From NCBI GenBank assembly GCA_038893995.1, contig JAWAQK010000008.1, positions 1-57,097 on the forward strand: a DNA stretch of 57,097 bases, written 5' to 3'. Below are positions 1 to 57,097 of the stretch, piece after piece (the first letter of the stretch is position 1; the number at the start of each line of letters is the position of its first letter). Below the pieces are notes generated by a model. The model did no database searches and had not been told where the DNA came from. It saw nothing but the letters and a program-made list of their open reading frames with translations. Both the position numbers and the translations under genes were made by a program. The DNA comes from Candidatus Thorarchaeota archaeon. GTDB taxonomy: Archaea > Asgardarchaeota > Thorarchaeia > Thorarchaeales > Thorarchaeaceae.

Positions 1-192
1 CTTCTTGTCTTTGACAAGCCCTCTGATGGTCTGTGCAATCTTTCCCACGTTGATGTTCTTGGCATCAGGAGCTATCTCAACCAGGATGTAGTCCTGTGTC
101 GGAAAGACCCCGACCTCCACATCAAGTGTAATCGCAACTATTGACTCGCCAAGTCTAAGCTGAGGGGGAATACGGTCATGCAAGGACGGCAT
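1..192 (-). CDS. Hypothetical protein, partial (runs off window start)
   Basis: Manual translation from ATG at 192: MPSLHDRIPPQLRLGESIVAITLDVEVGVFPTQDYILVEIAPDAKNINVGKIAQTIRGLVKDKK..., open to position 1; divergent from the ABC binding-protein gene. Confidence 0.6.
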   Translation of the reverse strand, partial: MPSLHDRIPPQLRLGESIVAITLDVEVGVFPTQDYILVEIAPDAKNINVGKIAQTIRGLVKDKK

Positions 193-296
193 GGGTCAGA
201 GTGCGGTTTGTCATACTAATCAATGCTACGATGCCCCCAGGTTCCAACGAGTCACTTATTAGGCACTAGGCCAGAGATGTGGCTGCGTGATGCGAC

Positions 297-1280
297 ATGG
301 AGCTGGGCTCAGAGAAGGCATTGGCACTCGTACTGTGTGCTGTTGTGGGTGTCACTGGATTCGCTGTCTATTCGATAGTTATCATGAATCAACCCGACGT
401 TCGAATTGGATACCTCACTAAGGACCTTCATCAGCTCGCCCTACAAGTAGCTTACGCCAAGGGTTGGTTTGAGGACGAAAACCTCAGTGTGGAGCTGGTC
501 CAGTATGCCAACGGGGCCTACGAGATGGACGGGTTCATGGCCGGCCAGATCGACATGGGATACCTTGGTATCGCACCTGCGATGACCAAACGAGTGAACC
601 AGGGAATAGGTGTGACCATCCTGGCAGCTGCCAACCTCGAGGGGTCTGCCCTGATGGTGCACAAGGGGCTCTACGAGTCGGGAAATATAACAAGTGTCAG
701 TGATCTTGTAGGAAAGACGATACTCCAGCCCGGACCGTCAACTGTCCAGAACTTCCTTCTTAGGCTTGCCCTTGAGCAGCACAACGTCAGCATCCAAGAT
801 GTTCTGCTCGAGACCGCGAGGCCTCAAGACATGGCAATATCGCTATCGGAAGAGCGTCCTGCGTTCATTGCATGGGAACCATTTCCAGCTCTTGCTGAGT
901 ACAATGGCCTTGCAGTTCCGTTGTTGCTGTCACGCGACATATGGCCGTTGCACCCGTGCTGTGTACTGGCGGTATCAGACAGTTTTCTAGCCGCCCATCC
1001 TGACCGAGTCGAGAAGGTCGTCAAGATTCACAAGATGGCAATCGAGTGGATCACCCAGCATCCAGAGGAGGCTCTTACCATAGCCACACAGTGGCTGGAA
1101 TCACCTCAGGCGCCTGTGGAGACCGCGTTCAACAGGATCGTGTACACATATACGCTCAATGTCACTGATGTACGGAGGTATGCTGAGTTCCTGTCATCTC
1201 AAGGCCTGATCGACCTTCGACCCGAGGAGATTGATCCGTTTCTCGACGAGTTCGTCAACCCCGAGTTCATTGAGGCCTGA
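297..1280 (+). CDS. ABC transporter substrate-binding protein, nitrate/sulfonate/bicarbonate (SsuA/NrtA-like) family
   Basis: N-terminal hydrophobic anchor, VRIGYL, FIAWEPF and HPCC motifs; adjacent permease and ATPase. Confidence 0.85.
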   Translation: MELGSEKALALVLCAVVGVTGFAVYSIVIMNQPDVRIGYLTKDLHQLALQVAYAKGWFEDENLSVELVQYANGAYEMDGFMAGQIDMGYLGIAPAMTKRVNQGIGVTILAAANLEGSALMVHKGLYESGNITSVSDLVGKTILQPGPSTVQNFLLRLALEQHNVSIQDVLLETARPQDMAISLSEERPAFIAWEPFPALAEYNGLAVPLLLSRDIWPLHPCCVLAVSDSFLAAHPDRVEKVVKIHKMAIEWITQHPEEALTIATQWLESPQAPVETAFNRIVYTYTLNVTDVRRYAEFLSSQGLIDLRPEEIDPFLDEFVNPEFIEA

Positions 1281-1308
1281 TAATCAGGTCAGGAGGCCAC
1301 TCAGGCAC

Positions 1309-2130
1309 ATGAACGACCAGCCGGCCACTGTGTCGTCGTCGAGGACCAGAGTGGTCGATCGATCTGAGTATGCCAAACGAGTGATCATCAGATGGGTCCT
1401 GCCTGCGACCGCGTTATTGGGCCTGTGGCAGTTCGTGGCGTACATGGCTGGGGGAATCTCCCTCACCGACGTGGCGATAGCATTCATGAAACTGGTCCAG
1501 TACGGGGCGGAGGGTAGGACTCTGATTGAGCATTCGCTGGTGAGCCTCTCACGGGTGGTAGTGGGCTTTGGGGTGGCGGCCGCCACTGCCATGCCGCTCG
1601 GCATACTCGTGGGACGATACAAGGCGGTGGATGCTGTCGTCGGCCCGGTAGTGGAGGCGACACGACCAATCCCACCCATTGCCTGGATCCCCCTGTCAAT
1701 AATGATGTTCAGGACGAATCTTGCCGCTGCTCAGATCTTCATAATCTGGATTGGGGCATTCTTTCCGATCCTCATAAACACAGTCACCGGGGTCAAGCGT
1801 ACCAGTCCTGTGCATCTGGACGTTGCTCGCACATTCAATGCCACCGAGCTGCAGATACTACAGAAGATCGTGGTGCCATCAGCGGCTCCCGAAATGCTCG
1901 CAGGACTCAGGATAGGATTCGGAATAGGATGGATGTGTCTCATTGCGGCCGAGATGATAGGGGGTGGCCTTGGGCTTGGGTACCTGACAATCATCATGGA
2001 ACAGCTGGGCAGGACTGGCGAAACAATATCCACACTCCTGACGATTGGTTTCTTTGGTTTCGTCTTCACCTATGCCTTCTTGAGAATGGAGCGTCGACTG
2101 CTCCGTTGGCGAAGGGAGGTTGCGGTCTAG
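1309..2130 (+). CDS. ABC transporter permease (SsuC/TauC-like)
   Basis: SLSRVVVGF, RPIPPIAWIPL, EAA-like loop and LIAAEM..GLGY motifs; start moved to ATG 1309 to avoid overlap with upstream gene. Confidence 0.88.
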   Translation: MNDQPATVSSSRTRVVDRSEYAKRVIIRWVLPATALLGLWQFVAYMAGGISLTDVAIAFMKLVQYGAEGRTLIEHSLVSLSRVVVGFGVAAATAMPLGILVGRYKAVDAVVGPVVEATRPIPPIAWIPLSIMMFRTNLAAAQIFIIWIGAFFPILINTVTGVKRTSPVHLDVARTFNATELQILQKIVVPSAAPEMLAGLRIGFGIGWMCLIAAEMIGGGLGLGYLTIIMEQLGRTGETISTLLTIGFFGFVFTYAFLRMERRLLRWRREVAV

Positions 2131-2903
2131 ACCGCCCTGCGATACAGGCTCTTCTCCTGTTCGACCCTGAGCATCTCCAGTATCTTGGCCCTGTAGCTGA
2201 CACACCCGGTACTTGCGCGGTCGCGAGGCCTGGGCAGATCTATCACGAACTCCTCAATAATCTGGGATGGCGCGTTACTCATTAGCAAGACCCTGTCAGA
2301 CATGAATACCGCCTCGTCAACATTGTGAGTGACAAAGACGACAGTCGATCCAGTCTCCTGCCAGACCCTCAAGAACTCCTCCTGAAGGTAGTTTCTGGTC
2401 TGGGCATCTAGGTTCGAAAATGCCTCATCACAGACAAGAATGGCTGGGGACGTGACGAGACTCCGAGCAAGCTCCGTCTTTCTTGCCTGGCCTCCCGATA
2501 TCTCATGCGGAAAGTTGTTCTCCAGGCCCTCCATTCTCATAAGAGTCAGCATCTGGTCAACTAGACCGGTCCTGGTCTCTTCAGGTACGCCTCTGATCTC
2601 AAGACCAAACTCTATGTTCTTTCTGACAGTCCGCCAAGGGAACAGACTCTGCTCCTGGAATACGTAGCCTACGCGTCCATGCCCAATGCGAGTTATCTCA
2701 CCATCGATGATCACATCTCCACTGTCCCGTTCGAGCAGTCCCGCAACTATCTTGAGAAGAGTGGTCTTTCCACAACCTGAGGGCCCAACGATGCCTAGCA
2801 GTTCCCCCTCTCTGACGTCGAACGATATCCCCCCCAGGACCTCTACAGGCCCATTGTCCCCAGGATATGACTTCCTGATGTCACGAACTGAAAGTTTTGC
2901 CAA
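2127..2903 (-). CDS. ABC transporter ATP-binding protein (SsuB/TauB-like)
   Basis: Walker A GPSGCGKTT, signature ISGGQ, Walker B LVCDEAF, H-loop VTHN. Confidence 0.9.
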   Translation of the reverse strand: MAKLSVRDIRKSYPGDNGPVEVLGGISFDVREGELLGIVGPSGCGKTTLLKIVAGLLERDSGDVIIDGEITRIGHGRVGYVFQEQSLFPWRTVRKNIEFGLEIRGVPEETRTGLVDQMLTLMRMEGLENNFPHEISGGQARKTELARSLVTSPAILVCDEAFSNLDAQTRNYLQEEFLRVWQETGSTVVFVTHNVDEAVFMSDRVLLMSNAPSQIIEEFVIDLPRPRDRASTGCVSYRAKILEMLRVEQEKSLYRRAV

Positions 2904-3202
2904 CTCTTTCCTCGGAGATCTCAGGTGACGCGTTGCTTTTTACTCTGCTGTTGGTACTACCAGATAATCCCTCCCCCAAGTTGGAAAGGGGCATGATGCC
3001 ACGGGGTGACTCACGGCGACCATGGCGCTGGAGATCTTGTGGACATCGTGGCTCCGATGCTCTGTTGACCGATACCTGCCATATACCTATACCTAGGCAA
3101 AGGTAAAAAGGCCTACCACACGAGATTCTGATGCGCAGTTTGTGTCAATCAATAGGCCGATGGCGCATACTTGACCCAGCACTCCTGCCAACGTAGACAC
3201 GG

Positions 3203-5533
3203 GTGGTCCAATTGCAGAGTCCGAAACTGCTCTTTGAGATTGAAGATGATATCAATACGAGTGCCATTGCTACTGGTGATGTCACTGGTTCCGGCCTTCC
3301 GGAGCTTTGCACCGGTGGAAGAGACGGTATAATAAAGCTCTACGCAGCAGACTCGAATACCGTAAGACTGCTTGCCCAGCTTGATGTCCCCGGTAGCGTG
3401 CTGACAATCAGGATCGCCGACGTCAATGGTGATGGCAGGAACGAGATCGTAGTTGGGCGCAGTCTTGGAGTTGGAGAATCTCCGGGTGTCTCTGGGACTC
3501 TTCAGATCTACAGGTTTGTGAACAGCGGGCATCTCGAACTTCTCGCCGAGCACCCCATCGACAGATTTGTGACCAGTGTATACGTTGTTGATGTCACCGG
3601 TGACGGTAGGGACGAGATCGTAGCCGGAGGCAGTGACTCTACTCTCAGAGTACTGAGTGTCAGTAGTGACAACATGATAACCGAACTTGTGAACTATCAG
3701 TTGGACGACATGCCCCTCTCCATAGGCATCTGTGATGCCGACGGGGACGAGGTCGACGAACTCGTGGTAGGTAATCGAGACAAGACTGTGAGGGTATTCA
3801 AGATACATGACCGCGCCATCGAGCAGATCGAGATGCTAAAGCTCCCATCTCCAGTCATTTCGATTGCATCCGGTGACATCTTGGGCGATCGTAAGATGGA
3901 ACTGGGTGTGGTGACGCATGATGGGTCAATCAGGGTCTACAGGAATGAAGAGAATCATCTGGAACTATTCTCGACCCTTGAGGGCGTCAAGGCTCTCTCA
4001 ATCCGCATATCTGAACTGAATGCCGACCACATGGACGAGATTGTCGTGGCAACTTCCGACTACAAGATCGTCTACTACAACCTCTACATGGGTGAGCTGA
4101 GAGAGATTGCGAGGGTCGAGGTTGGCAGCAAGATACTCTCAATCGCCATTGGTGACGTGGGTGGTGACGACCTCAAGGAGATACTGGTCGGTGTCTCCGG
4201 AGGCCCACTCAAGGTCATTCAGGGACTATACCAGGTCGTGCCCCGATTTGATGTAGAGCCTCTGACGGAGACAGGCACAACGCTCACTGGTCGCCTCACG
4301 GTCATCAATGTCTCTGACAGGCCCATAAACGGGATAACCGGAAAGATATACTGGTTCCCCAAAGACCACCTGGAGATCGACAAGCAGCAGATACGTCTTG
4401 ACCTCGCACCGGGCGAACGGAAGACGGTCGAGATCGTCTTAACGCCCCTCGTTGAGGGCACAGTGATAGTCCGTCCCATCGTCCTGATGTGGACCGACGA
4501 GAGGGGACAGGTCAACCAGGTCACGACGCCGGAGACCGCCATATCTGTCCAGATGGGCAAGGCGTATGCCGCACCTGTTGCAGAGGCTCCGGCCATCACC
4601 AAGACTGACTTCACTCCCTCGACTCCCGTCAGTACGGAGACTGTGACCCAGCAGCCCGTGGCGGCTGTCGAAGGTACCGGATTCAGCCCCCTTACAGCGG
4701 GCGAGATCTCGAAGATTGAGCAGGAGTTCTCTGGGGTCAGCGAGGAGTCACTCAAGGCCGCAGAAGGCCTATTTGACAGACTCTTTGGCAATGACAGTGC
4801 CGAAGTACCCGACCCGGGCGCACTGGCGGACATTAGGCGTCTTGTGACTGAATCGCCTGTTGTGAGTGAGGCAGGACCAGCCCCTGCGGCTGAAGTTCCG
4901 GAGACCGCCGTGGAGAGCGCTCTTGTCACCGAGATAAGGTCGAGAACGCCGAAGCCGCCTATGCCTGGTACTTCGCCGGAGAGCTATAGCTATCTCTTCA
5001 AGACTATGATAGTCGGTGAGGGTGCGGTTGGGAAGACGGCCCTCGTGAATCGTTACGTGAGTGGAACATTTGAACGAGACTACAAGACCACAATCGGCTC
5101 TCAATTTGCGGTGAAGCTGACACATATCTTTCCACCAGACTCGCCCTACGCAGTCGGAGTGAAGATACAGGCATGGGATGTTGCAGGTCAGAGCAGATTT
5201 GCGGCCGTCCGTGGGATGTACTACAAGGGCGCAGCAGGCGTGATCCTCGTCTTCGATGTGACTAGGAGGAGGTCCTTCACAGAGCTATCACGCTGGGTCC
5301 AGGAGGCTGATGAACACATTGGGTTCCGCGTACCAATGGTCTGTGTAGGAAACAAGGTGGACCTGCCAGACCGTGCGGTCAGCTCCGAGGAGGCAAAGGC
5401 CTGGGCCGAGAGCAACGGATTTCTCTACATGGAGAGTTCAGCAAAGACTGGTAGGGGCGTCGCGGACATGTTCACCGTGTTGGCTGAGTTGATGTATCGC
5501 GAGGCCAAGAAGAGCGCCAGTGCAAAGAGATAG
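3203..5533 (+). CDS. FG-GAP/VCBS-repeat beta-propeller + Ig-like domain + low-complexity linker + C-terminal Rab-like small GTPase fusion
   Basis: Seven DxxGDGxxE(I/L)VVG-type repeats; GTPase motifs GEGAVGKT, YKTTIG, WDVAGQ, NKVD, SAK. Confidence 0.88.
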   Translation: MVQLQSPKLLFEIEDDINTSAIATGDVTGSGLPELCTGGRDGIIKLYAADSNTVRLLAQLDVPGSVLTIRIADVNGDGRNEIVVGRSLGVGESPGVSGTLQIYRFVNSGHLELLAEHPIDRFVTSVYVVDVTGDGRDEIVAGGSDSTLRVLSVSSDNMITELVNYQLDDMPLSIGICDADGDEVDELVVGNRDKTVRVFKIHDRAIEQIEMLKLPSPVISIASGDILGDRKMELGVVTHDGSIRVYRNEENHLELFSTLEGVKALSIRISELNADHMDEIVVATSDYKIVYYNLYMGELREIARVEVGSKILSIAIGDVGGDDLKEILVGVSGGPLKVIQGLYQVVPRFDVEPLTETGTTLTGRLTVINVSDRPINGITGKIYWFPKDHLEIDKQQIRLDLAPGERKTVEIVLTPLVEGTVIVRPIVLMWTDERGQVNQVTTPETAISVQMGKAYAAPVAEAPAITKTDFTPSTPVSTETVTQQPVAAVEGTGFSPLTAGEISKIEQEFSGVSEESLKAAEGLFDRLFGNDSAEVPDPGALADIRRLVTESPVVSEAGPAPAAEVPETAVESALVTEIRSRTPKPPMPGTSPESYSYLFKTMIVGEGAVGKTALVNRYVSGTFERDYKTTIGSQFAVKLTHIFPPDSPYAVGVKIQAWDVAGQSRFAAVRGMYYKGAAGVILVFDVTRRRSFTELSRWVQEADEHIGFRVPMVCVGNKVDLPDRAVSSEEAKAWAESNGFLYMESSAKTGRGVADMFTVLAELMYREAKKSASAKR

Positions 5534-5534
5534 A

Positions 5535-6143
5535 CTATACTCTCACCAGGTTCCTTCCCATCTCGACCCCTCTCTCAAATGATGCCAAGTTCCCGCCCAC
5601 AGAGGTGTCAAGGTCCTGTACAAATCTCCTCACGGTCTGTACTGGAATGGGTAGAACACCCGAGCCTGCAACCACGCCAAGCACAAACACGTTCAGCATG
5701 AGTGTTCCCGCATCTCGGATCAGACCCTCAACATTCACCTCGTACACTGTTCCGCAGATCCGGGATATCAATCGAAAGACCTCCCGCGTGTCAGGGTACT
5801 TGGCCCGACCGGAAGCAGTGTCAGTCGTATGTATTGGCAGATTGCTGATGAAGGCTGTAGTCCTCCTAGAACCATACTCAACGGCGGCCCGGAGCGACTC
5901 CATCGGTTCCAGTCCAAGAAGCAGGTCTACACGACCACGGGGGATGAGTGGGGATGCTCCGTTGACACCATCTCTGCAGAGTCTCAAGTGAGTGAAGACT
6001 GTACCTCCTCTGCGAGAGGCGCCAAAGGTCTCACTCAATATCGGCGACAATGAGACATCCATTGCTGCACGGGCCAAGACTCGTGTGGCCACTAGGCTCC
6101 CCTGGCCACCAACACCAGCAATCAGGATGCTGAACGGTTCCAT
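5535..6143 (-). CDS. iorB: Indolepyruvate:ferredoxin oxidoreductase beta subunit
   Basis: ILIAGVGGQG, ETFGASRRGG, LGLEPME; directly downstream of iorA. Confidence 0.85.
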   Translation of the reverse strand: MEPFSILIAGVGGQGSLVATRVLARAAMDVSLSPILSETFGASRRGGTVFTHLRLCRDGVNGASPLIPRGRVDLLLGLEPMESLRAAVEYGSRRTTAFISNLPIHTTDTASGRAKYPDTREVFRLISRICGTVYEVNVEGLIRDAGTLMLNVFVLGVVAGSGVLPIPVQTVRRFVQDLDTSVGGNLASFERGVEMGRNLVRV

Positions 6144-6150
6144 ATCATGG

Positions 6151-8016
6151 CTACCTCCGTCCTATTGCCTGGTTCGGACAGACACCTACGCATGACCCAC
6201 ATCTGACACAGATGTCTTGAAGTACCTTCGGACGTCTAGATCCAGAGTCCCACGAGATCGCGACGCATGCGTAGCTGCTCACGCATATCTTGCACCTCTC
6301 CCCCTTGCACCGGTCAGGATCTATGACGATGGCCCCTGCTTGTCCATGGTTGCGCTCAATCCTCTCCTCGTAGAGCCTGCACTTGCTCTCCAGAATGATG
6401 ACCCGAAGTCCACGCAGCTCCAGCGCGCCAGTAAGCGCCGATTCTATCTCAGTGATATTCTCTGCATCGGCCAGGGACAGCCAATCTGCCCCTACTGCAT
6501 CGACAACTCTCTCTATGCTCACAGGTCGGTGCCCATCGACTTCTGACCCTACCCCGGGGTGTCCTTGAAATCCTGTCATGGCAGTGGTCTGGTTATCCAG
6601 GATCAAGAACAAGACATCTGCATCCTTGTGTCTCAGGTTTACGAGAGCCGGAATACATGAGTGGAAGAACGTGGAGTCGCCGGCGAGTGCAATGACCTTC
6701 GATCTGAGACCGAACCTCCACAGCTGACCCACACCGTTGGCGGTCCCAATGCCTGAACCCATGGCCTGCATGGTCTCCATTGCTCCGCCGTAGAAGGCCC
6801 CAAGCGAATAACACCCGATGTCTCCGAGTACGATCAGTCCCTCTCTGCGTCTCTTCCTCATCCTGTTGAGTACCCAGAACACATTCCTGTGAGTGCATCC
6901 TGCGCAGAAGGTGAGAGGCCTGGGTACAAGTATCGACTCCGACTGGCGACGGGCCTCTGGGTCTGGAAGACCTCCCCACTCCCGACCTGACAGTCTGGCT
7001 ATGGCTGATGCAACAGTGTCAGGGTCCAGCTCGCCCCATGACGGTATCTCATCTGTCCTCTTCCCGTGAATCTGTATGTCAATGCCCTCCAGGTCTGCAA
7101 CCGTCCTGAGTTCCTCTTCCACGAAGGAGTCGGTCTCCTCCACGACAAGTACTCTCTTTGTCCTTCTCATCGCACCAGCAACAGTCCTACGAGGAATGGG
7201 ATATGACGTCACTAGTCCGAGATGACCAACTTGTCCTGCCTGAAGCATTGAGATCGCTTCAGATGCGTACCTCTGACAGACACCTGTGGATACTACTAGA
7301 ACATCCATGTCTTGATAATACTCTTCCCTATTCAGGCCAGATTCATCAGACTCCACAGAGATTCTCTCGAGCTTCTTGATGAGGTCACGATGCCTCAGAT
7401 GTGGGTCTGGGATGTTGAAGAGCCCCTTGGGCAATCTGTTGAGGACTGTCACATCACCAGCAGGTAGATCCCCCAGTGACACAGACGACCTCGAGTGACT
7501 GAGTCGAGTTGTTGAACGAAGAATCACTGGCACTTCGTGCCTTTTCGATAGCTCAAGCGCGTACGGGATGATGTCCTTGGCCTGCTGAGGTGATGACGGC
7601 TCCAGCAGAGGTAGACAGGCGGCCCGGGCGTAGAATCGAGAGTCCTGCTCGTTGCTGGAGCTGTGTCCCCTCGGGTCGTCACAGACCACGATCAACAGTC
7701 CTCCGCTACCAGAACCTGATAGATTGAGGTTGAGGAGAAAGTCTGCTGCGACATTCAGCCCGAGAGACTTCATCGAACACAGTGCAGGTACCCCCAACCA
7801 ACTTGCCCCTGCAGCGGCCTCTAATGCCACCTTCTCATTCACACTCCACTCACAGTACACCCGCCCTGGTGACGATTCTCTCATCACAGTCGCGACTATC
7901 TCGGTCGCAGGAGTTCCTGGATAGGATGTATAGAAACGGACTCCCGCCTCGAGCGCCCCTCTCGCAATTGCCTCATTCCCGCTCATGAATTGCACTGCCT
8001 TAGCACTCGTACTCAT
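6151..8016 (-). CDS. iorA: Indolepyruvate:ferredoxin oxidoreductase alpha subunit
   Basis: MSGNEAIARGALEAG, YPGTP, NEKVALE, FCAGCTHR, GDIGC, TPP motif GDSTFFH, C-terminal ferredoxin Cys clusters; start chosen at ATG 8016. Confidence 0.92.
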   Translation of the reverse strand: MSTSAKAVQFMSGNEAIARGALEAGVRFYTSYPGTPATEIVATVMRESSPGRVYCEWSVNEKVALEAAAGASWLGVPALCSMKSLGLNVAADFLLNLNLSGSGSGGLLIVVCDDPRGHSSSNEQDSRFYARAACLPLLEPSSPQQAKDIIPYALELSKRHEVPVILRSTTRLSHSRSSVSLGDLPAGDVTVLNRLPKGLFNIPDPHLRHRDLIKKLERISVESDESGLNREEYYQDMDVLVVSTGVCQRYASEAISMLQAGQVGHLGLVTSYPIPRRTVAGAMRRTKRVLVVEETDSFVEEELRTVADLEGIDIQIHGKRTDEIPSWGELDPDTVASAIARLSGREWGGLPDPEARRQSESILVPRPLTFCAGCTHRNVFWVLNRMRKRRREGLIVLGDIGCYSLGAFYGGAMETMQAMGSGIGTANGVGQLWRFGLRSKVIALAGDSTFFHSCIPALVNLRHKDADVLFLILDNQTTAMTGFQGHPGVGSEVDGHRPVSIERVVDAVGADWLSLADAENITEIESALTGALELRGLRVIILESKCRLYEERIERNHGQAGAIVIDPDRCKGERCKICVSSYACVAISWDSGSRRPKVLQDICVRCGSCVGVCPNQAIGRR

Positions 8017-8121
8017 CTCACACCGCACTGTTGAGTCTGGCTCAACGCCTGAGAAAACAGTTTCGGAGTTGGCCATAGTGGAAACAGTCAAAAACAGATT
8101 GGCAGTGGGAGTGAAGTCAAC

Positions 8122-9222
8122 ATGAGCAACGAGTCGGGGGTATCGGCCCACATCCAAAGCATTCGATCAGTGTCCCACGACAAGGACCCTGATGGAGTGT
8201 GCTCTGCGGCAATCGTCTGTCGTTACGCCAAGAGAAAAGGTTTGAGCTACTCGGTCACCCTGTGCGACTATGGCGACTTGGCAGAGACCTTCGCCGCGTT
8301 AGCAACCCTGAGGAACACACTACTTGTGGTCACAGATCTCGGTGTCGATGCCAGGTCTTTGCCTGCAGTACTGGAGGCCCTCAGACGGGCATCCAGTCAG
8401 GGTTGCATGGTCGCTTGGTTTGACCATCACCAGTGGCCAGAGAAGTCCATTCGAGGTCTACTGGGCCTTGAGAAGAAGCCTCTGCTCAAGTTGCGCCAGG
8501 ACATGTGCGCGGCAGAGATCACGCACAGAGTTCTAATGCCAGACGACGAAATCTCCAGAGAACTTGCATCAGTCGCTCGCGATTCTGACTTCAATATTCG
8601 CGAATTCGCCTCATCGTCCGCCCTCGCCGATGTGATCTCACTGCTCCGATTCGCTGCACTGGAGTCGAAACAGGACACGACTACAGTCCTGACGCCTCTC
8701 TTGCAGGTCCTATCGGATGGGGGTGTGGCCGCCGTGTGGGACCAGACACGGATGAGGCTGAGAGATGACCTACTCGAGAAGAGAGTCCAGAACTATCGTC
8801 GGGAACGCAACAAGAAGATGAGGAAGGCCCTCCTCGGTCATCAGGATCTCGAGATACACGGTCGTCTAGTACGAGTCGTAGAGCTTCCCGTCGGTGTCAC
8901 CACGACAGACATGGGCGTCTTTGCCTCTGATCCCGCCAATCTAGACCTGGACGGGCACAGACTCAGCCCGGCAGACCTTCTTGTCACGATCAGTCCCGGG
9001 GGAACACTTGGTTTCAGACGTGCCAAGGACAACGTCTTATGCAATGAGGCGGCACGACTATTCAACGGAGGCGGCCATCCCTACGCCGCAGGCGGCGAGT
9101 ACGGAATGTACAGTGACTTTGTTGCTGCGAGCACCGATATCTTCTCTGTCCTGTCACAGAGCAAGAGCTGGGTCGTCGAGAGCCCACCTCATGCAGAAAC
9201 GGACGGAACTGACCCACAGTAG
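8122..9222 (+). CDS. DHH/DHHA1 family phosphoesterase
   Basis: HxKDPDG, TD, FDHH and GGGHPYAAG motifs. Confidence 0.85.
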   Translation: MSNESGVSAHIQSIRSVSHDKDPDGVCSAAIVCRYAKRKGLSYSVTLCDYGDLAETFAALATLRNTLLVVTDLGVDARSLPAVLEALRRASSQGCMVAWFDHHQWPEKSIRGLLGLEKKPLLKLRQDMCAAEITHRVLMPDDEISRELASVARDSDFNIREFASSSALADVISLLRFAALESKQDTTTVLTPLLQVLSDGGVAAVWDQTRMRLRDDLLEKRVQNYRRERNKKMRKALLGHQDLEIHGRLVRVVELPVGVTTTDMGVFASDPANLDLDGHRLSPADLLVTISPGGTLGFRRAKDNVLCNEAARLFNGGGHPYAAGGEYGMYSDFVAASTDIFSVLSQSKSWVVESPPHAETDGTDPQ

Positions 9223-10169
9223 CCATTCCCTGACGGACACTCGAAACCTCCACGTCTGGCGGCGCAGACGGACGTGCTCCACTTCTGCTCGAACGTACGG
9301 ACCATGCTACCGAGGACCACTCGTCCATCCGGATGGCTCATTGCAATGGTGCGGCGTACAGGAGAGACCCTGGCTGGCAACATCAGTGCGTATTCAGTAT
9401 CAACAGCAAACATCTGGTGACTAGTCTCTGGTATCTGACAGTGCCTGATACATACTGGGCATGGCAACCCGAGGCGTCTGGTATTGTCCACAACCCTGCT
9501 GATCAGACTTGAGAGCTTCCTGCCAGCGAAGTCATGATCTGGATGAGACACGATGGTCCTTACCCGGGCACCATGCATCGCTGCTGTGACAACAACGTGC
9601 TCGTACATTCTGCGTACCGAGACATTGCCAATCAGGTCTGAGAGCAGCAGCATCACTCTCACAGTGGAACCGTGGGTGATTCTCTCGGTCAGGCGCTCGA
9701 AGTGTGATGAGGTCACATCATTGTCTCTGGCTATGGCTTGCTCTTCATTACCGCCGCCCATCAGATAGTTGATAGTTCTCAGAGTCAGGTCGTCGATATC
9801 AACGGAATTCAGCATCTCCAATCTCTCTGTCAGCGATTTCTGCCGGGCGGTGAGTCTCGCGATGAGTCTGTCTACCATGTTCTCAACTGAAGATGCCACC
9901 ATCTCTCTGGTTGTAAAACAACAGATTGGCCTACTGAACCTGTTGATCAGCAGGAATCCCTGTTTCTCGAGTCTACGGATACACTTGTACACCCAATTTC
10001 CAGTGACCGGTCTTTCTCTGTTGCGATTCAGTGCTCTCGTAAGCTCATCGAGCGTGACTGACTTGTCCTGAACCGATGCCCTGATGACGACATCAATCAA
10101 CGCCATCTCCGAGTCACTGAGTTCTGTTGCAACAACGCTCAGTAAGCTACGGATGTCTTCTATCGTCAT
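9189..10169 (-). CDS. TrmB-like protein (wHTH + coiled coil + PLD-like effector domain), paralog 3
   Basis: wHTH (WVYKCIRRLEKQGFL), heptad segment, C-terminal FAVD...FEQKW pattern; start estimated at MTIEDIRS. Confidence 0.65.
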   Translation of the reverse strand: MTIEDIRSLLSVVATELSDSEMALIDVVIRASVQDKSVTLDELTRALNRNRERPVTGNWVYKCIRRLEKQGFLLINRFSRPICCFTTREMVASSVENMVDRLIARLTARQKSLTERLEMLNSVDIDDLTLRTINYLMGGGNEEQAIARDNDVTSSHFERLTERITHGSTVRVMLLLSDLIGNVSVRRMYEHVVVTAAMHGARVRTIVSHPDHDFAGRKLSSLISRVVDNTRRLGLPCPVCIRHCQIPETSHQMFAVDTEYALMLPARVSPVRRTIAMSHPDGRVVLGSMVRTFEQKWSTSVCAARRGGFECPSGNGYCGSVPSVSA

Positions 10170-11076
10170 AGGTTGTCTCTCCGGTTTCCACCGTGACTCG
10201 AGTTCCACATGCAAACTCTTGGTCGAATACCTCTCCAATGTGGGCGATAAGACGATGGTTCGATAGGACAGGTATGTAGACCGAGACTGGGGGTCTTCTC
10301 ATCAGACTCAGAACGGTCCCCTCTCTCTCCAGACCTACGAATTCGTAAGTCATGGTGGTCTTGGAGCGAATGGCCATGTTCAGAGCCCCACTGGCAACGA
10401 ACGATGAGACCGGACGAAGGAGTGACCCGAGGATGTCTCGCTTGTCATTCCAATCACTCCTGAGTAGGATCTTGACATTGCACCCCATCCCGAGGATACG
10501 AGCGAGAATCTCATTGTCACTGTCTAGGAGGCGCATTTCCAAATCGGGCGAATGAATTCGAACGATGCTGCCTTCGTGCGCTCTTGAGAATATGTATTTC
10601 TCTACTAGCAGCAGGGTCGTCTCAATTCCCCTGGCCGTCTCAACTCGCTGCACAGAATAGTCGTTCCCAATGCTTCCTGTGACAGTGGACTCATGCCTGC
10701 GTTTCCACTCCTCGAGGACCTTCAATTGAGTCACGGTCCGATCCAGTTCGTCCATGATAGACTGTAGCACAGTTCTGACCCTCTTCTGTAGTGCCCTTCT
10801 CATAGTCGCGACATTCGCAGTATATCGGTGTCTGTATCCGGTCCTATCGACACTGATGTATTCCTCCTCCTCGAGTTCCATCAATAGGCTGTACGCGGCC
10901 GATTCTCGTATCTTGCTTGATGGATATGTTTGACTGAGCATGTCATACAACACTGAGAATGGTACTTGGTCCTGTGTCTTGCTGGCCCTGAGTAGTACCG
11001 AGAGTACTCTGAATCTCCATTCATCTTCCCTGATCCCCAGATGCTGAGGCGTGACTGAAGATACTGGACGGTCCAT
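10147..11076 (-). CDS. TrmB-like protein, paralog 2
   Basis: wHTH (AYSLLMELEEEEYI...RHRY), coiled coil, GIETT...A.EGSIVRI, FDQEF; start estimated at MDRPV. Confidence 0.65.
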   Translation of the reverse strand: MDRPVSSVTPQHLGIREDEWRFRVLSVLLRASKTQDQVPFSVLYDMLSQTYPSSKIRESAAYSLLMELEEEEYISVDRTGYRHRYTANVATMRRALQKRVRTVLQSIMDELDRTVTQLKVLEEWKRRHESTVTGSIGNDYSVQRVETARGIETTLLLVEKYIFSRAHEGSIVRIHSPDLEMRLLDSDNEILARILGMGCNVKILLRSDWNDKRDILGSLLRPVSSFVASGALNMAIRSKTTMTYEFVGLEREGTVLSLMRRPPVSVYIPVLSNHRLIAHIGEVFDQEFACGTRVTVETGETTYDDRRHP

Positions 11077-11101
11077 CTCGGAATGACACTGCATCGATAG
11101 T

Positions 11102-12127
11102 TCACCTGTTTTCTCGTGCGGCCTCAGAGATAGATCTAGTGAAGGGGCCCGGTCCAACTCCCAGCATGGAGATCTCTCGATCTCCTATCTGTGTCATGGG
11201 AATTGCGCTACTCCATGCTCTATCAAACTCCCTCACGAGATCGTCTATCAGGTCTGCACTCGACTCCCTTGTATGGAGGACAGCGATGAGTTGATCATCG
11301 GGAATCATGAGGAGGGCCCTGTCCTTGTTCAGTATCACGAAATTGTAGCCGTCGATCTCAGACGATAGTCTCCACTCGAAGCTTACTCCTGCGTTCTTGA
11401 GTGCGTATACCTCCTGGACCGTAGATCGGATGTCCTGCTGGGCCAGCTGGGAGGCAACTCTTGCGTCTCCTCGGACCATTTCTGTACTCACGAGATATCT
11501 TATATCAGCGCCTCTTCTTGCGGCCTCGATGAACTTGACAGTTCTCTCGCCGATGCCAGTGACAAGTGGTCTCACCGAACCAACGAACAATCGGATCATG
11601 TCCCCCGTCTTTGCGCAAGATGCAAAGTTGTGCAACAGGATCCGATGCATGGCCTCGACACCTTCTACAATATGGTACTTGAGGTTCTGGACAACGCCCG
11701 ACGCACTGTAGACCAGCTGCTGAGCAAGTAGCCCGGGATCAATCTGTTCTATTGCCGAGACCTCCTGCTTCAGCTTCTCAATCTGTTCCATTCGCTGGCC
11801 AAGCGCTAAGGACTTCATCCTCTCGAGGCTACACGTAATGATGTCGACATCGGAGGAGTACGTCCTACGTGATGCAGCGTCCTCCGCCTTGACCAGACCA
11901 CGCCTCACCAGGAATCTCAGATGCCTCTGAATCGCTGCTGGGTGCGCTCGGGCGTGATCAACGCTGAGCCGTATCTGCTTGAGGGTCACAGTACCGGCTG
12001 TCGACATGGTCAACCTGAGTATCTCGCCCAATAGTGCGAGGGGACCGGATCCCTCTCTCAGTCCTTCCAGGCCTAACATGGCGAGCTTCGAATTCATGTC
12101 ATCAGAAGATCTGGAATCTGACAACAT
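11102..12127 (-). CDS. TrmB-like protein, paralog 1
   Basis: wHTH (IQRHLRFLVRRGLV...RRTY), coiled coil, AARRGADIRYL, FVILNKD, FDRAWSSA. Confidence 0.7.
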   Translation of the reverse strand: MLSDSRSSDDMNSKLAMLGLEGLREGSGPLALLGEILRLTMSTAGTVTLKQIRLSVDHARAHPAAIQRHLRFLVRRGLVKAEDAASRRTYSSDVDIITCSLERMKSLALGQRMEQIEKLKQEVSAIEQIDPGLLAQQLVYSASGVVQNLKYHIVEGVEAMHRILLHNFASCAKTGDMIRLFVGSVRPLVTGIGERTVKFIEAARRGADIRYLVSTEMVRGDARVASQLAQQDIRSTVQEVYALKNAGVSFEWRLSSEIDGYNFVILNKDRALLMIPDDQLIAVLHTRESSADLIDDLVREFDRAWSSAIPMTQIGDREISMLGVGPGPFTRSISEAARENR

Positions 12128-12275
12128 AGTATGTTCGCATCAGTCAAGAAGAATAACGGTCTTATGTGACTTTCTCAAGCTGTGCTCTGGGCTGGTGCTT
12201 AGGCTGCGGCGTAGTATCACGCAGGTGATACTGGCCGTATGCATTGGGGTTAGGGGGAGGGGGCCCCAATTTGGA

Positions 12276-13508
12276 TCAGGGTCCCGTTACGGCTATGCTC
12301 CTGAGGTACCCCACTCCGATATTGATCACCATTGGCAGAAACCTTGTCAGCAGACCGACAGCAGTTGATACGTTCGCATGTCCCTGAATAAGATCGTTGA
12401 GCGTCTGTGCATCGAGTTGTTTCAGGACAGTCTCAGCTGCGTCTATGGGATCGTTCAGCATCGAGTACTTGGTCACTGCCCACATTCCGCGGCCAGTGTT
12501 CTGGATGCTATAGGCCAATCTGGTCTTCCTGTATTCTATCTCGTACTTCCTCACACTTGACCTTGAGAAATCACCCGTGTCAGCCATCCTCTTTGCATGC
12601 TTGGCCAGAAGGGCCCCCGCATGAAGACACGTCGTCACACCGCCTCCGACTATCGACGATACCTGTCCTGCAGCGTTGCCACAGAGTGCAACTCCGGCGT
12701 CAGTAAACCTGGGAATGAGTCCCGCACACGGTACAACGCCCCCATTGACGGCGACCACTCTGGCGTTCTGGGTCTCAGGGTGCTCTCTCATGAACTTGTA
12801 CAGGACATCCCTCATGGGCGGCAGCCTCTCCCAGGTCTGTCTATGGGTCGGCACCCTTCCTATACCGAGGTTTGTCTCGGTCTCAGACCTGGGATAGAGC
12901 CAGAGGTATCCGAGGCCCACATCCTCTCCGACATAGAAGTAGGCCGTCGATGGGTCTAGTCCCTTACAGCCAGCAAGCTTGAACCTATATCCGTAGCTGA
13001 GCAACCATCTTGGATGGCGGAACCCTGCTGTTTCTGAGACCCTGCTGTACGAACCATCTGCACCGACGGTCAGTCCTGCGGCATACTCTCTCCCGTCTGA
13101 ACATCTGACCCCACACACGTGTCCCGCATCGAAGATCACAGACTGGACCGGAGACTTGTAGATGAACTCTGCACCATGGGAGATTGCACGGTCCCTCATC
13201 AGCTCCTTACATCTGCTTTCGTCAAGCAGATACGAGTTTCCCAAGAGTCGTCGGTCGACGACTATCTTCGAGCCTGTGTCGAGACTCTCTCCCACTATCG
13301 CGGTGAACTTGTTGCTCACGTATTCTGAACCCGGTCTGACACCAAGCATTCTGATTGCCTTCTCGGTGACGAGCTCTCCCATGAGCGCATCTGTCACAGA
13401 GTTCCTCCTCTCGAGCACGAGCGTCCTGAGTCCAAGAGCAGCAGCTCTCTGGGCAGTCATGAGCCCGGCGGGACCAGTTCCTGCGATCGCCAAGTCGTAG
13501 TCCGTCAT
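12276..13508 (-). CDS. Geranylgeranyl reductase family FAD oxidoreductase (DGGGPL reductase-like)
   Basis: YDLAIAGTGPAG, GADG..S, GYLWLYP, GNAAG.V....GGG motifs; start at MTDYD. Confidence 0.85.
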   Translation of the reverse strand: MTDYDLAIAGTGPAGLMTAQRAAALGLRTLVLERRNSVTDALMGELVTEKAIRMLGVRPGSEYVSNKFTAIVGESLDTGSKIVVDRRLLGNSYLLDESRCKELMRDRAISHGAEFIYKSPVQSVIFDAGHVCGVRCSDGREYAAGLTVGADGSYSRVSETAGFRHPRWLLSYGYRFKLAGCKGLDPSTAYFYVGEDVGLGYLWLYPRSETETNLGIGRVPTHRQTWERLPPMRDVLYKFMREHPETQNARVVAVNGGVVPCAGLIPRFTDAGVALCGNAAGQVSSIVGGGVTTCLHAGALLAKHAKRMADTGDFSRSSVRKYEIEYRKTRLAYSIQNTGRGMWAVTKYSMLNDPIDAAETVLKQLDAQTLNDLIQGHANVSTAVGLLTRFLPMVINIGVGYLRSIAVTGP

Positions 13509-13713
13509 CTTGTTACCACTGCAGGGACTGCAACTATCGTTTCTAAACATGTCTCCGCTGAACAGTGCGGCAATCTGAGATGGACTACAGACGCTCCTCG
13601 AGTGACTGCCTGCAGACTCCCCCTACAGATGCTCAAAGGCCTCACCATCATGTCTATATCATACTATGACTGCCATACCCCCCTCATCGATATCTCCAGG
13701 GAAATGGGTGACA

Positions 13714-14550
13714 ATGAAACCCCGGACTGTCGCGTACTCAATCTATATGATCCTCTCCATAATGATCAGCCTGTCAGTGTCCACCATTCCGTCTCTGGTC
13801 CTGATTCTGATTGCGTTTCAGAGAACAGACACAATTGTGACTGAAATCATTCCCCCGTTGTCTATCGTTCCCATGTCGCTACATTCACTCGCGGGGGACC
13901 TTCTTCCCGCCCTCTTCTATGAGAAGTTCTGGTTCATTGTGATGCTGATACCGGTCGTGATGGTAGCCTACGGCGTGTTCCTCGCCCTGCTTGCCGTCAT
14001 GTTCAGACTGTCGAGACGACTCGTACCGAATCTGCCAGACGGATACTATCCGAAACACACCGAAGACTGGCTGATCTACGAGTACTTCGAGGTATACTAC
14101 ATCCTCTTTGAGCGGTTTGCATCATTCTTCTCCGTCTTTCTCAACACTAGGCCGAGACATATGCTATTTGGTGCGAAGATTGGTAAGAACACGATCGTGG
14201 GCAATGGCAGGCTGTTCAACCCCGAGAGAACTATCATCGGCGAAAACTGTTTCTTTGGCTATAACGCAATCCTGAGTGGTCATGTCTACGAGGGTGATCG
14301 ACTCTATCTCAGGACGGTGAGACTTGGTAACAATGTCACAGTTGGGGCAAATGCGGTCGTCCTCCCAGGTGCGGACATTGGTGACAACGTGATCATTGCA
14401 GCCAACAGCACGGTCCCGAAGGACCGAGTCATCCCCCCGAACTCCATATGGATTCACGGAAAGTCGATTCCGAGAGATAGTTCGTCCAAGACAGACACAT
14501 CAGCCCATAGTGGGCTTGAGGGTCCGTTCGATGATGCCGGCTCCAGATGA
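13714..14550 (+). CDS. Membrane-bound left-handed beta-helix (hexapeptide repeat) acyltransferase, Pls/PosA terminal-domain-like
   Basis: Two hydrophobic segments, then LPDGYYP..WL, LFGAKIGKN and hexapeptide repeats (VTVGANAVVLPGADIGDN). Confidence 0.75.
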   Translation: MKPRTVAYSIYMILSIMISLSVSTIPSLVLILIAFQRTDTIVTEIIPPLSIVPMSLHSLAGDLLPALFYEKFWFIVMLIPVVMVAYGVFLALLAVMFRLSRRLVPNLPDGYYPKHTEDWLIYEYFEVYYILFERFASFFSVFLNTRPRHMLFGAKIGKNTIVGNGRLFNPERTIIGENCFFGYNAILSGHVYEGDRLYLRTVRLGNNVTVGANAVVLPGADIGDNVIIAANSTVPKDRVIPPNSIWIHGKSIPRDSSSKTDTSAHSGLEGPFDDAGSR

Positions 14551-14649
14551 ACCGATCGACATGAGCGCGAGTGTCCTGAGGATACCAGATAAGGGTCCAG
14601 ACTCCCGTTGGATTACTTCATAACACCTCGTAATGTATGTACTGACCAG

Positions 14650-16107
14650 ATGACGCGAGAGAGACCAGCCTACGCTCCCAGGAAGTATCAGTCGTACGTC
14701 CTGGAGCGGATCCGATCAAGCAGAGGCAGGAATGTCCTGGTCGAGCTAGACTGTGGTCTCGGGAAGCGATTCATAACGCATCAGTTGGTTGCAGAGATAT
14801 TCCCTGAACTGAGCTTTCTCATCGTAGTCCACTCGACATCATCGTTGGTTGAAACTCTGGACTATCTGAGGAGGGAGTATGGGATTGACGAGGGACAGCT
14901 CGGTGAGCTCTCCTCTCGGATCAGTTCTCCGAGAAGGCTGCGAGTGTTAATGGAGAGGCGTGTTGTAGTGACAACGCCCCAGGTCCTCACCCGGGTCCTG
15001 GAGGACCATCCTGAGGCGGCATCCCGATTCGACGCTGTGATTGTGAACGAGATAGACACACTGGTTCGAAGAGTTGGTGACAGCGTGAGCCTAGTGTACC
15101 CATGGTCGACCCTATTCTCAATGCTTGAGGGAAAGTGGATAGTTGGCATGAGCGGGACTCTGCGAGACGACCATGCGGTATTCAATGATAAGCAGCTCGA
15201 GATAAGGAACGAACTGGTCACTCTGAAGCAGGTCCTGCTTGGCGCTGAGCTGATTACCATGGACGAACTCTACGGTAGCACAGACGTCGAACAGTTTCTG
15301 GAGCCGACTGTCATCAGAGTGGTTCATATTGACGATCGGAACATACGCGCAATCGCCCTGGTGCTTGACGAACTCATTCAGTCCACCCGTTCAGAGATAG
15401 TGGCGGAACTTGTCAGAGATGGAAATGAGGAACTCGTAGAGGGTGATATCCGACGGATCCACCTCATGCTGTCGAGGCTGCCTGTGTCGGACGAGGTCAA
15501 AGGCAGGTACTCCGCACTCCTGATGCTGAGGAAGTACGTGTATGGAATGCCCCCCTCCAGTTTCATCCGAATGTTCCATAACGAGTACTTGGCGCACTAC
15601 TTCAATCTGCGCGGGATGGCATCGACCATTCCCGAGGTGTCCTCGAAGACAGTAGAGGTCCTCCGTCTGTCCAAGTCAAGACCCAAGACAGTCGTACTGA
15701 CTTCCTATCTTGAGATGGTTGACCAGATACGCGAGACGCTGGAGCGCTCCGGTATTTCCGTACTCACGCTCACGGGTCGTTCTCATGATAAGGCCGATGT
15801 CCTCAATGCCTTTCGCAACGACCCCTCTGCTCGGGTATTGGTCATGTCGCCAGTCGGCGAGAGAGACCTTGACATGCCGCAGGCGGACCTGATGATAGTA
15901 TGCGATGTCATAAACACGCCCAAGACCATGTACCAGAAATTCAAGCGTACACGGGGAGGTGAGGTCGTCATCCTGGCATATGCCGGCACATCGGAGACAC
16001 GGAAGGTCGAGCGTCTCGTCAAGTCTGTCCTTGATCGCTATCCGTGGTCGACGACCGTGTCTCCAGAGACGTCAAATTCCGATGACTGGCAGGGAGAGTT
16101 TCATTAG
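14650..16107 (+). CDS. SF2 (Hef/FANCM-like) helicase-fold protein with degenerate motifs
   Basis: PRKYQ (Q-motif), LDCGLGKR, TTPQ, VNEID, GMSGT, VGERDLDMP, QKFKRTRG. Confidence 0.75.
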   Translation: MTRERPAYAPRKYQSYVLERIRSSRGRNVLVELDCGLGKRFITHQLVAEIFPELSFLIVVHSTSSLVETLDYLRREYGIDEGQLGELSSRISSPRRLRVLMERRVVVTTPQVLTRVLEDHPEAASRFDAVIVNEIDTLVRRVGDSVSLVYPWSTLFSMLEGKWIVGMSGTLRDDHAVFNDKQLEIRNELVTLKQVLLGAELITMDELYGSTDVEQFLEPTVIRVVHIDDRNIRAIALVLDELIQSTRSEIVAELVRDGNEELVEGDIRRIHLMLSRLPVSDEVKGRYSALLMLRKYVYGMPPSSFIRMFHNEYLAHYFNLRGMASTIPEVSSKTVEVLRLSKSRPKTVVLTSYLEMVDQIRETLERSGISVLTLTGRSHDKADVLNAFRNDPSARVLVMSPVGERDLDMPQADLMIVCDVINTPKTMYQKFKRTRGGEVVILAYAGTSETRKVERLVKSVLDRYPWSTTVSPETSNSDDWQGEFH

Positions 16108-16161
16108 CGTTATAAGAACTTCAGCAGACACTCGTTCCAGCGAACGGCCGGGGTATCCACA

Positions 16162-16584
16162 TTGCAAGATGCAATCACTGTTGGCACGGATGTTGTAGAG
16201 GTCTCACGCTTCAGGCGACTACCATCTGGTCCACAGTTTTTCCGGAGAGTGTTTACAGATAGGGAGCTCTCCTACTGCCTGAGCCATCCCGATCCTGCGC
16301 CCCACATGGCAGCAACTTTTGCCGGCAAGGAGGCGGTCTGGAAGGCCATCCGAGGTGCTGTGCCAATCAGGGAGATAGAGATCCTTCACGACGAGAAGGG
16401 CGCACCGTATGTTCAACTTGCTCGTGATACGGGACTTGTCGTGTCAGTGAGCCTGGCCCACTCTTCACGCGATGCTGTGGCAGTAGCGATAGCCAGTGAT
16501 CGATCCCTTAAGGACGCGTCTGTCAGGCCTTCACTAGAGTCAGCATCTCACTCCATTCTGAGAGGTGAAATGATTGACCACTGA
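16162..16584 (+). CDS. acpS: Holo-[acyl-carrier-protein] synthase (4'-phosphopantetheinyl transferase)
   Basis: VGTDVVEV, FTDRE, FAGKEA.WKA, GAP, VSLAH motifs. Confidence 0.9.
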   Translation: MQDAITVGTDVVEVSRFRRLPSGPQFFRRVFTDRELSYCLSHPDPAPHMAATFAGKEAVWKAIRGAVPIREIEILHDEKGAPYVQLARDTGLVVSVSLAHSSRDAVAVAIASDRSLKDASVRPSLESASHSILRGEMIDH

Positions 16585-18409
16585 TCGACCTACCCTGGAC
16601 GAGATCTTGAACGAGGCAAGGAAGAACCCGTCCTATCTGAATCTGTGGAACGCACATAGACAGATTCGCAGACTGGAGTCAATGAGGCCTGACGGAAAAC
16701 GTCCAGAATTGAGGACTGCGGTCATAGGCTCATCAACACTCGACCCCCTTGCTGCGTGTCTTGACACCCTGATATGGCTCGAGGGGTTCTGGTCAGAACT
16801 GTATGTTGGGGGATTCAACCTCTACCGACAAGAGTCGCTAGATCCATCATCACCCCTCTATCGATTCCGCCCTGATATCGTGATCCTGAATGTTGATGCT
16901 TGGTCCTTGCTCGATCGGGAGTTCATCTCATCGTTCGTGAGGATGTCCCTTGAAGAACGAGTAGCGGCTCAGAAACACATGGTTGAGAGCCTGACATCCG
17001 TGGTGGGCGCACTGGTCAAGAACTCGTCAGCCACTGTGATCGTGAGTAACTTCATAGTTCCCAGCTTCACTCCCATCGGTATTGCAGACAACAGGCAGGA
17101 GATGGGCCTGAGAGAGTTCTTCTCTGGAGCAAACTCGATGCTGGAGGACCGGCTGCGACACGACGCAAGAGTCTTTCTGCTTGACCTGGATGCAGTTGCC
17201 GGAGAGTTTGGTAAGTCTCGCATGACTAACTGGAACACCTACTACAGGGGGTCTGTCCTCTACGGTGAGGACTTCTCGGTCGTCCTTGCCAGGGCGTATA
17301 TGCGATACATTCGGGCACTGAAGGGCAAGTCAAGAAAGTGCATAGTCTTGGATCTTGACAATACGCTCTGGGGAGGCATAATTGGAGAAGACGGATACGA
17401 CGGGATCAAGCTGTCGAACGTATCACCGGGTAATGAGTACATGGACTTCCAGAGAGCATTGCTCTCCCTCTACAGTCGGGGGGTGATCCTCGCGGTGAAC
17501 AGTAAGAACAACCCCGACGATGCCCTCCGTGTCATTCGCGAGCACCCCTATCAGTTGCTCAGAGAGGAACACTTCGCCGCCCTACGGATAAACTGGCAGG
17601 ACAAGGTTCAGAACATCCGCGAGATTGCTGAAGAGATCGGCATTGGCCTCGACAGCCTCGTGTTCATCGACGACAACCCTCATGAGCGAGAGCAGATGCG
17701 TCTGGCAGTCCCCGAGGTGTTGGTTCCAGAGTGGCCAAAGAATCCTCACCTCTACCGACAGGCACTCGAGTCGCTGGACGTGTTTGACGTCCTGACGATC
17801 ACACGAGAGGACATAGAGAGAGGTCAGATGTATGCAGGTCGTCGAAAGAGGGCCCAGCTGGAGTCGCAGGCGACCTCGCTGGAGGAGTTTCTCAGGAACC
17901 TTGGGCTGAAGGTGACAGTCCGACTGGCTGACGACTTCACCACCCCGCGTGTCACCCAGCTCATAAACAAGACCAATCAGTTCAATCTGACCACTCGTAG
18001 ATATACAGAGGCCGAAGTTCAGAGGCTGCGTGACTCCGACTCCTCGGCAGTGTACTGCATGAATGTGGAGGACAAGTTCGGTGACGAGGGACTTGTCGGT
18101 GTGGCCATCGTGAAGAAGTCCCCCGATGAGTGGTATATTGATTCATTCCTGATGAGTTGCAGAGTCATTGGTCGGTCCGCTGAAACTGCCCTTCTGGCCC
18201 GGATCGTGCGAGACGCGAAGGCTGCAGGAGTACGGTCGATCCGGGGTGAGTTCATTCCTACTAAGAAGAATCCCCCGGCACGTGACTTCTACGAGCGTCA
18301 TGGATTCTCGATGGTGTCTACCAGTCAAGACGGAACGGTGACCTGGACCCTAGACCTATCAGAGAAGTCGGTGGAAGTGCCAGAATGGATCGAGCTACTG
18401 GGAGAGTGA
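16574..18409 (+). CDS. fkbH: FkbH-like glyceryl transferase/phosphatase (HAD-IIIC + GNAT-like domain)
   Basis: KCIVLDLDNTLWGG, SKNN, FIDDNP.ER, KTNQFNLTT.RY, DKFGD.G, FLMSCRV. Confidence 0.92.
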   Translation: MTTDRPTLDEILNEARKNPSYLNLWNAHRQIRRLESMRPDGKRPELRTAVIGSSTLDPLAACLDTLIWLEGFWSELYVGGFNLYRQESLDPSSPLYRFRPDIVILNVDAWSLLDREFISSFVRMSLEERVAAQKHMVESLTSVVGALVKNSSATVIVSNFIVPSFTPIGIADNRQEMGLREFFSGANSMLEDRLRHDARVFLLDLDAVAGEFGKSRMTNWNTYYRGSVLYGEDFSVVLARAYMRYIRALKGKSRKCIVLDLDNTLWGGIIGEDGYDGIKLSNVSPGNEYMDFQRALLSLYSRGVILAVNSKNNPDDALRVIREHPYQLLREEHFAALRINWQDKVQNIREIAEEIGIGLDSLVFIDDNPHEREQMRLAVPEVLVPEWPKNPHLYRQALESLDVFDVLTITREDIERGQMYAGRRKRAQLESQATSLEEFLRNLGLKVTVRLADDFTTPRVTQLINKTNQFNLTTRRYTEAEVQRLRDSDSSAVYCMNVEDKFGDEGLVGVAIVKKSPDEWYIDSFLMSCRVIGRSAETALLARIVRDAKAAGVRSIRGEFIPTKKNPPARDFYERHGFSMVSTSQDGTVTWTLDLSEKSVEVPEWIELLGE

Positions 18410-18645
18410 GCGAAACGGATCCAGACACGTTACTCGAGGAAATTGTGTCCAAGGTCCTGCTCATCGACAGAGAGAGGATCAGTGACAGCCTGAGGAGAAA
18501 GGACTTCGAACCCTGGGACTCATTGGCGCATCTAGTGCTCATAAGTGAGATAGAGAACGCGTTTGGCGTGTTGTTCGAGGATGAGGAGATCGTCGACATC
18601 TGGACAGTGGGTGATCTTCGACGCGTGCTCAAGGCCAAGCTATGA
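18406..18645 (+). CDS. Acyl carrier protein
   Basis: 79-aa acidic protein with WDSL phosphopantetheine-attachment Ser, IENAFGV, TVGDL; GTG start overlaps the fkbH stop (GTGA). Confidence 0.88.
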   Translation: MSETDPDTLLEEIVSKVLLIDRERISDSLRRKDFEPWDSLAHLVLISEIENAFGVLFEDEEIVDIWTVGDLRRVLKAKL

Positions 18646-19092
18646 CTCTCTGTTCGGTCTTGTCAACCGCTGGACAGGTCGTGACGGATTTCCCGCCACC
18701 AGCGTCATCGGAGGGACGTCCCTGCTCACTACGGAGCCGGCTGCCACGATGGCGCCCGCACCCACTCTCACTCCCGGGAGGATTATGGCGCCTGCAGCTA
18801 TCCACGCTCCCCTCTCTATCACCACTCTTGCAGGTTCCTCCCTGAAGACGCCACTCAGTCTGTGAAACGCACTTGCACCTGAGTGCGCCATTATCTTGAC
18901 ACCAGGTCCGATCGATGCCCAGTCCTGTATCTCCACAAGCTCGGGATGCTCACTGTCTATCTCCACCAGGTATCCTATGAAGACACCCTTACCGATCTTG
19001 ACACCACAACGTCTGTACACGGAGGCCCTGAACTGATATACAGGTGCCAGCCAGGCCAGCACTCTGAGAAGTCTGCCAATGATCTTTCCCAT
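18640..19092 (-). CDS. Hexapeptide-repeat (LbH) acyltransferase, maltose/galactoside O-acetyltransferase-like
   Basis: GVKIGKGVFIG, IMAH, AIILPGVRVGAGAIVAAGSVV, VAGNP. Confidence 0.85.
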   Translation of the reverse strand: MGKIIGRLLRVLAWLAPVYQFRASVYRRCGVKIGKGVFIGYLVEIDSEHPELVEIQDWASIGPGVKIMAHSGASAFHRLSGVFREEPARVVIERGAWIAAGAIILPGVRVGAGAIVAAGSVVSRDVPPMTLVAGNPSRPVQRLTRPNRES

Positions 19093-19105
19093 TGAATGGT
19101 AGCCC

Positions 19106-19969
19106 CTACGAGTAGTATTCTCTTCTCCAGATCTCGCGTCGCAGATAGTCTCCAAAGGTCCAGTTATCTATGTCTCCCGTCAGGAGCAGGCAGAACCGAT
19201 GACCATCCGGCCACTCATGATGTCTCTTCCAGTATTCGACGGCCTGTGTGACCGTCGGACACCATCCGTCTAGCTGGCGACTCTGGTCCAGGAGTTCCTC
19301 GAGGCAGGGTCGATAGGCTGGTTGACCAATCCTGATTGGATGAAGATCCAGCATGAGAACGCCTCCCGCTCTTGCAGCGCTCTTGGCCTCTGTTCTCAGC
19401 CTCCTCGACATCTGCTCCGTCGTCATGTGCAGACGATCGACCATCAGGTCATCACTCCAGATGTTCAGGGGAATGAATGTGGTCGTCAGCTCCCTGTCGC
19501 CTGCCCTCACCTTGAAGAAGTGTCCCATGCCCCTGTACTCTGGTCTGTATCCGAACCCTGCGTCCCACAGGAGTCCAGCCCGGTCTATCAAGGCCGGCAT
19601 GTCGTCTGTGTAGTTGTCGTATGGCGCTCTGAACCCTCTGACCTCAATGCCCATTCGTCTGAGTACAGCAATACTCGTGAGCAGGTCGCGTTGCCTCTGC
19701 TGGGGAGATAGATGTGAATACCGAAGATGCACATGTCCGTGACTTGCGATCTCGTGACCTCTGGTCAGGATGAGTCTCACGATGTCAGGCCGCATCGATG
19801 CAATGCTTGAAACAGTCGGAAATGTGAACCTCGAGTCATATTGGTCGAGCACGTCAAACAGGCCCCGCAGGAGTCGCAGGAACTCGACCCTATGGAGCAG
19901 GTACATCCTCAGCAACTGCCGGGGTATTGACAGTCCCCACCTATTGATGAGTGTTGCTAAGTAGCTCAT
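19106..19969 (-). CDS. Polysaccharide deacetylase (CE4/NodB-like), apparently circularly permuted
   Basis: GHEIASHGHVH, GFRAPY, LDLHP; motif-1-like WPDG...LLTGDID located at the C-terminus. Confidence 0.8.
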   Translation of the reverse strand: MSYLATLINRWGLSIPRQLLRMYLLHRVEFLRLLRGLFDVLDQYDSRFTFPTVSSIASMRPDIVRLILTRGHEIASHGHVHLRYSHLSPQQRQRDLLTSIAVLRRMGIEVRGFRAPYDNYTDDMPALIDRAGLLWDAGFGYRPEYRGMGHFFKVRAGDRELTTTFIPLNIWSDDLMVDRLHMTTEQMSRRLRTEAKSAARAGGVLMLDLHPIRIGQPAYRPCLEELLDQSRQLDGWCPTVTQAVEYWKRHHEWPDGHRFCLLLTGDIDNWTFGDYLRREIWRREYYS

Positions 19970-20024
19970 CTGGCCCGTTCTCCCGCACTCATCACGCACA
20001 TCTACAATTCAACTGGGTGTTGGT

Positions 20025-20945
20025 CTACGGTGGTACGACGAAATTGGTCGCAATCACTCGCAATACTGCGTCAGTGATCTCACGACTTGTCCGGGAGTAG
20101 ACGTACTTGCAGAGTTCGATGAACTCGTTCGTGCGTGCCTCTGCATCCTCATTGCTGGCCAGTATCTTCTTGGCCATCTTGACGACGTTTCTTACGACCT
20201 CTTTGCCAGACGGATGCTCTCCGACAGCCCTTGCTGTCTCCTGCTCAATGCCCTGAATTCTACTCTTTATCCTGATGTCGGCGATATCGTCTGACCCCAT
20301 CGACTTTACTACGTCCATCAGGACATCAAGAACACCGTTATGTAGACCGCTTATGAGGGCCTCTACTTCGTAGGCTGTGAAGTTTATCGGCTTGCCGTCC
20401 ACCACGAGCTGCCATTTCAGATCGCTCGTGCGTTTGAGTTCAATGTTGCGGTTGTCTATGCTTATGATCTCCTCATAGAACCTGCTGTCAACACTGCTGA
20501 GGACTGCAGTCTTCAAGAGGGCGGCCTCTGTGATCTTCAGGGTTGCGCTGTTGCCCCCGTTCTTGACTACTATGCACATCTTGTCCTGGGGCGGAATCTT
20601 CTGAACATAGTCAGATGCAGGAGCAACCTGGACCGGAGGTAACCTCTTGAGAAGCTCAGCGAGATGTCGTATCTCGCTCTCCGTACAGTAGTATCGTTGC
20701 TTGTCTCCAGCCAGGACTATTCTGCCGTCGTCATCCCGTTCAAACTCGATTGTATGACCACCGCCCACATCAGTGGTCTTACGATACAACTGCTTGTAGT
20801 TCCTGGCGGTCTGGGCAAGCTTCTCAAGTGCGGCGGCGATCATGTGGGCCTCGCCATAGCCGATGGTTATCTCTTCCGACCCCTCAGTGGCGCGACCAAT
20901 CCCGAGAGCACCATCCATCCTTATCTTGACGTACATGTGGTACAC
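20025..20945 (-). CDS. Hypothetical protein with four beta-strand/helix repeats and a helical C-terminus
   Basis: Long ORF with typical codon pattern; internal repeats ending in E-(A/I/V)-x-x-L helices. Confidence 0.7.
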   Translation of the reverse strand: MYHMYVKIRMDGALGIGRATEGSEEITIGYGEAHMIAAALEKLAQTARNYKQLYRKTTDVGGGHTIEFERDDDGRIVLAGDKQRYYCTESEIRHLAELLKRLPPVQVAPASDYVQKIPPQDKMCIVVKNGGNSATLKITEAALLKTAVLSSVDSRFYEEIISIDNRNIELKRTSDLKWQLVVDGKPINFTAYEVEALISGLHNGVLDVLMDVVKSMGSDDIADIRIKSRIQGIEQETARAVGEHPSGKEVVRNVVKMAKKILASNEDAEARTNEFIELCKYVYSRTSREITDAVLRVIATNFVVPP

Positions 20946-21032
20946 TCATCCGAATAGTCTAAGCACCAATTGAAATCTGTTGTGGCTGGTGGGACCAGCC
21001 CTCAGGCAGAGGCACATGGTCCTCTGCCTGGA

Positions 21033-21392
21033 TCAGATGGTGTCCGTGACATCAAAGGCCAGCTTGCCGACTTCCTTCGTTGTGAGGGATATGTCCAATT
21101 TGTGCTGTCCCGGGCTGAGGCTGGGAGCTTTTACATGCAGAGTGATCTCCACTCCCACCTTGATTGGAAATGCGTTGTTTGGGGCAATCTTTGATGCCTC
21201 TACCTCGGTACCCTCGGCTGAGATCTTCAGTGAATCTAGAGGATACTCAACGCCATCCACCTTTATTGGGTCGATACCGATGGCCGTGCCATTGCTTAGG
21301 GAGTTCTTTATCTTGAACTCGAAGCCAAGATCGGTGTTCTTGAGGCTCCCCTTCACGTAGAGCTTCCTGAGCAAGAATACTGGGACTTGCAT
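21033..21392 (-). CDS. Conserved small beta-rich protein (LRKLYVKGSLKN family)
   Basis: MQVPVFLLRKLYVKGSLKNT start, Ig-like beta pattern; ATG at 21392. Confidence 0.75.
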   Translation of the reverse strand: MQVPVFLLRKLYVKGSLKNTDLGFEFKIKNSLSNGTAIGIDPIKVDGVEYPLDSLKISAEGTEVEASKIAPNNAFPIKVGVEITLHVKAPSLSPGQHKLDISLTTKEVGKLAFDVTDTI

Positions 21393-21595
21393 CTTGAATC
21401 TTCTCCATTCCCTGCTGTGGGATACAAGATGAAACGGACAGCGGCCATTTATAGATTCCGAACAGCACTGAGTGACAGCGAGGACATGCATCCGTTCACT
21501 GGCGGTGTGATGTGCCATCCGACATGATCTCTCTGCCGGCCTTGGAGTGAGTCTCTCCGGAAGATTCTATAACACATCCGATTGCGCTGCGGCCG

Positions 21596-22648
21596 GTGAA
21601 CCGCATGAGAGCACTGGTGAAGACAGAGCGTGGACCTGACAACCTGGAGCTTATGGAGATTGATGATCCCCGCCCCGGCCCCGATGAGGTCCTGGTCGAG
21701 GTCGCAGCTGCGGGAATATGTGGCTCTGATGTTCACATAAAACACGGTACTGCCTCTTACGATCCTCCCGTGGTGATCGGACACGAGTACTCTGGGCGGG
21801 TGGTTGAAGTCGGAGAGAGAGTCAGCGGTGTCCAGGTCGGCGACCGAGTCACCTCTCCCGCGACGGCATACTGTGGCAAGTGTCATGCATGCAGGACGGG
21901 GCACATGAACAGATGTACTGATCCCACACGCAGGATCCTCGGCTATTCGCGTGCCAACGGTGCCTTCGCGAGATATGTGGCGGTGCCGGCATACATTGTA
22001 CATAGGATCCCGGATGGGCTCTCCCTCGAGGAGGCAGCACTGGCCGAGCCCACAGCATGTGTGGTTCACACGATTGCAGAACTCACCCCCATCCGACCAG
22101 GTGATGTTGTAGTCGTCCAGGGTCCTGGTACCACAGGACTCATTGCTCTACAGGTGGCACGCTCGATGGGCGCCGCAAGGGTGATTGTCACTGGTGTGAC
22201 GACAGACACCTGGAGACTCGAGATAGCCAAGAGGTTAGGTGCAGACCTCACAATCGATGTCCAGGCCGAGAAGGACCCTGTGGCAATAGTCAAGGAGGAA
22301 TCTGATGGAGTTGGCGCCGACGTCGTCATAGAGGCATCTGGTTCTGGAGCCGCGCGTAGGCAGGCGTTCGAGTTCGTCAAGACAGCGGGATATGTCTCCC
22401 TGATAGGCATTCAGGGACGGCAGACCGAGATAAACATGGATCATATTGTCATGAAGGAGTTACATGTTCTTGGCACATGGGGCACCCTGCCATCCACCTG
22501 GATCATGACCCTGAGGATGATGGCCTCTGGAAAGGTGGACGTGCGCCCACTCATCACACACAGAATTCGTCTGAGTGACTGGAGTCGTGGGTTTGAGCTG
22601 ATGGAGAAGCAACAGGCCATAAAGGTCCTCTTCACAGACATGACCTGA
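21596..22648 (+). CDS. Zn-dependent medium-chain alcohol/polyol dehydrogenase
   Basis: GICGSD, GHE, CGKCHAC...C structural Zn site, GPGTTG nucleotide-binding loop. Confidence 0.9.
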   Translation: MNRMRALVKTERGPDNLELMEIDDPRPGPDEVLVEVAAAGICGSDVHIKHGTASYDPPVVIGHEYSGRVVEVGERVSGVQVGDRVTSPATAYCGKCHACRTGHMNRCTDPTRRILGYSRANGAFARYVAVPAYIVHRIPDGLSLEEAALAEPTACVVHTIAELTPIRPGDVVVVQGPGTTGLIALQVARSMGAARVIVTGVTTDTWRLEIAKRLGADLTIDVQAEKDPVAIVKEESDGVGADVVIEASGSGAARRQAFEFVKTAGYVSLIGIQGRQTEINMDHIVMKELHVLGTWGTLPSTWIMTLRMMASGKVDVRPLITHRIRLSDWSRGFELMEKQQAIKVLFTDMT

Positions 22649-22654
22649 GCAGGC

Positions 22655-23005
22655 CTACTTGCTCTTCGGTGACCACAGGTCTAGGCAATCTTGAACTATA
22701 CCAATATGTGATACTGCCGGGCCCCCACCCATGACTATTGCGACAGCGCAGGCCTCCATTATCTCCTCTCTGGTGGCTCCAGCCTCGAGTGCCTTCTTCG
22801 TGTGATAGACAATGCAGGACTCACATGGTGCAAGTACCGATGCCACTATGCAGATTATCTCCTTGAACTTGGCTGAGAGGTGCCCATCAACATGTACCGT
22901 CTTCAACAGGTCCGTGAAGGCATTTCGTGTCTCTGGAATGTCACGGTTCAGCGCACCAAAGTGCTTCATGAAGCTCTTCAGTGTCTTCTCTACATCCTCT
23001 GTCAC
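22655..23005 (-). CDS. Carboxymuconolactone decarboxylase/AhpD family protein
   Basis: LSAKFKEII, CESCIVYH, GATREEI.EA, MGGGP. Confidence 0.85.
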   Translation of the reverse strand: MTEDVEKTLKSFMKHFGALNRDIPETRNAFTDLLKTVHVDGHLSAKFKEIICIVASVLAPCESCIVYHTKKALEAGATREEIMEACAVAIVMGGGPAVSHIGIVQDCLDLWSPKSK

Positions 23006-23008
23006 AGT

Positions 23009-23869
23009 CTAGTCCTCCGGGTCGCCATCGGGGTGCGTCTCGACCAGTACACCTAGATTCCACTCTGGCCGGCGATATCTCTCATGATATAAAGACTCCG
23101 CAGTCCTGAGTTCCTCTCCGCTGATGACTCCATCCAGGATCCTCTCACCCGCCAGTCGTTCCATACCCCTAACAATAGCTGCTCTGATCTCGGTTTCTGA
23201 GGGACCGTCGGGATAGTGATCTCTGATATTGCATACGACGTCTCTCCTACTCTCGACACATCTGACTCTGGCAGGCTCTCTGAGGTACACTGGCTGGTCG
23301 GGCTGAGGTGACAGTGCATTCCGGAGCATCGTAAGATCGCTCTCTATCAAGAGAGTCCCGTGGACAAACGATGTCCCCTGTCGAATCCACCCTGCAGTTC
23401 CAGTCACCTTGTAGTCACCAAGCCGGATCGAGTTGTGGATGGGGTCGAACGACGCCATGATTCCAATGTCCTGTAGGGACATGGCGATGGCTCCTACGTA
23501 CTCTCGGTATAGCTCGTGAATTGTACGAGGCACCGAAGGAGTAGACTGTTTGAGGCACAGTGCGAAGTTCAGGCATCCTTCGTCCACAAATACACATCCT
23601 CCCCCTGTAAACCGTCTACACATCGCTATGCCCTTCTGCAGACAGTATGTCAGATTGACCTCGCGATGCAGACACTGAAAGCGGCCCATGACCACAGCGG
23701 GATACGATTTCCAGAACCTCAGCGTGTTCGGCGCGTCCTCCTGGACTGCTGCGGTTCTGACAATGGCCTCCTCAACTGCAAGACCCATATAGGGGTCTCG
23801 AGTTCCATCTTCCAACAGACGCCATCTCATGTCACCGGTACACTCTGGATAGAGTGAGGGGCTCTCCAT
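23009..23869 (-). CDS. lplA: Lipoate-protein ligase A family
   Basis: RRFTGGG.V, KVTGTA, HGTLL; downstream of the E2 gene. Confidence 0.85.
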   Translation of the reverse strand: MESPSLYPECTGDMRWRLLEDGTRDPYMGLAVEEAIVRTAAVQEDAPNTLRFWKSYPAVVMGRFQCLHREVNLTYCLQKGIAMCRRFTGGGCVFVDEGCLNFALCLKQSTPSVPRTIHELYREYVGAIAMSLQDIGIMASFDPIHNSIRLGDYKVTGTAGWIRQGTSFVHGTLLIESDLTMLRNALSPQPDQPVYLREPARVRCVESRRDVVCNIRDHYPDGPSETEIRAAIVRGMERLAGERILDGVISGEELRTAESLYHERYRRPEWNLGVLVETHPDGDPED

Positions 23870-23931
23870 ATAACAACGTCACGGTGATCTGCCCGGACGT
23901 GCCCGTATCGGCTCTCCTCTCCCGAGCGTCC

Positions 23932-25176
23932 TCAGATCTTGAGGAAGTACGGGTTCTCAAGAGTATCCTTCAGTGCGGATAGAAACTGCCCTGCATGAGC
24001 TCCGTCCAGTACCCGGTGATCAACTGCACAGCTCACCATCATCATGTGGCGAATGGCGATCATGTCGTCAATCACGACGGGCTTCTTCTTGATCTGTCCC
24101 AACGCGAGAATGGCGGTCTCAGGAGGGTTGATCAGAGGAATGAACAGGTCCACGTTGAATGGCCCGAGGTTCGACACCGTGAACGTCGATCCTGTCATCT
24201 CTTCCGGCTTGAGGGAGTTCTCGCGTGCCTTTCTTGCCAGTGCCTTGGTTTCCTGAGCGATCTCAGTGACCGATTTCTTGTTTGCGTCCCTCACTGTGAC
24301 GACGATGAGACCTGCATCCGTGGCCATTGCCACGCCGATAGAGATGTCTGCAAAACAGTGCAGGTCGTTCCCGATCAGCGTTGCATTGAATCGCGGGAAC
24401 CTCTCCAGAGTGTCCGCCACGGCCTTCACGATGATGTCGTTGAAGGACACCCTGATGCCGAGCATCTTCTCGGTCCTCTGGTTGATCTCCTCCCGCAGAG
24501 CCACGACCTGCGTCATGTCAATCTCAGTGATCATTGTGATGTGTGGTACTTGGGAGCTCTGCGTCATCCTCCTGGCAATGGTCCTCCTCAGGGGGGACAG
24601 AGGCTCGACAGACTTCACTTTGCGATCCTGTATCAGTACAGTGGGCGATAGCTCCTGATGGGAAACAGAGGCGTGTGCCAGCACATCTCTCTCTACGATT
24701 CGTCCTTCAGGTCCCGAGCCCGTAACCAGTGAGAGGTCAACTCCCTTCTCTCTTGCAATCATCCGCGCTCGGGGGGATGCCCTCACGCGGCCTCCTGGCA
24801 GCCGGGACTCGGCTGACTCAGGTCTTGAGACCGTGACCTGTGGTTGAGCTGATGTTGGTCTGGCCTCGACCGGTGTCACCGCCTGCTGCGATGAGGGCCG
24901 ATTCAGGATGCGGGGGCGGACATCCGGTATCTTCTCTCCCGGCTGTCCAATGATCGCTATGGGTTCGCTTATTGGGACCTCATCATTGACGTCGCACAGG
25001 ATCTTCAGGAGTATTCCGCTCTCTGGCGCCTCGAGCTCGAATTCGTTCTTCTCGCCGAATATCTCCACGACAGGATCGCCCTTCTTTACCTCGTCGCCCT
25101 CATTCTTGAGCCACTTGAGGATGACTCCGTATTCCATGGCGACGCTCATCCTCTGCATTATCATCGTGGTGACCAT
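23932..25176 (-). CDS. 2-oxoacid/acetoin dehydrogenase E2 dihydrolipoamide acyltransferase
   Basis: N-terminal lipoyl domain, E3-binding ASPRAR...GSGPEGRI, catalytic DHRVLDG. Confidence 0.92.
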   Translation of the reverse strand: MVTTMIMQRMSVAMEYGVILKWLKNEGDEVKKGDPVVEIFGEKNEFELEAPESGILLKILCDVNDEVPISEPIAIIGQPGEKIPDVRPRILNRPSSQQAVTPVEARPTSAQPQVTVSRPESAESRLPGGRVRASPRARMIAREKGVDLSLVTGSGPEGRIVERDVLAHASVSHQELSPTVLIQDRKVKSVEPLSPLRRTIARRMTQSSQVPHITMITEIDMTQVVALREEINQRTEKMLGIRVSFNDIIVKAVADTLERFPRFNATLIGNDLHCFADISIGVAMATDAGLIVVTVRDANKKSVTEIAQETKALARKARENSLKPEEMTGSTFTVSNLGPFNVDLFIPLINPPETAILALGQIKKKPVVIDDMIAIRHMMMVSCAVDHRVLDGAHAGQFLSALKDTLENPYFLKI

Positions 25177-25201
25177 TCGCTCTTATCATCTCCGTCTGAC
25201 T

Positions 25202-26176
25202 CTAGACTATCTCGCGTATCGCCTGTGCGATTCTGTTCTCGTCAGGAATGAAGTAGTTCTCCAGAGGAGGACTGAACGGCACCGGGGTGTCTGGTGCGTT
25301 CACTCTCTTGATGGGTGCATCAAGCCAGTCAAACGCGAGCTCCTGCACCAGTGCCGCCACCTCCGCCGTCGTCGCACCGGTCTTGGTCTCCTCTGTGACG
25401 AGGACCAGCCTACCTGTCTTCTTCACTGAGTTGATCAGTGTCTTTGTGTCAAGCGGCACCAGCGTCCTCGGGTCAATCACCTCGACGCTTATTCCCTCCT
25501 TGGCGAGAGACTCGGCAACATTCAGGGCCTTGTGTACCATCATGAAGGTCCCCCATACTGTAACGTCGTCGCCCTCTCTCCTCACCCTTGCCTGACCAAA
25601 TGGTATGAGGTATTCGTCTGAGGGCACTTCCTCCTTCTTGTCGTAGACGAGCTTGTGCTCGAAGAACATGACCGGGTCCGGATCTCTGATTGCAGTCTTG
25701 ATCAGACCCTTGACGTCATATGCAAATGCGGGAACTGCAACCTTCAGACCTGGGGTGTGCATGAACCATGCCTCAAGGCTCTGTGAGTGATGCGAGGCAA
25801 TGTTCTTGCCCCCACCGAAGACGGTCCTCACGACAAGAGGTACCGACGTCTGACCTCCGAACATGTATCTCATCTTCGCGGCCTGATTGCAGACCTGGTC
25901 CATTGCGAGTGCAATCAGGTCACCGAACATTATCTCGGCCACGGGTCTGAGTCCTGTGATTGCTGCTCCGATGGCGGCCCCGACAATGGTATTCTCCGAG
26001 ATGGGCGTGTCCCTGACTCTCTCGTCCCCAAACTCCTCGGCCAGTCCCTTCGTGACGCTGAAGGCACCTCCCCAGTTCCTACCTATGTCCTCGCCGAGCA
26101 GGAATACTCGCTCGTCCCTGAGCATCTCCTCCCTAATGCCTGCTCTGAGCGCATCACGGTATGTCATTTCGGGCAT
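25202..26176 (-). CDS. 2-oxoacid/acetoin dehydrogenase E1 beta subunit
   Basis: GEDIG, DTPISE, EIMFGD, HSQSLE, FFEHK. Confidence 0.93.
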   Translation of the reverse strand: MPEMTYRDALRAGIREEMLRDERVFLLGEDIGRNWGGAFSVTKGLAEEFGDERVRDTPISENTIVGAAIGAAITGLRPVAEIMFGDLIALAMDQVCNQAAKMRYMFGGQTSVPLVVRTVFGGGKNIASHHSQSLEAWFMHTPGLKVAVPAFAYDVKGLIKTAIRDPDPVMFFEHKLVYDKKEEVPSDEYLIPFGQARVRREGDDVTVWGTFMMVHKALNVAESLAKEGISVEVIDPRTLVPLDTKTLINSVKKTGRLVLVTEETKTGATTAEVAALVQELAFDWLDAPIKRVNAPDTPVPFSPPLENYFIPDENRIAQAIREIV

Positions 26177-27198
26177 CAGATCACCTCCGCGAAGACGTCA
26201 TCCAGAGTCTCCTTCGGGTCCGGATATTCAGACTTGAGGGCAAAGTCTGCGGCTTCGTCGACCTCCTTCTGGAGTGACTTTCGTATCTTCTCGCACTCCT
26301 TCTCAGTCAGAGCACCCTTCTCAATCGCGATATTCTTGATTATCTGAACAGCGTCCCTGCTCAGCCAGTATTCTGCCTCCTCCTTGGGTCGGTACTTGGC
26401 AGCATCGAATCTCGAATGGCCCTTCATCCTGTACGTCTTACACTCAATGAGAGTTGGTCCCTCTCCTCTTCTTGCGCGGGCCACTGCCTCTGAGGCAGCT
26501 GTGTATACATCTAGGGCGTTGTTTCCGTCTACCACGACGCTGGGGATACAATATCCCTCGGCTCTCTTGGCTATGTCAGTTGTGGGACATGTAAGCCTGA
26601 TCGGAGTCCCCATAGCGTAGAGGTTGTTCTCAAGTACCCATATCACTGGGAGTTTCCAGATAGCTGACATGTTCAGGGACTCACCAAAGGTGCCATTGTT
26701 ACTGGCACCGTCACCGAAGTAACAGACAACCACGGAGTCGGTCTTCCTCATCTTGCAAGAGAGTGCGGCTCCTACTGCGATGGGCAGTCCAGAGGCAACG
26801 ACTCCAGTAGCGCCCAGTACGCCGACGTCGAACTGAGTTATATGCATTGAACCCCCTTTCCCCTTGCATGATCCTGTCTTCTTACCAAGAAGCTCAGCAA
26901 GTGCGGACTTCATGTCAGCGCCCTTTGCTATGACGTGGCCGTGGCCCCTGTGGGTACTCTGGACGTAGTCGTCCGGTCTGAGCGCTGCTGTCACTCCTGC
27001 AGCTACGGCCTCTTGTCCAAGATACAGATGAAGTGTTCCGGGGACAAGATTCTGACCAAATAGGTCCCAGACTTTCTCTTCAAACAGTCTGACCTTTAGA
27101 GTCAGTGTGTACAGGCTTGTCAAGACCGACTTATCGTCTGTCGTAGGCTCATCCCTGCCCGTATTCGGTTTGGGAGTGAGGCCACTGGCTGCGTACAT
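26176..27198 (-). CDS. 2-oxoacid/acetoin dehydrogenase E1 alpha subunit
   Basis: HLYLGQEA, THRGHGH, GKGGSMH, TPP motif GDGASN...NN, YRMKGHS; start uncertain. Confidence 0.9.
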   Translation of the reverse strand: MYAASGLTPKPNTGRDEPTTDDKSVLTSLYTLTLKVRLFEEKVWDLFGQNLVPGTLHLYLGQEAVAAGVTAALRPDDYVQSTHRGHGHVIAKGADMKSALAELLGKKTGSCKGKGGSMHITQFDVGVLGATGVVASGLPIAVGAALSCKMRKTDSVVVCYFGDGASNNGTFGESLNMSAIWKLPVIWVLENNLYAMGTPIRLTCPTTDIAKRAEGYCIPSVVVDGNNALDVYTAASEAVARARRGEGPTLIECKTYRMKGHSRFDAAKYRPKEEAEYWLSRDAVQIIKNIAIEKGALTEKECEKIRKSLQKEVDEAADFALKSEYPDPKETLDDVFAEVI

Positions 27199-27395
27199 AA
27201 AGGCATCGAAGCCACACCATACCTCCGAAATGGAGGCGTCAGCCAACTTCCGGAGCCAGTGCGGGGCCAGTCTGTCAATTGAATACGCAAGATTAATAGG
27301 CAAACTTGCCGATTGTATTGCGCTTGTAGATGTCGTTGCCACATATTCCCGAGAATGCCAGTGGCAGCTCATCCAGAACCGGAGGCAATGCGAAT

Positions 27396-27596
27396 ATGAA
27401 TCGTGAGAAACGCGACAAAGTCAGGATCGACCCGCGCGACTGGCCGGAGCTTGACAGACAGAATGTCATGGTAGCAAGGATGAGCGCTGACCGCGAAGAC
27501 TACCACGTCCACATTGAATTGGACGAGCTCACAGTAGATGATTCGCTCAGGAACGAGCAAGGACTGTCATCCAGAGGACTCAGCAAATGTGAGTGA
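27396..27596 (+). CDS. Small hypothetical protein
   Basis: ATG preceded by GGAGG-like sequence; protein-like composition (MNREKRDKVRIDPRDWPELD...). Confidence 0.4.
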   Translation: MNREKRDKVRIDPRDWPELDRQNVMVARMSADREDYHVHIELDELTVDDSLRNEQGLSSRGLSKCE

Positions 27597-27745
27597 GATC
27601 TTCGTGACGAGGTCACGAGTTCGGTGACGACAGTGCCCATCAAGAACTCTGTCCCCGTTGCCCGTTTCTCACAGCCTGGCCGGCACACCATCTATGTTTC
27701 AGAGAGAGGTATCTCGGGAGTGCTCAGGTCCAGACGGACAGTCGT

Positions 27746-28996
27746 CTAAGTCCGTCGTATCACTTCACTGACAGGGGGAAGCTGACTCACTCTCTGGGGC
27801 TGAACCAGGAACTTGACACCATCCTCGAAGTCGAGTTTCTCAGTGTAGTAGACCTCGCTCTCAACCAGGGCCTCCCTCTCGAGATAGATACGTGCCCCAT
27901 AGATGCTCCTGACTCGGGCTCTCTCCTCGACCCTCACTTCCTCGCCGTATATGATACCCGCCCTTGCTCTTTCCTTGATAAGGATCCTCCGTCCCTCAAG
28001 TGGGGCATTCACCTCTCCTCGAGATCCAATCCTGAACTCATCCGTGACCCTGACATGGCTGGCCTCCACAGTTCCTCCCACCGCAATTCTGAACGACTCG
28101 ATCTTGCCCCTGACACTCAGGACTCCTCCCACTCGTACGGTATCAGCACATCTGAGGTCACCGCCCACCCTGACCTTTCCTCCCACATCCAGGTTACCAT
28201 TCAGGTTCAGAGAACCATCTACACTCAGGACACCACCGATGTCGATGAGAACCCCCTCGGCCGACCCCTCTAGCCTGACTGCGCCTCCGACATCAATCTC
28301 TCCAAAACTCACATTCCCGGAGGCCCTGAATGAGCCCCCCACGTCTACATGGCCCACGTACGAACCATTGCCGACAGTGGCGGAACCACCGACTGACAGC
28401 TCCTTGATGCGGACAGGACCATCTGCCTTGAAACTCCCGCCGACGGACACCTTGTCTATAGTTCCGGAGCTGGTCTTGACACTGCCTCCAGCAGATATCT
28501 CTTCGCACTTCAGAGGCCCCCCTATCACCAGCGATCCTCCTGACTCCAACCTCTCCGCCTCGACCTCTCCCAGCAGCTTTGCGGAGCCACCGACGGCAAT
28601 TCTCTGAACGGTCGACTTACCCTGTACGTCGATTGAACCTCCTGCCATGGCAACACGACATGTGATGTTGCCTCCGACCCGCAACGACCTGTCAACTCTG
28701 ACACTAGCTGCTGAAACGGACCCAGCCACATCTAGGCTTCCTCTCTCGATATCGACATCGCCCTCGGTCTCGAGGTCCCCATCCAAGGATATCGTATCAC
28801 GGCCTCTTGCCCTCAGTTCTCGGGCCTTCAGAGAGGAACCGATCCTCGTGTCTCCCTCAATCTTCAAGGTCCCCCCTATTGTGATAGTCCCACCGTTCTC
28901 AGATACTATCAGGAGGCAGTTTCTGATCTCCACATTACACTCTATTGCGCCCAGTTGGACGCGTTCCTCGTTCTTGAATACGACTTTGTCTGACAT
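27746..28996 (-). CDS. Bactofilin-like/polymer-forming beta-solenoid protein
   Basis: About 20 tandem ~17-aa repeats of type (V/I)xVGGS(V/F)xxxG. Confidence 0.75.
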   Translation of the reverse strand: MSDKVVFKNEERVQLGAIECNVEIRNCLLIVSENGGTITIGGTLKIEGDTRIGSSLKARELRARGRDTISLDGDLETEGDVDIERGSLDVAGSVSAASVRVDRSLRVGGNITCRVAMAGGSIDVQGKSTVQRIAVGGSAKLLGEVEAERLESGGSLVIGGPLKCEEISAGGSVKTSSGTIDKVSVGGSFKADGPVRIKELSVGGSATVGNGSYVGHVDVGGSFRASGNVSFGEIDVGGAVRLEGSAEGVLIDIGGVLSVDGSLNLNGNLDVGGKVRVGGDLRCADTVRVGGVLSVRGKIESFRIAVGGTVEASHVRVTDEFRIGSRGEVNAPLEGRRILIKERARAGIIYGEEVRVEERARVRSIYGARIYLEREALVESEVYYTEKLDFEDGVKFLVQPQRVSQLPPVSEVIRRT

Positions 28997-29076
28997 CTTG
29001 AGGACCTCACATGTGTCTTTCCTTGGCTCTTTCGTATAAAAGGTGAAAGCACCTCACGGGGTCACGTGATGTTACT

Positions 29077-29385
29077 CTACATCCCAATGATTGGCTCGGG
29101 CATGGGCATGCCCACCAACGATGCTATTCTCCTGTACAGCTCGAGGTACTGATGTCCTCTGACGGTCACCTTGTACACCTTTCGACCCTCGTCGTCGTCC
29201 TCCTCGAGTAGTCCCCTCTCGACAAGGTGTCCGATGCTCTCCTTGGCCCTGTCAACAGGCAGGTTTGTGGATCTTGCCGCTCGAGTCAGCGGACAGTGTC
29301 CATAGATGGAGATCACCCTGATGATCTCAGCATAGATGTCGTAGCGTGATCTCTTCTGGAGTTCTTCCCTACTCTGTCTGGACAT
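29077..29385 (-). CDS. Winged-helix DNA-binding protein (archaeal HTH_45-like)
   Basis: KRSRYDIYAEII, TRAARSTNL, LVERGLL, YKVTVRG; start at MSRQ. Confidence 0.8.
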   Translation of the reverse strand: MSRQSREELQKRSRYDIYAEIIRVISIYGHCPLTRAARSTNLPVDRAKESIGHLVERGLLEEDDDEGRKVYKVTVRGHQYLELYRRIASLVGMPMPEPIIGM

Positions 29386-29507
29386 CGGTACGTCGCTGAG
29401 CACTCTGGGCACTGCCATAATAGGTTTGGGGTCTCCAAATGCTGATGGTAATGTGCAGGCAAGACTTATGACCGAATGTTCCAAGCCGTCATGGGCTGCG
29501 TGGTACA

Positions 29508-30266
29508 TTGATCAGGACAGTCTATGTCCTCGGTAGCAACGGGGACACACTCTATAGGAGGACCTACACAGGAGACCCGGAGTCGTCTGGTTCATGTGTG
29601 CCAGCTTTCGCCAGAGCCTGTGCCATTCTCATGCGCTCTCTGGAAACGCCGGTCGCTGGGAGGACCTACGTGATGGAACAGGAGTCTTCAACGTGGGTCT
29701 TCTTCTTCCAGGAGTCCTTTGTCATCGTGACAGAGGGAAACGGAGAACACGTGTCTGCCCTGAAGAGGAGAACTGTGTCAATTGGACGTGCGCTGATACC
29801 TCTAGTGGGCAGACTGGCGCAGTCGTGGGATGGCGACATGTCTCATCTGGAGGCGGTCGGGGAAACTATCGATCAATATGCACTGTCGGACATGGAAACC
29901 CCCGACGACTCCAAGATCACCGCCATCGAGGCTGCGATCGATAGGATGCTAGAGAGACATCCCGTAGCATACATGGGCGTCCTGGACTCGGCGGGTAGGA
30001 TGCTTGTCGGCAATATCCCTGACGACCATCTCAAGAGGATAAGGGATCATATCGAGTCCAATCCTCTCTCCACATCCACCACTATGGTCCCCACTACAAT
30101 CGAGGTCTATGCGTATCCTGTTGAGTTGTTGAAGTTCGGGCCACTGACTCTTGTGGCCGCATCTTACCGGGGGCAGAGTAGGATTGGCTCAGTCAGAGCA
30201 GTCAGCGACCTTGCCGATATGTTGGGCAGCATCCTTGAACGTGCTGGCGGATCCCCAGGACAGTAG
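29508..30266 (+). CDS. Longin-like + roadblock-like two-domain protein
   Basis: N-terminus IRTVYVLGSNGDTLYRRTY resembles longin beta1-beta2; C-terminal helix-VAYMGVLDSAGRML...helix resembles roadblock/LC7. Confidence 0.6.
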   Translation: MIRTVYVLGSNGDTLYRRTYTGDPESSGSCVPAFARACAILMRSLETPVAGRTYVMEQESSTWVFFFQESFVIVTEGNGEHVSALKRRTVSIGRALIPLVGRLAQSWDGDMSHLEAVGETIDQYALSDMETPDDSKITAIEAAIDRMLERHPVAYMGVLDSAGRMLVGNIPDDHLKRIRDHIESNPLSTSTTMVPTTIEVYAYPVELLKFGPLTLVAASYRGQSRIGSVRAVSDLADMLGSILERAGGSPGQ

Positions 30267-30270
30267 GAAC

Positions 30271-30837
30271 TCATGTTGACCCTGACAGTCCGACCGTTCC
30301 TGTGCTATTCATGGAGCCTCGTTCTGTGACTCGTCCCTCTGTGCAGCGCGCTCTACGAGTATACCATCCGAGGGAGCCGATGGCCACAACGACGAGGCCC
30401 GGAATCGGGAGGGGAGTCACGACAGTGACCTCATAGAGTGACATCGCTGAGAGACCAAACACGGACAGGGTCACGGCAACCTCTATGACCACCGCGGCAA
30501 GACCCACAACTACCGTCCAGCGTTCATCAGTCCGCCTGGTACGGCTGAACCAGGCCACAGCAACTAGCGACGCCCTTGAGGCTGCCACGAGGCTGATGAC
30601 GGTAAGAATAGATGAGAGTGCAAACGGTCCGAATCCTGTGTGATCGTATATTCCAAAAGTTCCACGTCCCACGCTGTACGCGTTGAACAGCAGATATACA
30701 CTGGTGTCGTGAAGACCATAATTCAGATGCCGCCACTCAACAATCGCGATCGGACAGAGTGTCACCAGCGACAGCAACAGTAGTTCCACGAAAGGCTGCG
30801 GGAATCTCATGGCTGCGTACACTGATGTCAGAGTCAC
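30271..30837 (-). CDS. Hypothetical membrane protein (about 4 TM segments)
   Basis: Multiple hydrophobic segments; fills the gap between convergent and divergent neighbours. Confidence 0.6.
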   Translation of the reverse strand: MTLTSVYAAMRFPQPFVELLLLSLVTLCPIAIVEWRHLNYGLHDTSVYLLFNAYSVGRGTFGIYDHTGFGPFALSSILTVISLVAASRASLVAVAWFSRTRRTDERWTVVVGLAAVVIEVAVTLSVFGLSAMSLYEVTVVTPLPIPGLVVVAIGSLGWYTRRARCTEGRVTERGSMNSTGTVGLSGST

Positions 30838-30972
30838 AGTAATATGTTCCTACCGTGCAGCCCTCTGTCTTCCGTCCTGGCGGCCGGTTCCCACTTTCCA
30901 TACCTGTGGACAGAAACACAGAAGTACGAGATGTCCGGTCCCGCATTCCCAGAATCAGTGGAGACAAGAGCC

Positions 30973-31620
30973 ATGCTGATAGTGGGAATCTCTGGTTCGC
31001 CAAAGACATCGGGATCTAACACAGCCATCCTTCTTCAGAAGGCGCTCGATGCGGCTGCAGAATACGTCTCGTCGACACGTGGCATCAGTATTGACACCAA
31101 GGTCATCGATCTGAGCAGGTACAATATCAGACGATGTACGGGTTGCGACAGATGTGTCAGGCGGCAGCCCTGCCCGGAGAGCGAGAGCGACGACATTCCG
31201 GTCATCGAGAAGATACTGCGTGAAGCAGATGGCATAATCATCGCGGCCCCGTCGTACTTCACAGGCGTCCCGGGAGTCCTGAAGGACCTCATTGACAGGA
31301 CCCGCCCCATGAAGATGATGGACCACCAACTGAAGGACAAGGTCTTCGGAGCGATAACCTATGCGGGCCTGAGATATGGCGGACAGGAGACCGTTGTGGA
31401 CTTTCTTAACCGGTATGCGCTTGCACAGGGGATGATAGTCGTTGGAGCCCTGGGCAGTCCCGTGAAGAACGGGACCTTCGGTTCGGGCAGTATGCAGACA
31501 GACGATGGCAAATGGAGAAAGGCAGACGCAGACCCACAGGCCATCGAGAGCAGCGTCCTGCTGGGAAAGAGGGTTGCCGAGGTCATCCTGAAGCTACATG
31601 GAGCTGGTGCAGGCAGTTGA
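30973..31620 (+). CDS. Iron-sulfur flavoprotein (flavodoxin-fold, NADPH-dependent FMN reductase family)
   Basis: GISGSP...NT, CTGCDRC.....C, ADGIIIAAPSYF, LKDLIDR, GGQE. Confidence 0.88.
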   Translation: MLIVGISGSPKTSGSNTAILLQKALDAAAEYVSSTRGISIDTKVIDLSRYNIRRCTGCDRCVRRQPCPESESDDIPVIEKILREADGIIIAAPSYFTGVPGVLKDLIDRTRPMKMMDHQLKDKVFGAITYAGLRYGGQETVVDFLNRYALAQGMIVVGALGSPVKNGTFGSGSMQTDDGKWRKADADPQAIESSVLLGKRVAEVILKLHGAGAGS

Positions 31621-32180
31621 ACAAACCGAAGATTCAGGGTCTGGTCCAGGTCTACACGGGAAATGGAAAGGGTAAGACAACATGTGCGCTCGGTGCCGGT
31701 CTGCGCGCAGCAGGACACGGTCTGAGAGTAGTGATGATTTGCTTCATGAAGGCAAAAGTGGCACACAGGGGCGACTCCAGCGAGGTCAACTATGGTGAGT
31801 ATCGGAGTGTCGAGAGGGTCCCCAGGTTCACCATCATACCAATGGGAAGGGAGTGCTTCGTCGACAAGAAGAACCCCGATCCTGTTGACATTCAGATGGC
31901 TCAGCAGGCTCTCACGTTGGCACGTGACATCCTCAGGCAACACAGCTGCGACGTGCTGATCCTCGACGAGATCAATGTGGCTACCGAATGGAATCTGATC
32001 TCACTTGACCAGCAACTTGAGCTCATCAAGATCAAGCCTGACGACGTGGAGTTGATCATGACTGGCCGTTACGCTCGTCAGGAGGTGATAGATGCGGCGG
32101 ATCTTGTCACGGAGTTCCACGAGGTGAAGCACTACTACAATCTGCGGAAGATCCCTGCCCGCAGGGGTTTTGAATACTAG
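31617..32180 (+). CDS. cobO: Cob(I)alamin adenosyltransferase (CobA/CobO/BtuR type)
   Basis: VQVYTGNGKGKTT, ILDEIN, TGR, ADLVTE, KHY, G.EY; TTG start overlaps the upstream stop. Confidence 0.92.
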   Translation: MNKPKIQGLVQVYTGNGKGKTTCALGAGLRAAGHGLRVVMICFMKAKVAHRGDSSEVNYGEYRSVERVPRFTIIPMGRECFVDKKNPDPVDIQMAQQALTLARDILRQHSCDVLILDEINVATEWNLISLDQQLELIKIKPDDVELIMTGRYARQEVIDAADLVTEFHEVKHYYNLRKIPARRGFEY

Positions 32181-32255
32181 CCGTCGGTCAATCGAACACT
32201 TAATATTCATCAAACGACCTGATTCTCGGGCTCTGACCCCCAGGGTGATACTCGG

Positions 32256-33977
32256 ATGGGCAAAGCATGCGCTGACGGACCTAACGAACCGCCTCTGAAC
32301 TCGAACTCGGAACTGGACAAGATACGCACTGCCAAGGACGAATGGGAGTCCTCAGTGTTGGCCAATCATCTGCAGAAGGACCCAGAGACCCGTAAGGTCT
32401 TCACGACAGTATCAGGGCGTCCGATAAGGAGGCTGTATACCCCTCTTGACGTGGCTGGCCTGGACTACCTGAGAGACCTGGGCTTTCCGAGTCAGTACCC
32501 ATTCACACGCGGTGTCCAGCCGACAATGTATAGAGGCAGAATATGGACAATGCGCCAGTTTGCCGGACTGGGTACTGCAGAGGAGTCCAACGCCAGATAC
32601 AAGTTCCTGCTGGCAAATGGCCAGACTGGTCTCAGCGTCGCATTCCACCTCCCTACGATATTCGGACGCGACTCAGACAGTCCGTACTCCCTTGGAGAGG
32701 TCGGAAAGCTGGGAGTGGCTGTTGACACCCTCAAGGACATGGAGATACTATTCTCAGGTATTCCGTTGGACAAGGTCACCACCTCGATGACCATCAACGC
32801 TCCAGCGGCCATACTGTTGGCCATGTACATGGTCGCCGCGGCCAAGCAGGGGGTCTCGGCAGACAAGATAGGCGGGACGATCCAGAACGATCTGCTCAAG
32901 GAGTTCCAGGCGCAGAAATCATGGATATACGGTCCGGAGCCTTCCCTGAGAATAATAACTGACATAATCGAGTACGCCACCGAACACATCCCCCGTTGGA
33001 ACACGATCTCGATATCAGGTTACCACATCCGCGAGGCCGGTGCCACTGCAGTTCAGGAGCTGGCTTTCACCCTCCTCAACGGGATGACCTACGTTCAGTG
33101 GGGCATCGACCGAGGACTGGACGTTGATGCATTTGCACCACGTCTATCCTTCTTCTTCAATGCGCATAACGACATATTCGAGGAGGTGGCCAAGTACCGC
33201 GCTGCTCGTAGGATCTGGGCCCGTGAGATGAAGGAACGATTCCATGCAAAGAAGGAAAGATCTCTGTGGATGCGATTCCACACTCAGACCGCGGGCTGTT
33301 CGCTGACTGCACAGCAGCCGATGGTCAACATAGTCCGGACCGCATATCAGGCTCTTGCTGCAGTGCTCGGTGGGACCCAGTCACTACACACAAACAGCAT
33401 GGACGAGGCCCTATGTCTGCCCACTGAGGAGGCAGTACGTATTGCACTCAGGACGCAGCAGGTCCTTGCGCACGAGAGCGGCGTCATAAACACGATCGAT
33501 CCTCTGGGTGGCTCATACTATGTCGAGGCCCTGACAAATGAGATGGAGGAGGAGGCCTATCGCTACTTTGACAGGGTCGAAGAACTTGGAGGCGTCATTG
33601 CGGCCATTGAGAAAGGCTTCTTCCAGAGAGAGATTGCCGAGTCTGCCTATCGCTATCAGCGTGAGATTGAGAAGAAGGAGAAGATAATAGTGGGGGTCAA
33701 TGAGTACGTGCTTGAGGGCGAGGAGATAACAATCCCCGTCCTGAAGATTGACCCTGAAGTCGAGAAGAGGCAGATCGAGCGTCTCAATAGGGTCCGTCGG
33801 GAGCGCGACAACGCGAAGGTCCGGGAGGCGCTAGATGGGCTGAGACGGGCATCAGAGGGCACGGAGAATGTATTTCCGTGGGTCGTCAAGGCAGTGAAGG
33901 CATATGCTAGTGTTGGCGAGATATGTGATGTATGGCGAGAGGTGTTTGGCGAGTGGCATGAGCCCAAGATCTTCTGA
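32256..33977 (+). CDS. AdoCbl-dependent acyl-CoA mutase large subunit (MCM family; isobutyryl-CoA mutase-like residues)
   Basis: [49 protein letters not shown]; no B12-binding domain fused. Confidence 0.92.
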
Positions 33978-34093
33978 CAACTACCCTCTCTACCGGTAAT
34001 TCACAACTGCTTCAGGTGGCAAGATGCCTCGCCATTGATGTGAAGAGATAAGGCCGACCTCATGTGACGATCCTGTGCATCACGCGAAGCTCT

Positions 34094-34702
34094 TCAGCCA
34101 CCATCTTTCTCGATCTTTCTCAGCGTATCGATTATGATCCGTTTGCATAGATCGACATCTGTCACTGAGAAACCGATGGCGTCGTCTACCCCGAGCCAAC
34201 GCGCCACTTCTTCCGGTGGCGCTGCGTTGTTGGCGTCCTGCTTGCTGGCAACCACCTGTATGTGCGTGCCGTTGTGGGCAGCTCGGGTCTCATCCATGAT
34301 CTTCTTCGCGTCAGACACCATTGAGGGGTCTGAGGAGTCAACAACGAACAGTACGACATCTGTCCCGTTTCGCATGGCATCTCTGACAGAACGGAACTGC
34401 AGGGATCCAGGCACCCCTCGGAGTTCCACCTCTCTAACCTTCCAGCCCTCAAACTCGTCCTTTCTTGTCTGATATTCGCTCCGCGGGACTAGGAGTTCTT
34501 GGCGACCATCACTGAGCCAGACGACCCTCCCAAGGTCAAAGCAGGTGGTCGTCGTGCCTCCGCCATTGCCGTTACCCCGTCTGATTGGACGTTCTATTGA
34601 GATGGCGTTCGGATCGAGAGCATGAATCAGATGAGTCTTGCCAGCCTGGTAGGGACCAGTCACAAAGGCCTTGTACCTTTCGTAACCCATCATCTCGACC
34701 AT
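34094..34702 (-). CDS. Small GTPase, MglA/CvnD-like, with atypical G3/G4
   Basis: GPYQAGKT, TTTCFDLG, RGVPGS..F, VVDSS, ASKQD. Confidence 0.75.
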   Translation of the reverse strand: MVEMMGYERYKAFVTGPYQAGKTHLIHALDPNAISIERPIRRGNGNGGGTTTTCFDLGRVVWLSDGRQELLVPRSEYQTRKDEFEGWKVREVELRGVPGSLQFRSVRDAMRNGTDVVLFVVDSSDPSMVSDAKKIMDETRAAHNGTHIQVVASKQDANNAAPPEEVARWLGVDDAIGFSVTDVDLCKRIIIDTLRKIEKDGG

Positions 34703-34718
34703 GTCTCCAGTGTGTAAA

Positions 34719-34985
34719 GGTCCGGCGATGAGCCGCTAAGATTCGTGGTCGATTCGTGGGACTCTGACCCACCGGGAGGAGTACGGTGCAATCGAATAGA
34801 TGAATCTTGCCCATGCCCTGCAGCCAGTCCTGAAGGCACGCCAGACCAGTCCACGGATGACGTCTTCCGTGTCTGAGCGTAGGTCTGGCCCCTCCCGACC
34901 GTTGTGAAACGGCACCGGCCCGCCTCGGGCCCCGAATCTCGACGAGGAATGGCCGGAAAATAACATCGGGGCCAGCCGAAGGACC
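34719..34985. ncRNA. Candidate structured non-coding RNA / cis-regulatory leader
   Basis: At least seven nested complementary stems in a 340-bp intergenic region (see findings); no match by eye to SRP or RNase P cores. Confidence 0.4.
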
Positions 34986-35045
34986 CTCCATTCAGCGGTT
35001 CACACTCTAGAAAATGATTAAAGTGACCGAAGCAACTCAGCACAC

Positions 35046-35651
35046 ATGTCACCCGATCCCGAGGCCGCCAAACAGTTTCTGAGCCAGGCACGCATGCTCA
35101 GGCAACAAGGGCAGACAAGAAAGGCGATTCAGGTATATCAGAAAGTCTGCGAGGCAGACCCAAGTATGGTCGAGGCCCTCAATGAGATGGGGCTTGCGTA
35201 TTCGCATATCGGAGAACAAGAAGAGGCCATCAAGGTGTTTGACAGGGCCATAGGCCTGAGGCCAAATGACCCGTACGCTTACTCCAACAAGGCAGAGGCG
35301 TATCTGGCCATCGGCGACTTCAGTCAGGCACTGTCGTCTGCTGACGCAGGGCTAAAGGTGGCGCCCCAGAATGGGCGGCTCTGGGTGATGAGGGCACGAG
35401 CATTGGAGAGCATGGGAAGAGTGGACGAGGCAGTAGAGGCGTACAGAGAGGCCCTGAAGTACGAATCTGAGGACCCAGAGATCTGGAAGGCACTGGCCCT
35501 CTGTCTTGATGCGCTAGAGAGGTGGGAGGAGGTGGCCAGGGCGTACACGATCGCAGCATCCCTTCACAGAAAGAGGGGGCAAAATCAAGAGGCAGAGAGC
35601 TGTATGAAGTTTGCCAAGAGGGCCCTTGACTCATCCAGTGCAATGGCATAG
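35046..35651 (+). CDS. Tetratricopeptide repeat protein
   Basis: About five 34-aa TPR repeats (A...G....G..EEA...A....P). Confidence 0.9.
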   Translation: MSPDPEAAKQFLSQARMLRQQGQTRKAIQVYQKVCEADPSMVEALNEMGLAYSHIGEQEEAIKVFDRAIGLRPNDPYAYSNKAEAYLAIGDFSQALSSADAGLKVAPQNGRLWVMRARALESMGRVDEAVEAYREALKYESEDPEIWKALALCLDALERWEEVARAYTIAASLHRKRGQNQEAESCMKFAKRALDSSSAMA

Positions 35652-35714
35652 ATGGTCGTACACTCAAGAATCGTGGGCAATCCCCCTGTGGAGAGGGGGA
35701 CCGCCCTTTATTCA

Positions 35715-37556
35715 CTACGTCTTCTTACTGCCTGACCTGCTCTTTCTGGTCTTCCCTGTTCCCGAAGAGGTGCCCTCAGCCGGTCCAGTTGATGACTTAC
35801 GACGAGTAGACTTGGTGGAAGTACTACGACGTGACTCTGTCGGAGGTGAGCCCCCGCTTGGTCCAGCCGATGACATGCTCTCACTGGGTCTAGTAGGAGA
35901 CATGACCTCACCCAGTCTTGTCGAGGATGTCACCCTGGTAGACGAGAGTTTTCTCTTGTAGACTCGTGGCCCACCAATGAGCCCGACCACAATCGCTACC
36001 ACCAACGCAATGATCCATCCATACCCCATCAGAGGATCAACTGGGACTGTGGGACGACCGAGCTCATTTCGTACTGGAATCACCATGGGATGGCTGGTGT
36101 GCGTGACACCTGCAGCGACAATGTGCGCAACGACAGTGATGTTCGTCTTGTCGGGTTGTGCAGGAAGTGTGAACACGTAGTTCTCCGGGTCACCTTCTGC
36201 CGAGTTCACAACGTTGGCAGTGATATCGGTCCCATTAACCCATGCACCGTCATTTATCCGGTAGTCGATGGTCACCTGGGTGATGGACGGATACAGCATG
36301 TGACCGTACACTGTGATCTGGATGGGGTCACTACTTGTAGGAATGTTCGGACTCCAGTAGAGATTGACACTGTCCTGTACGTCGCAGTCGCCTATACCCC
36401 AGTCGTAGTCATAGACTTCCTGGTACCATCCAGCAACGCCCTGATGCTCGATGATGACCCCCGCCTCGCGATTACTCGAGATGCTGCCGTCGCTGAAGTT
36501 GATGCTGCAGATGAGGACAATCTGACCATCTGCTATTATCCCCTTGTTGTGGTTTGCCGTAAACCAACGAGTGTCTTGCCAGACTATGGGGATCTTGTGA
36601 GAATGCAGTATCTCTGCAATTAGCTCGAAGTCCTTCTCTTCCTCTGTGATCACCCGGACTGTCACGCCGCGGTTCTTGGCGGCTATGATGGCGTCGACAA
36701 CTTGCTTGACGGCCCCAGTACCACCAACATTAGTGAAGTATGGGATCTGGATATCAAGTGTTGCCTGTGCGGAGTTGATGACGTAGAGTATGCCATCAAG
36801 ACTTGTCACAGGGCTGAAGACTGGAATGACCTTCATGGTGCCATTGAAATGTCCGGATGTGGAGAATGGCCTGGGATAGGTGCTGCCGTCCTGAGTGTAG
36901 CTGAGTGGGCTGCCTATGCCGTGGGTGATGTTGTCGTAAGGCGTTCCCCGGGACCAGTCGTAGTCAAATACCGCCCTGTAGACCGCAGTCACCTGAGTAT
37001 CAGTCATTGCGATGCTCCACTCTCGGTTCGCCTTCTTTCCGACCTCTGGGAAGCTGGTCTTCGCCCAGTTGCCCGAGTGAACCACAGTCGTCTTGTTGTC
37101 TATGATTATGAACTTCTGATGTGCATATGTGAAGTCAGCAGAGTTTGTCCATCGGACTGGAATGCCAAGGAGCGTGAGATTGTTCGCAACATACTTGTTA
37201 GGATCGACATACCCGATGCTGTTCCACCCGATCAGGAACTTCATCTTCAGGGAGGGCCTCTCCGCTCGCAACTGGTGGATGAGGTCGAGTATGTAGGGAT
37301 TGTTGATTCCAAATATCTCGACAAAGATGCTCTCCTTTGCAGACCGTAGAAGATTCCATAGCGCATCCTTACTTCCGTCAGGTGACACAAATGTGGTCAC
37401 ATTCATGGCACGGGTCAGTTCCTGCCATGATACCTGTGAGGTGTTGAATGTCTGATTCGGAACGGTCGCGGACGGACCCATGTCAACAAGCATTAGGGAG
37501 GGGCTGATCAACAGAATAGCCAGGAGTATAACTGGCAAGAATCCGATATGTTTCAT
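35715..37556 (-). CDS. Phospholipase D-superfamily protein (two HKD motifs), signal peptide, C-terminal TM anchor and Ser/Thr/Lys-rich tail
   Basis: HQKFIIID...SGNW and HNKGIIAD...SINF, NRE motifs; hydrophobic N-terminus from MKHIG; WIIALVVAIVVGLIG anchor. Confidence 0.88.
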   Translation of the reverse strand: MKHIGFLPVILLAILLISPSLMLVDMGPSATVPNQTFNTSQVSWQELTRAMNVTTFVSPDGSKDALWNLLRSAKESIFVEIFGINNPYILDLIHQLRAERPSLKMKFLIGWNSIGYVDPNKYVANNLTLLGIPVRWTNSADFTYAHQKFIIIDNKTTVVHSGNWAKTSFPEVGKKANREWSIAMTDTQVTAVYRAVFDYDWSRGTPYDNITHGIGSPLSYTQDGSTYPRPFSTSGHFNGTMKVIPVFSPVTSLDGILYVINSAQATLDIQIPYFTNVGGTGAVKQVVDAIIAAKNRGVTVRVITEEEKDFELIAEILHSHKIPIVWQDTRWFTANHNKGIIADGQIVLICSINFSDGSISSNREAGVIIEHQGVAGWYQEVYDYDWGIGDCDVQDSVNLYWSPNIPTSSDPIQITVYGHMLYPSITQVTIDYRINDGAWVNGTDITANVVNSAEGDPENYVFTLPAQPDKTNITVVAHIVAAGVTHTSHPMVIPVRNELGRPTVPVDPLMGYGWIIALVVAIVVGLIGGPRVYKRKLSSTRVTSSTRLGEVMSPTRPSESMSSAGPSGGSPPTESRRSTSTKSTRRKSSTGPAEGTSSGTGKTRKSRSGSKKT

Positions 37557-37636
37557 GATTTCAGAAACCTCTGCAGATCTCAACTGAATGCCATCGGCTA
37601 CAGATTCACTTATACCTATCGTGCTCTTATCTATAG

Positions 37637-37909
37637 GTGGTGAGCGCCTCATTGAAACTGTTCTACAGAGTTGACCCTGCAGAGTACCCAGACCTGATGA
37701 GACGAATCAGGGACAAGTTCGGGCTGCACGAGGATATCGATGAAGAGAAGACCATGTTGAACAAGGAGGACCAGTCCCAGATTGAGACAGTAGTGGGTTC
37801 ATACGATCCGACCACGGACAATACTGCTCAGGTGCGCGTCGTACTGAATGACCCGAGTCTCAGAGAAGAGTTCGATGCCATATTGGGAGAACCCTATTTG
37901 ATAAAGTAG
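37637..37909 (+). CDS. Small acidic hypothetical protein
   Basis: 90-aa ORF with protein-like composition, divergent from the PLD gene. Confidence 0.65.
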   Translation: MVSASLKLFYRVDPAEYPDLMRRIRDKFGLHEDIDEEKTMLNKEDQSQIETVVGSYDPTTDNTAQVRVVLNDPSLREEFDAILGEPYLIK

Positions 37910-37911
37910 TA

Positions 37912-37960
37912 TTGCACCAACAGCAGTTACCCGATTGCAAATATGGGTAAGTGTTGGCAA
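37912..37960. terminator. Imperfect inverted repeat between convergent genes (possible terminator or RNA-stability hairpin)
   Basis: ttgc-a-ccaaca...ttaccc / gggtaa...tgttgg-caa pairing immediately after the stop at 37909. Confidence 0.35.
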
Positions 37961-38033
37961 GGGCTGTAGATGACGAAACAGTGGGGCCCTGCACAACACT
38001 CCCGGGGCTGCCAGTATGGACTGCGGATCTCTA

Positions 38034-38216
38034 CTATTCAGAGATTGCGCCTTCTGGGCAGCTGTCGACGCATGCGTAGCATTCTGTGCACTCGTCAGCA
38101 CGGTCAACCTGGTACTGTGCCTTGTCCTTGACCACGTAAAGAGATGGTTCAACAGGACATACTTCAGCACAGGTTCCGCAGGCGGTACACTTCTTCGGAT
38201 CTACCTTCCATATCAT
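38034..38216 (-). CDS. 2x[4Fe-4S] ferredoxin
   Basis: CTACGTCAEVCP and CTECYACVDSCP. Confidence 0.92.
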   Translation of the reverse strand: MIWKVDPKKCTACGTCAEVCPVEPSLYVVKDKAQYQVDRADECTECYACVDSCPEGAISE

Positions 38217-38384
38217 GTCCAGTCACATTCCTGTCGGGTCATGTGCCCGACTGGGTAAAGCCCAGAAGGGGATTATTTAAACTGTAGGGTCACGCCCTGA
38301 CGAAGGTAAGCTTCAAGAGCGATACCGAGCGGGCACCAGTATCTGTGTCAAGAACGGCCACAGACTCGAGTGGTGTGCCTCTAT

Positions 38385-40298
38385 ATGACGCATAACGAGT
38401 CGACCCAGAACACCTCCAGAGTGTCGTTGAAACGAGACATAGGCTGGTTCGGGTCGTTTGCGATGGGCTATGCAGATGTAGGTGCAGACATCTACGTCGC
38501 ACTTGGTCTAGTGGCAGCCTATGCAGCAGGGTGGGCCCCGTTCGCATTCATGGTGGCAGCAATCACCTATGTCGCGACAGGACTTGCCTACGCAGAGCTG
38601 GCATCAGCCTATCCCTACGCGGGTGGGGCTCAGGTCTATGCCATGAAGGCGTTCAACGACTTTGCAGGCTTCCTGGCGGGCTGGCTCGTGATGCTGGACT
38701 ATACAGTCTGCATAGCGCTGTTCTCAATAGCTACAGTGGGATATCTGACATTCTTCATGCCCTGGCTGACAGAATTCGGTCTGGTTGTTACCATCTTGGG
38801 GATGGGCCTCGAGATTAATGGCATGGGAATCGCTGCGTTTCTTGTGGTCGTGGCGTTGATACTCGTGAACATAGTGGGCATACGTGAGTCATCGACGCTC
38901 AACTCTGTCATGGTGACAATCAACGTCCTTGTGCTGTCTGTGATCATGACCCTGGGAGTCATACTGGCGTTCAATCTCGGGCTCTTCTCGGCCCAGATCG
39001 TGGTCAGAGGATCCCCAGTAGAGTGGAGTCATATTGACTATATCTGGAACGGCAATATTCCAGACCAGAACTTCCTTTACGCAGTAACTCTCGCTATGAG
39101 TTCGTTCATCGGCATTGAGTCGATAGCACAGGCTGCGGAGGAGACAAAGAGGCCGGGGCGCACAATTCCAAGGGCCACTAAATTGTCCGTTCTTGCGGTG
39201 CTCGTATTCGCAGTCGGACTCTCAACAATCAGTCTCGGGATTGTCGAATGGGAGGTCTTAGCCAGTAGCAATGGTGCGCCCATCTCGGTCCTCGCGGCGG
39301 GAATATCAGTAATCGGCTCATACCTTCTTCCCGTGGTGTCGTTGACCGGGTTTGCAATCTGCCTGGTGTCCTCCAATACCGGAGTGATAGGCGTCTCAAG
39401 GGTCGTATTCTCAATGAGCCAGCACGGTCTTGTGCCGGGATGGTTTGCAAAGGTGAACTCATCGACCAGGACACCAGTCAGGAGTATAGTGGTGTTCGGA
39501 CTGATAGGAGCGACAATGGCACTCGTTGGCAATCTTGACTGGGTGGCGGACCTGTACAACTTCGGTGCACTCCTATCCTACCTGATGGTCAATGTCTCCC
39601 TCATTGTGCTTCGACACACGGATCGCGACTCTCACAGGGCATGGAGGGTCCCCTACAACCTGAGGATAAGGATAGGGTCCAGAGAGATCGAGATACCTGC
39701 GCCTGCGTTAGTTGGAGTAGTCGCATGTGCCTCGATATGGACACTGGTGATACTGTTTCATCCGATGGGACGCATCCTGGGAATCGCCTGGACTCTGGCG
39801 GGAGTACTCGTCTACACGACGTTCAGGATATCCGCGGGTAGAGCCCTGTTTTCAAAAGAGGGGGGTCGGTCCATCGAACCCCTCGCATACAAGCTAAACG
39901 CACTTGTCCTGGTCCGTGTTGAGGAGTCGGAGAGCATCATTGAATCGCTCGTGAAGAACATCGACCGGCGCTTCCGACTTGAGCTGGTGTACATCGTCCG
40001 AACAGATGACACTGTTCTTCCGCTGGCAGCAGTAGGGTCTGAAATTGGAAATGCTGAAACCACTCTGAGGTCGATGAGCAAGGCGCTCGCAGCAGCTGGC
40101 TATGAGTCCAAGTACAGAGTCGAGGTGGGTCCATTCGTCGAAACAGTGAAGAAGATCATTGTTTCTCCAGAGGTGGACTTCGTGATACTGCCCCGGAGGA
40201 GCGCATTTAAGAAGGGGTTCAAGAAGCCAATCACAGAGGATCTTGCAGTGCTCATATCATCGGTTGCACGTGGCAAGTTGATGGTGGTACGCAAGTAG
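38385..40298 (+). CDS. APC-family amino acid permease with C-terminal USP-like domain
   Basis: LKRDIG, GADIY, YAELASAYP.AGG, FIGIESI...EE, SRVVFSMS; ~130-aa soluble alpha/beta tail. Confidence 0.88.
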   Translation: MTHNESTQNTSRVSLKRDIGWFGSFAMGYADVGADIYVALGLVAAYAAGWAPFAFMVAAITYVATGLAYAELASAYPYAGGAQVYAMKAFNDFAGFLAGWLVMLDYTVCIALFSIATVGYLTFFMPWLTEFGLVVTILGMGLEINGMGIAAFLVVVALILVNIVGIRESSTLNSVMVTINVLVLSVIMTLGVILAFNLGLFSAQIVVRGSPVEWSHIDYIWNGNIPDQNFLYAVTLAMSSFIGIESIAQAAEETKRPGRTIPRATKLSVLAVLVFAVGLSTISLGIVEWEVLASSNGAPISVLAAGISVIGSYLLPVVSLTGFAICLVSSNTGVIGVSRVVFSMSQHGLVPGWFAKVNSSTRTPVRSIVVFGLIGATMALVGNLDWVADLYNFGALLSYLMVNVSLIVLRHTDRDSHRAWRVPYNLRIRIGSREIEIPAPALVGVVACASIWTLVILFHPMGRILGIAWTLAGVLVYTTFRISAGRALFSKEGGRSIEPLAYKLNALVLVRVEESESIIESLVKNIDRRFRLELVYIVRTDDTVLPLAAVGSEIGNAETTLRSMSKALAAAGYESKYRVEVGPFVETVKKIIVSPEVDFVILPRRSAFKKGFKKPITEDLAVLISSVARGKLMVVRK

Positions 40299-40570
40299 TG
40301 GCACAGATCAGAGTGATACTGCAGATATATGTCGAGTCCAAGGACCTCGACCGGGTCTCAAAAGCACTATGCGAGATCGATAGCGTCAGGGACGTTTATG
40401 AAGTGACAGGCGAGGCAGACCTAATCATTGTCGTTGAAACCCCTGACGTGAATGCGTTCAGAGATGTACTGAAGAACGAGATCATGATGGTCGAGGGCAT
40501 CAGGAGCACCGTGTCCAGCGTTGTCACCTACGTTCACAAGAAGGATGGAAGATTGACTGCAGAGGCGTAG
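40298..40570 (+). CDS. Stand-alone Lrp/AsnC ligand-binding (RAM) domain
   Basis: VYEVTGEADLII, GIRST; no HTH. Confidence 0.85.
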   Translation: MAQIRVILQIYVESKDLDRVSKALCEIDSVRDVYEVTGEADLIIVVETPDVNAFRDVLKNEIMMVEGIRSTVSSVVTYVHKKDGRLTAEA

Positions 40571-40580
40571 AGCACAGGTC

Positions 40581-41015
40581 ATGAATGAGACAAGGTTGAG
40601 GAGTCGAGTCTTGATGCCGGTGTCAGGTGACATCGGCCACGAGAGGATGAAGCAGGCGCTTCTGCATCTGATGGCATTCCATTCGCCATATGTCACAGTG
40701 TTCCATGTTGTTGAGACCCCCATTGTCACACCTCTGGACGCAGAAGGCCTTGACGAGACCATTCAGGAGGCCAAGAGGAAGAATGTAGATCCTCTTGCAG
40801 ACTGGTTGAGGAACAGTGGCTACCAAGTCGAGACACGGATTGCAGTCGCAAGAAATGTGGTCGATGCGATAGTAGAGGAAGTCAACGAGGGAGACTACGC
40901 ATTCGTATTCATGTTCAAGCGTCGAAAGAAGAAACTCCGTCAACGACTCACTGGAAGTGTGACCGACCGAGTAATCAGGAGGGTTGACCGACCGGTCGTG
41001 ACCATACTCATATGA
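40581..41015 (+). CDS. Universal stress protein
   Basis: RVLMPVS, FHVV, DAIVEE, GSVTDRVIRRVDRPVV. Confidence 0.85.
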   Translation: MNETRLRSRVLMPVSGDIGHERMKQALLHLMAFHSPYVTVFHVVETPIVTPLDAEGLDETIQEAKRKNVDPLADWLRNSGYQVETRIAVARNVVDAIVEEVNEGDYAFVFMFKRRKKKLRQRLTGSVTDRVIRRVDRPVVTILI

Positions 41016-41028
41016 GGTGATGTGAAGA

Positions 41029-41469
41029 TTGATGCATGAACCCACGCCTAGCACGAGAGTCCTCATACCGATGTCAGAGGAGTTTGCGAAATCTGAGATG
41101 GTCGAGGGACTGCTGCCGCTTCTCAAGTTCCATGCGTCCAACCTAGTACTCTTTCGTGTGGTGAGGGTCCCAGGAGATGACGCCGAGCGCGACAGAGAAA
41201 CGCAGAATCACATTGAGAGAGCCAGACAGGAGATCGAGACAATGGGCGCGTGGCTGAGAGAGCAAGGATATCGTGTTGAGACACGGGTCGTGGCATCACA
41301 AGATGTTCCTGGTGCAATCATCCGGGAGGCCATGGTGCCAGGATACACACTGGTTCTCCTGATTAGACGTAGAAGAAAGAAGGGAATCCTGTCTTGGTTC
41401 AGTCGATCTGGCATGACCAATCGTATAGTCAGCAATGTCGAGATACCCGTAGTATCGGTAACTGTATGA
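41029..41469 (+). CDS. Universal stress protein (second paralog)
   Basis: RVLIPMS, FRVV, GYRVETRV, AIIRE, TNRIV..VEIPVV. Confidence 0.82.
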   Translation: MMHEPTPSTRVLIPMSEEFAKSEMVEGLLPLLKFHASNLVLFRVVRVPGDDAERDRETQNHIERARQEIETMGAWLREQGYRVETRVVASQDVPGAIIREAMVPGYTLVLLIRRRRKKGILSWFSRSGMTNRIVSNVEIPVVSVTV

Positions 41470-41505
41470 GTTCACACGAGAGTCAGATACGAGAGCCCTA
41501 CAGTA

Positions 41506-43350
41506 TCACGGCCCAGTCATATCTCTATCATCGGAGAGGGTGCTGGAGGAGTGTTGGTCCAACCAGGCCTTGAGGGCCCTGGCAAGCTCCTCAGTCATTC
41601 CCTCGACACCTGCTAGCTCGTGAATAGTAGCCTCTCTCATTCGGTCTAGGCTGCCAAACTTCTCCAGTAGCTTTTTGCTTCGCACTGGTCCTATGCCGGT
41701 CACATCCTCGAGAGCGGACCTTGACAATCTCTTTTCACGAAGTCTGTGATGATATCGCTGGGCGAACCGGTGGGCCTCATCGCGTATCCTCTGCATGAGG
41801 TGTAGGGCTGGTGACCCATCGGGCAACTTCAGACCATCTGAGATGCCCTGCATGAAGACTGTCTCTTCTCTCTTGGCGAGGGCTGCTACTGGTACATAGT
41901 CGATCCCCAGTTCCGAGAGGGCCTGCTGAGCCGCACTGAGTTGACCCTTCCCACCGTCCACGACAATCAGGTCGGGAAGGGGTTCATTTCTTTCGACAAC
42001 GCCTCTGTATCGCCTATACACGACCTCTTTCATCATTGCATAATCGTCGGGAGTGGCCTTCGTCTTCACCCTGAACATCCTGTAGTCTGTCCGTGACGGC
42101 TGGCCGTTCTTGAATACCACGCATGAACCGGCCGAATCTGTACCTTGAATGTTGGCGACATCAAAGCACTCCATGTGGGTAGGTAGCCTAGAGAGCCCCA
42201 AGACCTTCATCAGATCCTTCACACCCCCATCGACTACATCGTCTCGGCTCTCACCGAGTATCAGGATCTTCTTCAGCGAACGGGATGCATTGGCCCCGGC
42301 CATCGCTATCAGATCCTTGCCTCGACCCTCGGTAGGAACATACACCCGGATATGATGGTCACTATCCTGGTTCAACCACTGGTCAAGGTCATTCAGTGAC
42401 GCAATCGGTAGAGGAAGAAGGATCTCATCGGGGTGGACCGGCAGCAGAAAGTAATACTGTTCGACAAACGCAGTCAGTATTTCTTCGTCGGCCACATCGA
42501 GTTCCGCGTCGAATAGGAAATGTTCAGAACTCACTAGCTGACCGCCTCGGATGACCAGTAGCTCGACAAGTGCAACGTGTTCTGAGCGTGCAATGCCTAT
42601 CGAATCGATATTGCCACCTTCGGTCAGGATCACCCGTTGTCGGGAGGACATACGTTTCAGGTCCGTCAGTCTGTCACGAAGTGTGGCAGCCAGCTCAAAC
42701 TCGAGGGCACGAGCGGCTGCCTCCATCTGATGGGTGAGCATCTCAATAAGTTGCCCCTCTTGGCCCCCAAGATAGAGACAGAGCTGGTCGACCAGTCTGT
42801 TGTATTCGTCCGGCCCAATGTGGCCCTTGCATGGACCCGAGCAGCGACCGATATGATATTGGATGCATTCTCGTCTCACAGACTCTGGACGAGAACACGA
42901 GGCCACTGGAATAAACCTCCTGACCGAATCGAGGAGCCTCTCGACGCGTCTGGTGCTCCCGTAGGGTCCGAAGTAGATGGCTCCATCCTTGGTCGCGTCG
43001 CGAGTCACCTCAACCACCGGTATGGAGCGCGACCTGTCAATACGTATCCAGGCATGTCTGTGGTCACTCTTGAGTGCAAGGTTGTACTTGGGCTGATACT
43101 TCTTTATCAGCGCCATCTCAAGTAGCAATGCCTCTCTCTCCGTATTGGTTATTATCGTCTCAAGGTCAGCAGCCCTCTGCATCAGCTCCCATGTCTTGCG
43201 GTCTGGCAGCCTCCGCGAGATGTACGACTGGACCCTCTTTCTCAGCGACTTTGCCTTGCCCACATAGATTACTTCGCCAGAGGCATCCTTCCAGAGATAC
43301 ACTCCTGGAGCCTCTGGAAGAGTATTTACCAGATCTCTTATCACGGACAT
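41506..43350 (-). CDS. uvrC: Excinuclease ABC subunit C
   Basis: LPEAPGVY, IYVGKAKSLR (GIY-YIG), ECFD, PDLIVVDGGKGQ, RDEAHRFA, HhH GIGP. Confidence 0.95.
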   Translation of the reverse strand: MSVIRDLVNTLPEAPGVYLWKDASGEVIYVGKAKSLRKRVQSYISRRLPDRKTWELMQRAADLETIITNTEREALLLEMALIKKYQPKYNLALKSDHRHAWIRIDRSRSIPVVEVTRDATKDGAIYFGPYGSTRRVERLLDSVRRFIPVASCSRPESVRRECIQYHIGRCSGPCKGHIGPDEYNRLVDQLCLYLGGQEGQLIEMLTHQMEAAARALEFELAATLRDRLTDLKRMSSRQRVILTEGGNIDSIGIARSEHVALVELLVIRGGQLVSSEHFLFDAELDVADEEILTAFVEQYYFLLPVHPDEILLPLPIASLNDLDQWLNQDSDHHIRVYVPTEGRGKDLIAMAGANASRSLKKILILGESRDDVVDGGVKDLMKVLGLSRLPTHMECFDVANIQGTDSAGSCVVFKNGQPSRTDYRMFRVKTKATPDDYAMMKEVVYRRYRGVVERNEPLPDLIVVDGGKGQLSAAQQALSELGIDYVPVAALAKREETVFMQGISDGLKLPDGSPALHLMQRIRDEAHRFAQRYHHRLREKRLSRSALEDVTGIGPVRSKKLLEKFGSLDRMREATIHELAGVEGMTEELARALKAWLDQHSSSTLSDDRDMTGP

Positions 43351-43681
43351 CGTGAACACCAACCAGACCTGACTCCGCCACACGAAGAGGGACCTACGGA
43401 TCGCGGGAGCGACGGGTATAGACTACGTCTCGACTGGAGTCTGACAGAGTGGGGGACTAGGCCAGCCCCATCAAGACCCGTTCGAGCACTGTCGCATGAG
43501 TATGGATGAGACCGCACATATGTCCTTGGATATGTCGTCGACCAGAGGTGAGAGTCCATCAGCCGGACCATATAGTCTTTCACCAGTCCCCAGGACGTAC
43601 CTGCCAGAGTGCCATGCAGCAACACACCCGTCATCATCCCATGATGCCCTCCACGCCCATGAGGCCATCCCTCGGCAGAGC

Positions 43682-46558
43682 CTACTGGCTCGATGCCTTG
43701 GTGATGAGTATATGATTCTCCGCTGAGATCGGCTGGGGCAAGACGCCCCGCAGATACTGGCCGGTGTAGGACTCTGGCACATTGAGCAGGTCCTCAGGTG
43801 TGCCTGCTGCAATTACTCTCCCTCCGGCCTCTCCCCCCTCAGGGCCAAGATCTATCACCCAGTCTGCTGTCTTGATGACCTCCAGATTATGCTCGATAAC
43901 GACTACCGTGTTACCAGCATCCACGAGGCGATTCAGTACATTCAGCAGCAGATGAACATCTGATGCAGACAGACCTGTCGTAGGCTCGTCGAGAATGTAG
44001 AGAGTCTTCCCCGTAGACCGTCTTGCTAGCTCAGCCGCGAGTTTCACCCTCTGTGCCTCGCCGCCACTGAGTGTTGTCGCAGGCTGCCCGAGCTCAATGT
44101 ATCCCAGTCCGACGTCCACCAGAGTCGAGAGTATCTGCTGAATCTGTGGAATGTCTCTGAAGAACTCGAGCGCATCGGAGATCTCCATCGACAGGACCTC
44201 TGTGATGTTCTTGCCCTTGTACTTCACCTCCAGGGTCTCGCGATCGAACCTCTTTCCACCGCAGACATCGCACTTGACGTAGACATCGCTCATGAAATGC
44301 ATCTCCACTCTGAGTAGGCCACTGCCCTTGCACTTCTCGCAACGACCCGCCCGTGTATTGAAGCTGAATCTGGAGGGGTCGTAACCCCGTGCCTTCGCCT
44401 CGGGCATCTGCGCAAACAGCTCTCGAATGTGTGTAAAGACCCCTGTATAGGTTGCTGGATTTGACCTGGGGGTACGTCCTATGGGCGACTGGTCCACCAG
44501 GACGACGCGGTCTAGGTTCTCAATCCCCTCAATCAGTTCGTGGGCGCCAGGTGGGGGCACTGAGAGACCCAGACGACGTGCGACTGCCCGATACAGTGTC
44601 TCGTTCACCAGTGTGGACTTGCCACTACCCGACACACCAGTGACACATACCAACTTGCCGAGAGGTATCTCCACAGTGATGTTCTTCAGGTTGTTCTGTC
44701 TGCAGCCTACTAATCGCAGACTGCCTCCGTTCCCGGACCTCCGTCCAGATGGCACGGGAATCACTCTCGCGCCGGCGAGATACTGTGCTGTCAGTGAGCG
44801 AGGATGGGCCAGCACCTCATTGGGAGGCCCGCAGGCCATCAGCATTCCTCCACGGCTTCCCGCGCCAGGGCCCAGGTCGATGACAAAGTCGGCCGCTCGG
44901 ATAGTATCTCGGTCATGTTCCACGACAAGCACGGTATTTCCCCTGGATCTCAACTCCAGCAGCGTCCTGAGCAGACGACCAATGTCTCGGGGATGAAGTC
45001 CAATGGTCGGCTCGTCAAGACAGTAGAGGACTCCAGTCAGGGCAGACCCTATCTGCGTGGCCAATCGGATCCGCTGTGCCTCACCCCCGCTCAGCGTCGA
45101 CGAACTTCGGTCGAGCGTCAGATAGTCGAGCCCGACCGACACTATGAACCGCAGACGAGACACGATCTCCTTGATGATTAGGGCCGCGATCTTGCGTTCC
45201 CTCTCTGTGAGTTCGATGTTGGTGAAGAAGTCAAGAGCCTCTCTGATGGTCATGGCAGACACCCGGTCGATAGTGACCCCTCCGACTGTCACGCTGAGCG
45301 CCTCCGGTCTCAGACGTCTTCCTCCGCAGGCGGGACAGGTGGTGGAGTTCGTGAACCGGTCTATGATCTCATCCTGATCGTCAGTCATGTCACTGGTGAA
45401 GGATGTCTTCAGTCTGGGGATCAGGCCCTCCCAGTTGCGATGGACTCTAGTTGTTCGTACACGTCCGTGAGAGTCCACGCTCTCCATGTCAAACTGAACT
45501 CTCACTCGCGGGCGACCCCAGAGTATGAGTTCTCTTGCGTCATGTGAGAGTTCACGCCAGGGAGTGTCCAGGGAAAAGCCACCGATGTCTGCCAGCGATG
45601 CAAGTAGGCACATCTGCCAGGACCTGGGACTCTTTGGCCACGGTGCAAGGGCCCCCTCCCTTAGGCTGAGGTCCGGGTCCGGAACCACGAGGTCCGGGTC
45701 GATCTCGTAGATGACGCCGAGGCCTCCACAGGTCGGGCATGCTCCAGCAGGAGTGTTGTATGAGAACGACTTGGCACTGAGCTTATCGTAGGTGACTCCA
45801 CAGATGGGACACAGCAGCTTCTCTGCGAGAGTGATATCAGGACGTCCCTCGGATGCCGCGATGGCCATGCCCTGACCCACCTCAAGTGCGGTCTCGATTG
45901 AACCAATGACTCTCTCCCTCTCTCCCTGGCTGAGGTTGACCCTGTCGACCACCACCTCAATGGTGTGTTTCTTCGTCCTGTCTAGTGACACCTCCTCAAT
46001 GTCATGTACCTGACCATCAACCCGTACCCTTGCGAAACCACTCTGCATGAGCCCTCTCAGCACGTCTGCGTGATCACCGACCTCCTCCCTCACGACCGGA
46101 GCGAGTATCATCACCGGACCATCCCCGTTTGACTCGAGCAACAGTCTGGCTGCAGAGTCGGGCGTGAGTTGTTCCATAGGTCGACCACATCTGATGCAAT
46201 GAGGTATTCCTATACTGGAGTACAGGATGCGCAGGTAGTCGTGAATCTCGGTGCTCGTGGCGACTGTGCTTCTGGGATTGTGCATTCCAGTCTTCTGCTC
46301 CACAGATATGGCGGGGGGTAGACCCGTGATACTCTCTACCTTGGGCCTATCCAATCGCCCGAGGAACCTGCGCGCATAGGACGACAGAGACTCGACATAT
46401 CGCCGTTGGCCCTCAGCGAAGATCGTGTCGAAGACAAGTGTGGACTTCCCAGATCCGCTTGGGCCTGTGACTACCACCAGAGAGTTTCTAGGCACGTCGA
46501 CTGAGAGAGCCTTCAGGTTATGTTCTGATGCTCCCCTGACAGAGATGTACTCCGTCAC
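43682..46558 (-). CDS. uvrA: Excinuclease ABC subunit A, second paralog
   Basis: Two ABC modules ([24 protein letters not shown] x2), Zn fingers, EGQRRYVESLS. Confidence 0.95.
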   Translation of the reverse strand: MTEYISVRGASEHNLKALSVDVPRNSLVVVTGPSGSGKSTLVFDTIFAEGQRRYVESLSSYARRFLGRLDRPKVESITGLPPAISVEQKTGMHNPRSTVATSTEIHDYLRILYSSIGIPHCIRCGRPMEQLTPDSAARLLLESNGDGPVMILAPVVREEVGDHADVLRGLMQSGFARVRVDGQVHDIEEVSLDRTKKHTIEVVVDRVNLSQGERERVIGSIETALEVGQGMAIAASEGRPDITLAEKLLCPICGVTYDKLSAKSFSYNTPAGACPTCGGLGVIYEIDPDLVVPDPDLSLREGALAPWPKSPRSWQMCLLASLADIGGFSLDTPWRELSHDARELILWGRPRVRVQFDMESVDSHGRVRTTRVHRNWEGLIPRLKTSFTSDMTDDQDEIIDRFTNSTTCPACGGRRLRPEALSVTVGGVTIDRVSAMTIREALDFFTNIELTERERKIAALIIKEIVSRLRFIVSVGLDYLTLDRSSSTLSGGEAQRIRLATQIGSALTGVLYCLDEPTIGLHPRDIGRLLRTLLELRSRGNTVLVVEHDRDTIRAADFVIDLGPGAGSRGGMLMACGPPNEVLAHPRSLTAQYLAGARVIPVPSGRRSGNGGSLRLVGCRQNNLKNITVEIPLGKLVCVTGVSGSGKSTLVNETLYRAVARRLGLSVPPPGAHELIEGIENLDRVVLVDQSPIGRTPRSNPATYTGVFTHIRELFAQMPEAKARGYDPSRFSFNTRAGRCEKCKGSGLLRVEMHFMSDVYVKCDVCGGKRFDRETLEVKYKGKNITEVLSMEISDALEFFRDIPQIQQILSTLVDVGLGYIELGQPATTLSGGEAQRVKLAAELARRSTGKTLYILDEPTTGLSASDVHLLLNVLNRLVDAGNTVVVIEHNLEVIKTADWVIDLGPEGGEAGGRVIAAGTPEDLLNVPESYTGQYLRGVLPQPISAENHILITKASSQ

Positions 46559-49461
46559 TTCGCTGGTACCTCCAGTGCACGTTCATGTGTGTCCGAAATG
46601 CCGAGGACTGATCTGAGACAGCGGCCGGTGTATGACGATTCGACGAGTGCAACATCCTCTGGAGTCCCTTCAGCAACGATATAGCCCCCCTTGTCGCCGC
46701 CCTCGGGGCCAAGATCTATCACCCAGTCTGCAGTCTTGATGACATCAAGCTGGTGTTCGATGACCAGGACCGTATTGCCAAGGTCGACCAGCCTATGGAG
46801 CACCTCGAGAAGCTTCTTGATGTCTGCGAAGTGGAGCCCAGTCGTAGGCTCGTCTAGCAGTATCAGGGTCTGACCAGTCGCCGGTCTCGAGAGATACTTG
46901 CTCAGCTTGACACGCTGAGCCTCGCCGCCGCTGAGGGTAGTGGCAGGCTGTCCAAGCTGCACATAGCCCATACCGACTTGTGAGAGTGTTTCAAGCTTCC
47001 TGCGGACACTTGGTACATCCCTGAAGAACTCGAGTGCCTCATCGATCCGCATGGACAACACGTCGGCAATGTTCTTGCCCGCATATCTCACCGACAGAGT
47101 CTCCCTGTTGTAGCGACGACCATTGCACTCGTTGCATACCACCTGAACTGGAGGGAGGAACTGCATCTCGATTGTCTGTACACCTGCGCCCTTGCATGCC
47201 TCGCAACGGCCTCCCTTCACGTTGAAGCTGAAACGGCCTGGACCATACCCTCTGAGACGGGCCTCGGGAGTGTTAGCAAACAGAGTTCTCAGGTCTGTGA
47301 AGAGACCGACGTACGTAGCCGGATTGGAGCGTGGCGTCCTGCCAATCGGGCTCTGGTCAATGATTATGACCTTGTCAAGCTGTTCGGCTCCGACGATCTC
47401 GTCGTGCTCCCCAGGAGTCTCGGTGGACCTGTGAAATCGACGTGCCAGGGCTGGCTGAAGTGTTTCCGATATCAGGCTCGACTTTCCCGAACCACTCACG
47501 CCTGTCACTGCCACGAATAGTCCGAGCGGGATGCGCACGTTGATGTTCTTCAGGTTATGGTGACGTGCACCACGTATCTCTATGTAGCGTCCGTTGGGAC
47601 GCCGCCTGGTGCGTGGGACAGAAATGGACTCCTCTCCACGGAGATACTTTGCTGTCAGAGAGTCCGGTGAACGCATCACCTCCTCCACAGTCCCTGCTGC
47701 AACTACACGTCCACCTTCTGCACCTGCTCTGGGACCAAGGTCAACCAGGTAGTCGGCCGTACGCATGATAGTCTCATCGTGTTCAACCACAATCACGGTG
47801 TTGCCCAGGTCTCTCAGTCGGAGGAGTGACCTCAATAGTCTGAGATTGTCGCGTGGGTGCAGCCCGATGCTCGGTTCGTCGCAGACGTACGTGACGCCGA
47901 CCAGGTTCGAACCAATCTGGCTCGCCAGTCTGATCCTCTGTGCCTCGCCGCCTGCAAGCGAGGGTGCAGGTCGGTCAAGAGTCAGATAATCGAGCCCGAC
48001 CTCAAGAAGGAACTCTAGTCGAGCACGTATCTCTCGGACTATCGGCTCAACAATTGGAGCCTCCTGTGGTGTTATGGTGAGGCTGTCGAAGAATCTCAGG
48101 AGTCCGGATACGGACATCTCATTCAGTTCGACGATGGACTTACCTCTGAACTTCACGGACTGCGACTCTGGACGGAGACGTTTTCCGCCACACTCAGGAC
48201 AGGTCTCGACCCTCATGAATCTCTCAAGGTGTCTCTGGATGTGTGGGGACTGGGTCTCTCTGTAATTTCGTCTGACATATTCGACGAGCCCAGGAAACGG
48301 CCCTCTCTTGGTACCTTCCCACTGGGTCTTATTCGGATCGTCGCCAAAGTGCCAGTGGACCATAAGTTCCTCTGTGCCTGTTCCATACAGTATCTTGTGT
48401 TTCTGTTCTGGAGTGAGGTCCCTGATCGGAGTATTGATGGTGAAACCGTACTTCTCAGCGAGCACCTTCAATGTCTCAGACCGTGCCATCCAGCCGTATG
48501 GTAGAACAGCACCTTCGGCAATGGACCGGTTCTCGTCCAGTAGTAGCGAGGGGTCTACGTCCATCAGCGAGCCGATACCAGTGCATCTCCTGCATGCACC
48601 ATGAGGGGTGTTCCAGGAGAACAGTCGCGGTTCCATCTCTGGAAGATCAATCCCACAGTGGACACACGCGAGCTTGTCTGAGAACAACATGTCACCAGTA
48701 TCTGTTGCGACCGTGACGACGCCTCCCGCCATGCGGACTGCGGTCTCGATGGCCTCAGAGATGCGATCCCGCTGGTCTGGACCGACCTCTACTCTGTCCA
48801 CGACCACCTCGATTGTGTGCTCAAAGTAGCGGTCCAGCGACATCCCTTCTCTCAGTTCAGTCATTGTCCCATCCACACGGGCCCGGACGAATCCCTTTCG
48901 GAGTAGCTCCCTGAACTCCTTTCTGTATTCTCCCTTCCGTCCTCTGACTATGGGTGCCATTATGTGGATCTTGGAACCGGGCTTGAGTGTCAATACACGG
49001 TCTACCATCTGCTGAACGGTCTGGGGCTCGATTATGCGGCCACATCTCGGACAGTGAGGAGTGCCGACTCTGGCATATAGCAGCCTGAGGTAGTCGTAGA
49101 TCTCTGTGATAGTGCCAACCGTACTCCGAGGGTTGTGACCTGCACTCTTCTGGTCGATTGAGATGGACGGGGAGAGACCAGAGATGAAATCGACCTTTGG
49201 CTTCTCGAGCATCCCTAGGAACTGACGCGCGTACGCGGAGAGAGATTCGATGAACCTTCGTTGACCCTCTGCAAAGATTGTGTCAAACACAAGGGACGAT
49301 TTCCCGCTGCCGGAGACTCCTGTGACCACCACGAACTTGTTTCTAGGTATCTCGACATCTATGCCGCGTAGATTGTGCTCCGATGCACCCTTCACGACAA
49401 TCGCGCGGACTGTGTTCTCATCTGTCCTCGGTGGTCCTGCGTCTGCAGTGGCAACAGTCAT
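46555..49461 (-). CDS. uvrA: Excinuclease ABC subunit A, first paralog
   Basis: Two ABC modules (GVSGSGKS x2, [16 protein letters not shown]), Zn fingers, [19 protein letters not shown]. Confidence 0.95.
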
Positions 49462-51431
49462 GGTTCATCCTCCAGTAACGCCTTGAGCTCTTGTATCTGG
49501 TCTCGGATCTCTGCAGCTCTCTCGAACTCCATCTGTCTTGCAGCTTCCCGCATATCCACCTCTAGGGCGACAATCAATTCCCGAAGACTCTCACGGTCGG
49601 TGACTGACTCCGTAATCTTCGAGTCCCTCGTCCTCGACTCCATGCCCTCTGTGATGTCATGGACACTCTTCACTATCGATCTCGGAGTGATGCCATGTTC
49701 CTGATTGTACCTCAGCTGATAGCTGCGACGCCTGTTTGTCTCATCGATGGCCGCACGCATGGCAGTCGAAACATGATCTGCGTAGAGGAGTACGCGTCCG
49801 TTCACGTTCCTCGCTGCCCGGCCCATCGTCTGAATGAGCGCCCATTCGCTGCGGAGGAAGCCCTCCTTGTCGGCATCCAGAATGGCCACAAGCGACACCT
49901 CTGGCAGATCCAGGCCCTCCCGGAGCAGGTTTACTCCAACGAGCACGTCGAATTTCCCGAGTCGGAGATCCCGGATGATCTCAATCCGCTCCACGGTGCC
50001 GATGTCTGAATGCAGGTAGCGGGCCCTCACACCCGACTGAAGGAGGTACTCAGACAACATCTCGGCAGTCTTCTTTGTGAGAGTAGTCACAAGGACTCTC
50101 TCATTCCTGTCCGTCGCAGCCCGTATCTCACGAAACAGATCATCCATCTGGCCAAAGACTGGCCGAACATGTACCTCTGGGTCGACCAGCCCAGTTGGTC
50201 GGACGAGCTGCTCTACTATCTGTTGGCTGTGTCGACTCTCGTAAGGTCCTGGTGTCGCGCTCGTGTAGATGACATGTCGCATGAACTCTCTGAACTCATC
50301 CCACCTCAGGGGACGGTTGTCGAATGCCGACGGAAGCCTGAAGCCATAATCGACCAGGTTCTTCTTGCGGGACATGTCCCCGGCATACATCCCGCGTATC
50401 TGAGGCAGGGTCATATGGCTCTCGTCGATTATCATCAGAAAGTCTTCAGGGAAGTAGTCTAGAAGAGTGTAGGGTCTCTGTCCCGGCTCTCTTCCGTCTA
50501 TGTGTCGGGAGTAGTTCTCAACCCCCGCGCATGAACCGGTCTCACGAAGCAGCTCCATGTCATATCGGGTCCGCCTTTCGAGTCTCTCAGCCTCGACAAG
50601 CTTTCCCTGGCTCCTGAACCATTCGACCCGTTCTCTCATCTCCTGCTCGATCGACTCTATAGCCCTCAGGACCCTCTCATGTCGTGCCACATGGTGCCGC
50701 GCGGGCCAGAGGACATGCCAGTCTCCCTCCCAGGTCCTGCGCATTGCCAGAGGCTCGAAAGTCGATAGACGCTCTATGGCATTGCCATCCAGCTCCACCC
50801 GGAGGACCTCGTTCGAATAACCGGGGAATATGTCTATCACGTCACCTCGCGCCCTGAAATGGCCAGGACTAATCTCCGTATCATTGCGTTCGTACTGCAT
50901 CGATACGAGCCTCTGGAGGAGATCACGTCTGTCTACCCTCATCCCGCGTTCCAGGTTTAGAGTGAGCATTCTGTATTCCTCGGGATCTCCCAGACCGTAG
51001 ATGCACGATACGGACGCGACCACAACAACGTCTTCGCGAGTCATCAGCGAATGGGTGGCAGAATTCCGGAGTCGTTCGATCTCGGCATTGATGTCGGTCT
51101 CCTTCTCGATGTAGAGATCCTTGCTGGGATTGTATGACTCAGGCAGGTAGTAGTCGTAGTATGAGACGAAGTATTCCACCGCTGCATCAGGGAGGAATCG
51201 TCTGTACTCTGCCACAAGCTGAGCAGCAAGTGTCTTGTTGTGCGAGATGACTATAGTGGGTCGACCATACTCGGCGATCACGTTTGCCATAGTGAAGGTC
51301 TTGCCCGAACCCGTGACCCCTAGCAGTGTCTGCTCTCTGAGTCCAGACCTGAGCCCCTCTACCAGTCTTCTTATGGCCTCCGGTTGATCACCGGTGGGCT
51401 GGAACGGAGATATGAGCCGAAATTGGGCCAT
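49458..51431 (-). CDS. uvrB: Excinuclease ABC subunit B
   Basis: [21 protein letters not shown] beta-hairpin, DESH, GRAARN, C-terminal UVR domain. Confidence 0.97.
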
Positions 51432-51685
51432 GTCAACTCCTCAACGGTCGGGTCAAATCTCAGAATCAACTATATCTTTGTGGTGTGGCAAGGCACGGAT
51501 TCTCCTCCGAGGTGGATGATACCTGTTGCCTGGCCTCTGTGTCCTATTGAACGCACAGGTGACGAGGGAGGAGATTGTAGAAAGTATTCATGCATTCGTG
51601 AGATAAGAGCCACCCCCTGTCGATCGCTAGGTTGCAGACATGCAGCTTGCGACGCCGGACCGACCCCGATGAGCTCACCATCTCA

Positions 51686-52921
51686 TCACGCTGGTTCAAT
51701 CAAGGATTCCCATTCCTGGTGACACTTGAGCTGCGCCTTGAGTATCAGATCCTCCGCCTTCTCGCGACCCAGTGCCTCTGTGAGCTCGTCCTGCAGCCGA
51801 TCCTGGATGAACAGTAGTGCCGCACGGAGGTCATCGAGGTCCATGGGACTCATGGTGTCATCCAGTCTACAACGCAGATTGAAGTCGCTATCGACACTGA
51901 CCCGGCCGATCCATGGATGGCTCTTGCAACCCTGTTTCATGGCGGTCCTGAGCAGAGACGTCGTCCTCTGGACACCCAGGAACTTGCTGGATGCAGAGAG
52001 GAGGGAGGAGAGAATGCACTCATTCATGAATAGTAATACTCGCTCGTAGGGCTCGCGCTGAATGTAGCCCCGATTCAGGAGTATACCCAGTTCTCTGAGC
52101 GTAGCATTTCTATCAGACGGACTAGCGATCTCAAGAAGATGCGCAAGGTCTGTTCGTCCATCCATCATTGACACAACCAGTACTGTGTCACTACTGAGGT
52201 CTATCGGGTTGTTCCGTTTCAGTAAGATGCTCGATGCCCCCTCCGATAGCGAGAGAATGTCGTTGTCAGATGGTACGTAGATCAACGATGCAAGCTGGTT
52301 CCATACGGCCTCTGATACTGCCTCGATGACCTTCTTCAGCGGGAGACCACTATTGGCAGAGATCTTATCGAGGGGAGTGCCGCTCTCACAGTACGTCAGG
52401 AGCTTCACAACCTCAAACGATGGGGGCTTCCCCAGCATCCGAGACCTCTCGACCCAGCTGTCGGTCTTGATCAGGATAGACCGGTCTGATATCCGGTTTC
52501 CCACGAACTGCTGACGGACGATCTTGTCGAACTCCTCATACGCACCCCCCTCGATGCAGTCCACGTCCCGCATGTACTCAAAGTCGTTCTCGAACTGCTT
52601 TACGATGCTTCGAAGCTTGCTACGCAGCTCAATCGTGACCCTTGATACAGCCAGAACGCCGACCATCCACTCGCCCTGTTCAACAATCAGCGAGAGGTCA
52701 CTCCCGTACTCGGTCCTCCACGACTTCTCTGCTGAACCAAGGGCCTCGCGCATGAACGACAGGATTGCAGAGACGAATCCTGACAGTACCTGGACGTCCA
52801 TCATGGTGGGAACGAATGCGTGAGAGTATGGAGCAAGACCGTGTCTCACGTTGAACAGAAATAGTACCTTCTCGTTGGTGAGGTCATCTGGGGAGATATG
52901 TCCGATATCAGTGACATCCAC
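51686..52921 (-). CDS. Longin domain + tandem winged-helix protein (NPRL2-like architecture)
   Basis: LFLFN..HGL..YS / LSGFVSAILSFMRE longin pattern; two wHTH-like segments. Confidence 0.6.
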   Translation of the reverse strand: MDVTDIGHISPDDLTNEKVLFLFNVRHGLAPYSHAFVPTMMDVQVLSGFVSAILSFMREALGSAEKSWRTEYGSDLSLIVEQGEWMVGVLAVSRVTIELRSKLRSIVKQFENDFEYMRDVDCIEGGAYEEFDKIVRQQFVGNRISDRSILIKTDSWVERSRMLGKPPSFEVVKLLTYCESGTPLDKISANSGLPLKKVIEAVSEAVWNQLASLIYVPSDNDILSLSEGASSILLKRNNPIDLSSDTVLVVSMMDGRTDLAHLLEIASPSDRNATLRELGILLNRGYIQREPYERVLLFMNECILSSLLSASSKFLGVQRTTSLLRTAMKQGCKSHPWIGRVSVDSDFNLRCRLDDTMSPMDLDDLRAALLFIQDRLQDELTEALGREKAEDLILKAQLKCHQEWESLIEPA

Positions 52922-53115
52922 GATCTACCAATGCCTCCACGAGGCTCTACCCCTGACGGGTCACCATGGCCGAATACTTCCAAATCAATGTTGCTGGTAC
53001 TCGGACGGGCCCGATGCCGGCACCAGATGACGCAGTGGTCCGGACATGTTCCTATATGTATTCAACCACATGGTCCCGTCCATGGGGCCTTACCAAGCAT
53101 CCACTGGCATTCTGA

Positions 53116-53940
53116 CTATATGACCACAAGGAAGTAGTAGTAGTACAGTCCCAGTAGGGAGAACCCAATCAATAGCAGCAGAGAGGCATTTGCCTGTAAC
53201 CATGACTTCGCATGTCTCTTGGGTACCTTGAACGGTCCCAGTGGCTTCAGCCCGGTCGGTGCACTGTCCAATGGACTGAGCACCCGCCACAGTAGTTCCC
53301 ACGGGTTTGCATTGGATGGATAGATGTCCAACAGGAGATGTGAGGCATATCCGATAAAGAAGAACGCCATGATATACAGCTCCGTAGGGGCAACAAAGGT
53401 CTCCAGCTGCCCCAGGGTACTGGTGACCACCATGTAGACGAGTCGGAGAAGAGTGGGTGTGACTATTACCAGTGGCAACAGAAATGAGTGAAACACAATA
53501 TTGCGATGTCTCTCAAGTCCGAGGAATGGGATGTCCCAGTCTGGCAGCAGAGCTCCAATCAGGACACTCATAGAGCCGACAAAGAGCGACACATTTCCTG
53601 CGACCTGTATGTCGTAGACCCACTGGTGGATCACGCATGCACCCATTGAGCCGATGAAGAAACTGACGAACAGGGTTGAAAGGACTGCACCGGTATTGCC
53701 AACACTCCGTCCCTCTTTCTGTGACCACCTGTCCCTCGCCTTGCCACGTACCCTCATTCCGAAGACTGTGAGCACAATGACCGACATGACGAGCCCCCCG
53801 CCAACAGAGTACAGCAGGAGGGTCGTGAGTGGGTGACCCGACAGGTAGACTGTCACGGTGTATATCCCTGCGTAGATAGCGACAAAGAGTGCAAATGCAA
53901 ACACTATGTGTGATAACTGGTTCATCAAGTCATCTCCCAA
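53116..53940 (-). CDS. Membrane-bound metal-dependent hydrolase (YdjM-like)
   Basis: N-terminal SH, LLPDWD, HRN..FHS, SHLLLD within multiple TM segments. Confidence 0.75.
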   Translation of the reverse strand: MGDDLMNQLSHIVFAFALFVAIYAGIYTVTVYLSGHPLTTLLLYSVGGGLVMSVIVLTVFGMRVRGKARDRWSQKEGRSVGNTGAVLSTLFVSFFIGSMGACVIHQWVYDIQVAGNVSLFVGSMSVLIGALLPDWDIPFLGLERHRNIVFHSFLLPLVIVTPTLLRLVYMVVTSTLGQLETFVAPTELYIMAFFFIGYASHLLLDIYPSNANPWELLWRVLSPLDSAPTGLKPLGPFKVPKRHAKSWLQANASLLLLIGFSLLGLYYYYFLVVI

Positions 53941-54197
53941 TGGCCAGAAGCAAGTGTTCCAGCCTGCTTGGCCTTACTGCCTATTGAATAAATCGGGGAT
54001 GTCAACTACCAGCATCTCATCATCCTTGGACTATCTCCTACCAAGTCGGTCTTGCCAAATCGAGTGGAGGAACATGGATCCGCAGCAACGGGCTCAGATG
54101 GTTGATCGGCGACCACGCCGAGAACCAAGAGAGGCAGGGGCACCATAATGTTTTCAAGAGCAATTTGCTCCGGGAAGCTGAGGAGGTAGCCCACCAC

Positions 54198-55730
54198 ATG
54201 CCTGACGACTACGACTGGGTCGGTGACTGGTCAGGACGACGCGCGATGCTGACACCAGAACGTGAGGCATTCTACGACAACATCGAGAAGAAACGATACA
54301 CGTACCTTCAGGTTGATCAACGTGCCAATCAGATGGCCAATGTCCTGACACAGAGGGGAATTCAGAAGGGGGATCGTGTTGCAGTCTACTCCAAGAACAG
54401 ATTCGACTACTTGGACCTGTTCTTTGCGTGCGGAAAGATTGGAGCGATACTGGTACCATTTAACGTGAGACTATCGAAGCGCGAAGTGGACTATCTGATG
54501 AAGAAGGTCAAGCCAAAGGTAGTCCTGTATGATCCAAACTTGAAGGGCCCGTTCGAGGAAGTCAGGAGAGAAATGAAGGCGATTGACGTACTTGTGATGG
54601 GCGACAGAGATGACAACGGTGTCCCAGCGACCAGACAGCTGATGAGGGAGTCACCAGACAGGCTTGCTGAGAAGCCAAGACTCTCGCTGGACGATCCTTA
54701 CCTCATTGTCTTCACTGGAGGAACGACCGGACTGCCCAAGGGAGCCATCCTCTCGCACCGGCTCGTCTTCTGGAACTCGGTGAATACCATCACATCTTGG
54801 GGTCTGAGACCGGACGATGTCGAACCGCTGCTGTTTCCCCTCTTCCACACCGGTGGGTGGAATGTGCTTCTAGTCCCAATGGTCCATCTCGGCGGCAAGA
54901 CAATAATCATGGGTGACTTCGACCCCGAGGAGACCCTGAGAGTCATCGAGTCTGAACGTGCAACAATAGTCATCGGTGTCCCAACCATGTTCCAGATGAT
55001 CGCGGAATCGCCCAAGTTCCGCAGCACAGACCTCAGTTCAGTCAGGATATTCATCAGTGGCGGAGCCCCATGTCCCGTTGCCATCATGGAGAAGTACTGG
55101 GCAATCGGCAAGGACTTCAAGATGGGCTACGGACTGACGGAGGTCGGACCGAACAACTTCTATCTCCCAGAGCGTGAGATACGTCGGAAACCGAGCAGCG
55201 TTGGCTTTCCTGTGTTGCACTGCGATATGAAGGTGGTTGATGACGAGATGAGACCAGTGAGGCCTGGCGAGGTCGGAGAGCTGATGTTGCGCGGACCTCA
55301 CATATTCAGCGGCTACTGGGATGATCCAGAGGAGACTGCAAAGACAATAGAACCGGACGGATGGGTACACACTGGCGATCTTGCAGTAGTAGACTCTGAG
55401 GGCTTCTACTCCATAGTGGGACGAAAGAAGGACATGTTCATCTCAGGTGGAGAGAACGTCTATCCGACCGAGATCGAGGAGGTCCTGTACCAGCATCCGA
55501 AGATCCTCGAGGCTGCGGTAGTGGGAATACCAGATCCGAAGTGGGGCGAGGTCGGTAAGGCCTTCATTGTCCTCAAGCCTGGTCAGAGTTCAACCGAGGC
55601 GGAGATCAGGTCATTCCTTGAGGGGAAGCTTGCCCGCTACAAGATACCAAAGGTCTATGAGTTCCTTGATTCCCTCCCAAAGAGTGCAGCTGGCAAGATA
55701 CTCAAGAGGGCCCTGCAGTCGACTGGTTGA
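54198..55730 (+). CDS. Long-chain acyl-CoA synthetase (AMP-forming)
   Basis: FTGGTTGLPKG, PLFHTGG, GYGLTE, HTGD, GRKKDMFISGGENVYP, GKILK. Confidence 0.92.
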   Translation: MPDDYDWVGDWSGRRAMLTPEREAFYDNIEKKRYTYLQVDQRANQMANVLTQRGIQKGDRVAVYSKNRFDYLDLFFACGKIGAILVPFNVRLSKREVDYLMKKVKPKVVLYDPNLKGPFEEVRREMKAIDVLVMGDRDDNGVPATRQLMRESPDRLAEKPRLSLDDPYLIVFTGGTTGLPKGAILSHRLVFWNSVNTITSWGLRPDDVEPLLFPLFHTGGWNVLLVPMVHLGGKTIIMGDFDPEETLRVIESERATIVIGVPTMFQMIAESPKFRSTDLSSVRIFISGGAPCPVAIMEKYWAIGKDFKMGYGLTEVGPNNFYLPEREIRRKPSSVGFPVLHCDMKVVDDEMRPVRPGEVGELMLRGPHIFSGYWDDPEETAKTIEPDGWVHTGDLAVVDSEGFYSIVGRKKDMFISGGENVYPTEIEEVLYQHPKILEAAVVGIPDPKWGEVGKAFIVLKPGQSSTEAEIRSFLEGKLARYKIPKVYEFLDSLPKSAAGKILKRALQSTG

Positions 55731-55789
55731 CTAGTCATTCCATACGTGGTATGTCGGTATCGTATCGTGTCTGCCAGGGGTGAAATACA

Positions 55790-56818
55790 GTGCTAGTAGG
55801 AATCGAATCAATCGGGGTGTATATCCCCCCAGAGCGACACACAGCCGAGTACATCTCAAGGATGTCCGGGACGCCCGTAGAAATCCTGCTCACAAAGATG
55901 GGACTCAAGAGCAAGGCGGTCCCTGGTCCTGATGACCACACTGTAGCAATGGGCGTGAAGGCATCAAAGATTGCCATAGAGAGGGCGGGTATTGACCCCT
56001 CGACCGACATCGATCTCGTAATATGGGCGGGAGAGGTCTATGCTGAGCACCCGATGCAGACCTACGGAATCAAGCTCCAGAACGAGGTGGGTGCAAACAG
56101 GGCGTGGGCCTTCGATGTCAATCAGAGATGCGGAACGTTTGTCGTGGCGATGATGATCGCGAAGGCATTGATGCACACCGAGGGGTATCGTAGGGTGCTC
56201 ATAGCGAGTGGCTACCGAAACTGCGACCTCATCGACTACTCCAACATCCGTACGAGATTCATGCACGACCTCGCAGCCAGCGGAGTGGCGATGATACTCA
56301 AGGCCAATCACGACAGGAACATAGTCCTGGAGGGGGCAGTCATATCGGATGGTCAGTTCTCGGAGGATGTCTACGTGCCTGCCGGGGGCACTGTAATGCC
56401 TATCAGCTGTGAGGCCATTGAGAAGAGACTCCACTATCTCGATGTCAGAGACCCCGAGGGGCTCAAGGAACGTCTGGACAGACTGTCCATGAGTAACTTC
56501 ATCAAGGTCATTGATGAGTCTCTGAACAAGAGCGGCTACACGAGAGCAGACCTGAGATACCTCGGTCTCATCAGGATGAAGAGAAGTGCCTTTGAGTACG
56601 TTGCAAGAGAGGTTGGCATCGATCCGTATCGGCAGTCCACCTACTTCGAGGAGTGGGGGCACATGGGTCAGAATGATGCAGTTGTGTCACTCGAGGAGGG
56701 ACTCAAGGCGGGTAAGATCCATGATGGCGATATTGTCGTCTTGACAGCGGCGGGGATCGGATGGTCATGGAATGCCATCACAGTCAGATGGGGGAAGGAG
56801 GCAGGAGCGAGGACATGA
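55790..56818 (+). CDS. 3-oxoacyl-ACP synthase III (FabH)-like thiolase-fold condensing enzyme
   Basis: GVYIP, AFDVNQRC (catalytic Cys), WGHMG, AAGIGWSW. Confidence 0.85.
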   Translation: MLVGIESIGVYIPPERHTAEYISRMSGTPVEILLTKMGLKSKAVPGPDDHTVAMGVKASKIAIERAGIDPSTDIDLVIWAGEVYAEHPMQTYGIKLQNEVGANRAWAFDVNQRCGTFVVAMMIAKALMHTEGYRRVLIASGYRNCDLIDYSNIRTRFMHDLAASGVAMILKANHDRNIVLEGAVISDGQFSEDVYVPAGGTVMPISCEAIEKRLHYLDVRDPEGLKERLDRLSMSNFIKVIDESLNKSGYTRADLRYLGLIRMKRSAFEYVAREVGIDPYRQSTYFEEWGHMGQNDAVVSLEEGLKAGKIHDGDIVVLTAAGIGWSWNAITVRWGKEAGART

Positions 56819-57097
56819 ATGTCAGAAAGTACGCGGATATCAAGGTCGGAGAACATGCAGAATATGTACACAGGGTCACAGAGGAGGACATCAAGACCTT
56901 CGGAAGACTCAGCGGAGACATGAATCCCCTGCACTTTGACGAGGAATGGGCAAAGAAGACCATGTTTGGAGGACGCATAGCTCACGGTGTGCTGACAGCC
57001 TCGTTCATAAGTACCGTCATTGGAATGAAGCTGCCAGGACCTGGCACCGTGTACATCTCGCAGCAGATGAGATTCCTGAAGCCCGTCCGGATAGGGG
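56815..57097 (+). CDS. MaoC/PhaJ-like (R)-enoyl-CoA hydratase, partial (runs off window end)
   Basis: Manual translation MNVRKYADIKVG...FGRLSGDMNPLHFDEEWA..T.FGGRIAHG...LPGPGT...RFLKPVRIG; ATGA overlap with the upstream stop. Confidence 0.9.
   Translation, partial: MNVRKYADIKVGEHAEYVHRVTEEDIKTFGRLSGDMNPLHFDEEWAKKTMFGGRIAHGVLTASFISTVIGMKLPGPGTVYISQQMRFLKPVRIG

Follow-up and report, generated by a model that had tools for sequence, protein, structure and literature searches.

A five-gene acyl carrier protein cassette with a proposed role in glyceryl transfer to a glycan precursor in a Thorarchaeota archaeon

A 57,097-nucleotide stretch of a Candidatus Thorarchaeota contig (the window) holds a cassette of five genes at 16162-19969, in which acpS, an fkbH-like gene, and acp run on the plus strand and converge on minus-strand genes for a 150-aa LbH (hexapeptide-repeat) acyltransferase and a CE4-fold hydrolase. 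On balance, we think it probable that these genes support the cytoplasmic formation of glyceryl-S-ACP and the exchange of an N-acetyl for an N-glyceroyl group on a glycan precursor. AcpS would convert the apo form of the dedicated ACP into holo-ACP. The FkbH-like enzyme would take 1,3-bisphosphoglycerate to a (phospho)glyceryl thioester on Cys529, its HAD domain would strip the phosphate, and the glyceryl group would then be handed to ACP. The CE4-fold hydrolase would cleave the N-acetyl group from an amino sugar of a soluble or lipid-linked glycan precursor, and the 150-aa LbH would acylate the freed amine with the glyceryl group carried by ACP, yielding an N-glyceroyl sugar through the same deacetylate-then-reacylate logic as LpxC/LpxD. 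If this is true, a three-carbon glyceryl group from glycolysis replaces acetyl on an amino sugar. We infer each of these chemical steps, as well as the acceptor, and the literature that we searched holds no biochemical characterization of any cassette step in any organism.

Gene content and carrier module

Domains were assigned by Pfam and NCBIfam profile searches of the window, and gene content, motifs, and the co-inheritance of the five genes were observed directly. The first gene, acpS (16162..16584, plus strand), has a TTG start and encodes a 140-aa AcpS-type 4'-phosphopantetheinyl transferase (PF01648, 55.5 bits, cutoff 25; TIGR00556, 63.2 bits, cutoff 45.35). The fkbH-like gene (16574..18409, plus strand) encodes a 611-aa loader with an FkbH_N domain, a HAD-IIIC phosphatase domain, and a GNAT-like C-terminal domain bearing Cys529; it matched TIGR01686 at 316.4 bits (cutoff 146.65), and its residues 41-408 matched PDB 3SLR (BF1531) with an E value of 1.7e-50. 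The acp gene (18406..18645, plus strand) encodes a stand-alone acyl carrier protein of about 79 aa (PF00550, 21.3 bits, cutoff 20.8); there is an alternative ATG start at 18385, and we favored the GTG start at 18406 given that ACP orthologues are 77-84 aa long. On the minus strand, the LbH gene (18640..19092; PF00132) was read from a conserved MGK start in an ORF open to 19155, and the gene for the CE4-fold (NodB/PuuE-like) hydrolase (19106..19969; PF01522), of about 287 aa, was read from Met11 in an ORF open to 19999. Membrane segments were found in none of the five proteins. A preliminary description of this DNA had listed acpS, fkbH, ACP, two LbH, CE4, and geranylgeranyl reductase (GGR) genes, all of which were recovered by the profile searches. 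It had also reported coupling of acpS, fkbH, and ACP through overlapping ends, which could be read off directly: the acpS TGA stop (16582-16584) and the fkbH TTG start (16574) define an 11-nt overlap, and a GTGA junction (18406-18409) joins the GTG of the ACP frame to the fkbH TGA (18407-18409). The convergent acp and LbH genes overlap by 6 nt.

The motifs described earlier as intact are conserved among homologues. In the FkbH-like protein, CIVLDLDNTLW carries D260, D262, and T264 of the DxDxT motif, and these residues, together with D366, D367, and S528-C529-R530, are invariant in an alignment of 24 homologues with 34-65% identity. In the ACP, WDSL holds the phosphopantetheine serine; W44 and D45 are invariant among 15 homologues, and S46, within WDS(M/L), is kept in 14 of them, the exception being the orthologous ACP of G015, which reads WDAM. 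Profile searches of the 91%-complete genome found the acpS product to be the only ACPS-family match and the acp product the sole PP-binding match, and the cassette is the only acyl-carrier-protein system found there.

In the mechanism reported for the family, as in OzmB, 1,3-bisphosphoglycerate is the substrate, an enzyme thioester the intermediate, and glyceryl-S-ACP the product (PMC9057759, PMC7489565). The cassette shares with the FkbH/OzmB/Tmn16-type loaders of methoxymalonyl-ACP, tetronate, and NRPS-starter pathways the HAD-IIIC DxDxT motif, the thioester Cys in a C-terminal domain, and a dedicated stand-alone ACP next door. It differs from them in that the Thorarchaeota cassette lacks a PKS, NRPS, FabH-like, or dehydrogenase/methyltransferase partner, in that an LbH acyltransferase, together with a CE4 hydrolase, is proposed to consume the acyl unit, and in that it is carried by an archaeon in which we found no second carrier-protein system; OzmB itself (366 aa) also lacks the N-terminal FkbH_N domain that is present here.

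Every FkbH protein characterized so far works in a PKS, NRPS, or tetronate pathway (PMC9057759, PMC7489565), and we considered that the FkbH-like enzyme might load a unit other than glycerate or that the ACP-bound unit might feed an unrecognized condensation enzyme in a natural-product-like pathway. Such a pathway would also accommodate the MaoC, SDR, and methyltransferase genes of related cassettes, which would modify an ACP-bound unit, and the VOC protein (best Pfam match, Glyoxalase_4) that is added in the Hodarchaeota cassettes. We regard it as very unlikely, however, given that no KS, FabH-like, Condensation, or AMP-binding partner is found in the cassette, that the Thorarchaeota cassette carries no tailoring enzyme, and that the residues on which the 1,3-bisphosphoglycerate route depends, in the HAD motifs and at the Cys, do not vary among the homologues. 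KS, PKS, NRPS, and MBOAT genes, previously stated to be missing from the cluster, were not found anywhere in the window by Pfam/NCBIfam searches and neighborhood reading. Profile searches of the 91%-complete genome found no MBOAT or Condensation domain, and its ketoacyl-synthase matches are partial, in ORFs of about 400 aa that we read as probable thiolases and not true KS.

Inheritance of the cassette and its neighbors

The five genes are gained and lost as one unit. Close FkbH orthologues occur in 16 of 36 relatives from the family Thorarchaeaceae, and CE4 orthologues in 17 of the 36, including a fragment in G020. The ACPS family was found in the same 16 genomes as FkbH, at the cassette, and in none of the other relatives; across the 36, the PPTase, FkbH, and CE4 orthologues share one genomic slot. 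At 13 cassette-bearing loci, which come from 8 other genera, the helicase, AcpS, FkbH, and ACP genes are followed by those for LbH, CE4, and a 306-aa protein (unk306), and unk306 directly abuts the helicase in 12 cassette-lacking loci. In G020, a deletion scar has left nothing of the cassette beyond aa 5-50 of AcpS and aa 13-138 of CE4.

This patchy presence, with repeated losses, fragmentary cassettes in G020, G375, and G378, and the serine-less ACP of G015, could be taken as a sign of decay, with the cassette surviving as a remnant of horizontal acquisition that is functionless in the present genome. We find this highly improbable, given that the five ORFs are intact here and at 13 other loci, at 40-79% identity and with invariant catalytic residues, and that the Thorarchaeota FkbH sequences form one clade in our tree (support 1.000), which is consistent with long vertical retention.

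Upstream of acpS lie a 499-aa SF2 helicase gene (14608-16107), overlooked in the preliminary description, a gene for a 294-aa membrane LbH (13666/13714-14550, plus strand), and a GGR gene identified by profile search (12276-13550, minus strand). The membrane LbH had been called "Pls-like" and placed within the system, and the GGR had been taken as a hint of a lipid acceptor. The former does resemble the Pls/PosA membrane LbH-like C-terminal units of epsilon-poly-lysine synthetase in that its LbH domain comes after two hydrophobic stretches, and it has a partial TIGR02353 match, but the match reaches 54.5 bits against a cutoff of 423, and the gene is present in relatives without the ACP cassette. 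GGR and the membrane LbH were at the same place in 12 of 12 cassette-lacking loci examined, and the membrane LbH was undetected in three cassette-bearing loci (L014, L022, and L041). Because Thorarchaeaceae carry the membrane LbH, helicase, GGR, and unk306 genes whether or not the cassette is present, we do not count them as parts of it, and neither earlier suggestion held up. The expected co-occurrence of the flanking acyltransferases and deacetylase with fkbH-ACP was strict for the 150-aa LbH and CE4 and failed for the membrane LbH. The membrane LbH was also rejected as a consumer dedicated to the cassette ACP, given that relatives without an ACP cassette keep the gene.

The acyltransferase and the CE4-fold hydrolase

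The cassette LbH (PF00132, 50.8 bits) has a counterpart of 53-79% identity in each of the archaeal cassettes found, and we propose that it is a glyceryl-ACP:acceptor acyltransferase. Among solved structures, it is closest to maltose and galactoside O-acetyltransferases (E value, 1e-13), and because these nearest relatives use acetyl-CoA and acylate oxygen, both N-acylation and ACP use by the LbH are proposals on our part. A complex prediction for the LbH trimer with ACP, in which the partner pLDDT was at least 80 and runs agreed in at least 90% of contacts, scored 0.53 compared to 0.02 for the best control, passing a mark that, among 80 solved complexes and 110 mismatched pairs, 58 and 2, respectively, also pass, yet scores of 0.60 or less cover only 7 of the 80 solved complexes and both passing mismatches. 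The prediction hints that the trimer may pair with ACP. Complexes of LpxA and LpxD with ACP are solved structures, however, and the score may therefore reflect likeness only.

The CE4-fold hydrolase (PF01522, 55 bits) gave an AF2 model with a pLDDT of 88.9, which Foldseek aligned with 3CL6, 1Z7A, 3RXZ, and 3S6O at TM scores of 0.62-0.69. The closest folds include that of PuuE allantoinase, an enzyme that does not deacetylate sugars, which weighs against the proposed activity. Residues E83, H87, H91, R124-A-P-Y127, D218, H220, D276, and D278 are invariant in 13 orthologues. The protein lacks the usual N-terminal TFDD motif and carries an invariant motif-1-like TGDID at its C terminus instead, a feature missed previously; this location of the Asp motif suggests a circularly permuted CE4. 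The C-terminal-TGDID subfamily is common to all Thorarchaeota, Hodarchaeota, and other-archaeon cassettes found, and we propose that the cassette member is a de-N-acetylase.

The product could instead be an O-glyceroyl ester, if the cassette LbH, which is Maa/WcaF-like, transfers the acyl group to the hydroxyl of a sugar while the CE4 enzyme has a separate role, such as trimming or editing acyl groups, or acts on an ester. The closest solved and curated LbH relatives are maltose, galactoside, and WcaF-type O-acetyltransferases, and CE4 enzymes include O-deacetylating acetylxylan esterases. However, LbH similarity is not decisive, given that enzymes of one LbH clade use N or O nucleophiles, and the strict co-inheritance of CE4 and acyltransferase is most simply explained if the CE4 enzyme makes the acceptor; we consider the ester fairly unlikely. 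The proposed amide route has a precedent in LpxC/LpxD (and LpxA), where a sugar is de-N-acetylated and its free amine is N-acylated from acyl-ACP by a trimeric left-handed beta-helix enzyme. The order of deacetylation and N-acylation would be alike, whereas the cassette deacetylase has a CE4 fold and not that of LpxC, the cassette LbH reaches only 33 bits with the LpxA model (cutoff 226), and the proposed acyl group is a C3 hydroxy acid and not a fatty acid.

Recurrence in other archaea and glycan context

Hodarchaeota and another archaeal MAG also carry this five-gene set in rearranged form, with an added VOC gene in the former and none in the latter. The earlier view of AcpS, FkbH, and ACP as a self-contained carrier module partnered by LbH and CE4 is supported. 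Often the neighbor in these lineages is aglB, which directly adjoins the cassette in L087, L089, L090, and L095; in L094, CE4 alone adjoins it. Given that the cassette sits against aglB in other Asgard lineages, a protein N-glycan is the likeliest destination, a context seen in those lineages and not in Thorarchaeota.

Around the Thorarchaeota cassette we found housekeeping genes and no glycosyltransferase, and the aglB of this genome is on another contig. The lack of a nearby glycosyltransferase, together with the adjoining GGR and membrane-anchored LbH, could point to the head group of a membrane lipid, or else to a small soluble metabolite, as the acceptor, with both neighbors taking part. 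Heptaprenylglyceryl-phosphate O-acetyltransferase ranks first among the NCBIfam matches of the membrane LbH and second among those of the cassette LbH, in both cases far under the cutoff, and the nearest CE4 folds (PuuE and 3RXZ) are cytoplasmic, with PuuE acting on a small molecule. Set against this are the persistence of GGR and the membrane LbH at cassette-lacking loci, the three cassette-bearing loci where the latter went undetected, and the Hodarchaeota and other-archaeon cassettes, which have neither neighbor and abut aglB instead. Moreover, outside the archaeal cassettes, the closest FkbH homologues are encoded in glycan loci that also hold ACP and acyltransferase genes, and often AcpS or CE4 as well. 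A lipid or metabolite acceptor is, in our view, distinctly unlikely.

The proposed N-glyceroyl transfer to a glycan has parallels in bacteria. The Campylobacter jejuni flagellin locus (cj1295, cj1302), linked to 5-N-(2,3-di-O-methylglyceroyl)-pseudaminic acid, likewise places an fkbH-domain gene in a glycan locus; dimethylglyceroyl-Pse is missing from a strain that carries this gene, cj1302, as a pseudogene (PMC7099621), and an amidase-like protein was hypothesized to remove the N-acetyl group that glyceroyl would replace (PMC3068675). That system differs in being bacterial, in its nonulosonic acid substrate and O-methylated glycerate, and in the aminopeptidase-like domain of the proposed amidase Cj1295 compared to CE4 here, and its steps are themselves only proposed; among the Thorarchaeota relatives, NeuB presence does not track the cassette. 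In Tannerella forsythia, Pse5Am7Gra, whose genetic basis was called a major open challenge (PMC5378307) and to which no gene is assigned, offers a natural example of an N-glyceroyl amino sugar, in this case a pseudaminic acid, within a protein-linked glycan.

Extent of the cassette in Thorarchaeaceae

The genes for AcpS (16162-16584), FkbH (16574-18409) and ACP (18385/18406-18645) lie on the plus strand and converge on two minus-strand genes, which encode a 150-aa left-handed beta-helix (LbH) acyltransferase (18640-19155) and a CE4-fold hydrolase (19106-19999). As the preliminary description had it, the first three genes are coupled in the correct frame: reading of the sequence gave an 11-nt overlap between acpS and fkbH and an in-frame GTGA junction joining fkbH to acp at 18406-18409. 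On the acpS side are genes for a geranylgeranyl reductase (GGR)-family protein (12276-13550, minus strand), a 294-aa membrane LbH protein (13666-14550, plus strand) and a 499-aa Hef/XPB-like SF2 helicase (14608-16107, plus strand), the last of which had been missed. On the other side lies the gene for a 306-aa protein without a family match (unk306; 20025-20945, minus strand).

We searched for FkbH in 60 relatives and fetched approximately 18 kb around 13 orthologues, and all 13 loci keep an identical gene order at 40-79% identity. Given that this collinearity could be mere shared ancestry, relatives lacking FkbH were compared. Of 36 family members, 35 have the unk306 gene, and in each of the 12 cassette-lacking loci fetched with it, unk306 directly abuts the helicase gene, followed by the membrane LbH and GGR genes. 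Exactly five genes are gone from those loci, namely, acpS, fkbH, acp and the genes for the 150-aa LbH and CE4 proteins. CE4 orthologues were confined to genera with FkbH, and the phosphopantetheinyl transferase (PPTase) family was present in 16 of 36 family relatives, exactly those with a close FkbH orthologue. The PPTase matches sit at the cassette, with a second, weak one in relative G005 beside its FkbH paralogue. The single genome mismatched for CE4 and FkbH, G020, carries a CE4 fragment without FkbH. Its slot between the helicase gene and unk306 (L036:14688-15189) retains no more than parts of AcpS (aa 5-50) and of CE4 (aa 13-138), the latter containing stops, and these remnants are a deletion scar of the cassette.

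Because presence and absence in relatives separate these five genes from their neighbors, the system consists of five genes, and the membrane LbH, helicase and GGR genes are conserved neighbors and not parts of it; the same pattern rules out unk306. The core of the preliminary description, which joins FkbH/ACP chemistry with an LbH transferase and a CE4 hydrolase, therefore stands, given that the 150-aa LbH and CE4 genes co-occur with fkbH-acp in relatives and are missing together with it. Its inclusion of the membrane LbH protein, and of the GGR protein as a hint of a lipid acceptor, does not, since both are retained in all 12 cassette-lacking loci fetched, and three loci with the cassette (L014, L022 and L041) gave no membrane LbH match. 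The membrane LbH, which had been called Pls-like, scored 54.5 bits against TIGR02353 (Pls/PosA), below the cut-off of 423.1, and it is also encoded in genomes in which searches detected neither an ACP cassette nor a PPTase. Unlike the C-terminal domain of the Pls/PosA nonribosomal peptide synthetases, which depends on a carrier protein, it survives without the cassette. The divergent pair formed by the GGR gene and this two-TM protein, followed by the helicase gene (12276-16107), is conserved in most of the Thorarchaeaceae loci that we compared, whether or not they have the cassette.

The cassette is thus a real, conserved, mobile-by-loss five-gene unit. When the GGR, helicase and unk306 sequences were used for a proxy tree, several deep nodes of which are weakly supported, cassette-bearing and cassette-lacking genera came out interleaved. 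The FkbH sequences of Thorarchaeota form a single well-supported clade. The insertion slot never varies, and the most economical history is therefore a single gain that predates the diversification of the family, with several losses afterwards. Across a sample of 400 genomes of the phylum, cassette-type CE4 was found in 43 of 85 Thorarchaeaceae and in four other families (E value of 1e-107 or better); within genus g6 it varies, being present, fragmentary or not found.

Family assignment of the five proteins

FkbH scored well above the cut-offs of TIGR01686 (316.4 versus 146.65 bits) and of the HAD-IIIC model TIGR01681 (71.3 versus 35.75 bits), and its N-terminal and HAD regions match the structural-genomics entry 3SLR. 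The closest relatives are nearly all from Candidatus Thorarchaeota. In an alignment of 24 homologues, the HAD motifs (D260, D262, T264, S310, K344, D366 and D367, numbered in the 611-aa cassette protein) and S528-C529-R530 are invariant, which bears out the DxDxT motif and SCR cysteine noted previously, as does conservation of the W-D-S motif in 14 of 15 ACP homologues for the carrier serine. By analogy with the published mechanism (PMC9057759), rather than by alignment with OzmB, Cys529 may be the counterpart of the OzmB thioester cysteine. AcpS has the features of an AcpS-type PPTase, a single ACPS domain above the cut-off (PF01648, 55.5 versus 25 bits) and a length, 140 aa, within the usual range of about 120-140 aa; it also exceeds TIGR00556 (63.2 versus 45.35 bits) and falls below the acpS equivalog TIGR00516 (47.6 versus 59.8 bits). 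ACP is borderline against PF00550 (21.3 bits; cut-off, 20.8) and reaches the cut-off of no named ACP equivalog among the NCBIfam profiles; the serine of its WDSL motif is the phosphopantetheine site. The ACP orthologue of relative G015 (L014:7922-8158) reads WDAMAHL, with the phosphopantetheine Ser replaced by Ala, and is either an inactive carrier or the product of a sequencing error.

Most archaea are, to our knowledge, thought to lack ACP and AcpS. The cassette genes are the only PP-binding and ACPS matches in the genome, and the PF00109 matches are partial, in ORFs of approximately 400 aa that we read as thiolases; no carrier-protein system other than the cassette was found in these archaea. 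Tetronate and methoxymalonyl "glycerate utilisation" operons contain a FabH-like ketosynthase or a dehydrogenase pair with an O-methyltransferase, whereas none of these genes is present in the window. Dlt-like systems pair their carrier protein with an MBOAT partner, whereas the 91%-complete genome has no match to PF03062. In two other Asgard families, ACPS domains occur within giant frames of 3,235 to 3,524 aa (G040:C24:28359-28877 and G051:C21:45562-45771), possibly megasynthase-like proteins.

The cassette LbH protein scored 50.8 bits against PF00132 (cut-off, 27), and H70 (counted from the MGK start), taken as the conserved His of the loop that precedes the last coils, is nearly invariant in homologues. 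Its nearest relatives are maltose, galactoside and WcaF-type O-acetyltransferases, and a score of 33.1 bits against the LpxA model NF003657 (cut-off, 226) places it outside the LpxA/LpxD family by profile. We infer its use of acyl-ACP from the genomic context, together with a complex prediction that scored weakly: an LbH trimer with ACP (partner pLDDT of at least 80) reached 0.53 against 0.02 for the best control, in a range (0.60 or below) where only 7 of 80 solved complexes pass, together with both of the mismatched pairs that passed. Given that ACP complexes of LpxA and LpxD have already been solved, this pass may reflect likeness only.

The CE4 protein contains a NodB domain, scoring 55 bits against PF01522 (cut-off, 23.1) and having a distorted beta/alpha barrel in its predicted model (pLDDT, 88.9), which superposes on 3CL6 (PuuE), 1Z7A, 3RXZ and 3S6O at TM scores of 0.62-0.69. 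H87/H91 (MT2), R124-A-P-Y127 (MT3) and L219-H220 (MT5) are invariant, as is WSDD at 181-184, which we read as MT4-like. In the orthologue alignment, the MT1 Asp-x-Asp motif was not found at its usual place, the N terminus; the C terminus carries an invariant T274-G-D276-I-D278 after the last beta-strand. The N-terminal WPDG...TFDVD of 3RXZ aligns with residues 262-278, a short and nonsignificant alignment, and a doubled CE4 profile gave no usable alignment with a canonical CE4 protein (from locus L088), the sequences being too divergent. The C-terminal Asp motif is probably the result of circular permutation. Circular permutation of one kind is known in PgaB-type CE4 enzymes (PMC5855634), and the arrangement seen here may be a new one of the NodB fold.

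Related cassettes and FkbH genes in glycan loci

A Hodarchaeota contig (L079, identical to L096) carries LbH, CE4, AcpS, FkbH and ACP genes in a different order with a VOC gene added. It was the one record outside Thorarchaeota recovered by a locus search with two very specific peptides of the CE4 alignment; the genome search reached wider. In three other genomes of the same genus (L089, L090 and L095), the cassette lies directly beside, and divergent from, aglB, the N-glycan oligosaccharyltransferase gene. In an archaeal MAG (L087) the order is aglB, then CE4, LbH, FkbH and ACP, then AcpS, on a contig that also bears Cdc6 and a DNA polymerase small-subunit-like gene. On the 13.5-kb contig L094 (G133:C205), at 1199-4317, a cassette-type CE4 gene is also directly beside aglB, with FkbH and ACP both missing from the contig. 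The unusual C-terminal CxLLTGDIDN motif is common to the CE4 proteins of every one of these archaeal loci.

The sixth gene of the non-Thorarchaeota Asgard cassettes (L079:5957-6373; L089-L092 and L095) adjoins LbH and encodes a 138-aa VOC/glyoxalase-fold protein whose best Pfam match is Glyoxalase_4. Methylmalonyl-CoA epimerases with a VOC fold exist, and by analogy we speculate that this protein could epimerize the ACP-bound glyceryl group. The only VOC protein found in the window's genome is 35% identical, lies on another contig and is not counted as a cassette member.

Apart from these archaeal cassettes, the nearest FkbH representatives (41-46% identity) are located in glycan loci that hold glycosyltransferase, flippase or NeuB/NeuC/NeuA genes. 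There, fkbH always adjoins genes for a small ACP and an acyltransferase (LbH, GNAT or Antibiotic_NAT type); AcpS, CE4 or MaoC/SDR tailoring genes are frequent neighbors as well. The second FkbH of G005 (L026, G005:C32:12338-13855), a 32%-identical paralogue with NeuB approximately 17 kb away on the same contig, belongs to a different FkbH cassette, probably in a nonulosonic-acid locus.

Proposed chemistry and acceptor

We infer all of the chemical steps. AcpS would convert ACP to its holo form, and FkbH would turn 1,3-bisphosphoglycerate into glyceryl-S-ACP through a Cys thioester and the HAD phosphatase, a route demonstrated for OzmB (PMC9057759). CE4 would strip an N-acetyl group, and LbH would move the glyceryl group from ACP onto the freed amine, an order that would parallel the LpxC/LpxD logic. 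No membrane segment was found in any of the five proteins, and the chemistry should therefore be cytoplasmic, with soluble or lipid-linked precursors as substrates.

In Tannerella and Campylobacter, N-glyceroyl sugars decorate glycoproteins of the cell surface. Pse5Am7Gra of Tannerella forsythia is a natural N-glyceroyl sugar whose genetic basis has been called an open challenge (PMC5378307). For the 5-N-dimethylglyceroyl-Pse of C. jejuni, a swap of acetyl for glyceroyl was hypothesized (PMC3068675), and a strain with a pseudogenized fkbH-domain gene lacks this sugar (PMC7099621). The literature searched yielded no link of FkbH to archaea or to the biochemistry of polysaccharide acylation. A nonulosonic acid as the acceptor in Thorarchaeota was rejected, given that NeuB (PF03102) was not found in the genome and that its occurrence across the 60 relatives does not follow that of the cassette.

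We tentatively propose, as a reading that we consider possible but do not favor over its negation, that the cassette represents a general way of making N-glyceroyl amino sugars that has yet to be described, and that in Asgard archaea it decorates the AglB-dependent N-glycan by means of their only ACP/PPTase system. What is new is the pairing of FkbH/ACP chemistry with a transferase of the LbH type and a CE4 hydrolase that is probably permuted. If the proposal is true, the ACP of these lineages serves glycan tailoring and not fatty-acid synthesis. A whole carrier system with one purpose is gained or lost here as a five-gene block, and an Asgard ACP gene should thus not be taken as evidence for bacterial-type fatty-acid synthesis, a caveat that bears on the lipid-divide debate. 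The recurrent adjacency to aglB in Hodarchaeota leads to a testable prediction on Asgard N-glycan structure, and a minimal cassette of loader, carrier, transferase and deacetylase, with no tailoring genes, would be the simplest system for reconstituting N-glyceroyl chemistry. The aglB gene of the window's genome is on another contig. The sequence data sets containing 16162-19999 are hot-spring metagenomes (DNA), with no RNA data set listed for this interval.

The rest of the window holds housekeeping genes. Adjoining unk306 (20025-21518 together) is a 161-aa protein (21033-21518, minus strand) whose sole match is the HMG-CoA reductase N-terminal domain (PF25653). Three tandem paralogues of approximately 340 aa (9189-12127), one with a weak DUF7436 match, are represented by two to four copies at the matching place in relatives. 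In a 776-aa protein (3203-5533), an FG-GAP/BBS-like beta-propeller is fused to a Ras-family small GTPase at the C terminus (155 bits against PF00071); eukaryote-like GTPases of this kind have been reported from Asgard archaea. A bacterial-type UvrABC system is encoded at 41506-51431, where UvrB and UvrC are accompanied by a tandem pair of UvrA paralogues (958 and 968 aa).
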